A stretch of 64,000 nucleotides of DNA, taken from positions 14,384,001 through 14,448,000 of the forward strand of contig OZ024746.1 of NCBI GenBank assembly GCA_964016885.1, given 5' to 3'. Position 1 is the first letter of the stretch, and each line of letters opens with the position of its first letter. Position numbers and translations under genes: made by a program. The notes under the pieces were generated by a model. That model had not been told where the DNA came from. It did no database searches and saw nothing but the letters and a program-made list of their open reading frames with translations. This stretch comes from Eledone cirrhosa (lineage: Eukaryota). Below, piece by piece: positions 1-64,000 of the stretch.

Positions 1-550
1 TTTTTCCGCTCAATTTTGTCAAATTGTAGTTACCACGAGAAAGTATTTGTATTTAAGACATAAATATATTTTTGCTGTTTAGCTTGTCATTTCAGAAATG
101 GTTTTCATCGTTTATATAACATGAATACTTTTTTGTTTTAGGTAAAAAGAAAAAGCGAAAAAAAAACACTTACCTAATTTGATTTATTGTTTATGGGAAA
201 AATCTATTCTGTATCAGCTTTTACCATAAAATGAAATGTTCAAGCTTCACAAATTCGAAACAAGATACTGGAAAATTGCTCCTCATTTGAAGTTTTTTTG
301 TTGTTGTTGTCTTAAATACATCATATTTGCGGCAATACTATGAAATTGCTTTACGCCTGACTATTTTTAACGTTCTGCTTTTAAAAATGCTCATATTGTT
401 CATAGGATTAACACTGGTAGTTATTGTTATCGTTTACTGTTTAAATTGTTTATTTTTCGTTTACTTTTCGTTTTGTTATTTACGAGTCAAGAAAGTTTGC
501 TCTTTTGAATCATTATTATTATTACTATTATCATTAACCTTAGTGGCATT

Positions 551-750
551 GAGTTACGACCCTTTATGTTCTGAGTTCAAATCCCGCTAAAGTTAGCTTT
601 GCCTTTCAACCTTACGGAGTCGATAAAATAAAGTACCAGTCACGCATTGGGGTCGATTTAATCGACTTTCCCCTTTCCTCAAATTACTGGCCTTGTGCCT
701 ATAGTAGAAATTATTATTATTATTATTATTATTAAACCATTATTATTATT
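551..750 (+). mobile_element. tRNA-derived SINE, 5'-truncated copy (older variant with extra internal segment)
   Basis: B-box GAGTTCAAATCC, central GCCTTTCAACCTTACGGAGTCGATAAAATAAAGTACC domain, GGCCTTGTGCCTATAGTAGAAA end and (ATT)n tail; homologous to ~9 other copies in the window. Confidence 0.85.
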
Positions 751-879
751 ATTATAAGCTTCTGAATTTTACTCACGTTTTCACTTGGCTCCGAAAGTAG
801 GTCGTATTTATTGATTATTTAACCCGTTTCTGGCTCCCAAAGTGCTCAAATTAAAGGAGCAATTCCCAGTAGAGAAAAT

Positions 880-1720
880 CAGTGGTCCGTAAAAAGAAAT
901 ATTTTTCTAGATGTAACACTGGAACTATATTCGGTCGTGTACCGACCATCCAACAAATTAAATGAAAGCCTTTGCTCTAACCACCTGGAATCTATTATAA
1001 AGTGTATTGTTAAGGGCGTATCCATGAGAATTTCTAGGCTATCAGCTAATGAAGCTATTTTTATGAAAAAACTGAATATTGTAATGAATCATTAAATAAA
1101 TTAAGATAAAAGGGGGAAATATATAATTTATCCCGAATGCAAGGGAGAAATCTGAGCTAGAAATAAACGGTAGAATGTATAATAATAGAATAAGGCATAA
1201 TTAGGATAAACTAAGATTAAACCAACACCACGTTATAATAACACTAAGAAGGTGGGTAGAACTGTGAAAGTATTGGTGAGAACGTGGAAGTTAATTCGGA
1301 AATTTCTAAACTAAATTATAAGCACAAAACTAAAAAACAGAACCGTAATAGTAATTATCTAATTGTCAATTGCGGCGTTGATGGAACTTTACGCGGCAAT
1401 GAGATACACCATGGAGATAACCTGCATGGAAGCCATAATGAAGCGAATGAATGTATTTGAAGAAGACGAAGAAGAAGAAGAAGAAGAAGAAGAAGAAGAA
1501 GAAGAAGAAGAAGAAGAAGAAGAAGAAGAAGAAGAAGAAGGGGGGCGGAGGGGGGGGGGGGATTACGTGGTTCAGTCCTCCATATGGAATACCAAAGATA
1601 TCTTCAGTAAACATTCTCCACCTCCCCTTATATATAGTAAACTATTTAATATGAACATAATTAAACTTTCATACTGTACCACTCCCAACCTAGAACACTA
1701 TGTAGCTTTTATGATCTATA
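880..1720 (+). pseudogene. Penelope-like (Naiad-type) RT C-terminus/linker relic, interrupted by (GAA)n
   Basis: Translated fragments FLDVTLEL..YRP, SNHLESIIKCIVKGVSMRISRLSANEAIF, ITWFSPPY and YSKLFNMNIIKLSYCTTPNL parallel the PLE at 52.8-54.4 kb (FLDITLDL, SNHPRSILK, VTWYNAPF, VKFSYSTTKNI). Confidence 0.75.
1459..1560. repeat. (GAA)n microsatellite followed by poly-G
   Basis: Directly visible. Confidence 0.98.
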
Positions 1721-2199
1721 GACGTATTAACAGAACCAATTCATTTAAAATCAATCAAATGGATTATAGACAGACAAACCAGACACACTAATGTAACACT
1801 AGAATAAATGAAAGTAATGATATTGATTAATATACAGCTCAATTATTAACAAATGAACAATTGATGTAAACAACAGATGCTTCTGTACCTGTGAAACTAA
1901 TTAACACTGCGTACAATTACTTGTGAAAGCTTTGAGAAGAATCTCAACTATCGGAACACATGTACTGAAACAGGTTTGGTGAACTGCAACTGCGGGCAAC
2001 TTCTGAATTATCCAACGAGGCTCAAGTGTTTAAGGGGAAACGTAGCATAAAAATAAATGGTTACAACATAGTTATATAAGAGCTATTGCTAACATTTTCA
2101 AGAAAAGGCTATGCGCATATTCATTCCTTTAAAAATGAAAATCTGAGCCAAAATATATATTTGGTAAATAGTTTTGGATACTGAAAACTAAAAATATTC

Positions 2200-2468
2200 A
2201 TTACCAGGTAGGGAAATTTGCATGTCTTCATGTCCTTTGCATTGCGGGCTGCAGTACTGGGGTTTGTAGCCGAAGCGACTAAATTGGAGGCAAAGAACGT
2301 GTCTCAGCATGTGGCGTCCCAGACGAGGGATTTACTTCCTTCGAATGGGAAGGGGATAATTCCGTTGGGGCGCTAGCCGTCTCTACGGTCGAGATCTGCT
2401 GGCTCCAGTTGTGATGGGAAGTCAGCTGCATCCAGGATCCTTCTCAATATGTCGTTGAGAGCGACATC
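2200..2468 (-). pseudogene. CRE-like non-LTR retrotransposon restriction-like endonuclease relic
   Basis: Minus-strand translation ALNDILRRILDAADFPSQLEPADLDRRDG*RPNG...SKSLVWDATC*DTF..SNLVAS..AAR matches the LEP..DGKRPDG..WDATC pattern of CRE-clade elements; in-frame stops. Confidence 0.75.
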
Positions 2469-5279
2469 TACTAACATTTGGTATCGAAATACATACAAAA
2501 TTACTTTTGCAATGCACGGACTGTGTTCGCTTTATTATCATTTATCATTTTCTTCTTCATTTTTTCCTCTAGGAGGTGTCTTCTTAAATGACTCAATTTC
2601 AGACGATTGTAACTTAAGCCTCGGAGGAAAACTTTATTACTAGAAATATTATCTAAATGAATATACTAAGGAAAATTCGAAATATACAGTGAAGGAATAT
2701 TATCTAGGCAATATCCATTTCTATACTCGAATATTTCAATGGCTTACCTTGCTATCCAAAATTCATACTTAAAAATAGCCCAGTAAACACATCATTGCTG
2801 AACTTGTAGAGTAGTAGAATGTAAACTTAATTATTCAACCTTATATAAAATATCGAACTTATTGACACTGGTCCGTATAGTAATAATCAATTTTTCAAAA
2901 CATTTCCTTTGAGCAATACAGAATATCACTTAAGGATCATTGAAAACTAAATATTCAATTATGTATTTCTATTTTTAATATTTGGATAATTTACAAAACT
3001 TAAGGGAAAATTGGAATTCTAAAATGTTAACCACAATGCCAACAACTATAAGCAAATTGTTGACAACTATAATACTAGTTCAACAAGTCGGGTAAAATAC
3101 ACCCTGAAGACGGGAAAAGTCGACAAAGACACCTGCGGAGGAAATTAGGATACAGTAAAGGTTTATCTAATGATTTTAGTATGGTGGTAAAGCATTATTT
3201 TCCAATGAGTCGGTGTATATTTGTGTGGATGGTTTGGGTACCACTCCAAATACGTTTACAGTACTCATCTGTCGAATTTCTTGGTGTAAATCGATCAACA
3301 ACTGATCATCTCTGAAGTATTTCTGTCGCTTTATCGTCAGGGTTTTAAATATTTTAACGACTTTGAAATTTATAATTATTAGTTTTTTCACCTTTATACA
3401 TAATTTTTTCGCGGATTAGTGTAGATATTGCTTCGCCTTATGTACTGTGGGCGAGGGATAGGTCAATGGATTCTAAACTGAAGCGTGTTTTCGACATCTC
3501 ACTTCATAGGAGACGTGCAAATCTAGTTCCAGTGTTTTAGCTATAGTGCACACAAAAAATAACCCATAAGACATTTACCAGTATATTTCATTAACCATTC
3601 TAAGAATTGAAAGGAGCTAATGCAAATCGTGCAATCGTTAAACAAATATTTGACTGACCCATATCTTTTACCTTAGAGTCCTTTGTTTAGCCAGATTGAT
3701 ACGTGGTCTATCGAAATTAAAGGAAAGACGGATATGTCTATCAAAGGAGTATACAAACCTAATGATTCTTATTAATATGATGCATCTATTTTAACAGCCA
3801 GTATTATCACTGTGCTTTTACATGGCGTTTGTTTGGAAATTGATTAATTTACACTAAATAACGGACAATACAGTTGATCTTATGAGATAACATTTTGAAA
3901 TAAAACTCACTATATCAACATTTACGATTACTGAATATTTTAACCACAAACAACTGAAGTCCATTTTTTCCAGGAACAAAAAGCCAATCAGCTTCTCAAT
4001 CGCAAATAAGTTTTATTGGTGTGAGGGTGAACTTCTGAAGTATTTCAATATATTTTTACAACATTGTAGATCAAATGAATATTTTTTATTTCAATATATG
4101 AAAGTCCATTTAAATCAAGTTGTATCAATAATTTACTATATTCATTCCATTGTCCTGTATATTATTTGTTTTTTATTGATACTATTCAACAGAATGAAAA
4201 AACTAGAGCTAATCATACAGACTTTTAAAATATCTGACTAAAACGTCTGGTCAGTGCCATATGAATCAAACAGGATACAGTCCAACAGGGGCCATATGGT
4301 GGATTCTGTTTATGGTGGAAGCCATTTTATTTGATTTTATAATCTTGGACAAACACAAGAACGTCCACCTCAAATATCTCTCCTCTAACCTTTATCACAA
4401 TAGCGAGAAACATATTATTCTATTAAATAGAAACATATATACTAGTCATAAAAATATGACTATAAAATATATTTGAAGAAATATTTCTCATTTATTTAAT
4501 AGGAAAGGTTAGTTTTTATTAGTTTTATTCATCAATATTTTGTTAATATCTTATTTATGATTATTTAATATTTAATTGGAAAAAGATTAATATCCAAATC
4601 TAGAGCTAGATTTGGTAATATAAAATGATATTTAATCTATTTTTTTCCTAAAATTTAAAGTTAACACTTCAACGTTTATTTTTCTATTTCAATGCTGGGA
4701 ATTTTGTCGACAGTGTCTTAATAACGGACCTATAATATTAAATTATTTTAGATTGTTCTATATATTTATATTCATGCATTATTGTATTTCTTCGGTCCGG
4801 TGTTAATATATATTCATGCAGATACAGTATTTAATATATATTAAGCATATTAAGAACCAACTTTGTGAAAAGGTATCGCTTCCTTCTTGCAGAAAAAACC
4901 AAATAGAATTATATTTATATTATCATATTACATTTTAGTAAAATTCCAATATATATGTATGTAAATATCTATAAATCAAAATGGATTCAGTAAAAACTGT
5001 TAGATCATTACTCACCAGAGTACTCGATACCTGGGGTACTAAAGTGTGGTAATATGAAAGAGTCGGGGTTCAGACTCCTTCGTATGCAAATATCTCTATA
5101 TATAAATATATATGTAAATATGTTTTGAAACAGTGAGCAGGTTTGAAATTAGAAAATAGAATAGCTTTCACCGTATTTTTTTACTAAAGAAATTTTAGTT
5201 TGATAATGGGGTTTAGAACCCTCAGATAATAAATGGAAAAAGATGAGTATTGACGTACATAAATATATATATATATGTG

Positions 5280-5373
<94 letters not shown>

Positions 5374-5535
5374 GATGTGTGGATGTGTGTGTGTGTGTGG
5401 ATGTGTGTATTTAGATGTGAAGGCGCCAGAGATTTATGAGCAAGACTATTTATTTCCCGCTTTGCGCATGGCATATATATATAGCAGCGAAACCTTATGC
5501 TAGTCCCGTTAACCTCTTATTATATATATATAATA

Positions 5536-5725
5536 AGGGCAGTGGATTGGCAGTATCGGTAGAGGGTCGGACGCCATGCTTTCCAGCATAGTTACGTCCC
5601 TTTACGATCTGAGTTCAAATCCCGCCGAGGTTGACTTTGCCTTTCATCCTTACGGGGTCGATAAAATAAAGTACCAGTAATGCACTGGGTAATTGCTGGC
5701 CTTGTGCCTAAAGTAGAAACAATTA
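5536..5725 (+). mobile_element. tRNA-derived SINE, full length
   Basis: A-box-like TGGCAGTATCGG, B-box GAGTTCAAATCC, conserved central domain; flanked by repeated TTATATATATATAATAAG. Confidence 0.9.
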
Positions 5726-5739
5726 TATATATATAATAA

Positions 5740-5898
5740 GGGCGGTGGATTGGTAGTATCGGTAGAGGGTCGGACGCCATGCTTTGAGTTCAAATCCCGC
5801 CGAGGTTAACTTTGCCTTTCATCCTTACGGGGTCGATAAAATAAAGTATCCATACACTGGATAATTGCTCGCCTTGTGCCAAAAAGTAGAAACAATTA
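5740..5898 (+). mobile_element. tRNA-derived SINE, tandem second copy with internal deletion
   Basis: Same head and tail as 5536-5725; lacks the segment between CCATGCTT and TGAGTTCAAA. Confidence 0.9.
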
Positions 5899-6007
5899 TA
5901 TATATATTTCCTGCTATATCAAGCGTTAACCTGATATATACCTTCCATATACTGTACCGATTGTGTTGTTATTTCTGTTTACCTTTTACATACATATATA
6001 ATATATA

Positions 6008-6059
<52 letters not shown>

Positions 6060-6142
6060 ACAGGGAGAAAGAGACGATTATGAGGAAGAAAAATATATTT
6101 TTTTCCTTTTTTGTTTCTCTCTCTATATATATATATGTATGT

Positions 6143-6297
6143 ATCCCGGATTCAATCGTGGGTTACCACAATAAGTAAGGTACTCAATACATAGTAGAGT
6201 ATATAATGTTTAATATAGAAATGGCTTCTACAGGACTAGAACTGATGATTTCCTTTGAATAAAACAGTTCTAGTCTTGTAGAAGCTATTTCTATATG
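6143..6297 (-). mobile_element. Short fold-back element in (TA)n (putative PLE pLTR derivative)
   Basis: Inverted repeat ATATAGAAATGGCTTCTACAGGACTAGAACTG / CAGTTCTAGTCTTGTAGAAGCTATTTCTATAT; the tail matches 30672-30763 in opposite orientation; carries the bulged stem-loop at 6181-6201. Confidence 0.7.
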
Positions 6298-7653
6298 AAA
6301 TAACCGTGAACACAAACAGCCAATCATACCATTTCCATATGAATGTCGGAATCATTGTGACTACTGATTCCTTTTCGATACATTGAATTCTTTTAATCTC
6401 TTAAATGAAATCAGTTATATGAGTATTTGTATTACTTGCAACTGTGTATCAATATTTGTGTACTTAATATATAGCTCTGCTAATTGTATGGAAACAGAGT
6501 TGATATTTGCCCGAAACACTATTACAATGTTTACGTGGTATGTCTTTTGTATTCTAATTCAATTGAAGATGAAACAGTATATATTTCCATTAAGTGAAAT
6601 AATTTATTACTTACTGTATTAGAGATAGCATAAAATGGCGGGGAAACCATTGAAATGAATATAAAAGCGATACCGATAGCGAACCCTCTATACAACACTT
6701 ATACTTTATATAAAAGTAAACATTAAACATTGTATTTCCTTTTCAAAATCTATTAGGAGTGGTGGTCCAACCAAATCGTCTAATATTAAACATTGATATT
6801 ATAAATGAACACCTTGGAAAAATTAACAAAATGCCTGTTTTCAGAATAATGGTCATTATGTGAGACATATTGAGATTGAAAGTGCAATAAAGAAATACGG
6901 CTTCTATGGCTATTTTCATAGACAATCATTGCTGTATAATAATGAACTAAAATTAATTTCAATAGAATGAGGTATCAAAAAGAATGAAGAATTAAATAAC
7001 TACGTCAATTGTTTACTAAACAATTGTGCAGTATTAGAAATTATTTTTGCACAAACAATATGCTGCTAAGTTCCCTAATTAAACAAGTAGTTGAATGCAC
7101 AGCTATTTAAATCAATAATTATTTGTGTTGTAATGTTATAATAAGGCACTATATTTCGATAACAGAAAGAGCTTGTGAACTTATGTCATTAAATCTGGCG
7201 ATATATATAAATATTTGAACGCCACAATGCACAATGGAAAAAGTCTGTTAATGTATTCAAAACACGCCCACACAGAAACCCACACGTATATACAAACATA
7301 ATATATACACATAGATACACACACAAAAATCAGGATATTAGTGGAAACTAGTTACTGTAGTATCGTTTTGTTACCTCCATTGTTCCAGTAATATTACGTG
7401 AAATATCTGGTGCACGTAAGCAATGGATACATTGCTAAATATTTGTAGAATATAGCCTATCAAATAAACTCTTGTTTGCTCTTGGTATTTTCAACTGCGG
7501 ATAGCTTAAAAGTTGAATAAACCCAGCAGAAATTGAAGTGAGATGAGACAAAATCCTATACTGTTCAAATTTTATTTCAGCATCACTCCACTTCTATAAC
7601 TTTAGCAACACACATTATTGCGCATCGTTGTGTACTGATATATATATATAAAT

Positions 7654-8252
<599 letters not shown>

Positions 8253-8543
8253 AAGAGAAGAGACAGATGGAGATAGAGATAGAGATCTATAGATAAGATG
8301 TTACTAGTTGATACTGATAGGACCATTATTACTTAGTATTCCATGCACAAGGAAAGTAGAATGTAAATATTATAGGATGTAAATATTATTGCCTGATGGT
8401 CAAACCGTTGCGGTTTATGCTAGACCATTGGGCTCCCAACTCTAATATGTGGCGACGCACATAAAAATCACCGGTAAAACACCTCTACTATATTCATTTT
8501 GTTGTAGGACTTGAGAAAAGGTACTCAATACGGAAGTAGAATT

Positions 8544-8596
<53 letters not shown>

Positions 8597-8636
8597 AGTG
8601 TGTGTGTAGGAAATAAATTTCAGGTATATATATATA

Positions 8637-8829
8637 TAGGAACGAGTAGGACCCCGACAGCTGAGCTCAAGCCGTTTCGACGGCTAATTCTGGAGTCCAG
8701 AATTAGCCGTCGAAACGGCTTGAGCTCAGCCGTCGGGGTCCTACTCGTTCCTATTACCCACTCTGCTACCCTAAGTATTGAGTACGTTGGTGTGTTATGG
8801 TCCACCTAGTTCCTTACCACATTTCCTTC

Positions 8830-8833
<4 letters not shown>
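8637..8833 (+). mobile_element. GC-rich palindromic element in (TA)n, family copy 1
   Basis: ~58-bp arms centred on AATTCTGGAGTCCAGAATT plus a ~80-bp tail; near-identical inverted copy at 59570-59763 and a diverged copy at 14660-14811. Confidence 0.85.
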
Positions 8834-8901
<68 letters not shown>

Positions 8902-10865
8902 TGTATAGGAAATATATTTGTGCATGTACAAAAAGTATAAGGCAACGGTTTGGTTGTGTTCGACGTATTCGGTTAAACTGTTTAACACTAATATTTAGTT
9001 AATACCAGTTGTGTTACCAAGTAAGATAAATCAATCCAATATGAGTAAACAACGAAGTTCTAGATAAATAGGTTAATAGCAAAACAAGGCTCGTTTGCTG
9101 ATATTCAATATCAGAAAATGTGACTTGTTTTATCCATCAATATTAGAATAAATTATATCATATCTAATTGTTGCGTGTAAAACATCTGCTGGAGAAGTCC
9201 AATTGTATATAGTGCGTTCTTGACGCGGCAGGAGTTGATTGGCTGTAGCACTAACATAGTGATTCATAACAGAGGTTATATGAAGACATATACGATATTT
9301 TTATTTATAATTAACATATATAAATCTCGTCATGACTATTTTAAACAGTGATCATGTCACAGCTCTCTCAGTAGTCATGTGAGAACTCTAGGACTTTTTA
9401 AACATATATGGCTTCATATTCCTCTTCAAATATTGTATGACTTATATCACAAGTGCATTCAAATTTAGTAGGAATACTCTACTATAAAGTCAGTGATATT
9501 AAAAATAATTTCTCAATAATTGCATCACGAGGATTAAAGAAGCCATTAGTCAGTTTACTAGGCACTCCTCTTTCTGGCAAGATAGCAGCAAAGCAAAGAA
9601 AATTTGGGGGCTTAGAATGCTCCTACTGCATATTACTTTGTAACGGGGCAATCCAGAATAAGCATACAGTGTTCAAGAGATTTTTTGAAAGCGAAGAAGA
9701 ATCACAGCCCGTATGTGTTTAGTCAGCCATTTTCGGGAAGTGCAGGTCAGAATGTATTTAAAATGTTTGTGTGTACGTTTGTGTTTGTGTTGATATAACG
9801 GACTAAATCAAGGCGTTGTTACAGCATCTAATGACTGAAACCAGTGAAAGTATAAAAGAATAGTCTATACATTGAAGTGCCTTTAAAAATTAAGTATGAG
9901 CTTACTGCAGAAATTAATCAAGATTGCTGTTAAGTCATATTATTGAGTTCAAAGTGATTGAGTACTAGTTAGAAGCTTAAACTTTCTATAAGCACGCACA
10001 AATGGACATTTCTACGAACATGCACAGACAAATATATCTATTTACATATATACGTTTCCTAACTCAAAAGAAAACACACTGGATTTCTGAAGTTAGAAAA
10101 CAGTGTGATCATCAAAGGCAGCTTCCAATTTATACTTCAAAAGAATACAAATATTATATTGTTATGAGCTGGAATTAAATGCTTATACATGTATTCAGAG
10201 TATATTAGATTTTTCTTGTGTTTCTACATAGGAATCATCGATCAATAACAAATAGTCGGTAGAGCGTAGTAAACTTAGTACGCATTATTCAACCAGTGAG
10301 CTGTATATGAATTAATAGCTAAAAGGTATTTTCTTTCAGAAATAAATATGTGTTGTTATAACCGCATTAAATATTGTCTTTATTGAAGATCAAGAGAAAT
10401 AAACCACTGAATCCCCATGAGTATTTCTCACAACTTTACATAATTGATATTTGTTTAACGAAATATTATGTATCAACTCCATTGATTTACTCGTTAAATC
10501 TAATATCATTGATGTAATGTTTAGACATATCTACACACATTATATAGTTTCATTAATTTCATACCATTACACAATTCATCGACGCTTGAAGCCAGCTACA
10601 ACATTGGATAGAAGCTTTCAAAAATGACTGCTAATATACAAATTGTCTTTTGAAGACTACAATTGCAACCACCACAATCGAAAGAATACATGGAATACAT
10701 GCTTTCAGATTCCTGTAGAAAGTTGCAGCTTCAATATTATAGTGAAGAAATGGTCTCGCTTTTATCCGGCTTCCTCAAATATATAGATGAAACCAATAAT
10801 GTTGCCTTATTTACTATTCTACATTAAACTCTACCGCATATCTTGAATACACTTCCTTAACTAAC

Positions 10866-10947
<82 letters not shown>

Positions 10948-10981
10948 GGGATAGATATATCACACTCACACACACACACAC

Positions 10982-11058
<77 letters not shown>

Positions 11059-11089
11059 TATATTAATATATTAATATATTAACTTAATA

Positions 11090-11288
11090 AAATATTTATT
11101 AAAATAACAGATTAAAGTTTAAGCAAAGAATCGCTGCTTTCACCCTTAACGGGATCTTCTGCGATTCTTTGCTTTAACTTTAATCTGTTATTTTAATAAA
11201 TATTTGCTCTACGGTTCTTATATATTTGATATATATTTATCCTTATCGAGCCCTCTTTAGATTTTAGTCTTCACATTTATTATTATTA
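11090..11288 (+). mobile_element. Fold-back element in (TA)n with decayed hammerhead in its spacer
   Basis: Arms 11090-11133 / 11161-11205; the spacer reads on minus CAGAAGA-tccc-gttaa-gggt-GAAA. Confidence 0.6.
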
Positions 11289-11329
11289 CTATATATATAT
11301 ATATATATATGTGTGTGTGCGTGTGTGTG

Positions 11330-11440
11330 TGTGGTGCAGTATGGTTGCTAGGATGCGTCCATAGGCGATATGCCGGTTGAGCACTCTATGCTCCTTCGGA
11401 GCAGAGTATGATAATATGGAAAACGAAGAATCAGTGATGA
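11330..11440 (-). mobile_element. Short dispersed repeat next to a dinucleotide tract (putative PLE 3' end)
   Basis: Homologous to 51371-51483 (ATGCGTCCRTAGGCGRTATGCCGGTTGAGCACTC); carries the bulged stem-loop. Confidence 0.7.
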
Positions 11441-11625
11441 GAGAGAGAGGGGAGAGAGAGGGGAGAGAATGGGGGAGAGAGAGGGGAGAGAGAGAGGTGA
11501 GAGAATGGGAGAGAGAGGGGAGAGAATGGGGGAGAGAGAGGGAGAGAGAGAGGGGAGAGAGGAGAGAGAGGGGGGGAGAGAGAGGGGAGATAGAGGGGAA
11601 AGAATGGGAGAGAGAGGGGGGGAGC
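11440..11625. repeat. GA-rich polypurine low-complexity tract
   Basis: Directly visible. Confidence 0.9.
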
Positions 11626-11904
11626 AGGGTGAAAATCATGAGAGAAAACCTGTATTGATATCCGATGCAGTTATTTTTATTTGTATATAAATTCAGCTAA
11701 TAAATATGTTAATTTATTTTCTATCTAAATTAACCTATTCAAAATATGCTAAAAATTATTTTTTACTATGTTTCATATTATATATGTAAAAATATACTCC
11801 TCGACATTCTTTGATATTGTATTATGAACAACTGAGATCCACGATGTTAGTTATATTATAACATATATATAAATATATATTCATGTAGTGGTCAAGAAAT
11901 AATT

Positions 11905-12065
11905 ATAATTGTTTCTACTTTTGGCACAAGGCCAGCAATTATCCCAGTGCATTACTGGTACTTTATTTTATCGAACCCCGTAAGGATGAAAGGCAAAGTT
12001 AACCTCGGCAGGATTTGAACTCAGAAAAAAGGGCCGTAACTCTATGCTGCAAAGCATGGCGTCCC
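11905..12065 (-). mobile_element. tRNA-derived SINE, 5'-truncated
   Basis: Reverse complement of the 5536-5725 family. Confidence 0.9.
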
Positions 12066-12230
12066 ACACTACTGATAGACACTTTGTTATATCTCAGTCG
12101 TCACGAAAGTTGTAAAGTGCACAGATATCTGTGAACCGGATGTGATAGTAACAATATGAAGAGTTCTCATACTGCAGAGAATGTCACATTTAGATACACA
12201 CATACACACATATACATATAGTATTTACAC

Positions 12231-12293
<63 letters not shown>

Positions 12294-12684
12294 AAATCAT
12301 TCTGTACGTAATAAGCTTGATATAATCATTTTATAATTTTACCTCACGCGTGCCTTTATTAATATTCTGTATATTTTGCTTCGTATATCCTTACTATTAC
12401 ACCTTTCAATGGTATGATATCTTTTTTCTGTAATATGTATTTGCTTGATATCTTTTTGCACCTGAATTACCTTCATGGATAACTTTCTATATAATATGTT
12501 CACTATTTTCACTTTATGTAATAACCTCTTCACAACAGCTCCTAATACTTTGATATCTGTATAATATAATATCATTTTGTCACTCTTGCTTTTCAATATG
12601 ATGTCACTGACACTGTCACTAGTAATGTATCTTAATAAATGTTCTGTGGACTAGGATTATAATTACTTGTTTAAACATTATGTA

Positions 12685-12731
12685 TGCTCCGATGAATCCA
12701 GACAGTTGTCTGGAAGACACGACCGTCAGCA
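12685..12731 (+). ncRNA. Type I hammerhead ribozyme, variant/degenerate core
   Basis: tgct-CCGATGA-a-tccagac/gtctgga-a-GACA-cgaccg-TC-agca; stems I and II pair, core has two deviations. Confidence 0.55.
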
Positions 12732-12870
12732 ATTAAATGTTTTAAGCAAAAATTTGATTGTTTTATATTACTGGTTTTATATTACTGGTAATTGGGTAGT
12801 GCTTAATACTACCCTTTCATATTTATAATTATATATAACTCTGTTATATAAGTATAAATAATATTATTAG

Positions 12871-12911
<41 letters not shown>

Positions 12912-13046
12912 AATCAGAGTTTTTCGAATATTAATAATAACATTCGATTCGTTTGCAATTATGCAAACAAACCTCAATTTTATAGCCATGTCTGTAGAAT
13001 GAACCCTTTATTCTTGATCGTGTGCTCTTGTGTTGGCATGTGAACA

Positions 13047-13096
13047 GAACTGCAGACACTAATGTTTCTGGGTATCACGCTTCATCAGTACAACTC
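13047..13096 (-). ncRNA. Type I hammerhead ribozyme (minimal)
   Basis: Minus: gagttgta-CTGATGA-agcgtgataccca-GAAA-cattagtg-TC-tgcagttc. Confidence 0.7.
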
Positions 13097-13188
13097 ACAG
13101 CTCACCTGCCAAACTGTCAGAGCTAACATATATTTTTTGAAAATAGCATATATTTTCACTAGCTCTGACAGTTTGGCAGGTGAACAGT

Positions 13189-13236
13189 GAGCTGTACTGA
13201 TGAAGGGTGATACCCAGAAACATTAGTCTGCAGTTC
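13189..13236 (+). ncRNA. Type I hammerhead ribozyme (minimal)
   Basis: gagctgta-CTGATGA-a-gggt/accc-a-GAAA-cattag-TC-tgcagttc; 8-bp stem I with G-U pairs, GUC cleavage triplet. Confidence 0.8.
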
Positions 13237-13340
13237 TGTTCACGTGCCAACACAAGAGCACACGATCAAGAATAAAGGGTTCATTCTACAGACATGGCTA
13301 TAAAATTGAGGCTTGTTTGCATAATTGCAAACGAATCGAA

Positions 13341-13510
13341 TCGGTAGAGGGTCGGACGCCATGCTTTCCAGCATAGTTACGTCCCTTTACGATCTGAGTT
13401 CAAATCCCGCTGAGGTTGACTTTGCCTTTCATCCTTACTGGGTCGATAAAATAAAGTACCAGTAATGCACTGGGTAATTGCTGGCCTTGTGCCTAAAGTA
13501 GAAACAATTA
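13341..13510 (+). mobile_element. tRNA-derived SINE inserted in palindrome arm
   Basis: Near-identical to 5536-5725, slightly 5'-truncated. Confidence 0.9.
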
Positions 13511-13584
13511 TTAATATTCGAAAAACTCAGATTACATTTATTGTATTCAGCCATGTATAGCGAAAATTTTCTTTTATATATATT

Positions 13585-13659
<75 letters not shown>

Positions 13660-14289
13660 AGAAGAAGAAGAAGAAGAAGAAGAAGAAGGAGGAGGAGGAG
13701 GAGGGTGGATTCTCGATTGTCGTTGAGGATTTAAGCATCTTCAGAAAGAATGTTATAATCAGGGAATTATTAAAGAAATATTTTACTATACACCAACATG
13801 TTAATATATTAATATTTATATATTCAGAAACATACAGAATTATAGAAAGTAAATAATTGTTATAGAATTATGACAACATATTTAAATAAATTACTAAAGA
13901 AATATAGAATTATTCCGTGGAAATTTATAGGTTTTGTTAACTGGAAGAAGAAAAACGTAAATAAAATTCTATGGTTTAAAATTTCCTAAAGATAAGGTAA
14001 CTGAGTTTGTTTTAAATACATTTGATTAGAAACTTGCTGGTGGTGGCAAAAAAAATTATAAAGTAAGCGAAATATGTACAAACAGAACTAACTTAATGTT
14101 CTTGCGAATCAAGAATAGGCATAGAACGTATGTGAAATAAAATAACGAATGGATTTAGAAAAACCAAAATGCTACACTACAATTAATTGATATTGAGAAA
14201 CTTTGTACATATACGTCTTACCAAAATAATTCAACGGCTAACTATCTATCTACCTATCTATCTCTTACTATATATATATATATACGAGC

Positions 14290-14345
<56 letters not shown>

Positions 14346-14346
<1 letters not shown>

Positions 14347-14545
14347 TAGAACACTGGAAGGTAATATCCGTAGTGGTAGAGCACTCAGTCCATGGGGATC
14401 TTCAGCTCGGACTGGTATTGGTTATACGGAAGATCCGCATACGGTGAAACAGTTGTTCTCGGTATGGTGAACTAACTGTTGTGTTACTACTGGTCCCATG
14501 GACTGAGTGTTCTACCACTACGGATATTACCTTCCAGTGTTCTAC
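14346..14545. mobile_element. 200-bp element with ~50-bp terminal inverted repeats in (TA)n and a decayed internal hammerhead
   Basis: 14346-14396 / 14495-14545 inverted; internal CGGAAGA-tccg-cata-cggt-GAAA-cagttg-TT (14427-14457); a solo copy of the arm lies at 32952-33002. Confidence 0.75.
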
Positions 14546-14546
14546 T

Positions 14547-14937
<391 letters not shown>

Positions 14938-14979
14938 TTCACAGTTAAAAATTTCAAACTTGACTGTCACCACACATTA

Positions 14980-15018
14980 TGAACCTGAAGATTGCGAAAG
15001 CATGAAAGTACTTGTTCA
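14980..15018 (+). ncRNA. Type I hammerhead ribozyme (minimal, palindromic stem III)
   Basis: tgaac-CTGAAGA-t-tgc-gaaa-gca-t-GAAA-gtac-TT-gttca; AAGTACTT palindrome; sits in a ~200-bp insert between (TA)n tracts. Confidence 0.85.
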
Positions 15019-15147
15019 ATTAACACTTAACATTTAATATTCTACCATACTATTTCATTCTAATACCATTATAAATTTTAAAGGATTGTAAATAAAACGA
15101 GTAAATCAGACAAAGTTGGAATTCCTTTTATTAATATATATATATAT

Positions 15148-15277
<130 letters not shown>

Positions 15278-15339
15278 GCCCGCACATAACAGCTTTTAAG
15301 AATAAGATTACTTAGACAACACACCCAGATCCCCTACCG

Positions 15340-15545
15340 GAAATTTATGCAGACAGATTAGTTGGTACGACCCCTCCCCATTAACAGAGTGGTGTCTACA
15401 CCAGTAGCTAGGGTCTTTTTTACATTACTAAAGAAGTATTTGCCCACACAGCATACGTATTACACAATCCTCAATAGGAACATAATTAGACTCTCTTACT
15501 GATCCACACCTAACTTAGCCAAGTACATAGCCAACCTAAATATAT
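15340..15545 (+). pseudogene. Penelope-like (Naiad-type) linker relic
   Basis: RQISWYDP..., LLKKYLPTQHTYYTILNRNIIRLSY*STPNLAKYIA, homologous to the ORF at 52769-53833. Confidence 0.75.
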
Positions 15546-15654
15546 CCAACTCAACTGAGCTACTAGATAATTAAATTCTTATTGCCTTTAAAACGTTTAC
15601 TGTATTGGTGTGAGTTTGGGGTGGGTACAGACGTTGCTTCTGCAGTTTCACAAG

Positions 15655-15745
15655 TCATTGGCACATTGGTCATAGGCCCAAGGTTCCAGGTGGAACTAAA
15701 CCCGAAATCACATGGTTTTGAAGTGAACTATTTAACTATACACCC
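15655..15745 (-). mobile_element. Decayed tRNA-derived SINE head (different family)
   Basis: Minus strand reads TATAGTTAAATAGTTCACTTCAAAACCATGTGATTTCGGGTTTAGTTCCACCTGGAACCTTGGGC (tRNA-like boxes, CORE-like CCTTGGGC). Confidence 0.45.
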
Positions 15746-17967
15746 TAGTTATCTTTAGGTTCCGTCATAATGAGATTGTTTCAAACGAATCGTCTAATTG
15801 ATATCATACCTATCTATCACAGCTAAGGTTTTTTCGCAGCTGAAATTAAACACAGTGTGGTAACCCAACATCACATTGGATTATCAATTCAACATAGTAT
15901 CTGGCAGGGAATTATATAACCATGAAGGCATTTCATTTTAAACTTACAGTTTGACAGACTACTTTACATTACAAATTTAATATTGGCAGATGATATAAGA
16001 TACTTAGTCATTAATTAGTATCTAGATATTAAACTTTGTGACTTCTTATAAATAATTCTTTCTCTCAAATAATGTGGAATTATAAATTACAAATGATATT
16101 TTGATTGCCACACTAATTCATAGACAAGTATATGCACGAATAACAGAGCAATTTGTGTCACTGTAGTTGAATATAATGCATTATTATTTTTAATATTTTA
16201 GTGTCGTAAAGTCAATGAAGAGTATGACAGAATTAAGTGTTCATGCCAACAGAATATGTTCGTATTCATTGGAAATAGTTTGACAGATGTATGGGGATAA
16301 ATCCTTATTGAAATGCTAATATTTGTCAATTACACTTATTCCCACTCCTAATTTAAACGTATATCCATTGCAATAAACGAGTTATGCCTCATTAAGGATT
16401 AAGGATGAAAGTCAAAGCTAACCTCTCTGGGATTTGAAGTTACAAAGATACAATAATGTAAATTACTAATGAAAGACTGAAATGAAAAGAATCAAAGGTC
16501 CATATAGCTAAAATATATTCCAGTAACTCGCCAAATAAATATCACTAATCAGTAATAGGAGGTTGGGAATCGTAATTCTGACAGACGAAGGGGACTGACG
16601 CTAGAAAATTAGTAATGATAGTATTAAAGATTACTTTATCGTCATTCAACTCCCATCTGTTGTCGATTTAGGTTTTAATTGCTATCTTTGGAATATGTTC
16701 GCTATTTTCTTCAATTTCAGGATTCCGATGTCGCATCTAAAGTAGTTTTATATGGATAAATATATATATACTGAAATAATTCAACTATTACAACGTTTGC
16801 AAAACTAATAATTGGCTTTAGAATAGTCAATAATCGATTTCCATTAATGTTCATTTCCATTAGTTTTCTTAAGTGTATCTATATTTTTCTGGATAAATTG
16901 TTGAATAACTTTAGAAACTCCATCCTCTCTTCCTGTTCATAGTGAAAAGTGAAGAAACCTGTAATTCAAGAGGTGGGGATTTATAGAAACAGTTGAGAAA
17001 CAAACAAATTGACGTGAAGTGTGTGTGTGTTTCTTTTTACAGACCTACCAACCTCTAAAAGCCCAAACGGGGAGAACCATGAAATGAGGCAAAATGGGGA
17101 GATTTTTTACATAAAGTTATACCCATTTTCACTCACCCCAAAGTGGGTGGAAGATCTCCTCGTCGGATGAGGAAAGTTTACAGGTCTGTTTTTATGTCAA
17201 AATCCTTGTAGCTGTTGACGTTACTCTCATATCTCCTGGTAATAATTGCAAGTACAATCTATATACTAATTCTCTATCGTTATACATTTATCCATGGATA
17301 TTGCATTCTACATAAAAACGAGACAATAAGAGTATTGTCTAACAATAATGTGTAATATTTCTACTTCTTCCATTGACACTCATTGTCTGTTTATGTAAGA
17401 TCGAATTGTCGTTTACTATTTTGTGAACAGCTGTTCTATAAAATCTTTCAAATATCGCCAAAAATCTCATGTCAACAACACTATATTCTATATTTTTCAA
17501 ATTTTATCGGTAAACATTTTCAGCACAAACAAAAGTGTAATAAAAACGTAAACTATCAAATAAACGTATATTTTTTAAATCAATAAAATTCTTTCACATC
17601 TGTAGTAATTTCAATAACTATTTTAATATTACATTTTTTTATCAATTGAAATCTAATAAAATACAATGAATGTCGTCGATTTAATATACATTATGAAGTT
17701 CAATAAAATAAGATTAGAAATGTTCCTATTCATTCATATATTCATATATATATATATATATCAAATAGTTGAGAAGGGATTGTTATCGAGGGCTAACATT
17801 TGCAGGATGAGTTTTGTTTCATTCGGTGAAAAAAGAATCGAAGAAATCGCTATCTGGTGATTTCATTATAGAGTTAAGGAGAATGATTTATGTAAAAGTC
17901 AGTTCTATTAAATGAAAGGAGTACCCTGTATACCGAATGTATTCAGTTGTATATATATATAATTTTA

Positions 17968-18065
17968 ATTGTTTCTACTTTTTGGCACAAGGCCAGCAAT
18001 TACCCAGTGCATTACTGGTACTTTATTTTATCGACCCCGTAAGGATGAAAGGCAAAGTTAACCTC
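17968..18065 (-). mobile_element. tRNA-derived SINE 3' half
   Basis: Matches the family's central domain and tail; flanked by repeated ATATATAATTTTAATT. Confidence 0.85.
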
Positions 18066-18179
18066 ATATATAATTTTAATTAGGGGTTATCATTAGCCAT
18101 CCGCATATCTCGCTTATCTGCTTTTAGCCACTATCTGACCTTTTGCTCCGAGACCAGCTTTTATGTCCCTATTCTACAC

Positions 18180-18337
18180 TCTGCAAATATCGGGCGCTCT
18201 CCGACAGGTTTGAGGTCGAGCCCGTAGCAGTGATGACTTCTGGTGTCCTTGGCCCTAGGTCCACCTTCCTACTTAACACCATCGGAGCTGAGTTGGATAC
18301 CCTCACAAGTGGCTCGATTTCTCCCTGGCTCGTGTGA
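18180..18337 (+). pseudogene. CRE-like RLE C-terminal relic
   Basis: CKYRALSDRFEVEPVAVMTSGVLGPRSTFLLNTIGAELDTLTSG resembles the KY..L..F.P.AVET.G..GP motif that follows the RLE. Confidence 0.6.
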
Positions 18338-18344
18338 TTTTAGA

Positions 18345-19019
18345 TGATTGACAAATGCAGCTCTTAATAGAAGAAATTGGCCACATGCATTGCACCTGAA
18401 TTTCTGGTGGGGTTTTGCAGGCACTGTTCCACTCGCTTTTTCTCGAAGACCTCACATCCATATATGATGATCATTCTCCATGATGTACGACCTTCATCCA
18501 ATGTCTCCCAGTTCTCCATATCAATATTCAGGACTGTAAGATTGCCTGTCTTTTATACCATCCCTAACCTGCTTCTTTGATTTATGCTGTGGTTTTTGTC
18601 CTCTGGTCAGCTCCCCATAAAATAACTGTTTAGGCAGCCTTCCATCTTCCATCCTGACCACATGACCAGCCTAACACATCTAGCTCATAATAACCCTCCT
18701 CCCAATACTGGTTCTTCCCGCTGTTTTAAGTACAGCAGCATCAGGTGTGTTAGAGGACTACTTGATATTCAGGAGGCGTCGGATACAATGCTGATGAAAT
18801 ATTTCCAGTTGCCTGGTGTAATGCCTCTAAGTTGTTCACGTTTCGCATCCAAATAGCAGAGCTGCAAGAATACAGGCCTCATACACAAAGAGCTTTGTGT
18901 TTCACGCGATACTATGATCTAACCAAACTCGCTTCCCGAAGGCAAGACTGGTTTTCACAATCCTGTGATCAATTTCTGTAAGGAGGGTGTCATCTCTACT
19001 AAGTGTACAAAGCTGTCCA
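18345..19019 (-). pseudogene. RTE-clade LINE RT C-terminal relic
   Basis: Minus fragments [57 protein letters not shown] and GHVVRMEDGRLPKQLFYGEL are typical of RTE/BovB. Confidence 0.85.
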
Positions 19020-19088
19020 CATACATACATACATACATACATACATACATACATACATACATACATACATACATACATACATACATAC

Positions 19089-19699
19089 ATGCTGGCTGCC
19101 AACTCGTCTTCGAGTACGGCCACTACTTTATATCCATGTAGGAGAACCCCTACCGATGCGCTGAACAAGTGTGACTTTTTAGTCCAGCCAGCGACTTGAA
19201 AACTCTGGTACAAACACTACACTTGTGACAATTATTGACACATAGTGCTGGGCCCATGGTACCATATGACGACAAGTACAGAGAGATCTCCAGATATAAA
19301 GCAATGCCTGTGTCGTGAAGCTTTTATAGTGAGCAAAGGCACTGCACAAAGCCAGTCCCACTCTCTTAACCAAGATGATATTTACCAAAAAAAAAGAACA
19401 AGTCAACATCATTGGATACCATCAGAGTTGCAGGTGTTATATCAGAGTTTTCCTTCTTCTAGAATTCTGCCTTGACAAAGGCTAAGGGGTCATCTCTCCC
19501 GGTGATTTTGGATGGCCATTGACTCTTAAGAGCTCCTTTTCCCTTTGACTGGTTTTGTTTTTAGTCCTGCAGAATGTCCAAAGTCACCCTCCTCACCAAG
19601 AAACCTTGGTGGGGTTGCCAGTTTAGTCGCCAACGACCCGACCATGAGACAGGTTGTACTGGAATACATGTTACCAGTAGCACCGACTGGTGACCTGAC
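19089..19699 (-). mobile_element. Non-coding RTE-derived retroelement in (TACA)n, copy 1 (~610 bp)
   Basis: Tandem near-identical copies; minus strand CCTTAGCCTTTGTCAAGGCAGAATTCTAGAAGAAGGAAA resembles the RTE 5'UTR motif; fixed end GGCAGCCA.CAT(GTAT)n. Confidence 0.8.
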
Positions 19700-19751
19700 A
19701 TACATACATACATACATACATACATACATACATACATACATACATACATAC

Positions 19752-20360
19752 ATGGTGGCTGCCAACTCGTTTTCGAGTACGGCCACTACTTTATATCCAT
19801 GTAGGAGAACCCCTACCGATGCGCTGAACGAGTGTGACTTTTTAGTCCAGCCAGCGACTTGAAAACTCTGGTACAAACACTACACTTGTGACAATTATTG
19901 ACACATAGTGCTGGGCCCATGGTACCATATGACGACAAGTACAGAGAGATCTCCAGATATAAAGCAATGCCTGTGCCGTGAAGCTTTTATAGTGAGCAAA
20001 GGCACTGCACAAAGCCAGTCCCACTCTCTTAACCAAGATGATATTTACCAAAAAGAAGAACAAGTCAACATTATTGGATACCATCAGAGTTGCAGGTGTT
20101 ATATCAGAGTTTTCCTTCTTCTAGAATTCTGCCTTGACAAAGGCTAAGGGGTCATCTCTCCCGGTGATTTTGGATGGCCATTGACTCTTAAGAGCTCCTT
20201 TTCCTTTTGACTGGTTTTGTTTTAGTCCTGCAGGATGTCCAAAGTCACCCTCCTCACCAAGAAACCTTGGTGGGGTTGCCAGTGTAGTCGCCAACGACCC
20301 GACCATGAGACAGGTTGTACTGGAATACATGTTACCAGTAGCACCAACTGGTGACCTGAC
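19752..20360 (-). mobile_element. Same element, copy 2
   Basis: Near-identical to copy 1 with the same two ends. Confidence 0.85.
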
Positions 20361-20440
20361 ATACATACATACATACATACATACATACATACATACATAC
20401 ATACATACATACATACATACATACATACATACATACATAC

Positions 20441-20894
20441 ATGGTGGCTGCCAACTCATTTTCGAGTACGGCCACTACTTTATATCCATGTAGGAGAACC
20501 CCTACCGATGCGCTGAACGAGTGTGACTCTTTAGTCCAGCCAGCGACTTGAAAACTCTGGTACAAACACTACACTTGTGACAATTATTGACACATAGTGC
20601 TGGGCCCATGGTACCATGTGACGACAAGTGCAGAGAGATCTCCAAATATAAAGCAATGCCTGTGCCGTGAAGCTTTTATAGTGAGCAAAGGCATTGCACA
20701 AAGCCAGTCCCACTCTCTTAACCAAGATGATATTTACCAAAAAAAAGAACAAGTCAACATCATTGGATACCATCAGGGTTGCAGGTGTTATATCAGAGTT
20801 TTCCTTCTCCTAGAATTCTGCTTTGACAAAGGCTAAGGGGTCATCTCTCCCGGTGATTTTGGATGGCCATTGACTCTTAAGAGCTCCTTTGCCC
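20441..20894 (-). mobile_element. Same element, copy 3 (5'-truncated)
   Basis: Same left end; stops at GAGCTCCTTTGCCC. Confidence 0.85.
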
Positions 20895-20945
20895 TACATA
20901 CATACATACATACATACATACATACATACATACATACATACATAC

Positions 20946-21392
20946 ATGGTGGCTGCCAACTCGTTTTCGAGTACGGCCACTACTTTATATCCATGTAGGA
21001 GAACTCCTACCCATGCGCTGAACAAGTGTGACTTTTTAGTCCGGCCAGCGACTTGAAAACTCTGGTACAAACATTACACTTGTGACAATTATTGACACAT
21101 AGTGCTGGGCCCATGGTACCATGTGACAACAAGTGCAGGGAGATCTCCAGATATAAAGCAATGCCTGTGCCGTGAAGCTTTTATAGTAAGCAAAGGCACT
21201 GCACAAAGCCAGTCCCACTCTCTTAACCAAGATGATATTTACCAAAAAGAAAGAACAAGTCAACATCATTGGATACCATCAGAGTTGCAGGTGTTATATC
21301 AGAGTTTTCCTTCTAGAATTCTGCCTTGACAAAGGCTAAGGGGTCATCTCTCCCGGTGATTTTGGATGGCCATTGACTCTTAAGAGCTCCTT
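20946..21392 (-). mobile_element. Same element, copy 4 (5'-truncated)
   Basis: Same left end; stops at GAGCTCCTT. Confidence 0.85.
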
Positions 21393-22166
21393 ATATATAT
21401 ACATATATATATATACATACATACATATACACACATACACATATACATACATATACATACATATATATATATACATACACATACATATACATACATATAC
21501 ATACATATATATATATATACATACACATACATATATACATATATATATATACATACACATACATATATACATACATATATATATACATACATATACATAC
21601 ATATATATATACATACATATACATACATATACATATACATACATATACATACATATATATATATACATACATATATATATATATATACATACATATATAT
21701 ATATATATACATACATATATACATACATAAATATATATATACATACATACATATATACATACATACATATATACATACATATATACATACATACATACAT
21801 ATATACATACATATATATATACATACATACATATATACATACATACATACATACATACATACATACATACATACATACACATATACATACATACATACAT
21901 ACATATATACATACATACATATATATATACATACATACATATATATATACATACATATATATATACATACATAAATATATACATATATATATACATACAT
22001 ACATATATACATATATACATACATACATACATATATATATATACATACATACATACATATATATACATACATACATATATACATACATACACACATACAT
22101 ACATACATATATACATACATACATATATACATACATATATACATACATACATACATATATATATAT

Positions 22167-22199
<33 letters not shown>

Positions 22200-22773
22200 T
22201 ATGTACATACATACATATATACATATATATATATGTACATACATACATATATACATATATATATATGTACATACATACATATATACATATATATATATGT
22301 ACATACATACATATATATATATGTACATACATACATATATATATACATATATATATATGTACATACATACATATATATATACATATATATATATGCACAT
22401 ACATACATATATATATATACATACATACATATATATATACATATATATATATGTACATACATACATATACACATACATATATATATATGTACATACATAC
22501 ATATATATATATACATACATATATACATATACATATATATATATATATACATATATATATATGTACATACATACATATATATATATATACATACATACAT
22601 ACACATATATATACACACACATACACGTACACACATACATATATATACATACATATATATCTACATACATACATATATATATATATACATACATATATAT
22701 GTACATACATACATATATATATATATACATACATATATATACATATACATACATATATATACATACATACATA

Positions 22774-22805
<32 letters not shown>

Positions 22806-22927
22806 CATACATATATATACATACATATATATGTACATACATACATACATATACATACATACATATATATACATACATACATATATATATATACATACAT
22901 ATATATGTACATACATACATATATATG

Positions 22928-22963
<36 letters not shown>

Positions 22964-23096
22964 TATACATACATATATATGTACATACATACATATATAT
23001 GTACATACATACATATATATATATACATACATACATATATATATATACATACATATATATATATATATATACATACATACATACACATGTACATAC

Positions 23097-23131
<35 letters not shown>

Positions 23132-23182
23132 AACATACATATATATACATACATATATACATACATATATATATATACATAC

Positions 23183-23215
<33 letters not shown>

Positions 23216-23260
23216 CATACATATATATATATACATACATATATACATACATATATACAT

Positions 23261-23313
<53 letters not shown>

Positions 23314-24166
23314 CATGCATATACATATATATATATACATACATATATATATATACATACATATATATATACATATATACATACACATATATACATATAC
23401 ATACATACACATATACATATATACATATACATATACATATATATATATATACATATATGTACATACATACATATACATACATATATATATATACATACAT
23501 ATATATACATATATACATATATGCACATACATACATATACATACATATATATATACACATACATATATATACACACATACATATATATATATACATACAT
23601 ATATATGTACATACATACATATATATATACATACACATACACATATATACACATATATATACACATACATATATGTACATACATACATATATATATATAC
23701 ATACACACATATACATACATACATATATATATATACATATATATATATGTACATACATACACATGTACATACATATATATGTACATACATACATATATAT
23801 ATATACATACATATATATGTACATACATACATACATATATATACATACACACATATATATATACATACATACACATATATATATATATACACACACACAT
23901 ATATATATATACATACATACATATATATACATACATACATATATATACATACATACATATATATACATACATACATACACATACATATATACACATACAT
24001 ATATATACATACATACATACACATACATATATATACATACATACATACACACACATATATACACATACCTACATATATATACATACATACATATATACAC
24101 ATACATATATATATATACATATATATATATATACATACATATATACACATACATATATATATATAC

Positions 24167-24197
<31 letters not shown>

Positions 24198-24254
24198 CAT
24201 ACATACATATATATATACATACATACATATATATATACATACATATATATATAC
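21393..24254. repeat. Complex (TA/CA)n alternating pyrimidine-purine tract, ~2.9 kb
   Basis: Directly visible; source of the spurious Y/I/H/T and M/Y/V/C ORFs. Confidence 0.97.
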
Positions 24255-24850
24255 ATGGTGGCTGCCAACTCGTTTTCGAGTACGGCCACTACTTTATAAC
24301 CATGTAGGAGAACCCCTACCGATACGCTGAACGAGTGTGACTTTTTAGTCCAGCCAGCAACTTGAAAACTCTGGTACAAACACTACACTTGTGACAATTA
24401 TTGACACATAGTGCTGGGCCCATGGTACCATGTAATGACAAGTGCAGAGAGATCTCCAGATACAAAGCAATGCCTGTGCCGTGAAGCTTTTATAGTGAGC
24501 AAAGGCACTGCACAAAGCCAGTCCCACTCTCTTAACCAAGATGATATTTACCAAAAAGAAGAACAAGTCAACATCATTGGATACCATCAGGGTTGCAGTT
24601 GTTATATCAGAGTTTTCCTTCTCCTAGAATTCTGCCTTGACAAAGGCTAAGGGGTCATCTCTCCCGGTGATTTTGGATGGCCATTGACTCTTAAGAGCTC
24701 CTTTGCCCTTTGACAGGTTTTGTTTTTAGTCCTGCAGGATGTCCAAAGTCACCCTCCTCACCAAGAAACCTTAGTGGGGTTGCCAGTTTAGTCGCCAACG
24801 ACCCGACCATGAGACAGGTTGTACTGGGATACATGTTACCAGTAGCACCA
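24255..24850 (-). mobile_element. Same element, copy 5 (nearly full length)
   Basis: Same left end; stops at GTAGCACCA. Confidence 0.85.
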
Positions 24851-25097
24851 TACATATACATACATACATATATATATACATACATATACATATACATACA
24901 TACATATATACATACATACATATACATATATATACACATACATATACATACATACATACACATATATATACATACATATATATACATATACATACATACA
25001 TATATATATATACATATACATATATATATATATACATATATATATATACACATACATACATACACACATATACACACACATATATATACATACATAC

Positions 25098-25132
<35 letters not shown>

Positions 25133-25455
25133 CATACATACATATACATACATACATATATATATATACATATATATATATACATACATATATATATACA
25201 TATATATATATATATACATACATATATATATACATATATATATATATATACATACATATATATATTACATATATATACATAATATATATATATTATACAA
25301 TATATATACATACATACATATATATATACATATATACATATATACATATATATACATACATACATATATACATATATACATATATATACATACATACATA
25401 TATATACATATACATATATATATATATAATATACATACATATAGTATATACATAC

Positions 25456-25486
<31 letters not shown>

Positions 25487-25583
25487 CATACATACATACA
25501 CACACATACATATATATATATATATACATACATACATATACATATATACATACATACATATATACATATACATACATACACAC

Positions 25584-25624
<41 letters not shown>

Positions 25625-25732
25625 CATACATATAAACATATACATATATATACATATATATATACATACATACATATACATACATACATACATACATATA
25701 TACATATACATATATATATATATATATATACA

Positions 25733-25763
<31 letters not shown>

Positions 25764-25906
25764 ATATATATATACATACATATATACATACACATATATA
25801 CATACATATATACATACATATATATATATACAATATACATACATACATATATATACAACTATACATACATACATATATATATACACACATACACATACAT
25901 ATATAC

Positions 25907-25937
<31 letters not shown>

Positions 25938-26630
25938 CATATATATATACACACATATATATACACATACACACATATATATACATACATATATATATAC
26001 ATATATATATATACATATATATATACATACATATATATATATACATATATATACACACACATATACATACACATATATATATATACATATATATATATAC
26101 ATATATATATATACATACATATATATACATATATATATATACATATATATACACATATATACATATACATATATACATATACATATATATATATACACAT
26201 ATATATATATACATATACATATATATATATATACATATATATACATACATATACATATATATATATATATATACATACACATATATACATATACATACAC
26301 ATATATATACACATATATATACATATATATATACATATATATATATATATACACACACATATACATATATATATATATACACACATATATATACACACAT
26401 ATACATACATATATATATACACATACACATATATATACATATATATATACATATATATATATATACATATATACACACATATATATACATATATATATAT
26501 ACATATATATATATACATATATACATACACACATACATACATATATATATACATACATACACATACATACATACATACACACATATACATACATATATAC
26601 ATATACATACATATATACATACATATATAC

Positions 26631-26668
<38 letters not shown>

Positions 26669-26778
26669 ACATACATATATATATACATATATACATATAC
26701 ACACATATATATACATACATACATATATACATATACATATACATACATACATATATATATACACATATATATATATAC

Positions 26779-26825
<47 letters not shown>

Positions 26826-27612
26826 CATATATATATACATATATATATACATATATACACATATACATACATATATATATACATATATATATACATACAT
26901 ATATATATATACATACATATATATATACATACATATACATACACACACACACACACATACATATACATACACACACATATACATACACACATACATATAC
27001 ATACATACATATATATACATACATATACATACATACATATATATACATACATACATATATATATATATATACATACATATATATACACACATATACATAC
27101 ATATATATATATATATACATACACATATATATATATATACATACACATATATATATATATACATACATATATATATACATATACATATACACACATATAT
27201 ATATACATATATATATATACATATACATATACACATATATATACATATATTTATACATATATATATACATACATATATATATACATACATATTACATACA
27301 TATATACATACATACATATATATATACACACATATACATATACATACATACACATATATATACATACATATATATATACATACATACATATATATATACA
27401 TACATACATATATATACATACATATACATATACATACATACATATATATATACACACATACATATATATATACATACATACATATACATATATACATACA
27501 TACATATACATATATACATACATATACATACATACATACATATACATATATACATATATACATACATATATATACATACATACATATACATATATACATA
27601 CATATACATACA

Positions 27613-27641
<29 letters not shown>
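24851..27641. repeat. Complex (TA/CA)n tract, ~2.8 kb
   Basis: Directly visible. Confidence 0.97.
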
Positions 27642-27643
<2 letters not shown>

Positions 27644-27903
27644 TGCCATCTACGAAATCCTGAGTGTCAAAGACTTTAGTTAAGAAAGGCCGTAACAAAT
27701 GATGATTGATGAATACTAATGCTTAATGTTTTAATGCAATTATCATGTCTCTGCAATGTTTTATATGGAAAGCAAAATAAATGTGTATAACGCATTTAAT
27801 GCAAATGTTTCACGGCTTGGAGTATAGACGGATGATTCATAATTCAAAAATAATTGATATTATTCCTTCAAAAAAACTAGAATAATACTAGATATTACTA
27901 AGT

Positions 27904-28185
27904 GAAGGCGCATGGCTTAGTAGCTAGAGCTTCGGGCTTACAATTGCAAGGTTGTGTGTTCGACGGGCTTTGCGTTGTGTTCTTGAACAAGACACTTTAT
28001 TCTACGTTGTTCTAGTTCACACAGCTGTAGAAACGAGGTGCCACGTCTCTGGTGCCAAGCTTTATTGACCATGCCTTTCCTTTGGCCAACATCCAGGGTG
28101 TCGAGAGGGGGACTGCTTTACATGGGCGACTGCTGGTCTTCCACAAACAACCTTGTCCGAAATTGTGCCTCGGAGGGGATCTTTA
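27904..28185 (+). mobile_element. tRNA-derived SINE with CORE-like domain (second family)
   Basis: GGCGCATGGCTTAGTAGCTAGAGC (A-box), GTTCGA (B-box), GTGTTCTTGAACAAGACACTTTA..CAGCTGTA (CORE-like). Confidence 0.7.
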
Positions 28186-28999
28186 CCTTTTTTTAGTAAT
28201 ATTATATTACATCAGATAACAGTATGAGACCTTAGAATATTCATTGTTGGAATGCAAGGAATCTAAATCTATTCTGTCTATTTGTTCAATTGAAAATTAG
28301 ACTAAATTGAAAGCTGTTTAATTTGCAATTGGTTGTACTCCGACATATATAAATGTGAAAAAGCTATTAAACACTAGTTTTCGGAATTACAATTTTAACT
28401 GATCAATATAAATCCAATCACTAAATTATTTAATCAATCAAACAACGAAGCAAGTAATCAATAAAACTTAAAAGAAATACGAATCCAATGTTTGAGAAAT
28501 AAAATAGATTGATTCAAATAGATGGCAAAATATATTGATTTTAAATATCTTAAACGAATGCATGGTTTCTGACATGCAAAACCAAAGACGCTTAATATTA
28601 TTACATGATATATTCAAATATTACAGTTATACTATATCTAATATAGCTTAACCGATTATATATATACTGAAGGGGGTTTTGTGTACATGTCTACATAGCA
28701 CACTCAAACGTTAATTGAAAGAGTGTGTGTGTGTGTGTATCTGTGTGTGTGCACATACATACAGTAGTGTAGTTAATACGAAGCATAATGAGATATGTAG
28801 TAAAATACCTATATTTGTTTAATCCAGTACAATGCGGTAGAAAAATACGAAGGGCAAATGATGATAAAAGAAACAAAACAGTGTATTTTAGCATGATATT
28901 TCAGGGTTATTACCCTCTTTTCAGATGTGAAACTGAAACAGTCCAAGACAAAACAAAACGAAGTTTTCTTCCCTAATTGCTCTATGTGTGTGCAAAACG

Positions 29000-29150
29000 C
29001 AGTCACGAACTGCACTCTTCATGAACAACACCTTTTTCCAGTTGGAGGCTTCCGTATACAAACATATCTCAGCACTTCTGATGGGATCGAGTCTATCAGG
29101 CCTGCTAGCCATCACATACATAGACCAGTTGGACCGCACTGCACTCACCA
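29000..29150 (+). pseudogene. Penelope-like RT motif B relic
   Basis: MNNTFFQLEASVYKHISALLMGSSLSGLLAITYIDQLD resembles N.F.F....Y.Q..G..MGS.LS..LA..YM..LE. Confidence 0.75.
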
Positions 29151-29172
29151 CCTGTCGCTTTCTCTCTCTCTC

Positions 29173-29314
<142 letters not shown>

Positions 29315-30671
29315 TGCGTGTGTATAAAAGGGAATCAATTATAAATTCACTACTTTTACAATATATTTTTATTTAATAGTGTCAAACTCCGATAATAATA
29401 ACAGATCTGGAAATGTACATAAATTGAGAGTAAAGCTGTCATTTTTAACATTGGGTAATAATTTATATTTTGCTTATATCAAAATTGTGAATTTCGCAGA
29501 TAAATGTAATATCGATATTTTATTATATGAGTATTCTAAAATGAGTAAATATTCAAGTAAATATTTGTTTAAATCAATATTAAAAAATCCTCAATGTTGC
29601 ACATACATAAGATGTATATCATAAATATGAAATTAAATTTATTATATATTTATCCAAATGCGTATGCATTTATACTAGGAAATTATATTTGTGAGAGAAC
29701 GTATTTGATAACATTCAAATCACGTTTCTTCGTTATATCTCAAAGTATTAATCTCTATCATATGAATATTTAAATCACGTTCTTACATGTATTTATAATT
29801 CCATAAACATGGGTCGACAGTTGTTACTCTAGTACAGTTACCGTCAATTTACTATGAAACGTCACGCTTATTTTCTAATTTCTTAACAATTTCTTATTTT
29901 CTGACACTAAACTTGCTAATATCATTTAAAAGAATGTATATACCGCTTATCAATTGCATTAATAAATTCCATTAAATTAATAACATTAAAGAATAATTAC
30001 TGATTAAATAAAGACGCGTGGACAATTATTGAATCTACCAGCTCATTTATGCCTGGGAAATTTCTCGAGCTTTGTAAGACTACATCACGAAAATATATAG
30101 TTAAATGCTGCTTTAAGCTTTCTCCGTAAGCTATAATCAGTAAATTATTTTGTTTGCATATTTTGCATTTGCTTCTATAGTATTGCTTTTCGTTTTGCTT
30201 CTTATAAAGTTAGATGCAGCGAATCCTGCATATCACTTAATTACAGAATTACTTAACACAGCGTTACACCAGAAATCAGATGAAAAACAATAACTACTGG
30301 AAACGTCTTATTTTTCTGTGGCAACTTAAAAGAAAATTTATGGATTTAACTTCAAAGATGTCGTATATGCCAAGATGATAATTAAGTAGTTGGTTTTTTT
30401 CTGAACAAATAATTCACATGTGAATATTCTTGAATTCCTTTTAAACTTCTTTGATTTATAACAAAAGTACACATATAAAGGCAACATTTAATATTTAAAT
30501 ACCATTAGGTGGATTGCAAATTCATCGTATATTCAAAAGCAAATGCACATATTCATACATACTACAAACACAGCCACACGCTCTCTCTCTCTCACACACA
30601 CATGCACACACACATACGTAAACACAATCATGCAAACACACACATACACAGAGACACACACACATATATAT

Positions 30672-30759
30672 AAATGGCTTCTACAGGACTTAATTTAAAT
30701 GTTTATACTCTGCTATGTTTTGAGTACCTTACTTACTGTGGTTACCCCCCATTGAACCC

Positions 30760-30763
<4 letters not shown>
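30672..30763 (+). mobile_element. Short element in (TA)n, same family as 6143-6297
   Basis: AAATGGCTTCTACAGGACT plus tail TGAGTACCTTACTTA.TGTGGT.ACCC..ATTGAA.CCGGGA; bulged stem-loop at 30706-30726. Confidence 0.7.
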
Positions 30764-30795
<32 letters not shown>

Positions 30796-30933
30796 AAGGT
30801 TAAACAAGGTTCAATGAATAAATCAAAGAATGAGTTTTACAATAGATTGGAAGCACTCAACGGTAATGGTTTTCCGAAGTTATTAATATTAATTCAAAAT
30901 ATTAACAAAATAGATATTCTTGTGATCAAGTAT

Positions 30934-30998
30934 ATTTTATTATACATATTTCAGAGGTACTGAGTTAACTTCAACAGTACGTCCTCATCAGATAAAAT
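30934..30998 (-). ncRNA. Type I hammerhead ribozyme
   Basis: Minus: attttat-CTGATGA-ggac-gtactg/cagtac-ctct-GAAA-tatgta-TA-ataaaat. Confidence 0.8.
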
Positions 30999-31113
30999 AA
31001 GATGATGCATGACATACCCTGACATAGTAGATGGTTAAGATTCAGTCATGGTAGACTACCATGACTGAATCTTAACCATCTACTATGTCAGGGTATGTCA
31101 TGCGCATCATCTT

Positions 31114-31178
31114 ATTTTATCTGATGAGGACGTACTGTTGAAGTTAACGCATCACCTCTGAAATATGTATAATAAAAT
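31114..31178 (+). ncRNA. Type I hammerhead ribozyme (stem II partly decayed)
   Basis: attttat-CTGATGA-...-GAAA-tatgta-TA-ataaaat; mirror of 30934-30998. Confidence 0.7.
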
Positions 31179-31219
31179 ATACTTGATCACAAGAATATCT
31201 ATTTCATTAATATTTTGAA

Positions 31220-31284
<65 letters not shown>

Positions 31285-31285
31285 A

Positions 31286-31380
<95 letters not shown>

Positions 31381-31384
<4 letters not shown>

Positions 31385-31524
31385 AACTATCTGGTTGTGG
31401 AACCAACCAACCAACCAGAAATTTATAAATTTATAAATTTGTGAATTTATAAATATATAATAAACTGAAGTGAAAGCAACTGGTGCGTGTGTTTCTTATT
31501 GGCAACATGACCCTCCCAAAGTAT

Positions 31525-31530
<6 letters not shown>
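31381..31530 (-). mobile_element. Short element in (TA)n; inverted homolog at 61255-61400
   Basis: Shared GAAGTGAAAGCAACTGGTGCGTGTGTTTCTTATTGGCAACATGACCCTCCCAAAGTATAACAATAT and (CCAA)n. Confidence 0.8.
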
Positions 31531-31603
<73 letters not shown>

Positions 31604-31642
31604 ATATTACCAAATGGAAACTATATTTATAAAACCATATTT

Positions 31643-31705
31643 ATTTCATTATACATATTTCAAGGACACGAAAGCAAATTATGGTACGCTTTCATCAGAT
31701 AAAAT
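31643..31705 (-). ncRNA. Type I hammerhead ribozyme
   Basis: Minus: attttat-CTGATGA-aagcg...tcctt-GAAA-tatgta-TA-atgaaat. Confidence 0.7.
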
Positions 31706-31831
31706 ATAATATAGATCAGTTTTATAAACAAATATTGACATACCCTTAAAGAATGCGACTATGTCGGTTGGAAGCTCCCGGATAGTCTATTGGGTATGTC
31801 AATATTTGTTTATAAAACTGATCTATATTAT

Positions 31832-31894
31832 ATTTTATCTGATGAAAGCGTACCATAATTTGCTTTCGTGTCCTTGAAATATATATAATGAAAT
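31832..31894 (+). ncRNA. Type I hammerhead ribozyme
   Basis: attttat-CTGATGA-aagcgtac...gtgtcctt-GAAA-tatata-TA-atgaaat; palindromic ATATATAT stem III. Confidence 0.75.
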
Positions 31895-32081
31895 AAATAT
31901 GATTTTATAAATATAGTTTCCATTTAGTAATATATTGTATTTTTACTCCAATAATTTGTTGAGTGCTTTATATCAGTTATAAAAATATTTGCTTGTTGTA
32001 TCCCAACAAATTAAATATAACTTCTACATATATATATATATTATATAATCTATATATATATAATCTATATATATTATATAA

Positions 32082-32290
32082 TCTATATATCTAAAACAGA
32101 GAATGTCTGTCTCTCTGTCTGTCTGTCTGCTTGTCTGTCTAACTCCCTAAAACTCGAGAACCACTCAACCGATTATTTTCAAACTTTACACATGTAATAC
32201 TTATGGTCGTGTAAGAGTTTTCAGCAAAAAACATTTCAAATTATCAATGCCCTAGGGACCGCATTAGGCGATTTAGCAATCTCTCTCTAT
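32082..32290 (+). mobile_element. Helitron-like non-autonomous element end
   Basis: TCTATATATCTAAAA start, (TGTC)n microsatellite, then AACTCGAGAACCACTCAACCGATT..TTCAAACTT, a layout typical of non-autonomous Helitron/Helentron-like repeats. Confidence 0.5.
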
Positions 32291-32465
32291 AATTCTTAGT
32301 CTTTCTTTTTAGATAGATACATAGATATAACGTCGCGCCCTTATAATGTATGTCTGTATATCTGGCTGTCTGGATTACGACATTATGACGTCGCTATTTG
32401 TGTGTGTGTGTATATGTATATAGCCCCATGGATTTTATCTATTACATTCACGTATTATATTTCGA

Positions 32466-32523
32466 ATACCTGATGATATCACCGGATTCATACCGAACCC
32501 GGTCATTGAAATGATCATAGTAT
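32466..32523 (+). ncRNA. Type I hammerhead ribozyme (minimal, palindromic stem III)
   Basis: atac-CTGATGA-tatc-accgg/ccggt-catt-GAAA-tgatca-TA-gtat; ATGATCAT palindrome. Confidence 0.8.
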
Positions 32524-32606
32524 AATAAACCTTTCAGGGATTTACACAAATCCAGCCTCCTGTCATTTCATTATATTATATATATATATACATATATGTG
32601 TATATA

Positions 32607-32700
<94 letters not shown>

Positions 32701-32728
32701 ATCAAAAGATGGTTAAAAGAGTTCCATG

Positions 32729-32799
32729 TATTTTATTATGCGCATTTCAAAAACAAATATCATCATGCAATAACATTTGTGTTTTCATCAGATAAAATA
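32729..32799 (-). ncRNA. Type I hammerhead ribozyme (palindromic stem III)
   Basis: Minus: tattttat-CTGATGA-aaac-acaaatgtta/tgatatttgt-tttt-GAAA-tgcgca-TA-ataaaata; ATGCGCAT palindrome. Confidence 0.85.
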
Positions 32800-32910
32800 G
32801 GAAGACATGATATGAAGGTTAAAAAACACTTGTGGATAGTGCAGTTTTAAATCAACAATTCTTATCCGATATCTGCATTGCTTTATTGTACTACAATAAA
32901 ACTCACTTCC

Positions 32911-32951
<41 letters not shown>

Positions 32952-33058
32952 GTAGAACACTGGAAGGTAATATCCGTAGTGGTAGAGCACTCAGTCCATG
33001 GGACATATGTTTTATGTGTCTCTTGGGTTGAAAAGGAGGTCAAGTATGTTATAAATAG

Positions 33059-33109
33059 TTTGCTCCGAAGAATCCAAACCTCGGTTTGGAGGAAACAATT
33101 GTAAGCAAA
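33059..33109 (+). ncRNA. Type I hammerhead ribozyme with U4-to-C core variant
   Basis: tttgct-CCGAAGA-a-tccaaac-ctcg-gtttgga-g-GAAA-caattg-TA-agcaaa; all stems perfect, ACAATTGT palindrome. Confidence 0.8.
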
Positions 33110-33152
33110 TAAATGACTTAAACTGAACTTTGATTACTGTAATCTCTCTCTC

Positions 33153-33215
<63 letters not shown>

Positions 33216-33229
33216 GAATACATTAATAA

Positions 33230-33354
33230 TAGTTGAGGAAATCTCATAAACTGACTCTGTGGGTCAGAAAAGAAACCCCTGCGAGGAATTGAACCCCGCA
33301 TCGCTCGAGTGCATAGAGTTCGATGATTAATATAATAACCATTTACGGTGGCAC
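33230..33354 (-). mobile_element. tRNA-like/SINE head between microsatellites
   Basis: Minus: GCCACCGTAAATGGTTATTATA...GCGGGGTTCAATTCCTCGCAGGGGT (T-arm/B-box); no complete cloverleaf. Confidence 0.5.
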
Positions 33355-33370
33355 ACAAACAGAGAGACAG

Positions 33371-33534
<164 letters not shown>

Positions 33535-35512
33535 AGTAGTAAGTAAATAGGCTGGGAGAAATAACGGTTAACGTTGTTTTGAATATTGTTTTTTTTTAAA
33601 TTGGTGATATTCATTTAATAAACAAGAGATCATTAAGTGAATTATGCTGAAGTAAAGTATGGTATTAACAGTATTATTGCAAATACAAGATATCTATTGA
33701 AAGATAAAATATGTTCAGACAGAGCATTTAAATGGTTTATCTAGAATGAGAATAATTTGTATTATTACAGCTGTTTCTTAGCATATTGCACTAGCTGATT
33801 AAATGGAATGCTTTGAAAGATGTAGGTGAATATCAGAAATAGATAATATTGAATAAATAAATAAATATGTATATAAATAAATACGAACGTAAACAAATAG
33901 ATAAGAATAACGTAAGTTTTGTTGTATTACCTGACAGGATGGATTCTATAAACGCCATAGGCATCATTGGAATTAGATTAAGAATAGAAGAATATTTAGG
34001 TGACGGCTATTGAGTTATATAAACTTAATAAACAAGCATTGCTAAGGATTTGTGGTGTAGCAAATTACTTTAATGTGAAGGGAAGGAGAGTTGATTAAAC
34101 ACAATTTATATTAAGTAGTTATGGGTTGTAAATGTTGTCAATAAAATGGGATGGGATGATAAATTATGCTAAAATGATAAAGAAAAAAGAACTGAAATTA
34201 TAATGAAATAAATTCCGCTAAATAGAACTGGCTAAATGTGCAATAGAAAATATTGAAGTATTAAATCAACGAAACACATATATGTATATGATATGACAAA
34301 CTTAACAAGCCTCATTATAGAAATAAACAAGTGTAAGTACATTACTTGAACCTAAAGAAGATCATGAGCACTGCCCTTCCCCGCCAGATTAATGAATAGA
34401 AGAAAAATGGTTTCCTCTCTTAATATCGTTTCATCCCCAATATCACTTTTCCCACACAGATACATTCCACCCCACACAGATACATTCTCTCACGTTTTTT
34501 GTCATTCTCAACAGTGTACACACTCTCATAAATAAAAACAAAACGAAGAAAAACGGTTTGGACACTTTTCTCCATCAACATACGGACTGTGTGTGTGTAT
34601 AGGTGTTGATATGTGATTATGTAGCTATTTAAGCACTTGCTTCTGTCTTTGAATCTGTGTATGTATGCAGGTATGCGTATGTGTTTATCCATATGCATGT
34701 TGTTTTTTTTACACCTACTTCAGTAAAAAATACCGTTAAAGAAGATGGAAGTCTTCATATTTTTACACTACCATTCATTGATGGTTTACTAAGTCGGATA
34801 ATATGTCAGGAATTAATCGGTTTTGTACGTCAAGCAAAAGCAAAACCTAAATTTTCAGTCGAGCCAAATGGTGATTTCTGTTTTTTTGAGATAGTAGTTG
34901 TTTAGAAGCTATTTAGACAGCATCAGATGTGTAGCTAAATTAAGCTAATTTAGTTGTTGTTTTTGTTGGTGTTATTTTTCATTGTTAATGAATTGAACAA
35001 AAGCAAAGAAGTATATTTATTTTGTTATGTAACGATATCTTGTTCAACTCAGGTATTCTATTATTATTGGAAATAGGCTAATTTCGCTCTTTATTATACA
35101 GAAATGATATAAGAATTCGGAGATATTTATAATGTTTGTATCGGTTAATCAATAAACATAAATAGGGCTATTTGAAGAGGAAATCATGAATAGAGTATCG
35201 GGTTTCCTTTCCTTCCTTTGCAAAGTATTAAAGCTTATAATTATTAAATCCAATACCAGTGTGTATTCGGAATTGTTTAACCAATATTTGTTATTGCTTC
35301 AAGCTCCTTCCCTATATTTCACACACATACACGGACATTCACCCCCCACCCCCACGCACACAGATATATATATATATATATATATATGAGGCAGTGATTT
35401 TCTCAATGGCTTGGAATCCAGTCCACGCATCGCTATTTCCATTCCACTGAATTATTTTTTTAATAAGTTTCCAGTGTCCTCGCTATGCCTGGAGACCTAT
35501 ACGGAAAAAGAT

Positions 35513-35591
35513 TTTCCTGATGACGGAATGATTTTCTATAAGTTTCTTCGGAAAATATATTTACTCCATTCCAGAAACTAATTAGTTGGAA
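35513..35591 (+). ncRNA. Type I hammerhead ribozyme with long stem II insertion
   Basis: tttc-CTGATGA-c-ggaatg...cattcc-a-GAAA-ctaattag-TT-ggaa; AACTAATTAGTT 12-bp palindrome. Confidence 0.75.
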
Positions 35592-35771
35592 GTGATTTTT
35601 TAGTAAGTAAGTTAATTTTATAATTTTCTTATTTTACGTCTCTCATATTATTGTTCTGCAGCCCCATGCATTGAACCACATTGTTAATAAGACAAAACCT
35701 ATATATTTGCTAGCATTGATATGCATCTGTGTGTATATAAATGTTACTAGATATAAATTCCTTATATATAT

Positions 35772-35996
35772 ATTAGAAAGTGAGGGTTTTTTTACAAAAT
35801 GAAAAATAACTGAGGTGTCCTACACGAGTATAAGGAAAAAAGATGAAATCGAAAATGCAACTGGAGTCTTTTTTTTTTTAATATATATTCATTTGGTTCC
35901 TTTACCGGTTTCGCAGTTCTTCTGCTTTTCAAAAGTAGGATTGAGATGGAGGGTTTGTGGTTTGTCTCACATCTGAGAAAAACCACAAACCCTCCA

Positions 35997-36001
<5 letters not shown>
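35772..36001 (-). mobile_element. Short element between (TA)n tracts ending in a 60-bp hairpin
   Basis: Hairpin TGAGATGGAGGGTTTGTGGTTTGTCTCA/TGAGAAAAACCACAAACCCTCCATCTCA (35942-36001); variant bulged stem-loop at 35809-35830. Confidence 0.6.
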
Positions 36002-36054
<53 letters not shown>

Positions 36055-36212
36055 GAATACATAGATACGTACGTACATATAAACATGAATGCATACATAC
36101 GTATTTACATACATACATACATGCATACATACATACATACATACATACATACATACATACATACATACATACATACATACATACATACATACATACATAC
36201 ATACATACATAC

Positions 36213-37183
36213 ATTGAGCAAGTCTGCTGCATGAGAGAGATAAGAGTTGTGAAGGAACTCCTTGAAAGATATTCCCTGCATGATAATCAAAAGCTCACAC
36301 CCAGGGAAACTGCCCAGCATTACCGCAGTGAATCCATGAATGAAAAACTGCTTATCACCAAAAGATCATGCATGGATATATTGCCAGTAAGCTCCTGAGT
36401 GAGAGTAATATAGATAAACAAAGTAGTCTATCTTGGACCAATAACTGCTATATTGGCTTATACTTTGGGAGGATACACTTTTGCAATCCAAGAACAAGAA
36501 ATCAACACAAAATATCTGATTCACAAAACAGATAGGGGTGCAGGCAAAACACCTAGATGTGACAACGAGTGCAGACTCTGCAGAATTAACATCGAAGATG
36601 TCACTCATGTCATAAGCAACTATCCAAAGATGTCATCAAGGTACTATCTACTTATGAGGCATGATGTAGTAGCCAAAACACTGTAGAAAAGATAGCCCGA
36701 CAATAAACACATTAAAAGCTATAGCAATGGGGAGGACATACACATACATAATATGAAAGAGTACTGGTGGAATGTTCCAGTAAAAATCCCAATAAAATGC
36801 AGGCATAACAGACCAGATATTATGATATGGGACAGGGAAAAGAAGGCATGCACAGTAGTGGAAGTTAGCTACCCAGCAGATGCCAATATATCAAAGATTA
36901 ATGGAACAGTAAAAATATGTAAAACATTCCAAAAATTCTGCATCTAATAACTGCATTACACATGTACAGATACACAGCCTATACACATCCACACATATAA
37001 CTTAAAACATACACATCCACACATACAATAACATCCATACCTGCACACACATGCATGCAGACATGCATACATATCTACCTAGTTGATGTTGTGTAGATTC
37101 CAATAAAAGAGTCTTGTATCTATGTTAGAAACCGACTCTCTCTCTATTGGAAAAAAATTTGTGAAATTATAAAACCAGAAGAA
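36213..37183 (+). mobile_element. R4/Dong-like non-LTR retrotransposon, family B, 5'-truncated and decayed
   Basis: GYTFAIQEQEINTKYL..CRLC..EDVTHVIS..MRHD and YWWN..HNRPDIMIWD..VVEVSYP; stops and an internal deletion; both ends in (TACA)n. Confidence 0.9.
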
Positions 37184-37322
37184 CATACATACATACATAC
37201 ATACATACATACATACATACATACATACATACATACATACATACATACATACAAACATACATACATACATACATACATACATACATACATACATACATAC
37301 ATACATACATACATACATACAT

Positions 37323-38649
37323 ACAATACTTATGCTGTGCCAATTCTAACGACAATACTTATGCTGTGCCAATTCTAACGACAATACTTATGCTGTGCCA
37401 ATTCTAACGCCAACATTTGGCCTACTGAACTGGTCATTGCAAGAACTAAGTGAGATGGATGTTAGAACTCGAAAACTTCTCAGTCTTACTGGGAACTTTA
37501 ACATCAATGGTGATGTGGATAGGCTATACTTCTCACGCAAGGAAGGTGACCGGGGTCTAAAATCAATATTAACAACATATGAGACCCGGATAGTGACACT
37601 GAAGCAACACCTTCAACAGATGAAAAAGGTTGGCAACCATCTTGCCCAGGTTTATGACCATGAAAAAAGAAATATCATTAGAATAGCGACTGATCTGGAG
37701 GAGAGATATGGAATAAAGCCTGATATAAATCTCTCACCCAGAGAAATCGGAAGATCCTATTCAATGTTCAAACAAGATAAAAAAATTGACCAATTTACAG
37801 AAAAAGTTGTGCATGGATACTTGAGGCGTAAAACACAGACCATAGAGGGGATAAACCACTCAAAAAGCCTGGCATGGAGTTCCGACAAGTTTATGACATC
37901 ACACCTTGAGGGATATCTCTATGCAATACAGGAACAAGAACTCCCTACCAAATATCTGCTGCACAAAAGAGGAGGGCCAGCAGCTGACAATAAATGTAGA
38001 CTATGTAAAACAAAGATCGAGGATGTAAGCCACATTGTTGCCAGCTGCGAAAGAATGTCATCTCGCTACTACCTCCCCATGAGACACAATGGGATAGCTA
38101 GAACCATCTGGAACGCACTTCGGAAAACAAAATTAACAACAAACGAGGAAGAATATATTGAGACAGATGGCACTAAGGAATACTGGTGGAACCTGAAAAT
38201 AAAAACTGCCACCAAATTAAAGCACAACCGGTCTGATATTGTAGTTTGGGACCACACATTGAAAACGTGTTCTGTTGAGGAGATCAGCTGCCCACTTGAT
38301 GTAAACGTTGTCAGAAAAATACAGGAGAAGGAGGACATCTACGGACCATTGATGAGGAGTTTACAAATCCAGTATCCAAGATACACCTTTAGCTTCATAC
38401 CCATCATTATTGGTGCTACGGGTTATATACCAACCCGCTTGGACCAAAGTATGACTAAACTTGGATTTGTGGACAAAAAGCGCAGCTCCCTAATTCATAG
38501 TCTACAAATCGCTGCGATAGCTGGCACCTTCAAAATTTGCAAAACATTCTTGCGATTCAAGGGATGACAATTTCTTTTCTTTTACAACCTTGCCACCAGG
38601 AAGGTGGCCGGTCAAAAAAATATACTCAAAATTAAGAGAAAGAGAAAAC
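37323..38649 (+). mobile_element. R4/Dong-like element, family A, 5'-truncated copy (ORF remnant 37395-38567)
   Basis: Near-identical to 40581-41849; CCHC knuckle and RLE (here RSD instead of RPD); flanked by (TACA)n. Confidence 0.93.
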
Positions 38650-38686
38650 ATACATACATACATACATACATACATACATACATACA

Positions 38687-39094
38687 TAACATTATTTATG
38701 CCTGTGATTATTGGGGCACTGGGATATGTTAGTAACTGCCTCAGTACAAATCTTGAGAAGCTAGGCTTCACAGGAACAGATAGAACACAACTAGTTAGGA
38801 AACTACAAGTACAATCCATTAATGGAACAGTAAAAATATGTAAAACATTCCAAAAATTGTGCATCTAATAACTGCATATACACATGTACAGATACAAAGC
38901 ATATACACATGCACAGATACAACTCAAAACATCCACATCCACACATACAATAACATCGATATCTACACATGCATGCATACATATCTACCTAGTTGATGTT
39001 GTGTAAATTCCAATGAGAGAGTCTTGTGTCTATGTTAGAAACCGACTCTCTCTCTCTATTGGTAAAACTTTGTGAAATTATAAAACCAGAAGAA
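38687..39094 (+). mobile_element. R4/Dong-like family B, short 3' fragment
   Basis: FMPVIIGALGYV...INGTVKICKTFQKLCI* plus a 3'UTR matching 36900-37183; in (TACA)n. Confidence 0.9.
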
Positions 39095-39180
39095 CATACA
39101 TACATACATACATACATACATACATACATACATACATACATACATACATACATACATACATACATACATACATACATACA

Positions 39181-41767
39181 AACTTTGAACTCCAAATTAC
39201 ACCAGTTGAAACAACAACTCACAGCTACAACAGAAAGACTAAAATATAAGTCAACAGCCCATAAACGACAAGTGCTAAATAGATTGTTTGCCAGAGATCC
39301 TAAATCAGTTTATCGCAGCTTCGGTGGCAAAAGCTCAATCCCTGTAAACGACACCCCTTCAAAAGAACAGGTTGAGAACTACTGGAGATCTGTATGGGAA
39401 ACGGATGACGGATTCAACAGACAAGCTAATTGGCTAAAACAACTGGAACAGGACTACTGCCAACATGTCCAGACAAAACAATATGACATAGATGGGTCAA
39501 TACTGGAAACAGCTCTACAGAAAATGTCGAATAGGAAATCGCCAGGCCCAGACCTCATTACAGGATACTGGTTGAAGAATTTCACTTTCTATCGGCAAGA
39601 TCTCATACGGCTGTTTACAGAAACCATTAAGGGCACACAAGAACTGCCCAGATGGTTATCAACTGCCACTACTCTCCTCATTCCCAAAAATAGCCAAACC
39701 ACCCTTGCTAAAAATTACCGCCCAATTGCCTGCCAAAACATCATGTATAAATTATATACTGGGTGCCTTAACCTGTTCTTACAGGATCACTGTGCTACCA
39801 ACAACATCATAACACCTGAGCAAGCTGGTGGAAAGAGGGAGGTGTGGGGTTGCATAGATCACCTACTAACTAACAAAATGATTCAGGAAAAAACAACAAA
39901 GAATCGCAGAAACATGACTGTCGTGTGGCTGGACTATCAAAAAGCATTTGATAGTGTACCTCATGGGTGGATTATTAAGGCTTTACAGTTAGCTAAAGTC
40001 CCACAACCATTAGTAGCTGCTGTTGAACGCCTGACCAAGAACTGGTACACCAATTTGATCCTTAGAGGTGAGAAGGAGCAGGTTAAGACTGATAGGATAC
40101 ATTACCAGAAGGGCATCTTTCAGGGTGATAGCTTGTCAGTACTACTCTTCGTTCTCTCACTGAATCCACTATCTTACCTACTCAGGAAACAAGGTGGACA
40201 AAGAAGTGGGCCCAGAAGTATCTCCCATCTTTTCTTTGTTGATGACCTGAAGTTGTATGGGCCAAATATCAATGACATCAAGAAACAATTGGACCTCATT
40301 ACACAATTTTCAACCGACATCAAAATGAAATTTGGTGAGTCCAAGTGTGCATATTTGGCAGTAAAACGTGGAAGAGCTGTGCCCTCCTCTAGAAATCTAG
40401 AGATGAACGGCCTGACAATACAACCTCTGCAGTCAGGTGACAACTACAGATATCTTGGACAGGATGAGAATGTCAGATATGATGGACCCATAAATAAGGA
40501 GAGAACCAGAACTGAATACCTCAGAAGAGTTAAAAAAATATGGTCATCAGAACTGTCAGCATACAACAAATACATTGCCCACAATACCTATGCTGTGCCA
40601 ATTCTAACGCCAACATTTGGCCTACTGAACTGGTCATTGCAAGAACTAAGTGAGATGGATGTTAGAACTCGAAAACTTCTCAGTGTTACTGGGAACTTTA
40701 ACATCAATGGTGATGTGGATAGGCTATACTTCTCACGCAAGGAAGGTGGCCGGGGTCTAAAATCAATATTAACAACATATGAGACCCGGATAGTAACACT
40801 GAAGCAACACCTTCAACAGAGGAAAAAGGTTGGCGACCATCTTGCTCAGGTTTATGAGCATGAAAAAAGAAATATCATTAGAATAGCGACTGATCTGGAG
40901 GAGAGATATGGAATAAAGCCTGATATAAATCTCTCACCCAGAGAAATCGGAAGATCCTATTCAATGTTCAAACAAGAAAAAGAAATTGACCAATTTACAG
41001 AGAAAGTTGTGCATGGATACTTGAGGCGTAAAACACAGACCATAGAGGGGATAAACCACTCAAAAAGCCTGGCATGGAGTTCCGACAAGTTTATGACATC
41101 ACACCTTGAGGGATATCTCTATGCAATACAGGAACAAGAACTCCCTACCAAATATCTGCTGCACAAAAGAGGAGGGCCAGCAGCTGACAATAAATGTAGG
41201 CTATGTAAAACAAAGATCGAGGATGTAAGCCACATTGTTGCCAGCTGCGAAAGAATGTCATCTCGCTACTACCTCCCCATGAGACACAATGGGATAGATA
41301 GAACTATCTGGAACGCACTTCGGAAAACAAAATTAACAACAAACGAGGAAGAATATATTGAGACAGATGGCACTAAGGAATACTGGTGGAACCTGAAAAT
41401 AAAAACTGCCACCAAATTAAAGCACAACCGGCCTGATATTGTAGTTTGGGACCACACATTGAAAACGTGTTCTGTTGTGGAGATCAGCTGCCCACTTGAT
41501 GTAAACGTTGTCAGAAAAATACAGGAGAAGGAGGACATCTACGGACCATTGATGAGGAGCTTACAAATCCAGTATCCAAGATACACCTTTAGCTTCATAC
41601 CCATCATTATTGGTGCTACGGGTTATATACCAACCCGCTTGGACCAAAGTATGACCGAACTTGGATTTGCGGACAAAAAGCGCAGCTCCCTAATTCATAG
41701 TCTACAAATGGCTGCGATAGCTGGCACCTTCAAAATATGCAAAACATTCTTGCGATTCAAGGGATGA
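39181..41767 (+). CDS. Reverse transcriptase + CCHC zinc knuckle + PD-(D/E)xK restriction-like endonuclease (N-terminally truncated, no native start)
   Basis: Motifs KSPGPD, KNYRPIAC, WLDYQKAFDSVPH, KGIFQGDSLS, HLFFVDDLKL, YRYLG, RKEGGRGL, CRLC..HIVASC, RHN, RPDIVVWD..VVEISCP; no internal stops. Confidence 0.93.
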
Positions 41768-41849
41768 CAATTTCTTTTCTTTTACAACCTTGCCACCAGG
41801 AAGGTGGCCGGTCAAAAAAATATACTCGAAATTAAGAGAAAGAGAAAAC
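39181..41849 (+). mobile_element. R4/Dong-like non-LTR retrotransposon, family A, 5'-truncated, in (TACA)n
   Basis: Long open RT-RLE frame, ~80-bp 3'UTR ending AGAGAAAA directly into (CATA)n. Confidence 0.95.
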
Positions 41850-41901
41850 ATACATACATACATACATACATACATACATACATACATACATACATACATA
41901 C

Positions 41902-42185
41902 ATGATTGCTGCCCCCTCGTTATCGCACGATATACCATTATCAATAATTATTAATTAATTCTATCATGCAATGCCTGTGCGTGAAGATTTTTTTAAAGTG
42001 AGGAAAGAATGTGCACTGAGCCAACCCCACTCTCTGAGTGACAGTAGTTATAACCCGAAAAGAAGAAAAGATCAACATCATCGGTAACTACTGAGCCGCA
42101 GGTTTTATATCGGAGTTATTCCAGTCTCCTGAGTTGCCTTCTAGAAGAATGCTCTGACAAACGCTAGGGGTCCTTCACTCCCGAC
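41902..42185 (-). mobile_element. Diverged subfamily of the 19089-type RTE-derived element, truncated, in (TACA)n
   Basis: Shares GCAATGCCTGTGC.TGAAG, CCCACTCTCT, TCAACATCAT.GG, GCAGGT.TTATATC.GAGTT and TGACAAA.GCTA.GGGTC. Confidence 0.75.
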
Positions 42186-42374
42186 ATACATACATACATA
42201 CATACATACATACATACATACATACATACATACATACATACATACATACATACATACATACATACATACATACATACAAATAAATAAACAGAATCTCATT
42301 GTCTGAATATGGTGATTTGAAAACAAATCTTCAATAAAGTGGGACTGTGCTCGAAATTCCAAGACCCACCTATA

Positions 42375-42775
42375 CCCCAGACTGATCCAAATCTTTTGGA
42401 ATAATTTAAGACAAAGCACTGGGGGTTTGTCATATCGATAAGCCTACTTAGTGGAAACAACAGACATGTTTCGATCTTATTAGATCTCATCCACGAAGAA
42501 TATTTACTCAGCAACATTGTCAGACCAAAACAACTAAATATAGATACAGAAAAGAAGATAATTATGCGCTAATTATGTGGGTAAACAACGGGTAGAGGGG
42601 AAATGCCAGCGGTGAAAGCTTTACATGATGAGTATGCATACACATAGTCAACTGAGACTCGCTAAGGAGATGAATGAGATCGAAACATATCCGTTGCTCT
42701 CACTATATTGACCAATAGACAGATCCATTCACTCCGCATTGTGTTAATTTTTTCCAAAAGACTTGAATCAATCAG
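42375..42775. mobile_element. Old decayed fold-back element with hammerhead remnants
   Basis: 42380-42490 is an imperfect reverse complement of 42665-42773; minus remnant GATGA-gatct-aata-agatc-GAAA-catg-TC. Confidence 0.55.
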
Positions 42776-43482
42776 GGCTTTAGAAGTTATCTCTCTTGTT
42801 CTCTTTTCACAATCGAAATACACCTAAAGGAATTTTAGGTCTTGAAATCGGGAGGTTTTTTACATTTAATTGAAGTTTCTTCATACTTGGCACATTCAGA
42901 TAATGAGGCCCTATTACACAATTTCATTTCCATTTTGGCTTCTCCGTTTAATCTATGCTGTTAGCAGTGGAATACCAGTGGGTTTTAAATTAAGAACGCA
43001 AGGCGACAAAACTAAATTTAGTAATTCAATTAGTTTATCACTTTGCCGTTCTTAACATTCTACACTTTGATATTTACAATTGAAGATTTTTTTTCAAGAA
43101 TTATATTGAGGTAATTAGCACATCACTTGAATATTACAATAACTATTAAACTATATTGGCAATTGAAATTTGACATTTTGTAGTGGCAGGCCTTATTGCA
43201 TATTTCCTTTGTAGACTTCGTCCAGAAATTTTGAAACTAGAATCAATCTGTATTTTTGTATATTCGAACATTTTTTCTGTTCAGTCAATATCACGGAATA
43301 TTTTCATAATTTTACATATACTTACAACTTACAAATTAACATTTAGAAAAATAACTAACTTCTATTTCATTTTTATTTTGAAATTATTGAACACTTCATA
43401 ACATTTCAGTAAGTATGACGTACCTTTTGAAATACTGACAAATGTAAGAGTGAACGTTTGAAGGTTATTATTATTGTTTGTA

Positions 43483-43680
43483 GGGTGGTGGATTGGCAGT
43501 ATCGGTAGAGGGTCTGACGCCATGCTTTGCAGCAAAGAGTTACGCCCCTTTATGGTTTGAGTTCAAATCCCGCCGAGGTTAACTTTGCCTTTCATCCTTA
43601 CGGGGGTCGATAAAATAAAGTACCAGTAATGTATTGGGTAATTGCTGGCCTTGTGCCAAAAGTAGAAACAATTATTATTA
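43483..43680 (+). mobile_element. tRNA-derived SINE, full length
   Basis: Family match; imperfect TSD TTATTATT.TTTGTAGGG. Confidence 0.9.
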
Positions 43681-43732
43681 TTTTTGTAGGGAGGGATTAC
43701 ATATAGGTATACAAACATTTTTCTGTACATGT

Positions 43733-45445
43733 ATCCATATTTTTTATATATTTTGAAACTCAAGAATATCAGAATTTAAAACCTAGTAATGCTTGTTTTA
43801 CAAATAAGAATTCAATAAAAATGGATATACTTTTGTGTAGTTTTGCTGAATTCGTGCAAGCACAGAAAAATGTGTTCTTAATCTCAAACTCATTCGTTTT
43901 TTTTTTCTACATACAGTGCCTTGAAGAGATCCACATCAAGACATCAAGAAAACACGTGCTCCAGCAATCTGCTTGCACAGCAAACGTTGCTTAGGTTCTC
44001 ATCTTTTAAGATTGAATGGACTTGGCAATGCATCAAATGTTGACTAATACTGAAGTGAAATGATCCTACTGACATCAAAAGTAAATAGTTCTACGAGATG
44101 TGCTTCTGATCTATTCATGCACACTGAATTTCTTGTAATGCTGCTTCAATTATTACAGTAAAATGATTGCCTATTTACCTTGAGCAAAGCTAAATCGATT
44201 AAGGTAGATTTTAAACAAAAAACTAAATATATAAAATTCAATCACAGTTATTATTGCTTTGGCCAAATTAACCACGATATTTTGATCATTTCAACATATC
44301 GGTTCAATATTGAATTATGTAGAAACGAGCTTGAAAATTATTCTAACATGTCACTGGAAATTATTTTGTCATCTGTATTCGGTGTTAGTCATAAAAAGAA
44401 AATTAATTTAATCTATTAATCCTTGAAGATATATGTGTGTGTGTGAACAAAGCATATATGTACAACACTTTTAAGGTTTGAAAATTTTCCAATATGTACA
44501 AATAAAAATAAACAAGCTATACTGATACTTGCAAGAATGCATACACAGAGGAATATAACATTGAAAGAATTTAGCAGACATTTGAGAACATTAAATCCAT
44601 CTTATAGCATTAAATCTATCTTATTTCTCTGAAGTTTCATTCCAAATCAACAACAAATTTCGAGATATAGCCCATCTGCCATTCAATTACGCTTAAAACG
44701 ATCCTTTTCAATTAATTTCAGAAAAAAGGAATGCTACAAACGTCACACAATCACAATCCGTTTCGATAATTTGTGGTTTCATGCCTTCGAAAGAAAGGAT
44801 TATAATTAAATTGATTACAATATTTGTTACGATATTTTACATATTTTGATTATAGAAAATATGATTGCGTTTTGAAGTAGAGTTATGAAAAATACCTCAC
44901 AATGTCGACTATTAATCATTCATTTGAATGCAACGGTATTAAAAAATCTACCAAAAAGAATCCTTTGAGGTTTTAAATGCATTAGAGTAAGTGATGCTAG
45001 AGATACTTGCATCATAAAAATAATATATAATTATGAGATTTATGTAAACTCTTCTTCTGTCTTTTATAAAAAATGATTCGAAGCTACTGAGATGATCTAT
45101 TTTATTATTTGATAAATATATATATGATAAATATCTTGTCATACTCAACAGCGCTAGTGATACACACGCAGATCGAATAGAAAGAAAACATGTATTTGAT
45201 ATGAAATATATGTAAAATAAAAGCAAAAATAATTTGTGGTACGAATTCATTGTTTTACTATAGTTAGAAAAAAGGATGAGTTTTGGGATTAAAAACGCAA
45301 TTTTTTATGCTCGCACGAATTCACCAAAACAGCACAAAAGAATATATTTATTCTTATTGAAATTCTTATTTGTAAAATAAACATTACTGGGTTTCAAATT
45401 CTGATATACTTGAGTTTCAAAATGTGGTATATAAAAAATATGGAT
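43733..45445. mobile_element. ~1.7-kb non-autonomous DNA-transposon-like element with ~170-bp imperfect TIRs
   Basis: 43733-43905 is an imperfect reverse complement of 45268-45445 (e.g. TTTTGAAACTCAAG.ATATCAGAATTT / AAATTCTGATATACTTGAGTTTCAAAA). Confidence 0.65.
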
Positions 45446-46145
45446 TTTAGTAATTCATAGAATCTTTATATATAAAGGGTTAGGAGAAATGATGAAAGAA
45501 AAATGCCATTCATACATATTATGGAATTATACAAATGTTTAGTGGTTTGCAAGAAAAGTGCTATTTTTTCATGCTGCATTGTAAATGTTTGCAGAGCATA
45601 AAATGTCTTCGTACAAATTACAGTTGACATTGCATCAGTATTTTGAAAATGTAGATATAATTTTTCACTTAAAGATCAAAGAACTTTGAGATGAACTATA
45701 ACCCAGCAGCGAAAATTTGTTAATTTGCCAAGGGAAACGCATGATGGATTGTTAAGATGGCAGAAATAAAATTGGAAAAAGGTTTATTCACTTATCTAGT
45801 TAAATAAATATATGTAACATAAATAATATGTGAATGTTAAATGACATTTTATCTAAATGGAAATTGAGAATATTAGCAATATATTGGGTGAGGCATTACC
45901 ATTAAGGAATTCCAAACATTTACTACATGAACAATTCTTCAAATGCCAATCCATAATGGCTCATAGTACTTGGAGCTACAAAGCTACTAACATCTAAATT
46001 AATACACATACATACATACATACATACATACATACATACATACTTACATACATACATATTTGTGTAAATGTGTGCATGCGTATATGGATTTTGAATATGT
46101 AATGAACTCCCATTCATAAACACAACTTGTGTGTGTTTGAGTGAG

Positions 46146-46215
<70 letters not shown>

Positions 46216-46609
46216 CGTGTGTGTGTGTATGTGTGTGTGTGTGTGTGGGCGGCACATTGTCTGAGAGAAGTAAGCATTATCTTGTGTTAAGATCACATCA
46301 AACACTTAACTTTTATCACATCATACGTCCCATTCCTTGATATGGCAGTTTCATACTTAGCAGTGGTCGTAAAGTATAATAGAAGTAGTAGCAGATAAGA
46401 GACGCCAGATTTATCGTGTCTCTACGATTTAATCATGGCAGTTATTGTAATTGGTTTCGCGTATGCTGTATCCGGGCCTCAATAGTTGTTTGCATTGTTT
46501 TGTTTGAAATTCTATATATAATTATGAAATCGACTAATGTAGTCATATCTAATATTTTTGCAAGTACTGTATGGAATTGTATTGTGGTGGCTTTTTGTTG
46601 TTAGTGCAT

Positions 46610-47160
46610 AGTTAACCAATGGGGAAGCGTAGTGCTTGTATGACGGGTGTAACAATTTGGGTTTTGAAATTCACAACTTTGAAGTGTGTATTTAAGATTC
46701 ATATACCACATTGGACATTTTAAGTATGTTCAATGATTCACCAGACTACGTTTGACTATTTATGAGGAGGCATTTAAAACAAATTTTAGTTAACAACGGG
46801 TATTCAAACATATTAGTAGACCATGCCGTAGAACAATATAAAAACAAATTTAGTCACATTACAAAGGCAGCCCAATAACAAAATATACAAACGACACATT
46901 TTGTATGCTACAAGAACCAAATGCACCCTGATTATAGAAGGGGTATACACATCATTAAAAACATAAAATAAAATACATGGCTTGATGTTCATCACAAAAA
47001 TAAAACAAATACCTGTTTAACTTGCAACCAGAGACTAGTAAACAGCAGAACATACCAATGTGTTATATAAGTTTCAATAAAAACATGAACGTTTTAGATT
47101 TCATGACCAAAAATGTTATATCAGTCACGCAAGCACTACACTTTCCCGTTGGCTAGCCAA
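46610..47160. mobile_element. MITE-like element with ~70-bp imperfect TIRs
   Basis: CCAATGGGGAAGCGTAGTGCTTGTATGACGGGTGTAACAATTTGG vs CCAAAAATGTTATATCAGTCACGCAAGCACTACACTTTCCCGTTGG. Confidence 0.6.
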
Positions 47161-47998
47161 GAACAACTTGTACTAAAACATCAAAATACTTTTATAGCAA
47201 AATTACAGATATTGAACGTAGGACTATTTTAAAAGCCATTTCTTTTTCGAACAATTGATTTTGTCTACATATGATATCCAATGCTCAGGTATGACAGTAG
47301 CTGTCAGTATAAACATTTTTGAAATTTTCTAAACTGTCATTACTAATGATCAAACCAATTTTCAAGCTAGTAGAAAATTAACAGCCATCCCTATGCTGAA
47401 AAGAATCGATCATATTACAAAATCTAATTGAAAATATTCATTAACAATGAATGTAGCAACTACTCATCTCAAACGATAAATAAGATATATCTGAAATAGC
47501 CGTGATAACTAACCTAGAATATTAAAAAATGTTAATAGTTTGCAGAATTATTATTTGAGAGATAAACCGTAATTGGACCGCAAACCAACTTCGTCTCATG
47601 GGAAAAACTGTCTGCAATGTACAGGCATTTTAACTCCACATTTCTGAATGTAAATTTATAATCATGAAAAAGGGAATTCAAGATTTTAACAAAATCAATT
47701 ATCGAAAAGGGTTAGATTTATGAAATACGATTAGCCATAACCAAAATATCTGAATGAAAAAAATCAGTAAAAATATCCCCTTGGTACGAATATCTTAAAA
47801 TCATTTTGATCTAATTAGCTGGAATGTAAAATATTTCGACCATAATACATTTAGAAATTAATGACAACGTCAAGATGCAAAGATCGACCTCGAAATTTTA
47901 GTATAATAAAATTGTATATTATAGACATTTAATAGTTGGATAATGGCATAACAGGTTGATTTTCAACAGAAGGTTAGTCATTCCAATGTGTGTTTGTT

Positions 47999-48149
<151 letters not shown>

Positions 48150-48559
48150 ACTTTAAAATCTATGGACAGTGAATTTTATACCAAATTGCTGTGTCTCATA
48201 GAACAAAGAGATTTTGTTACCTAGAATACAGAATAGATTATTGGTATAATGATATAAACCGACCTCTCGTTTTTACGTTATATACTACATAGACTGTTCA
48301 ACAAAGTCGATAAGTAGAAGGTCTTAACTGAATGTTGATGTATGTTGATCAACGTTTAATATTCACTCTACCTGGAATATATCCATCCTACCTGGAATAT
48401 AAAGATATGCAGCACAGAAAATTTTAAGAATGTGATCTGGTTGCAGAAAGAGAGTTGTTTTTTTTGTTTTTTTTTTGTTGTTCTCGTATGACTCTTGAAG
48501 ACAGTTGGTCAAAGTAATCCTGAATCAAGTTCTGCTATCGAAATGTTCACAAAGACTTG

Positions 48560-48830
48560 ATAAAACATCTTAGCCGTATGGTATGGAACATGAAAATAAA
48601 AACCGAGTATGGTCTTAAAGATCTGGTGGTATTTGTGTTCTCGGGGGAAGTGTTTATCTATAAGAGCTAAAAACTTTCCAACATTAGTTTTGACATTTAA
48701 TGAGAAAGGAGGAGAGAACAAAATTTAATGGACTCGCTTCTTTCAAATTCGATCTAATTAATCTAGTAGCAAACATCACCTTCTCCAAAAACTCTACCTC
48801 TTTCCAAAACAAATTAAATAGAGACTCGAC
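48560..48830 (-). pseudogene. Penelope-like (Naiad-type) relic with inverted junction
   Basis: Minus FSPPFSLNVKTNVGKFLALIDKHFPREHKYHQIFK; adjacent plus-strand FKFDLINLVANITFSKNSTSFQNKLNRD resembles a PLE N-terminal region. Confidence 0.75.
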
Positions 48831-51045
48831 CTATATATATATATGTGTGTGTGTGTGTGCAAAAGGTGACCTTTATATGTGTTCGTGTATGTATTTCTGT
48901 GTGTGTATCTCTGTGTGTGCATGTGCGTTTGCATGTGTGCGTGTATATATCTGTGTCTTTCTGAATGTAAGGATGCAAATATTTTAATTTCCTACAGTAT
49001 AGAATACTCTTAGATATTTCAATTGGTATATCTCATGTTTTAAACATTGACATCACTTTTTTGTCACATTAATTCACTCCTCAAGAAATATATAGACCTT
49101 GCAAATTAAAAACTTTTAATCGTATTATTGATACACAAAATGCCTCTTGTATACGCATCGTTTACTTTACTTATATATTTATTTAACCACCACCCACCAC
49201 CTATACATGATCAACCAAATGGATATGACCGAACATGAAAGATTTTCCAATATTTTCCTTGCATCAGAATTATTCACTTGTAATAATGTGCATATAGAGA
49301 AACCATCGTTCTACGTTTAAAGAAGCGTTTACTAAATAATTTCAGTTGACTTCATCTTTCCGGATTCCCTTAGATCATAAATGTGGACTTCGAACATTGC
49401 TTGCCGTCCTACAATCGATTATTTTTTTTTTTATTTCAATTGCAAATAATGTATATATCAAGAAAATGGTCGTTCATGCCCTCTAGGAGCTTGTTGATGT
49501 AGTAAAACTAAATATCGATTCCGTTTTATGAATTTAAAAAAATATAGAATATATTTGCGAACACTCAAATGTGTGTGATACTTCGTTGCAAATATATATT
49601 TATTCTTAAATGTTAATAAAGGTATCTAAATATCTGTCGACTGATTTCTTGTAAAATATTTATTCCAGATAGCATTCAGTGGATATTTGTATGATCATTA
49701 TGATTAGTGCCAATGAAATATATTTCATATTGCTGTAGATGAAATCTGAGATGTGCCTTGACGAAACAATAGATCTGTTGAAATATGTATCAAGTTTTAG
49801 CACTTTAGAATTCTCTACTGTTCTTATGGTGCCTGGCCGTCTCTGTGTTATAATTTCACGATATTTGATATTAAGAAAATACAATTACTACAGAATTCAT
49901 TTCATTTAATTAATTAATGTATATTTTTCGACTGGTAATCATGGACAGATATCTGGTAAAACATACATATTCAGTTCTGGTATCGAAAAGTCAGATTAGA
50001 AGAATAGTTACACGAGTTCATTAACGTATTCATATATAATATATATGTATATAGGTGATACCACACAATTATTACACCAATGTATATAATAACTAACTTT
50101 TCAGCTTCTTCAGAATTGCATTCCTGATTAATCTAAGTTTCAAATAAATTACAAAAACATATGTGTAATATTTAAAGCTATACATCCGAGGAAACAAATA
50201 TTAATACAAATACTATAAAATTTCCCTGTAAAATTAAATCACTTGTATATATTCTATTAACAATTAATGTGTTGTTATCACTGTCTACAGTGGGAATTTT
50301 AATATGCAGTTGCACTACTGCGTAAACAGAGATCTTGAACATAACTTTAAATTGGAACGTGATAATATAATCTCGTTTGATAGCAGGAAGACAAATAAGT
50401 AAGTTTTTGAATATCTATTCGTTACGCATAAACTAAAGAGAGGTAGCAAATGTTAGATCTCACATGTGCAAAGCGTATAATTTCTAAAGTTAAATCACAA
50501 ATCTTAGGCTTGTTCTTTTTAAAGAGAAAATTCTTCAGATTTGAGGATGTCTTACTCTCTAAAATGTTCCAATCACCTCTACGCTTGCTGGAGTATTACT
50601 CATGTACATATGATTGCAATACGGTTGTACATACACCGCTAAAACATCACACGCCAAAATGGCAATTCGACCGATTGGCAAACAAGATAAAGCAACTAAC
50701 TGACATATGTTCCTCTTACCTTTTACTATTTTATCGCTATCCTAATGGTTTTTGTTCCCTTTAACCAGTGATAACCAAAGTATTGTAATACTTACATCTA
50801 AATAGAAGAGGAAATCTACAAAGCTAATAGGTTTTGACAAACTTGATAGCCTCAAGTACTTAAAAGAAAGAATTTCTAGTTGCATAAAATTACATATGAG
50901 AATTAAGTTACTTCATGTAGTTTAGAAGCTATTATAACATAAAATGAAAATATACTTCATCTTCCATTCCACTGTGTTGCGGTCAGCAGCGCCCTTATTT
51001 GGGGAAGAAACAATGGGGTTGGCACTGGAAAAAGTGTTGCAACTC

Positions 51046-51105
<60 letters not shown>

Positions 51106-51107
<2 letters not shown>

Positions 51108-51305
51108 TCATCATCATCATATCGAGCTCGCCCGGCTTTCTACGACACGTTTCCTCCATCCATCTCTGTCTCTCATAGCGTTTGCCAGTTCTTCCGCAGT
51201 GCATCCAGTATCGTCCTCAAGTTGCTTGACGTGTGTCTTCTTGGGACGACCAGCGTTTCTTGCTCCATGAGATGGACTCCATAACAACAGATCACCTGCT
51301 ATTTC
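51106..51305 (-). mobile_element. RTE-clade LINE 3' end with (TGA)n tail
   Basis: Minus: DLLLWSPSHGARNAGRPKKTHVKQLEDDTGCTAEELANAMRDRDGWRKRV..* then (TGA)n. Confidence 0.85.
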
Positions 51306-51370
51306 TGCCTCGCTCTTTGTTTTTATTCATTGTTTTTATTAATTTATATATATATATATATATATATATA

Positions 51371-51483
51371 GTTGTATGGTTGCATGAAAAATGCGTCCGT
51401 AGGCGGTATGCCGGTTGAGCACTCGATGCTCGCACAGAGCAGAGTATAATAGTATAAGGATAAGGAACAAGGATTCAGTGCTG
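51371..51483 (-). mobile_element. Short repeat in (TA)n, homolog of 11330-11440
   Basis: Shared sequence and bulged stem-loop at 51420-51446. Confidence 0.7.
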
Positions 51484-51614
51484 CATCATAACATATTGAA
51501 TAACATATTACATATGCTTCACTATCGATCAGGCAGACTATATGTATTTGAATTAAAATATTTTATTCTAGCTATTTTATTGTCAATTGCAACAAAAACA
51601 TGTAAATGTTTATC

Positions 51615-51648
<34 letters not shown>

Positions 51649-51854
51649 AAATTAATAAAAACAATGAATAAAAACAAAGAACAAGTTCCTTATATTAAAA
51701 ATTTCATCATTTTACGATCGTTTCTAGGATATATATGTGTTGGTATGTATATCATATAGATCTATGTATCTGGTATGTATATCATATAGATCTATACAAA
51801 CTATCAGAGGAAATATACATACCTTCATATATATATGCTGTCTTCAGAAATAAT

Positions 51855-52040
51855 TGCTTCTACTTTTGGCACAAGGCCAGCAATTACCCAGTGTATTACT
51901 GGTACTTTATTTTATCGACCCCATAAGGATGAAAGGCAAAGTTAACCTCGGCGGGATTTGAACTCAGAATGGAAAGGGCCATAACTCTTTGCGTCAAAGC
52001 ATGGCGTCCGACCCTCTACGGATACTACCAATCCACCGCC
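51855..52040 (-). mobile_element. tRNA-derived SINE, full length with 15-bp TSD
   Basis: TSD GTCTTCAGAAATAAT at 51840-51854 and 52041-52055. Confidence 0.93.
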
Positions 52041-52768
52041 GTCTTCAGAAATAATGATATTTGTTTATTGAAAAAAACCAACAAAGATTTAATATAATAG
52101 GTCTGTTTGGGAACAGGTTTTGAATTGACCAATAGAAAAGTAGTAAGAGGTCAAGTTGATAGAATAGTAGTAGTAGAAATTTTATTTAGGGGTAGAGGAA
52201 TGCAGACTTAAGTTTTGAATGGAAAGAATACTTTGAATGAAAAGAATACTTTGGGGATGAAAAGAGGTCAAGCCGGTGAAGGGTACACGAAAATTTGATG
52301 CTATTAAAGAATAATGTTGATGTTAAAACCGAAGGAGAATAAAATTTTAGGGTAAAGGTGTTAGTGGAAAATACCAATCTTATTTAAAACACAAGGAATT
52401 TAGATCTATAACAAGAAATTAAATTAATTGATAGGTATACTTATAGGGATAAATTTATATTAATTCATATGGATGTGATAAATAAGAATTAGATGTTATT
52501 AAAGAATGTTGTTAAAAACGAAGGAAAATAAAATTTTGGGATAAATGTAGTAGTGAGAAATACCAATCTTAGACTACAATGAGTCTATATTCATAACAGG
52601 AAATTAAATTAATTTATATGTATACTTTTAGGTATTAATTTTAGGAAAAGAGAGCTGTAAGAGGGAAATAAAATTATGAAGTTCTCTGTAGTAAAGTACT
52701 AATTATAGGTTAACTAAATTAAAAAAATTAATTATAATAATATGTAAAATATAGGTGTAAGGTGTATA

Positions 52769-54410
52769 TTAATTAGGTTTATAATATTTGAAAGTTCTTC
52801 TAATTCTATGATTGCAAGATATAATTAATTCTTGTCGCTTATTTAATAGGATATCCTTAGATTTCATTATTTCAAAAAGTTCCTGGGAGCATAATCTACA
52901 CTCATATCTGTTATTTTGATAAGGGGTGGCCCTTTTGAGCACACTCCAGGTCAGGTTGTAATCGATATTCTTTTTTCTATAATTATTAATTGTTTCAGCC
53001 AATGATGTTGTATTAGCTAATGCGGCATTTTTAAAACTATGTTTGTGGGTATTAAATCTTACTTTAAATTGGTTAGATGTAGCTCCTATATATGAATAAG
53101 TTGAGTCCTTAGTGATAATTTTACATTTATATACTATGTTATTAATAAGACAGTTTCCCTTTAATGGGCAATTTCTTTTGTTTCTACAGTTACAACCATT
53201 CGTGAATATTATATCAGGGGAGTTAGTCAAATTTGGTGTGGAATTTACTCGACTTGTTATATGTGAATGAGATGGTGGTTTGTTGCGGTTTATTTTAGTA
53301 TTACGGTTAGTTTGATGTGTTGGTGGTATATTCGTGGGTTTTTTACATTTATATGCATTGTACGCACTTATATTTTGTTGTATATTCTTGGTAGTGGAGT
53401 AGGAAAATTTGACAGTTGATGTATTTAAAGTTTGATGGTATTTATGGTTTGGGGGGAAGTTTTTCTTTAGGATAGTAAAAGATTTTTTAGAGATATCTTT
53501 AATTTGTAGATTAAATGGAGCATTATACCAAGTAACTCGTCTATTACGGTTTCGATGTTGTTTTTTATATTTATACGATGTATCAGGATGTTTACTAAGA
53601 GAATTAGTATTAGTGAATTTATTATATATAGGTTTAGTTAGATTAACTGATTTAGGTGTTTTAGTCTGATTATTAGGAATTTTGTTCGTAATGTTATTAA
53701 CGTATATTGGAGAATTAGGATGAATGGTTTTTTGAAAGTTATTATATTTTATGTGAGAAGAGGTAGAGAAATTAAGTTTTAGGTTGGTATTTTGGGGTGT
53801 AGTGTGAGTGGCATTTAGGTGTGTGTTTTTCATTTGGTGTTTGTTGGTAATATTGGGTTGTATGTTTGAAGTATTATTGGTGCAAGGTATATAGACTAAT
53901 TTGTTTTTGTGGCCGCTTCTAGCTAAAGCTTCGTTATAAAAGGGCGCATTTTTATCGAATACATCCTGGTTAGATGAAAGGTTAGAAATTCTGAGTGAGA
54001 TATTATATGCTAGGTTTTTAAGGATAGATCTAGGGTGATTGGATTGTTAGTGTATGTAATGTAAGTTTAAGTTTTGGTTAGATTTATGGTAAGGTTGGTA
54101 GGTACCCGTAGATAAGTCTAAAGTTATATCTAGGAAATTAACTATTTTACTGGTGTTTTCAAATTTAATAGTGAGACTATAATAGTCTTTGAGGAAAGTT
54201 CTAATAATTTTTTTTTTTTTTTCAATTTCTGATAGGCTAAGGTTAGTGGAAAGAAGAAGACAGTCATCACGATATAAACCACCTTTAAGGTGGGGAAAAG
54301 AAGGATTTATGTTAAATAGAAGAAAGAGGCCCACAAGATCGGTAATTTAGGCAGAATCACTAGAGCCCATAGTAATATCGAATAGATTACTATATGTATT
54401 TATGGTCCGG
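52769..54410 (-). pseudogene. Penelope-like retroelement (Naiad-type): RT core/thumb + CxC linker + GIY-YIG endonuclease, frameshifted
   Basis: FDITMGSSDSA*ITDLVGLFLL, GLYRDDCL, NFLDITLDL, SNHPRSILK, CNCRNKRNCPLKGNCL, IVYKC..YIGAT..FKVRFNTHKHSF, CRLCSQE, LLNKRQELIISCNH; open frame 52769-53833. Confidence 0.92.
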
Positions 54411-54461
54411 TATTCCTTCTGAAATTCCAGTAGTGGAAACTATATTTATAAAACCATATTT

Positions 54462-54525
54462 ATTTTATTATACATATTTCAAGGGCCACCAAGGCAAATT
54501 ATGGTGCGCTTTCATCAGATAAAAT
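54462..54525 (-). ncRNA. Type I hammerhead ribozyme, upstream of and co-oriented with the PLE ORF
   Basis: Minus: attttat-CTGATGA-aagcgcacca...tggtggccctt-GAAA-tatgta-TA-ataaaat. Confidence 0.8.
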
Positions 54526-55667
54526 ACTGATTTGTTTTATAAATAAATATTGACATACCCGGAAAAAAAGACAACCTTAATGGTTGGAGCTTCCTGGATA
54601 GTGGAGATATTACATTTATTGAGGGTGATAGAAAATTATGATTGAGTATGCAAAGGAGTGTCCGAAAGGTTGAAAAGATAACGGTTTATTTAAATTAAAC
54701 TGTTGGATTAAGGTGATATGTGAGGGAGAGAGAAAAAAAGAAAAAAGAAAAAAAGAATAAAGAAATGAGAAAGATAGGAGAGGAAAGAAAGAACGATTAT
54801 ATATATTTTGACACTGAAAATAGCGTGCATGAAGAGAAGAGCGTAAGTATATTTAAGTGAGAGAAGATAAGAGTGTCAAAGGATAAATACAGCGTAAGTA
54901 TATTTACGTGAGGGAAGAAATGAAGAAAAGAAGAAATGAGAATAGCGTGGAAGAATAATATTTATAATGCAGGATTCATTATGTTTTGATTATAATATTT
55001 ATAATGATAGGTTGAAAAATTAGATTAAAATTAAAAATTAAAATTTAATGATGTGTATGTTAAGGATTATAGATTATTTAAATACATATATATTATTTTA
55101 GAGCAAATCTAGTATAGTTTATTTTATTAAAAGTTGTAAGTCAAAATTTTAAACATCCAAATAATTCTAAATTTATGGAAAATTTTCGAGAGTTTACAAA
55201 AGAATAACCACTTAGTTATATTATAAAAACAGTAAGGAAGCGTAAAGGAAGTTATAAGTGATTTTTTTAAGAACCCAGATGACTCTAAGTTAAGATGCTA
55301 TAAAGTTAAAAAGTAAAATTTTCTATCTTAAAATTAAAACATGAACCATATGTTATTTTATACGAAGTCATAAATTTACTTGCTGTAAACATTTAAAAAG
55401 ATTTATCTTAAGAATATATTTAAAGCATAAACCATAGGTTACTCCACATATATATAAAAAAACATATGTTTTTCCACATATATATAAACATTTGGATATA
55501 TATATTAAAAACGTTTGAAAATATAAGAATATATAAATATAACAATATAAAAATATTGGAAGGTATAAAAATAATGGTTTTTCTATATCTTTCAAAGGAA
55601 TTTTCAAAAGATTTTCTTAAACCCTTTTTTCCGGGTATGTCAATATTTATTTATTAAAAAAATCTGT

Positions 55668-55731
55668 ATTTTATCTGATGAAAGCGCACCATAATTTGCC
55701 TTAGTGGCCCTTGAAATATGTATAATAAAAT
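55668..55731 (+). ncRNA. Type I hammerhead ribozyme
   Basis: attttat-CTGATGA-aagcgcac...gtggccctt-GAAA-tatgta-TA-ataaaat. Confidence 0.8.
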
Positions 55732-55881
55732 AAATATGGTTTTATAAATATAGTTTCCATTTATTAATATTTTATGCATTTACTCCACCTACTGTTGAGT
55801 GCTTTTACATCAGTTATAAAAATGTTTAAGCTTGTTGAAATGTTTAAGCTTGTTGAATCCCAACAAATTAAATATAACCTC

Positions 55882-55930
<49 letters not shown>

Positions 55931-55933
<3 letters not shown>

Positions 55934-56063
55934 CAAAGATCGGAATGAGAGTATTCCGCAGTTCACAGTAATATATTTGAGCTCAGATGAAAATTCTGTT
56001 CTTCTTCGGGCTAATATTATTATTACTGTGAACTGCGGAATACTCTAATTCCGATCCTTGTAT
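55931..56063. repeat. ~42-bp inverted repeat next to (TA)n
   Basis: ATACAAAGATCGGAATGAGAGTATTCCGCAGTTCACAGTAATA / TATTACTGTGAACTGCGGAATACTCTAATTCCGATCCTTGTAT. Confidence 0.8.
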
Positions 56064-56249
56064 ATTTAACGAGCTCCAGATTGTTGAGCTAATAAATTCG
56101 AATGGTTGGGCTGCTCTCTCTAGCATTTTCCCCAATTCATGAGCCGTTATTTGATGCAAATAACACGTGATTTCGCCCTACTCTGGGCAGCGTGTATATT
56201 AGCTTTCTCTCTATGCATTAGGCTAGATGTGTCGTGGACAACACCCATA

Positions 56250-56325
56250 CTTGCTGACTGAGGAACCTATGGATGTTACACCCGCACATTTCTGTGGCGA
56301 AACGAACTAAATTCGTATCAGCAAG
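56250..56325 (+). ncRNA. Type I hammerhead ribozyme with complete stem III
   Basis: cttgctga-CTGAGGA-acctatggatgt...acatttctgtggc-GAAA-cgaa-ctaaa-ttcg-TA-tcagcaag; perfect 8-bp stem I, 5-bp stem III, GUA triplet. Confidence 0.85.
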
Positions 56326-56480
56326 CTTATAGTTATAAGGTTAGTAATTTAAAACTCTACTTCCGAGATTTGATTCTGACTTAGTTTTTTCTATTTAATT
56401 GCTAACGGTTAAACTCACATGTAATAATTCTTTACACACATCTCACTGTGTAACACACTTCTCTCTGTGTAATATATATA

Positions 56481-56536
<56 letters not shown>

Positions 56537-58904
56537 ATTAATAAAGGTGTATATGAAAACATATACAGGGTGAAAAGTTCATTGGCTAACTATGAAGAAA
56601 TGATGCTAAAGCTGTGAAATCTTGCATGCATGAATTTCTGTGAAGAACGCCTATTCCTGAGTCTAAGGAACTCACATGGCAAGCTTGAACGTGATTGGTC
56701 CGCTTGTTTTTAAGTGCATTGGAGACAAACAGACAAACAAACGAGGTATTTTATATAGATATCAGTGAAAATGTTAATTATTCTTACAAGTTGAAATTTA
56801 TAGCAACAAATACTAGTTTCAAACATTAAATTCTATAATGACTTTACGATAGATCCGTTATATTTACTGTATAAACTAAAATTAATTACGACAAAAAATT
56901 CGTTGAAATTAAATATGTAATGAAATACTGGAAATTATATATAATAATTCATATTTATATATTACACGAACTTATTAGATACCAAAAATATATGTTCGCA
57001 ACTATCATATAGTTACAAATAACTCATTTAATTTTGTAAAAATAAATTTCAAGTTAAATATAATACAATGAAATTCATTTTAATTTTTTATTGAAACTGT
57101 ATACTTTCGTTTGGATTTGTATCAGATTTTTGTAGTTGTTTGCAGGAAAGCATTACACTTTTTAGAATACAATAGATGACACAATTGGAAATATCTTCAC
57201 ACATACATATATACAAGCATTTATTATTTATTTCTATACATAGAAATGTAAAAGCTTTTCATGAAATAAGGTTGTTAATATCTTCTTCGAACTGTTTCGT
57301 TACTCTATGTTAACAAATGTATGACTGCATAAAAACTAATATTTCATACAAATCAGTTTTGTGATTATAAACAACCTTTTCTTTCATAGTTCCTTTCAAA
57401 TACGTACATAATCAAAATAAACAAACAGCAATAAAGCGCTTACGTATGGACTATTCTTATTTAATATACATTTCTCTTATATTATAATTCAATGTAATTA
57501 ATTCTTTCTCTTAACAAGATTGAAGGATGAGTATGTAGATATCTGAATGCACTCAGACTTACTTATTTTATCAAACTCGTAATTTGTATTCTCGCAAGAA
57601 ACACAAATTAGGCTATTAAATGTATTACATTGCCATGTATTGTCTATTTTTTTATAAACACTACAGTACAATTAATCCAATGTTTGTTTTCTGTCTCTTT
57701 ATTTCCTACAGTTATATCCATCTGGTATTGCTAGCTTAAATCTCAAGCTTAAGCTTGTAACGATAAGTTGAAGTTAAACAAGAAGATGAGCTTATATACA
57801 AATGTTATATGCAGAAAAGATAATAGAATATACCAGTGGAAATATAGTATACGATATAACAAACTGTTTACAAAATTCATTTTTTTAAATTAATATAAAC
57901 ATATGAAATATTCATCTTGGTATTCCAAATTTTGTAGCAATATACACATCATAACTAACCGCATAATAATGTTTAAAACTTAGTGACGCATCGTTGCATT
58001 CAGGTAACCGTTTGAATTCACTGAGTGCACAAATACTTTTTGTGCGTGTAAAAACTTGCTAAATATATGTGTTTTATGAAATATGGTCTGATAAAAATTT
58101 AATTCTAAACTAGCATAACAGCGATTATGACGAGTATGGTTATAAGTTAGTTTATTAAAGAATATTTAACTATTAGAAAATACCCATATTTCAAAGCATC
58201 ACACTGAATAGAAAACTATTTGAATATAACATTGTATATCAGGTTAAAATAATTCAATTTACGGAGCTTTCGTGATTTTACAAATAATTTTATATTACAT
58301 TATTTATAATGTTTATAAATATTTATAAGAATATTTATAACGAAATATAAGATTGATGATAAACTCATTTCGTGTATGATAAACATACGTTAGTGGATTG
58401 TAAATAGTTTATGATATTATTCGTTTCATGATAAATACTTTTCTACACATCGATGAATTTTCTACAAAAACAATAATAATACCATGTAACATTTACTCCT
58501 GCGTTTGTTTGTTTTTTGTATTCTGTTATTTCGAACTATATATATATATATATATAAAACGAAAAATCAGTGATGTATCTGAACTCAATTTATTGTGTTA
58601 CAATTGTTTCGCCGGCGGACAGCTCGAGATGCGATCATTGTGTGGATCTGTCTGATTCTGGACCCGCAGGTTCGACCGACACGTTTAATGATTTCGGAGC
58701 ATATTCTCTCACTGGAGTATCTGACCCAATGGGCAAGTACTGTCAAAAACTTCATCCTCTTCGCGCGTCCAGTGATTGGCCGCTGGTTGTCTACGTCATC
58801 ATAAATTCTGACCACAGGTAACATTCCGCTGTCTCATGCCTGCCACACTTCAATGAATTACTGCTGTGTTTGGTGGTCCACACATCCACGTGCGCACCCA
58901 CACA

Positions 58905-58938
<34 letters not shown>

Positions 58939-59263
58939 ACCACATAGATACCGACAGTCGTACGCATAGACTCCCGCACATTAAGGAGAACATATAAACA
59001 TATAAACATATAAACATATAAACATACGCATACATTCATCCAGAGAGGCACGTGCATACATAGACACATGCCCACGGACCTATATACATCAATACGCACA
59101 CACACATGCTCATACACATGCATACGCGTATGTATACACGTACACACAAACACGTACAGACATGTACGTAGATGCCCCCCCCCCCCCTTCCATCCACGAA
59201 CACACACATATACACACGTACCCATATATACACGCATAGCTACACACTCGCTCGCAAACACGC

Positions 59264-59294
<31 letters not shown>

Positions 59295-59569
59295 AACAAG
59301 CCCTTTCCCTACGGGGGTGCTTGTACATACACACACTGGTCCATATACACTCTTACAAATATTCGCATATTCCCATACACACCCACGTACGCATAAAAAA
59401 TAATTATAATATTATATATATATATATATATACACACACATAAACAAAATATACACACAAAGTCATATAAAGATACACAATGGGTCGTACATGAAAGGAT
59501 GCATCTTGTTATAAACATGTACACATATAAAGAATACATACATACATACAAATATATATATATATATAT

Positions 59570-59861
<292 letters not shown>

Positions 59862-61153
59862 GTATATACATATATATAAAAAAAATATAAAATATAAAAT
59901 ATATTAAAAATATTAAAAATATTAAAAATATAAAAAATATCCATATAACGGCACATAGAGATACACAGTGTGCTGTACATTAAAGGGTGCGCCCAGTTGT
60001 ATGTGTCTACAGAGATGTTGTTACGTTGCGAACATGGATCAATCCACATATGGAATCTTCACGCGAAGCCACATAGTGGGCGTTCATGGTATTACAGTAC
60101 ATAGTATGCGCAGACCGTACAAAGAGAATGCGTGCAGAATATATATATATTAAAAAAAACAGAAGGAACGTGTATGCATATGAGGTAGTACACAAGATAA
60201 GTATGAGATACACACGTGGGTCTGCATACGGAAAATATATAAGGTGTTACAAAAAGGAATACGTAGAAGGTATGCACTCTCTATTGAAAAGATTCACCCG
60301 CAGTGGGGTGCGTGGACGGCCATACTGGAGTATGTCACTGTGGTTGAGATATAGTGTCTTATTGGTGTAAGGCATTTGACCGAATATCAGTGGAATCCGG
60401 GTCAACCTGTCCCGGTTCAGGCGATGTTCTTGCCTAGGGTGACGTGCAAAGTCGGGTGGGCATCCTGGGTTACTTCGGCTTACCCCGCGGGGAATATATA
60501 GTCAACAGGGTATGGTGTCTGATCTCTTGACCCGTTTCGCCGCTCTGGTCGGTGTGCGCTCCGCCGCCTGCTTATAGCTTGGGCTGCTCGGTGTTGCTCT
60601 ATGAATAACTGGGACAAAATAATCGGAATGGATTAGATTGATTCAGTATCAGAGCTATATAATACATTATGAAGAGAGGAGAAACATTAGATATAATTAA
60701 TAAGAAGATATATCATACCTAATCGGTTGAGGTTGGCACCACTAATTCAAAGATATATGTGGATATATTCATGTATATGTATGTGTCCGCATGTATCTGT
60801 GTGTTTCTATATATTGTTTATAACTCCCTTTGGTCGAGTAACCTTTGAAGTGTAGTGACTGCTGGAAAGCTATCATTACTCATACTTCTCACCACCTTAG
60901 CCACCTCTTCTACGGCTTTGATATAAGTACCTAATCCGCCTCCGTGGTATTTTTTCATGGTTATAAGAGGCTTAGTTCTGTTTCTTGACCGCTGTATCAC
61001 GTGATTGACTGCCCCTCCGCCATTCGGGATTCTATCTCGCGTCCTACGGACGTGTTTTGAAACTCTTAATGAGGTATCCTCTTGATAAGTCGGCAGACCT
61101 CACAAAAATTTTATATCTCTCTGATGTAGTGTTTTTGCATAATATGCCACGAA

Positions 61154-61195
<42 letters not shown>

Positions 61196-61198
<3 letters not shown>

Positions 61199-61400
61199 CG
61201 TTTCTGAATTTGTTTAGCAAGATTCTTTATCTGAAAACGTGTGTTGAAACCGATATTGTTATACTTTGGGAGGGTCATGTTGCCAATAAGAAACACACGC
61301 ACCAGTTGCTTTCACTTCAATTTATTATAATAAATTTATAAATTTAGGAATTTATAAATTTATGGTTGGTTGGTTGGTTCTTCAACCAGATGATTGTTTA
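61196..61400 (+). mobile_element. Short element in (TA)n, homolog of 31381-31530
   Basis: Direct sequence match in inverted orientation. Confidence 0.8.
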
Positions 61401-61406
61401 TATATT

Positions 61407-61449
61407 GTCAAAGTTCTTTCGTCACACATTCTGTGACCTCTTCAGTGAC
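61407..61449 (-). ncRNA. Type I hammerhead ribozyme (minimal)
   Basis: Minus: gtca-CTGAAGA-g-gtcaca-gaatg-tgtgac-GAAA-gaac-TT-tgac. Confidence 0.75.
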
Positions 61450-61693
61450 TGGGGATTCTTTTCTTTGTTTTTGTGCCTCTCCTTTGTTCTGTCCTACGCC
61501 AGTTTGTTTTTGTGTGTCACAAAAAAACAAGATGGTGTATATACCTAAATGCACAGGTTTCTAATACTAGTCGCAATAAAGAATAAAGCAACAGCAATCC
61601 TGAAGATGAGAATGTGATGGCCTCGAAAGGTTGACAAAATTATGGACCTAAGAACTTTGTTGTTCCAAACGAACTGTAGAGGACTTATTAGAA

Positions 61694-62129
<436 letters not shown>

Positions 62130-62996
62130 CATAAATAAAGTAGTGAAATTTGCAGAAGGATTAAAATGCCTATCAAACTATCTTAAAATATGATTATTAT
62201 AGCGTTGAACCAAATCAATAATATGAATGTGTGTAAGATACCACTCTTTATTAAAGAAAATTTGAAGTGCGTTGGATTATGGCCGATCCAATTCAATCTT
62301 CACTATACATAAAATATAAGTTATAACTTGAAATTTTGATGAATTCTAAACAGTAAACACATGAGAAAGTTAAATATATAGTGATTATGAGAAATGTAAT
62401 CGAAAATAAAAATAGACAAAGGACAAATAGAAAAGGTCTACTAATAGATGTAAACTTGTATTCCGCAAACATTATGCGGCAGATTCGACATGACAAACAA
62501 CTTACAAACGTGAAGCGACATAATGATTTCAGATAATTTAAGGATTTAAAGATAAAAATAATCAAATGAGTAGTTGTTAGTAACTACTTGTGGGACAGAT
62601 AATATATGATAATATGAAATTAACGAAGCGATGGAAAAGAATATGTGGTTGTATATTAGCGACTGTTGAGGAAATTAAATGAAATGGCAAAGGATTTAAA
62701 TAATTAGATTACCATTAAGATAAAAGATCGCGGTTTTTATGATATTGCTTTTAAATTATTCTTGTGCACTGATATAATACAGCTGCATAGACCTATGTAA
62801 TTGGTAATATACTATTGGTTTATGTGGCAATTAAATTAACGATTATTAATATGGGTGTCCAGAGAAAAGACGATATGATTGAATGCTTTGTTCAGAAAAC
62901 ACTAATATATTAGAAAGACGTATTATGGTGTGTTCTATGAATTATGATGTATTTTTGGTGTGTTTAGACCCATTGTTGTTATTATATATTAATGTA

Positions 62997-63190
62997 GGGC
63001 GGTGGATTGGTGGTATCGGTAGAGCGTCGGACGCCATGCTTTGCAGCAAAGAGTTACGGCCCTTTATAGTCTGAGTTCAAATCCCACCGAGGTTAACTTT
63101 GCCTTTCATCCTTACGGGGTCGATAAAATAAAGTACCAGTAATACACTGTGATAATTGCTGGCCTTGTGCCAAAAGTAGAAACAACTATC
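62997..63190 (+). mobile_element. tRNA-derived SINE, full length
   Basis: Family match; TSD TATTAATGT. Confidence 0.9.
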
Positions 63191-63527
63191 TATTAATGTG
63201 TAATCGATTACAAGGTTTCAGTTAGTATTGACAACGGATGAGTTATTTTGACTTGTAATTTTCTTCAACAAAAGCTTAACTCAATGAAAATGCTTTTATT
63301 CAAGACTTCTACATTCGTTCAACAATATTACGGCGATAATAATATAGTTTGACTGTATGGATTTATTCTAAATTTCCACTGCAGTCTTTATGATCATTCC
63401 TGTGTACAGTCAAGTGAAGTTGATGTCTTTGTGGCAATACCCAAAGTTTAAAAGTACAGGAATTTGTTTTATGTATGTGCGTGTTAGTGTTAGTGTGAGT
63501 CTATCTGTATGTGTGTATGTGTCTGTT

Positions 63528-63599
<72 letters not shown>

Positions 63600-63693
63600 T
63601 GTGTACGTACTTGTGGCTAATGTTTTTCGCTTTCTGCTACATCCGAATAACAATAACAACAAAAATAGTAATAATAATAATCATTATTATTAC

Positions 63694-64000
63694 AATCCCG
63701 CCGAGGTTGACTTTGTCTTTCATCCTTACGGGGTCGATAAAATAAAGTATCAGTAATGCACTGGATAATTGCTGGCCTTGTGCCTAAAGTAGAAACAATT
63801 ATTATTATAATTGGGTGGATTGGCAGTATCAGTAGAGGGTCGGACGCCATGCTTTCCAGCATAGTTACGTCCCTTTACGATCTGAGTTCAAATCCCGCCG
63901 AGGTTGACTTTGCCTTTCATCCTTACGGGGTCGATAAAATAAAGTACCAGTAATGCACTGGATAATTGCTGGCCTTGTGCCTAAAGTAGAAACAGTTATT
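63694..64000 (+). mobile_element. Two tandem SINE copies (truncated 63694-63805; full 63813-63995)
   Basis: Family match, inserted in (TAA/ATT)n-rich sequence. Confidence 0.9.

Follow-up and report, generated by a model that had tools for sequence, protein, structure and literature searches.

Anatomy of the pile and its hammerhead motifs

The 64-kb stretch of Eledone cirrhosa DNA analysed here (hereafter the window, to whose coordinates all positions without a locus handle refer) contains a pile of approximately 2.5 kb in which short repeat fragments are stacked between (TA)n tracts. The pile opens with a 3' tail fragment of family H (30665..30762, plus strand), a hammerhead-bearing repeat whose core is not included here and whose related copies follow a CTGATGA core elsewhere (16 matches in 15 loci), and continues with an (AT)15 target tract (30763..30792). 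Two arms of family A come next, one with a tail (30793..31054, minus; 98% identical to the upstream pLTR of the tandem copy L163) and an inverted one without (31056..31228, plus; 95% to L163), followed by an (AT)n tract of about 80 units (31223..31381), a tail-only fragment of family G (31382..31528, plus; in other copies a CTGAAGA core lies just upstream, e.g. at 61445 on the minus strand) and (AT)40 (31529..31607). Family B is again represented by an inverted arm without tail (31592..31745, minus; 154 nt, 97% complementary) and an arm with tail (31792..32027, plus). An unrelated dispersed repeat with (TGTC)n and no hammerhead (32091..32395, plus), which we take to resemble Helentron-associated HINE/DINE-1, precedes the 3' end of family C (32420..32571, plus) and a (TA)64 tract (32572..32698). 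The tail-less 3' end of family D (32699..32857, minus) stands head-to-head with a tail end of the same family (32858..32913, plus; 98%), and beyond (AT)17 (32914..32948) a tail end of family F (32949..33003, minus) is fused head-to-head, with no TA between, to the 3' end of family E (33004..33144, plus; 99.3% identical to the full-length copy L131). A last (TA)n tract (33153..33215) closes the pile. The flanks (29500-30560 and 33216-33350) had no match to any fetched genomic locus. At least three further fragments of hammerhead-bearing families thus lack their core in the pile.

Ten motifs were found within the window by a descriptor of the type I hammerhead with a short self-complementary stem III; seven lie between 30933 and 33110, and the remaining three at 14985(+), 54518(-) and 55675(+), the first of these belonging to a further family with a GTAC palindrome. 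The pile motifs are those of the two A arms (30933-30999, minus, cut after 30941; 31113-31179, plus, cut after 31171), the two B arms (31642-31706, minus, cut after 31650; 31831-31895, plus, cut after 31887), family C (32466-32523, plus, cut after 32519), family D (32729-32799, minus, cut after 32737) and family E (33058-33110, plus, cut after 33103). All seven show the type I order of stems I-III around a CUGANGA, GAAA and UH core, six being canonical (CUGAUGA) and the seventh, family E, carrying the U4C variant CCGAAGA, which is fixed in 40/40 E copies. GAAA and a UA cut site occur in 7/7, stem I spans 4-8 bp, and stem III is in every case a self-complementary 8-mer, i.e. a short palindrome permitting dimers, of five different sequences (AUAUGUAU in three motifs, and AUAUAUAU, AUGAUCAU, AUGCGCAU and ACAAUUGU in one each). 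The plus arm of family A displays a clustered stem II change relative to the minus arm (GCATCA for TCAGTA, 31145-31150), which weakens its motif.

Dinucleotide shuffles of 30792-33109 produced the motif in 0/2000 cases, and again in 0/2000 after removal of (TA)n, as did whole-window shuffles of 64 kb (0/50). Because the descriptor had been drafted after the motifs were seen, a non-circular control was run with core and spacing only on 79 blind 10-kb stretches, taking the reversed sequence as background: the palindrome and a stem I of at least 4 bp were both present in 19 of 65 real matches vs 0 of 17 reversed ones. An earlier sequence-only reading had proposed seven type I hammerheads of about five families; all seven were recovered, each to within 1 nt, and the count of five families was correct. 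Its description of the families as separated by (TA)n holds for the most part. The exceptions are C, in front of which stand a different repeat and a (TG/TA) run, and E, which is joined without any spacer to a fragment of family F. The Rfam search that it advised returned no hammerhead match at the gathering score across the window, nor at E ≤ 10 in 30000-34000; Rfam holds no model that catches these motifs, so that such a check would miss them. Below-threshold Rfam matches to mir-279 and MIR1513 at 31016-31094 were rejected, as they merely mirror the perfect palindrome.

Other repeats in the window include two tandem non-LTR copies (37350-41767, plus) with RVT_1 and zf-RVT, an open frame of about 865 aa and (ACAT)n boundaries, presumably an R4/Dong-type, microsatellite-targeting element. 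Between 18900 and 27650 lie repeated units of about 660 nt interrupted by (ACAT)n, together with a degenerate (TATA/CATA)n array 6.2 kb long. A family G end (61190-61520, minus) has a CTGAAGA core, a stem III (GAAC/GGAC) that is not palindromic and, one after the other, two tails that both finish in an AT run.

Parent elements of the five families

The seven motifs lie 38-61 nt, counted from the cut site to the short 3' end, inside 5'-truncated Penelope-like elements (7/7, five families), and the best genomic matches of the pile blocks are 97-99% identical. Longer copies elsewhere in the genome encode a reverse transcriptase (RT) followed by a C-terminal GIY-YIG endonuclease (EN). Such copies were retrieved for family E (L131, with 760 aa open and pLTR motifs 4.3 kb apart; also L133), family A (L163, pLTR motifs 4.5 kb apart), family D (L227, L229 and L231; tandem at 3.9 kb) and family C (L135, in which the C tail continues into the ORF). 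Among the retrieved loci, no ORF-bearing copy of family B at > 95% identity was found. A longer relative of B, 79-86% identical to it, lies in the window itself (52769..55885, minus) and comprises a pLTR hammerhead at 54518(-), an RT fragment, a 425-aa frame (52769-54046) with a CNCRNKRNC linker and C-terminal GIY-YIG, and an inverted copy with its hammerhead at 55675(+); Pfam gave no match in this endonuclease frame. A repeat noticed by eye at 51870-52050, which we assume to be SINE-like, interrupts the 3' UTR of this B-related element. With a single RT and GIY-YIG ORF between direct pLTRs (tandem in L131, L163 and L228/L229), tails and inverted truncated copies, these are EN+ Penelope-like elements (PLEs).

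The encoded proteins contain HADKT/HSDKT, RWR/RWI, a divergent RT4 of the form FDITMGSSDSAQ, YRDD, a CxCx5C linker, YIG and CxxCxxE. The linker and endonuclease were traced in all five families and DKT in E, C and D, family B being followed through its related subfamily. A protein search retrieved 557 relatives, with approximately 31-40% identity among the 120 matches listed; the two informative names were molluscan, and no clade names were given. C-terminal EN, the CxCx5C linker, DKT, divergent RT4 and CxxC/CxH around the conserved E and N are all present, and (TA)6+ occurs within 300 nt of 26 of the 28 motifs in the blind stretches vs 27% of background positions. According to the available text of Craig et al. 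(2021; PMC8557442), these protein motifs, canonical hammerheads and (TA)n targets characterize the Hydra clade. Judged by their protein motifs, the families are Hydra-type PLEs.

The origin in Penelope-like pLTRs proposed by the sequence-only reading is borne out by the longer copies, which carry RT and GIY-YIG between pLTRs. Its Naiad label fails, since Naiads carry the endonuclease at the N-terminus and are devoid of canonical hammerheads (PMC8557442, available text), while here the endonuclease is C-terminal, the motifs are those of the Hydra clade and hammerheads are present. PLEs of other clades, with a YVDD-type RT and C-terminal GIY-YIG, adjoin some of the Hydra-type copies (L132:8760-9899, L135:6634-7986 and L134:466-1578).

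Insertion geometry

Each family ends at two discrete 3' positions, with or without tail, located at internal AT runs. Counted in nucleotides after the cut site, these are +44-49 and +212-218 for E, +55-61 and +147-156 for A, and +44-53 and +131-138 for D (25-27 own-window and duplicate loci were dropped before the 3'-end and join counts). The 5' ends of bystander copies lie mostly 50-150 nt before the cut (28/69) or within the tail, and since most thus fall shortly upstream of the motif, even an insertion of approximately 150 nt tends to carry the whole motif. Insertions starting at the ribozyme cut were considered and rejected, only 2 of 69 bystander 5' ends being ≤ 3 nt from it. An inverted insertion of family F at 14345-14545 is cut within its own hammerhead core.

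Same-family neighbours on opposite strands were divergent in 35 cases vs 3 convergent. Head-to-head joins were of the same family in 65/71 cases, with 5 more between the cross-matching B and B2, so that the idea of common cross-family joins was discarded; F|E in the window is the sole clearly mixed case of the 71. Families A and B in the pile are both head-to-head inverted pairs, one arm with tail and the other without. In the available text of Cervera and de la Peña (PMC4209133), opposite-strand motif pairs 100-700 bp apart are already described, as is a predominance of truncated solo copies. The notion of D as a fixed 215-nt non-autonomous unit arose from its 24/24 best matches flanked by TA on both sides and was weakened by 4,130 sites that reach further 5', some to the RT/EN frame; the recurrent D junction may reflect microhomology.

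The repeated targeting of one (TA)n locus suggested by the sequence-only reading thus takes the form of repeated insertion into a single (TA)n tract, into which the 3' tips of the five families were likely inserted one after another. In the scheme that we infer, GIY-YIG would nick (TA)n and the RT would prime, on one DNA strand or on both, at a UA run lying internally; early drop-off of the RT would leave two short cDNAs that join, and the fresh (TA)n at each end of the insertion would remain a target. Such a scheme fits the behaviour of an anole PLE, which, in the available text of PMC11167929, cleaves and extends both strands, with the RT starting internally at two sites, one at either limit of the tail, and whose hammerhead is dispensable for insertion in vitro.

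Genome-wide abundance and clustering

In the 3.0-Gb genome, a 15-mer common to A, B and D (TATTTTATCTGATGA) occurs 45,251 times vs 7 for its reversed control, the complete A/B/D-type pattern (stem I, core, spacer, GAAA, palindrome and UA) 44,731 times vs 0, and the variant-core motif of family E 4,078 times vs 0, i.e. at least 48,800 exact motifs of the A/B/D type and E together. Evenly spaced sampling (79 blind 10-kb stretches) revealed 28 motifs, and none in the reversed sequence, giving an estimate of about 106,000 motifs genome-wide (Poisson range 71,000-153,000, which overdispersion would widen further). The descriptor misses longer or non-palindromic stems III (families G and H, and two more cases in 790 kb), and 6 of 124 motif-centred loci yielded no motif by it, so that motif counts are low.

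Motifs cluster: motif-centred 3.1-kb loci contained 0.65 extra motifs vs 0.11 expected. Among the 124 such loci, from which six own-window and duplicate loci had been dropped and among which a few near-duplicates remain, the descriptor found one motif in 66, two in 32, three in 15, four in 3 and six in 2, the latter two representing a 310-nt tandem array plus one motif. Two or three families occurred together in 30/124, no mixed pile of more than four motifs was present among the 124, and none of the 79 blind stretches had more than two motifs in 2.3 kb. Five-family piles at about 0.4% of neighbourhoods, or some tens of loci, are a geometric extrapolation and no count. The term hotspot used in the sequence-only reading holds locally, and seven motifs in 2.2 kb mark the tail of the clustering at (TA)n that runs through the genome. 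With no comparable mixed pile sampled, this one stands above everything in the sample, and being so extreme it may owe something to a local feature that favours the site for piling.

Predicted folding and cleavage

For 7/7 motifs, the active fold of the homodimer is predicted to beat two active monomers by 11-20 kcal/mol. The hairpin of the two A arms has a predicted free energy of -257 kcal/mol (z -39), and under equilibrium folding forcing the active fold on the A and B motifs would cost 95-106 kcal/mol. As the arms are divergent, transcription of either strand would reach the antisense arm first, and the A and B motifs would fall into hairpins; all four are predicted to be fully sequestered in 150-170-bp hairpins whichever strand is transcribed. 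Predicted folds of both full-length strands contained no stem I pair for any of the seven motifs. In context, C, D and E are predicted to lie 2.7-10.7 kcal/mol from the active fold, E being the closest at 2.7 kcal/mol.

C and E, the free motifs of the plus strand, share 0-1 stem I pairs and 6/8 stem III pairs and cannot partner, while on the minus strand D is predicted to be the lone free motif, its compatible partners A and B being buried. A, B and D have a common stem I and 6-8 of 8 compatible stem III pairs, making heterodimers possible in principle. In the available parts of the literature, U4C is a known hammerhead variant whose in vitro activity is much reduced (PMC3088659), minimal metazoan PLE hammerheads show no monomer and low dimer cleavage (PMC4209133), and a review describes weak cleavage even as dimers (PMC6765202). 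As C, D and E are predicted near their active fold and trans partners are abundant, some cleavage is conceivable, and these three may cleave weakly as monomers or in trans. The motifs are of the dimer type, and if they act at all they probably do so in the tandem RNA of the full-length element.

Origin of the pile and alternative explanations

We consider it highly probable that the pile consists of pLTR hammerheads at the 3' tips of five Hydra-motif Penelope-like families, likely placed by serial insertion in one (TA)n tract, and that it is likely passive, with no working array. The seven motifs are the product of five insertions and are present because the tips of five elements came to lie on top of one another in a single TA repeat; as folding predictions trap four of the motifs in long hairpins, the pile is probably a by-product and not a device for cutting RNA. 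In a read-through RNA of the locus these four would form long dsRNA hairpins instead of active folds. The sequence-only reading had proposed that the array could fragment or circularize a read-through transcript of either strand, an idea that fares poorly in silico (four motifs sequestered, C and E incompatible, D alone on the minus strand) and that we regard as very unlikely. Core, stem I and palindromic stem III are intact in all seven, the A/B/D heterodimers would be feasible, the modelled E motif is close to its active fold and seven motifs in 2.2 kb exceed the mixed piles of all 124 comparison loci; set against this are the burial of A and B and the missing stem I pairs in both predicted strand folds, the low in vitro activity reported for U4C (PMC3088659) and for minimal metazoan PLE hammerheads as monomers or dimers (PMC4209133), and the 95-99% identity of the copies to their own families, at which intact cores need no selection at the pile.

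That the locus matters as a source of dsRNA, its two 150-170-bp inverted repeats yielding ADAR or Dicer substrates if transcribed, is unlikely, though less so than an array: the hairpins are near-perfect, divergent pairs are common genome-wide (the 35 vs 3 above) and, among the first 100 listed sites, 18 of 99 gaps are ≤ 2.3 kb vs 1.3 expected, but it follows incidentally from how the elements insert, leaves the motifs unexplained and concerns a pile around which no host gene was identified. A non-LTR retrozyme, i.e. a tandem, circRNA-forming non-autonomous element, would account for type I motifs a few hundred nucleotides apart, and the genome does contain a 310-nt unit repeated head to tail, each copy carrying a type I hammerhead (CTGATGA, CGCG palindrome), in an array that ends at (TA)n (L083:1700-3256, L116 and L059; G000 C6, C28 and C11). 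We judge this extremely improbable for the pile, which has no tandem repeat of period 150-500 and no head-to-tail order, and whose motifs belong to five families that occupy both strands and each lead back to a longer element coding for RT. The 310-nt repeat, absent from all 79 blind stretches, is a candidate non-LTR retrozyme and as such a better circRNA lead in this genome than the pile. Least credible, to a nearly negligible degree, are chance motifs or an assembly artefact. The sequence is AT-rich and microsatellite-dense, long palindromes can be misassembled and no single piece from the contig sets of four sequencing runs, in which every pile block is multi-copy, spans the stretch; yet no shuffle reproduced the motif, the inverted A and B arms diverge by 3-5% and stop at unequal ends typical of their families, and the same geometry recurs at dozens of loci.

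Comparison with known systems

As far as the available text of PMC8557442 goes, the families resemble the Hydra clade (including Hydra-1_Obim and Penelope-n_HM) in the C-terminal GIY-YIG, DKT, an RW-type motif, the CxCx5C linker and CxxC near a conserved E, as well as in targeting (TA)n, in having hammerheads close to the 3' end, and in their tails and inverted copies truncated at the 5' end. They differ in unit length (3.9-4.5 kb vs 1.4-3.0 kb in the Hydra families listed there, for which < 3 kb is worded only as "generally short"), in RWR/RWI instead of RWK, in tails of approximately 90-165 nt vs 30-40 nt, and in comprising at least 10 motif families and 5e4-1e5 copies vs a small number of families. 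With Naiad PLEs they share a (TA)n bias and inverted, truncated insertions, whereas Naiads, in the portions available, have an N-terminal endonuclease, DKA and no canonical hammerhead.

Like the PLE hammerheads surveyed earlier, as available to us, the motifs have a short palindromic stem III, are of the dimer type and occur mostly in single truncated copies or in opposite-strand pairs 100-700 bp apart; unlike those, several here are without a G10.1-C11.1 pair and the family E core is fixed for U4C. Non-LTR retrozymes (PMC7229834; bioRxiv 10.64898/2026.07.22.740005; partial texts) likewise have type I hammerheads, an association with PLEs and very high copy numbers, but consist of a single unit repeated head to tail on the same strand, in contrast to the five families on both strands found here. 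A recent octopus repeat annotation names Penelope elements and, in its available part, neither Hydra nor ribozymes (PMC13282606), and in the freely accessible literature we found no account of a mixed PLE hammerhead pile or of a genome-wide Hydra-clade count. The kind of element is already known and its members here are new, of note mainly for their genome-wide scale and clean insertion geometry.

Significance of the locus

The locus is a compact catalogue of Hydra-type Penelope insertion, displaying the two 3' ends, truncation upstream of the hammerhead, head-to-head joins and re-use of a TA tract. The wider point is one of scale, with 48,800 or more exact motifs and an estimate of about 1e5 vs 2,000-9,000 per genome in the PLE survey and up to 120,000 retrozymes in axolotl, as given in the available texts. 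Young families with long open frames, such as E at 99% identity, are material for probing the role of PLE hammerheads, which the literature available leaves unsettled. It is a long shot that the approximately 1e5 dimer-type hammerheads, about half of them cross-compatible (through the stem I and palindrome of A, B, D and their kin), are dense enough for solo copies to pair, in cis or trans, and thereby cleave read-through or intronic RNA of the host, and that the F|E fusion (33003/33004) records the RNPs of two different elements priming both strands of one break. If true, such two-RNP priming would explain the long-unexplained inverted insertions of PLEs.

Follow-up and report, generated by a model that had tools for sequence, protein, structure and literature searches.

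Families A and B, whose copies are stacked in a (CATA)n array within the 64,000-nucleotide window of Eledone cirrhosa DNA analyzed here, are non-LTR retrotransposons with a single ORF and likely belong to the R4/Dong group. Their copies lie in (TACA)n in one orientation, very likely as a result of binding and nicking of the repeat by their own protein. Copies collected from the genome carried TACA at their 5′ flank far more often than random positions did, nearly all of their ends were on the CATA strand, and both flanks of family A copies derived from a single array.

Stacked insertions in one microsatellite

Five insertions are stacked in the array: B1, A1, B2, A2, and a short element, C. 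The sequence-only reading had described four head-to-tail, plus-strand insertions in the order B, A, B, A, each truncated at a different 5′ point, and these were all recovered; its total was too low, since the fifth (41904 to 42184) had been missed. It had also called the array nested. Insertions are indeed stacked, but the copies sit in repeat linkers and none lies within the body of another, so the term is loose.

The left microsatellite (36000 to 36214), which is the 5′ flank of B1, passes from (TA)25 through degenerate repeat into pure (CATA)n. B1 (36215 to 37183, plus strand) is an old, 5′-truncated family B copy with a broken frame, 85 to 87% identical to the full-length copy L152 and missing about 190 bp internally. 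Beyond a (CATA)n linker of about 35 units (37184 to 37325) lies A1 (37326 to 38648, plus strand), a 5′-truncated copy from the older subfamily of A, 98.7 to 98.9% identical to copies L272, L280, and L268 and 98.1% identical to L064. A 29-bp unit occurs three times at its 5′ end (37323, 37352, and 37381), and its C-terminal frame (37350 to 38567) has RSD in place of RPD. A linker of about 10 units (38649 to 38688) leads to B2 (38689 to 39094, plus strand), which is short, comprises the endonuclease C-terminus and 3′ untranslated region (UTR), and is 95% identical to L152. The next linker, of about 21 units (39095 to 39180), precedes A2 (39181 to 41848, plus strand), the youngest copy, which is 99.7% identical to full-length L064 and lacks the first 1555 bases of the element. 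As had been proposed, A2 retains an open frame (39182 to 41767, 861 codons), and this was matched by RVT_1 (E 2.5e-25) and zf-RVT. Its reverse transcriptase (RT) domain spans about 39680 to 40435, CCHC begins at about 41195, the RPD..E..K endonuclease begins at about 41429, and the 3′ UTR occupies 41768 to 41848.

After a further linker of about 14 units (41849 to 41903), C (41904 to 42184) is a truncated, non-coding element with a family-fixed end at 41904 and a cut end at 42184; it is likely on the minus strand, as judged from which end is fixed and which is variable. A role for C and another short element, X, as plus-strand partners of A was considered and dropped, since the fixed end is on the left and the variable end on the right. 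The array closes with about 23 units of (CATA)n (42185 to 42278). This right flank was present without differences in runs X3 and X4, which do not constitute independent support.

The A copies are truncated at element positions 2956 and 1556 and the B copies at about 2917 and 3703. At their 3′ ends both families are purine rich, close in two to four A residues, and run directly into (CATA)n at a family-fixed point without a poly(A) tail, in agreement with the earlier description. The near-identity claimed for A1 and A2 was also borne out (23 differences in 1268 bases), and the two belong to different subfamilies. B1 and B2 are only 89% identical. Local tandem duplication was therefore ruled out as the source of the B-A-B-A order. 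Family B is older than A, and the B copies examined have broken frames, so that the suggestion of a young lineage holds for A and fails for B.

Flanking repeats and orientation of insertions

TACA flanked the 5′ end of 126 of 136 A copies (30 of 31 among the full-length copies), a fraction inflated because the copies counted were the best-matching ones and some were found as neighbors of other TACA-associated elements; the background rate was 1866 of 113,840 random positions (1.6%). CATA lay directly 3′ of 123 of the 136. The main outcome that the sequence-only reading had named as refuting it, a majority of copies with non-TACA 5′ flanks, did not arise. In a first set, picked by an internal query only, TACA was found at 16 of 17 visible junctions. 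Ten copies that appeared to be non-TACA insertions were rejected as such: their alignments break in a 5′ UTR variant, and TACA lies upstream in all 10. The 136-copy count was chained across these breaks (L307 is still broken), and the ten copies were left out of the target-site duplication test and of the shared-variant and 5′-end counts. Four A copies (L267, L319, L004, and one in L312) have no 5′ TACA at all, and the sole A copy met in random DNA (L165, 96.4%) has (TA)n as its 5′ flank. Orientation was strand specific, as predicted: the CATA strand carried 149 of 152 ends in family A and 69 of 71 in family B.

For A copies, the TATA content of the 5′ flank correlated with that of the 3′ flank (rho 0.56, n = 72, p 2.8e-7), and rarer locus-specific repeat variants were also common to both flanks. 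Because the two flanks share such variants, the repeat is a target rather than a tail, in line with the sequence-only reading. Several 3′ flanks depart from the CATA register after 2 to 4 bases, which makes a long templated tail unnecessary. Arrays on the 5′ side of A were longer than those on the 3′ side (medians of 81.5 and 35 bases for 94 and 35 copies, respectively; p 1.8e-5), and of 52 copies whose 5′ flank was pure, 7 had a 3′ run of at most 9 bases. Family B had a TACA flank in 36 of 51 copies and showed neither the flank correlation (n = 16, p 0.23) nor a 5′/3′ length asymmetry. No excess of target-site duplication was seen: a match spanning the junction was present at 12 of the 48 informative loci, compared with 12 to 14 in 5′-shifted control windows. 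In a search for an empty allele, in which repeats were skipped, none of the 15 matches listed bridged the array.

Family A protein and its relatives

The family A element is 4,223 bp long and has a single ORF of 1,169 amino acids with FVDD, CCHC, RH, and RPD..E..K motifs. Intact full-length copies, whose recovery the earlier reading had called for, were found, and the whole frame is kept in 25 of 148 scored matches. The order of domains, RT, then CCHC, then a PD..E/D..K-type restriction-like endonuclease (RLE), is that of R4/Dong elements, as are the repeated target and fixed orientation of both families. No APE domain was found in the A protein, which has the restriction-like motif at its C terminus instead. 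The A and B proteins are 53% identical and formed a separate, well-supported branch in a quick tree built without named references or an outgroup. Family A matched insect proteins at about 30% identity over the full length (E about 1e-150), and its match to R2 (E 1e-28) covered the RT only. By similarity and architecture, A and B thus likely belong to the R4/Dong group.

Dong of Bombyx mori, DongAg, DongBg, and Darwinula Dong1/2, of the R4 clade, have in common with A a single ORF with RT and RLE, the absence of an N-terminal zinc finger, a helical N-terminal domain, and insertion into microsatellites (PMC7998251, PMC3812793). For the clade, a divergent Myb/SANT-like N-terminal domain is reported (PMC7998251). 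The predicted model of the A protein (pLDDT 89) has three confident helices at residues 22 to 74, and a profile search found this domain in proteins of Bombyx (E 2.3e-9), Pediculus (2e-5), and Spodoptera. For the homologue P0001, the Atlas lead was Myb_Rap1 (score 0.85). The N-terminal region of A itself gave no Pfam or fold match, a single-sequence model of the domain alone (pLDDT 66) gave no meaningful fold match, and nothing indicated a zinc finger there, since Pfam had no N-terminal match and the alignment of this region lacks a conserved Cys/His pattern.

Differences from Dong were also apparent. Dong targets (TAA)n, and (TAA)n also terminates two distant relatives, the only loci obtained in a metagenome scan, whereas A and B are flanked by (TACA)n. 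The 5′ HDV-like ribozyme described for Bombyx Dong (PMC3774820) was not detected in A by Rfam at the 5′ end or by a simple pattern for the core motif, although such ribozymes are divergent; Rfam was likewise negative for X, returning only repeat-driven noise. R2 elements (R2Bm and R2Tg) are the closest solved structures by both sequence and fold and share the RT-CCHC-RLE core, but they are only 16 to 19% identical to A, target 28S rDNA, and have N-terminal zinc fingers that A lacks.

Recently active Dong-R4 elements (5 families, 1129 insertions) have been reported in Octopus vulgaris (PMC13282606), and a Dong consensus with a full ORF has been reported in O. bimaculoides (PMC9115989). As far as the accessible portions of these accounts go, no target site is named, and the word "target" does not occur in the main text of PMC13282606. 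Family A may be one of the octopus families or a close relative. Waldo elements (WaldoAg1, WaldoAg2, and WaldoFs1) target ACAY microsatellites, which include ACAT/TACA (PMC3812793); they are insect elements with an APE-type endonuclease, placed in the R1 clade by the title of a cited paper. Since that enzyme is unrelated to that of A, a common target would be convergent.

Proposed insertion mechanism and alternatives

By analogy with R2 and R4, a full-length copy would be transcribed from a fixed 5′ start, and the protein would bind its own 3′ UTR. The endonuclease would then nick the TGTA strand, leaving a primer ending in ...TATG, give or take one base because the last A may belong to either side. 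Reverse transcription primed by the target would proceed from the RNA 3′ end and often halt early. The longer 5′ arrays of A suggest that recognition would require a long upstream repeat and only about 4 to 8 bases downstream, possibly through the N-terminal three-helix domain. Each insertion would leave TACA on both sides; the site would therefore remain a target, and the five copies would have accumulated one by one.

Targeting might instead be driven by base pairing, with a loose endonuclease acting on alternating pyrimidine-A DNA and priming occurring only where the end of a read-through (CAUA)n RNA pairs with the nicked strand. The nearly fixed 3′ junction register, the tolerance of degenerate TA/CA-mixed arrays as target, and the lack of poly(A), which makes read-through into the downstream repeat plausible, are in keeping with this idea. 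We nevertheless consider it unlikely, given that the CATA match is just 2 to 4 bases in some 3′ flanks and that the longer 5′ arrays are left unexplained. It is more improbable still that the elements make the repeats, by adding a 3′ tail and writing 5′ TACA through RT slippage, with the flanks then overstating targeting. The 5′ arrays are long and often pure, and some arrays likely originated as tails, since (ATGT)n forms the end of the short elements X, C, and D and of an old RTE-like family. However, locus-specific variants occur on both sides of A copies, and of six TACA arrays met in 400 kb of randomly chosen DNA, four had none of these elements adjoining, although a genuine target could still be extended by slippage.

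Microsatellites are recombination-prone, tolerated sites. Random insertion, with survival or recombinational spread only in TACA arrays and tandem duplication of the local array, could draw on this and on the rearranged look of a few 5′ junctions, yet it is the least likely of the three and is already largely refuted. Among 88 truncated copies there are 83 distinct 5′ ends, so these are separate events; the TACA pattern is already present in copies 99.5 to 100% identical to each other; selection would fix neither polarity nor register; and neither A1 and A2 nor B1 and B2 are duplicates.

Targeted insertion by the element's own protein is thus the reading we favor. More tentatively, and with considerable doubt about the whole, A could be a currently active RLE retrotransposon that reads at least 40 bases of (TACA)n upstream of the nick and has a promoter-like fixed end without a ribozyme, while the (ATGT)n tails left by RTE-type elements and by the short partners of these would provide, on the opposite strand, the landing sites for two deeply diverged Dong-type lineages. 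If this self-feeding scheme is true, a compact enzyme for target-primed reverse transcription (TPRT) with a tetranucleotide target would have been reached independently of the APE-type Waldo.

Microsatellite targeting (Dong, TAA), the presence of the clade in octopods, and the ACAY repeat as a target (Waldo) are already known separately. In the papers searched, we found no RLE element with TACA as its target; for a group already recognized as inserting into TAA repeats, (TACA)n is likely a new target. To our knowledge, how RLE retrotransposons change targets is little understood beyond R2, and the sequence search turned up no relative of solved structure nearer than R2. With at least 25 near-identical whole-frame copies, a 5′ end that is defined, and a simple target, family A lends itself directly to tests of nicking, TPRT, and domain swaps with a TAA-targeting Dong. 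Short-read insertion callers may overlook Dong activity within repeats, and family A helps to account for the trains of microsatellite-linked elements in this large genome.

Five inserts in one (CATA)n array

The window lies at C6:14384001-14448000 of a 3.0-Gb genome, and positions 36000-42278 contain five inserts parted by six (CATA)n runs. The feature is real. The four alternating insertions of the sequence-only reading, which belong to the single-ORF R4/Dong-like families B and A, are all present on the plus strand (B1, 36215-37183; A1, 37326-38648; B2, 38689-39094; A2, 39181-41848), but the total is five, with a short element, C (41904-42184, likely minus strand), added. A2 has an open frame of 861 codons with RVT_1 and zf-RVT; that its frame is uninterrupted had been read from the sequence. 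Between A1 and A2 there are 23 differences over 1268 bases, which agrees with the scattered substitutions described earlier.

Local duplication was considered as the source of the array and ruled out. A2 is 99.6% identical to one A subfamily, A1 is nearer a different one (98.7-98.9%), and B1 and B2 are only 89% identical; because of this subfamily split and divergence, the alternation is read as five separate events. Identity to reference copies suggests that B1 is the oldest insert and A2 the youngest.

At the 5′ junction of A1 (37323-37409), a 29-bp element-derived unit occurs three times, the pattern expected from repeated template re-engagement. A comparable short repeat was seen at the 5′ end of another fetched locus, L309. 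Immediately left of the array is a 58-bp near-perfect inverted repeat (35943-36000), which belongs to a high-copy repeat, judged by run depth.

Full-length copies and relationships of families A and B

Two internal DNA queries for A returned 909 and 1165 candidates, which are lower bounds and not copy numbers, with 40 candidates scored per query, all matching at 100%. A protein search gave 148 scored matches, 25 of them with a 1174-codon stop-to-stop frame. The full-length A copy that had been sought was recovered: it is 4,223 bp long, with a single ORF of 1169 amino acids that is whole in 9 of the 13 full-length copies fetched. Full-length B is about 4.1 kb, and its frame was whole in none of 19 fetched copies (longest, 598 amino acids). 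A is present end to end in contigs from four public sequencing runs (three studies). As 5′ truncation would produce, its read depth climbs toward the 3′ end, most clearly in runs X3 and X7.

Full-length A copies share the start ATGGCGACC, and the bases just before it are TACA, TACAT, or TAAA-like. An older A subfamily has a variant 5′ UTR with the start AAAATGGCG, which would fit a YY1-type site. The 632-bp A 5′ UTR (4607-5238 of L064, a full-length copy) is AT-rich, has an apparent internal duplicated block, and opens with two short hairpins loosely resembling the B 5′ end.

The A protein carries FVDD, a CCHC knuckle, RH, and RPD..E..K motifs; its model (pLDDT 89) best matches R2 and next L1 ORF2. 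A and B proteins are 53% identical. In a quick tree of 65 selected rows, built without a named reference, both fell inside a 24-row branch with SH-aLRT 100, whose proteins are mostly unnamed; insect proteins lay outside it. In this tree the sister of A was not B but an Argonauta hians protein, the nearest named one (63%), which makes an octopod host likely, at the level of the group. A is likely a member of the R4/Dong clade. Two 76%-identical fragments were also found, one B-like (L006) and one A-like (L178, C2:70000001-70010000, positions 996-1317); the latter also ends in (CATA)n and suggests a further, older TACA-linked family.

Flanking microsatellites: target or tail

If TACA were only a tail, most 5′ flanks should lack it. 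Among 136 A copies with both junctions visible, the 5′ flank matched TACA over 24 bases in 126, and 3 more had two or three units. As background, 40 stretches of 10 kb were taken at even intervals, and 1.6% of their positions pass the same test. The remaining seven comprise one alignment break, one degenerate TACA/TA array, four copies without TACA, and A1, which was scored non-TACA and has TACA beyond its 29-bp repeats. At the other end, CATA followed in 123 of 136 copies. The proposed strand specificity was borne out: the CATA strand carries the ends of A in 149 of 152 cases and those of B in 69 of 71.

The A sample is skewed to young, intact copies and takes in neighbors of other TACA-linked elements; in the cleanest subset, TACA stood at 16 of 17 junctions. 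The sole A copy met in random DNA had a (TA)n flank, and four of six arrays met there had none of these families alongside. Target-site duplication was looked for and not established; an empty allele was likewise looked for and not seen.

The TATA contents of the 5′ and 3′ flanks of A correlate (rho 0.56, n = 72, p = 2.8e-7), and TAAA, ATGC, and ACGT variants are likewise common to both flanks of a locus. Such shared locus quirks are the strongest evidence for a pre-existing target. Because flanks share these variants and some 3′ flanks drop out of CATA register within 2-4 bases, A is concluded to split a pre-existing array, contributing a few templated bases at most. The targeting proposal thus holds for A, as judged from junction sequences; it is weaker for B, in which TACA stood at 36 of 51 5′ junctions, part of the shortfall coming from older copies that are rearranged, and in which the two flanks showed no correlation.

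A arrays are longer on the 5′ side (median, 81.5 versus 35 bases; p = 1.8e-5). R2 recognizes its target upstream of the nick, and the A protein may similarly read the repeat there, although slippage at the 5′ junction could also lengthen these arrays. For upstream recognition, a three-helix domain in the model (residues 22-74) is a candidate repeat reader. The N-terminal domain profile matches Bombyx, Pediculus, and Spodoptera proteins, and R4/Dong elements are described as having a divergent Myb/SANT-like domain in an alignment that includes those species (PMC7998251). Fold comparisons of the A domain itself gave no clear match.

Possible array sources and known systems

The fifth insert, C, is one of a large group of short elements, X, C, and D (2470, 4075, and 1770 candidates), which have a fixed left and a variable right end and therefore likely lie on the minus strand, ending in a hairpin and (ATGT)n. 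In this orientation, the ends facing the TATG strand number 113 of 126 for X and 23 of 28 for D; A and B face the other way. An old family of the genome, RTE-like in appearance by its motifs, has a similar end (weak alignment). In one locus (L224), a B copy sits straight in a tail of this kind. Such tails may seed target arrays for A and B. Bipartite elements derived from RTE are known (PMC5786205).

In the window, an old LINE fragment of RTE-like appearance (18100-19019, minus strand) adjoins a TACA array; its relatives are 75-84% identical, many ending in ...GTAGCAATC plus (ATGT)n or (AT)n. Five copies of an approximately 605-bp X element (19091-21392 and 24257-24850; 95-98% alike, likely minus strand) include four stacked with (CATA)n between them and one within a long degenerate array; two copies are truncated. 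They tolerate broader TA/CA arrays than A does, and a 6.2-kb degenerate TA/TACA array (21392-27643) immediately follows the train. A stretch of about 66 bp (18000-18066) is an abundant short repeat with at least 10 further window copies on both strands (651-63965).

Insects, molluscs, cnidarians, and an ostracod carry Dong elements that target (TAA)n (PMC3812793, PMC7998251), whereas A targets (TACA)n. Waldo, which targets ACAY repeats (PMC3812793), has an APE endonuclease, whereas A has the restriction-like RPD..E..K motif. Distant metagenome relatives (L324, 4650-4986; L325, 4650-5298) end in (TAA)n, and a further truncated copy comes next, as is classical for Dong; they make a useful control. 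Recently active Dong-R4 families are described in Octopus vulgaris, with no target given in the text examined or supplement (PMC13282606), and a Dong consensus in Octopus bimaculoides (PMC9115989). TACA, CATA, or ACAT as the target of a restriction-like-endonuclease element was not found among the papers listed by literature searches. A strict definition of Dong by its TAA target leaves A out, although from its sequence A appears to work in the manner of Dong. Its target is probably a new one for a kind of element, the microsatellite-targeting retrotransposon, that is already known.
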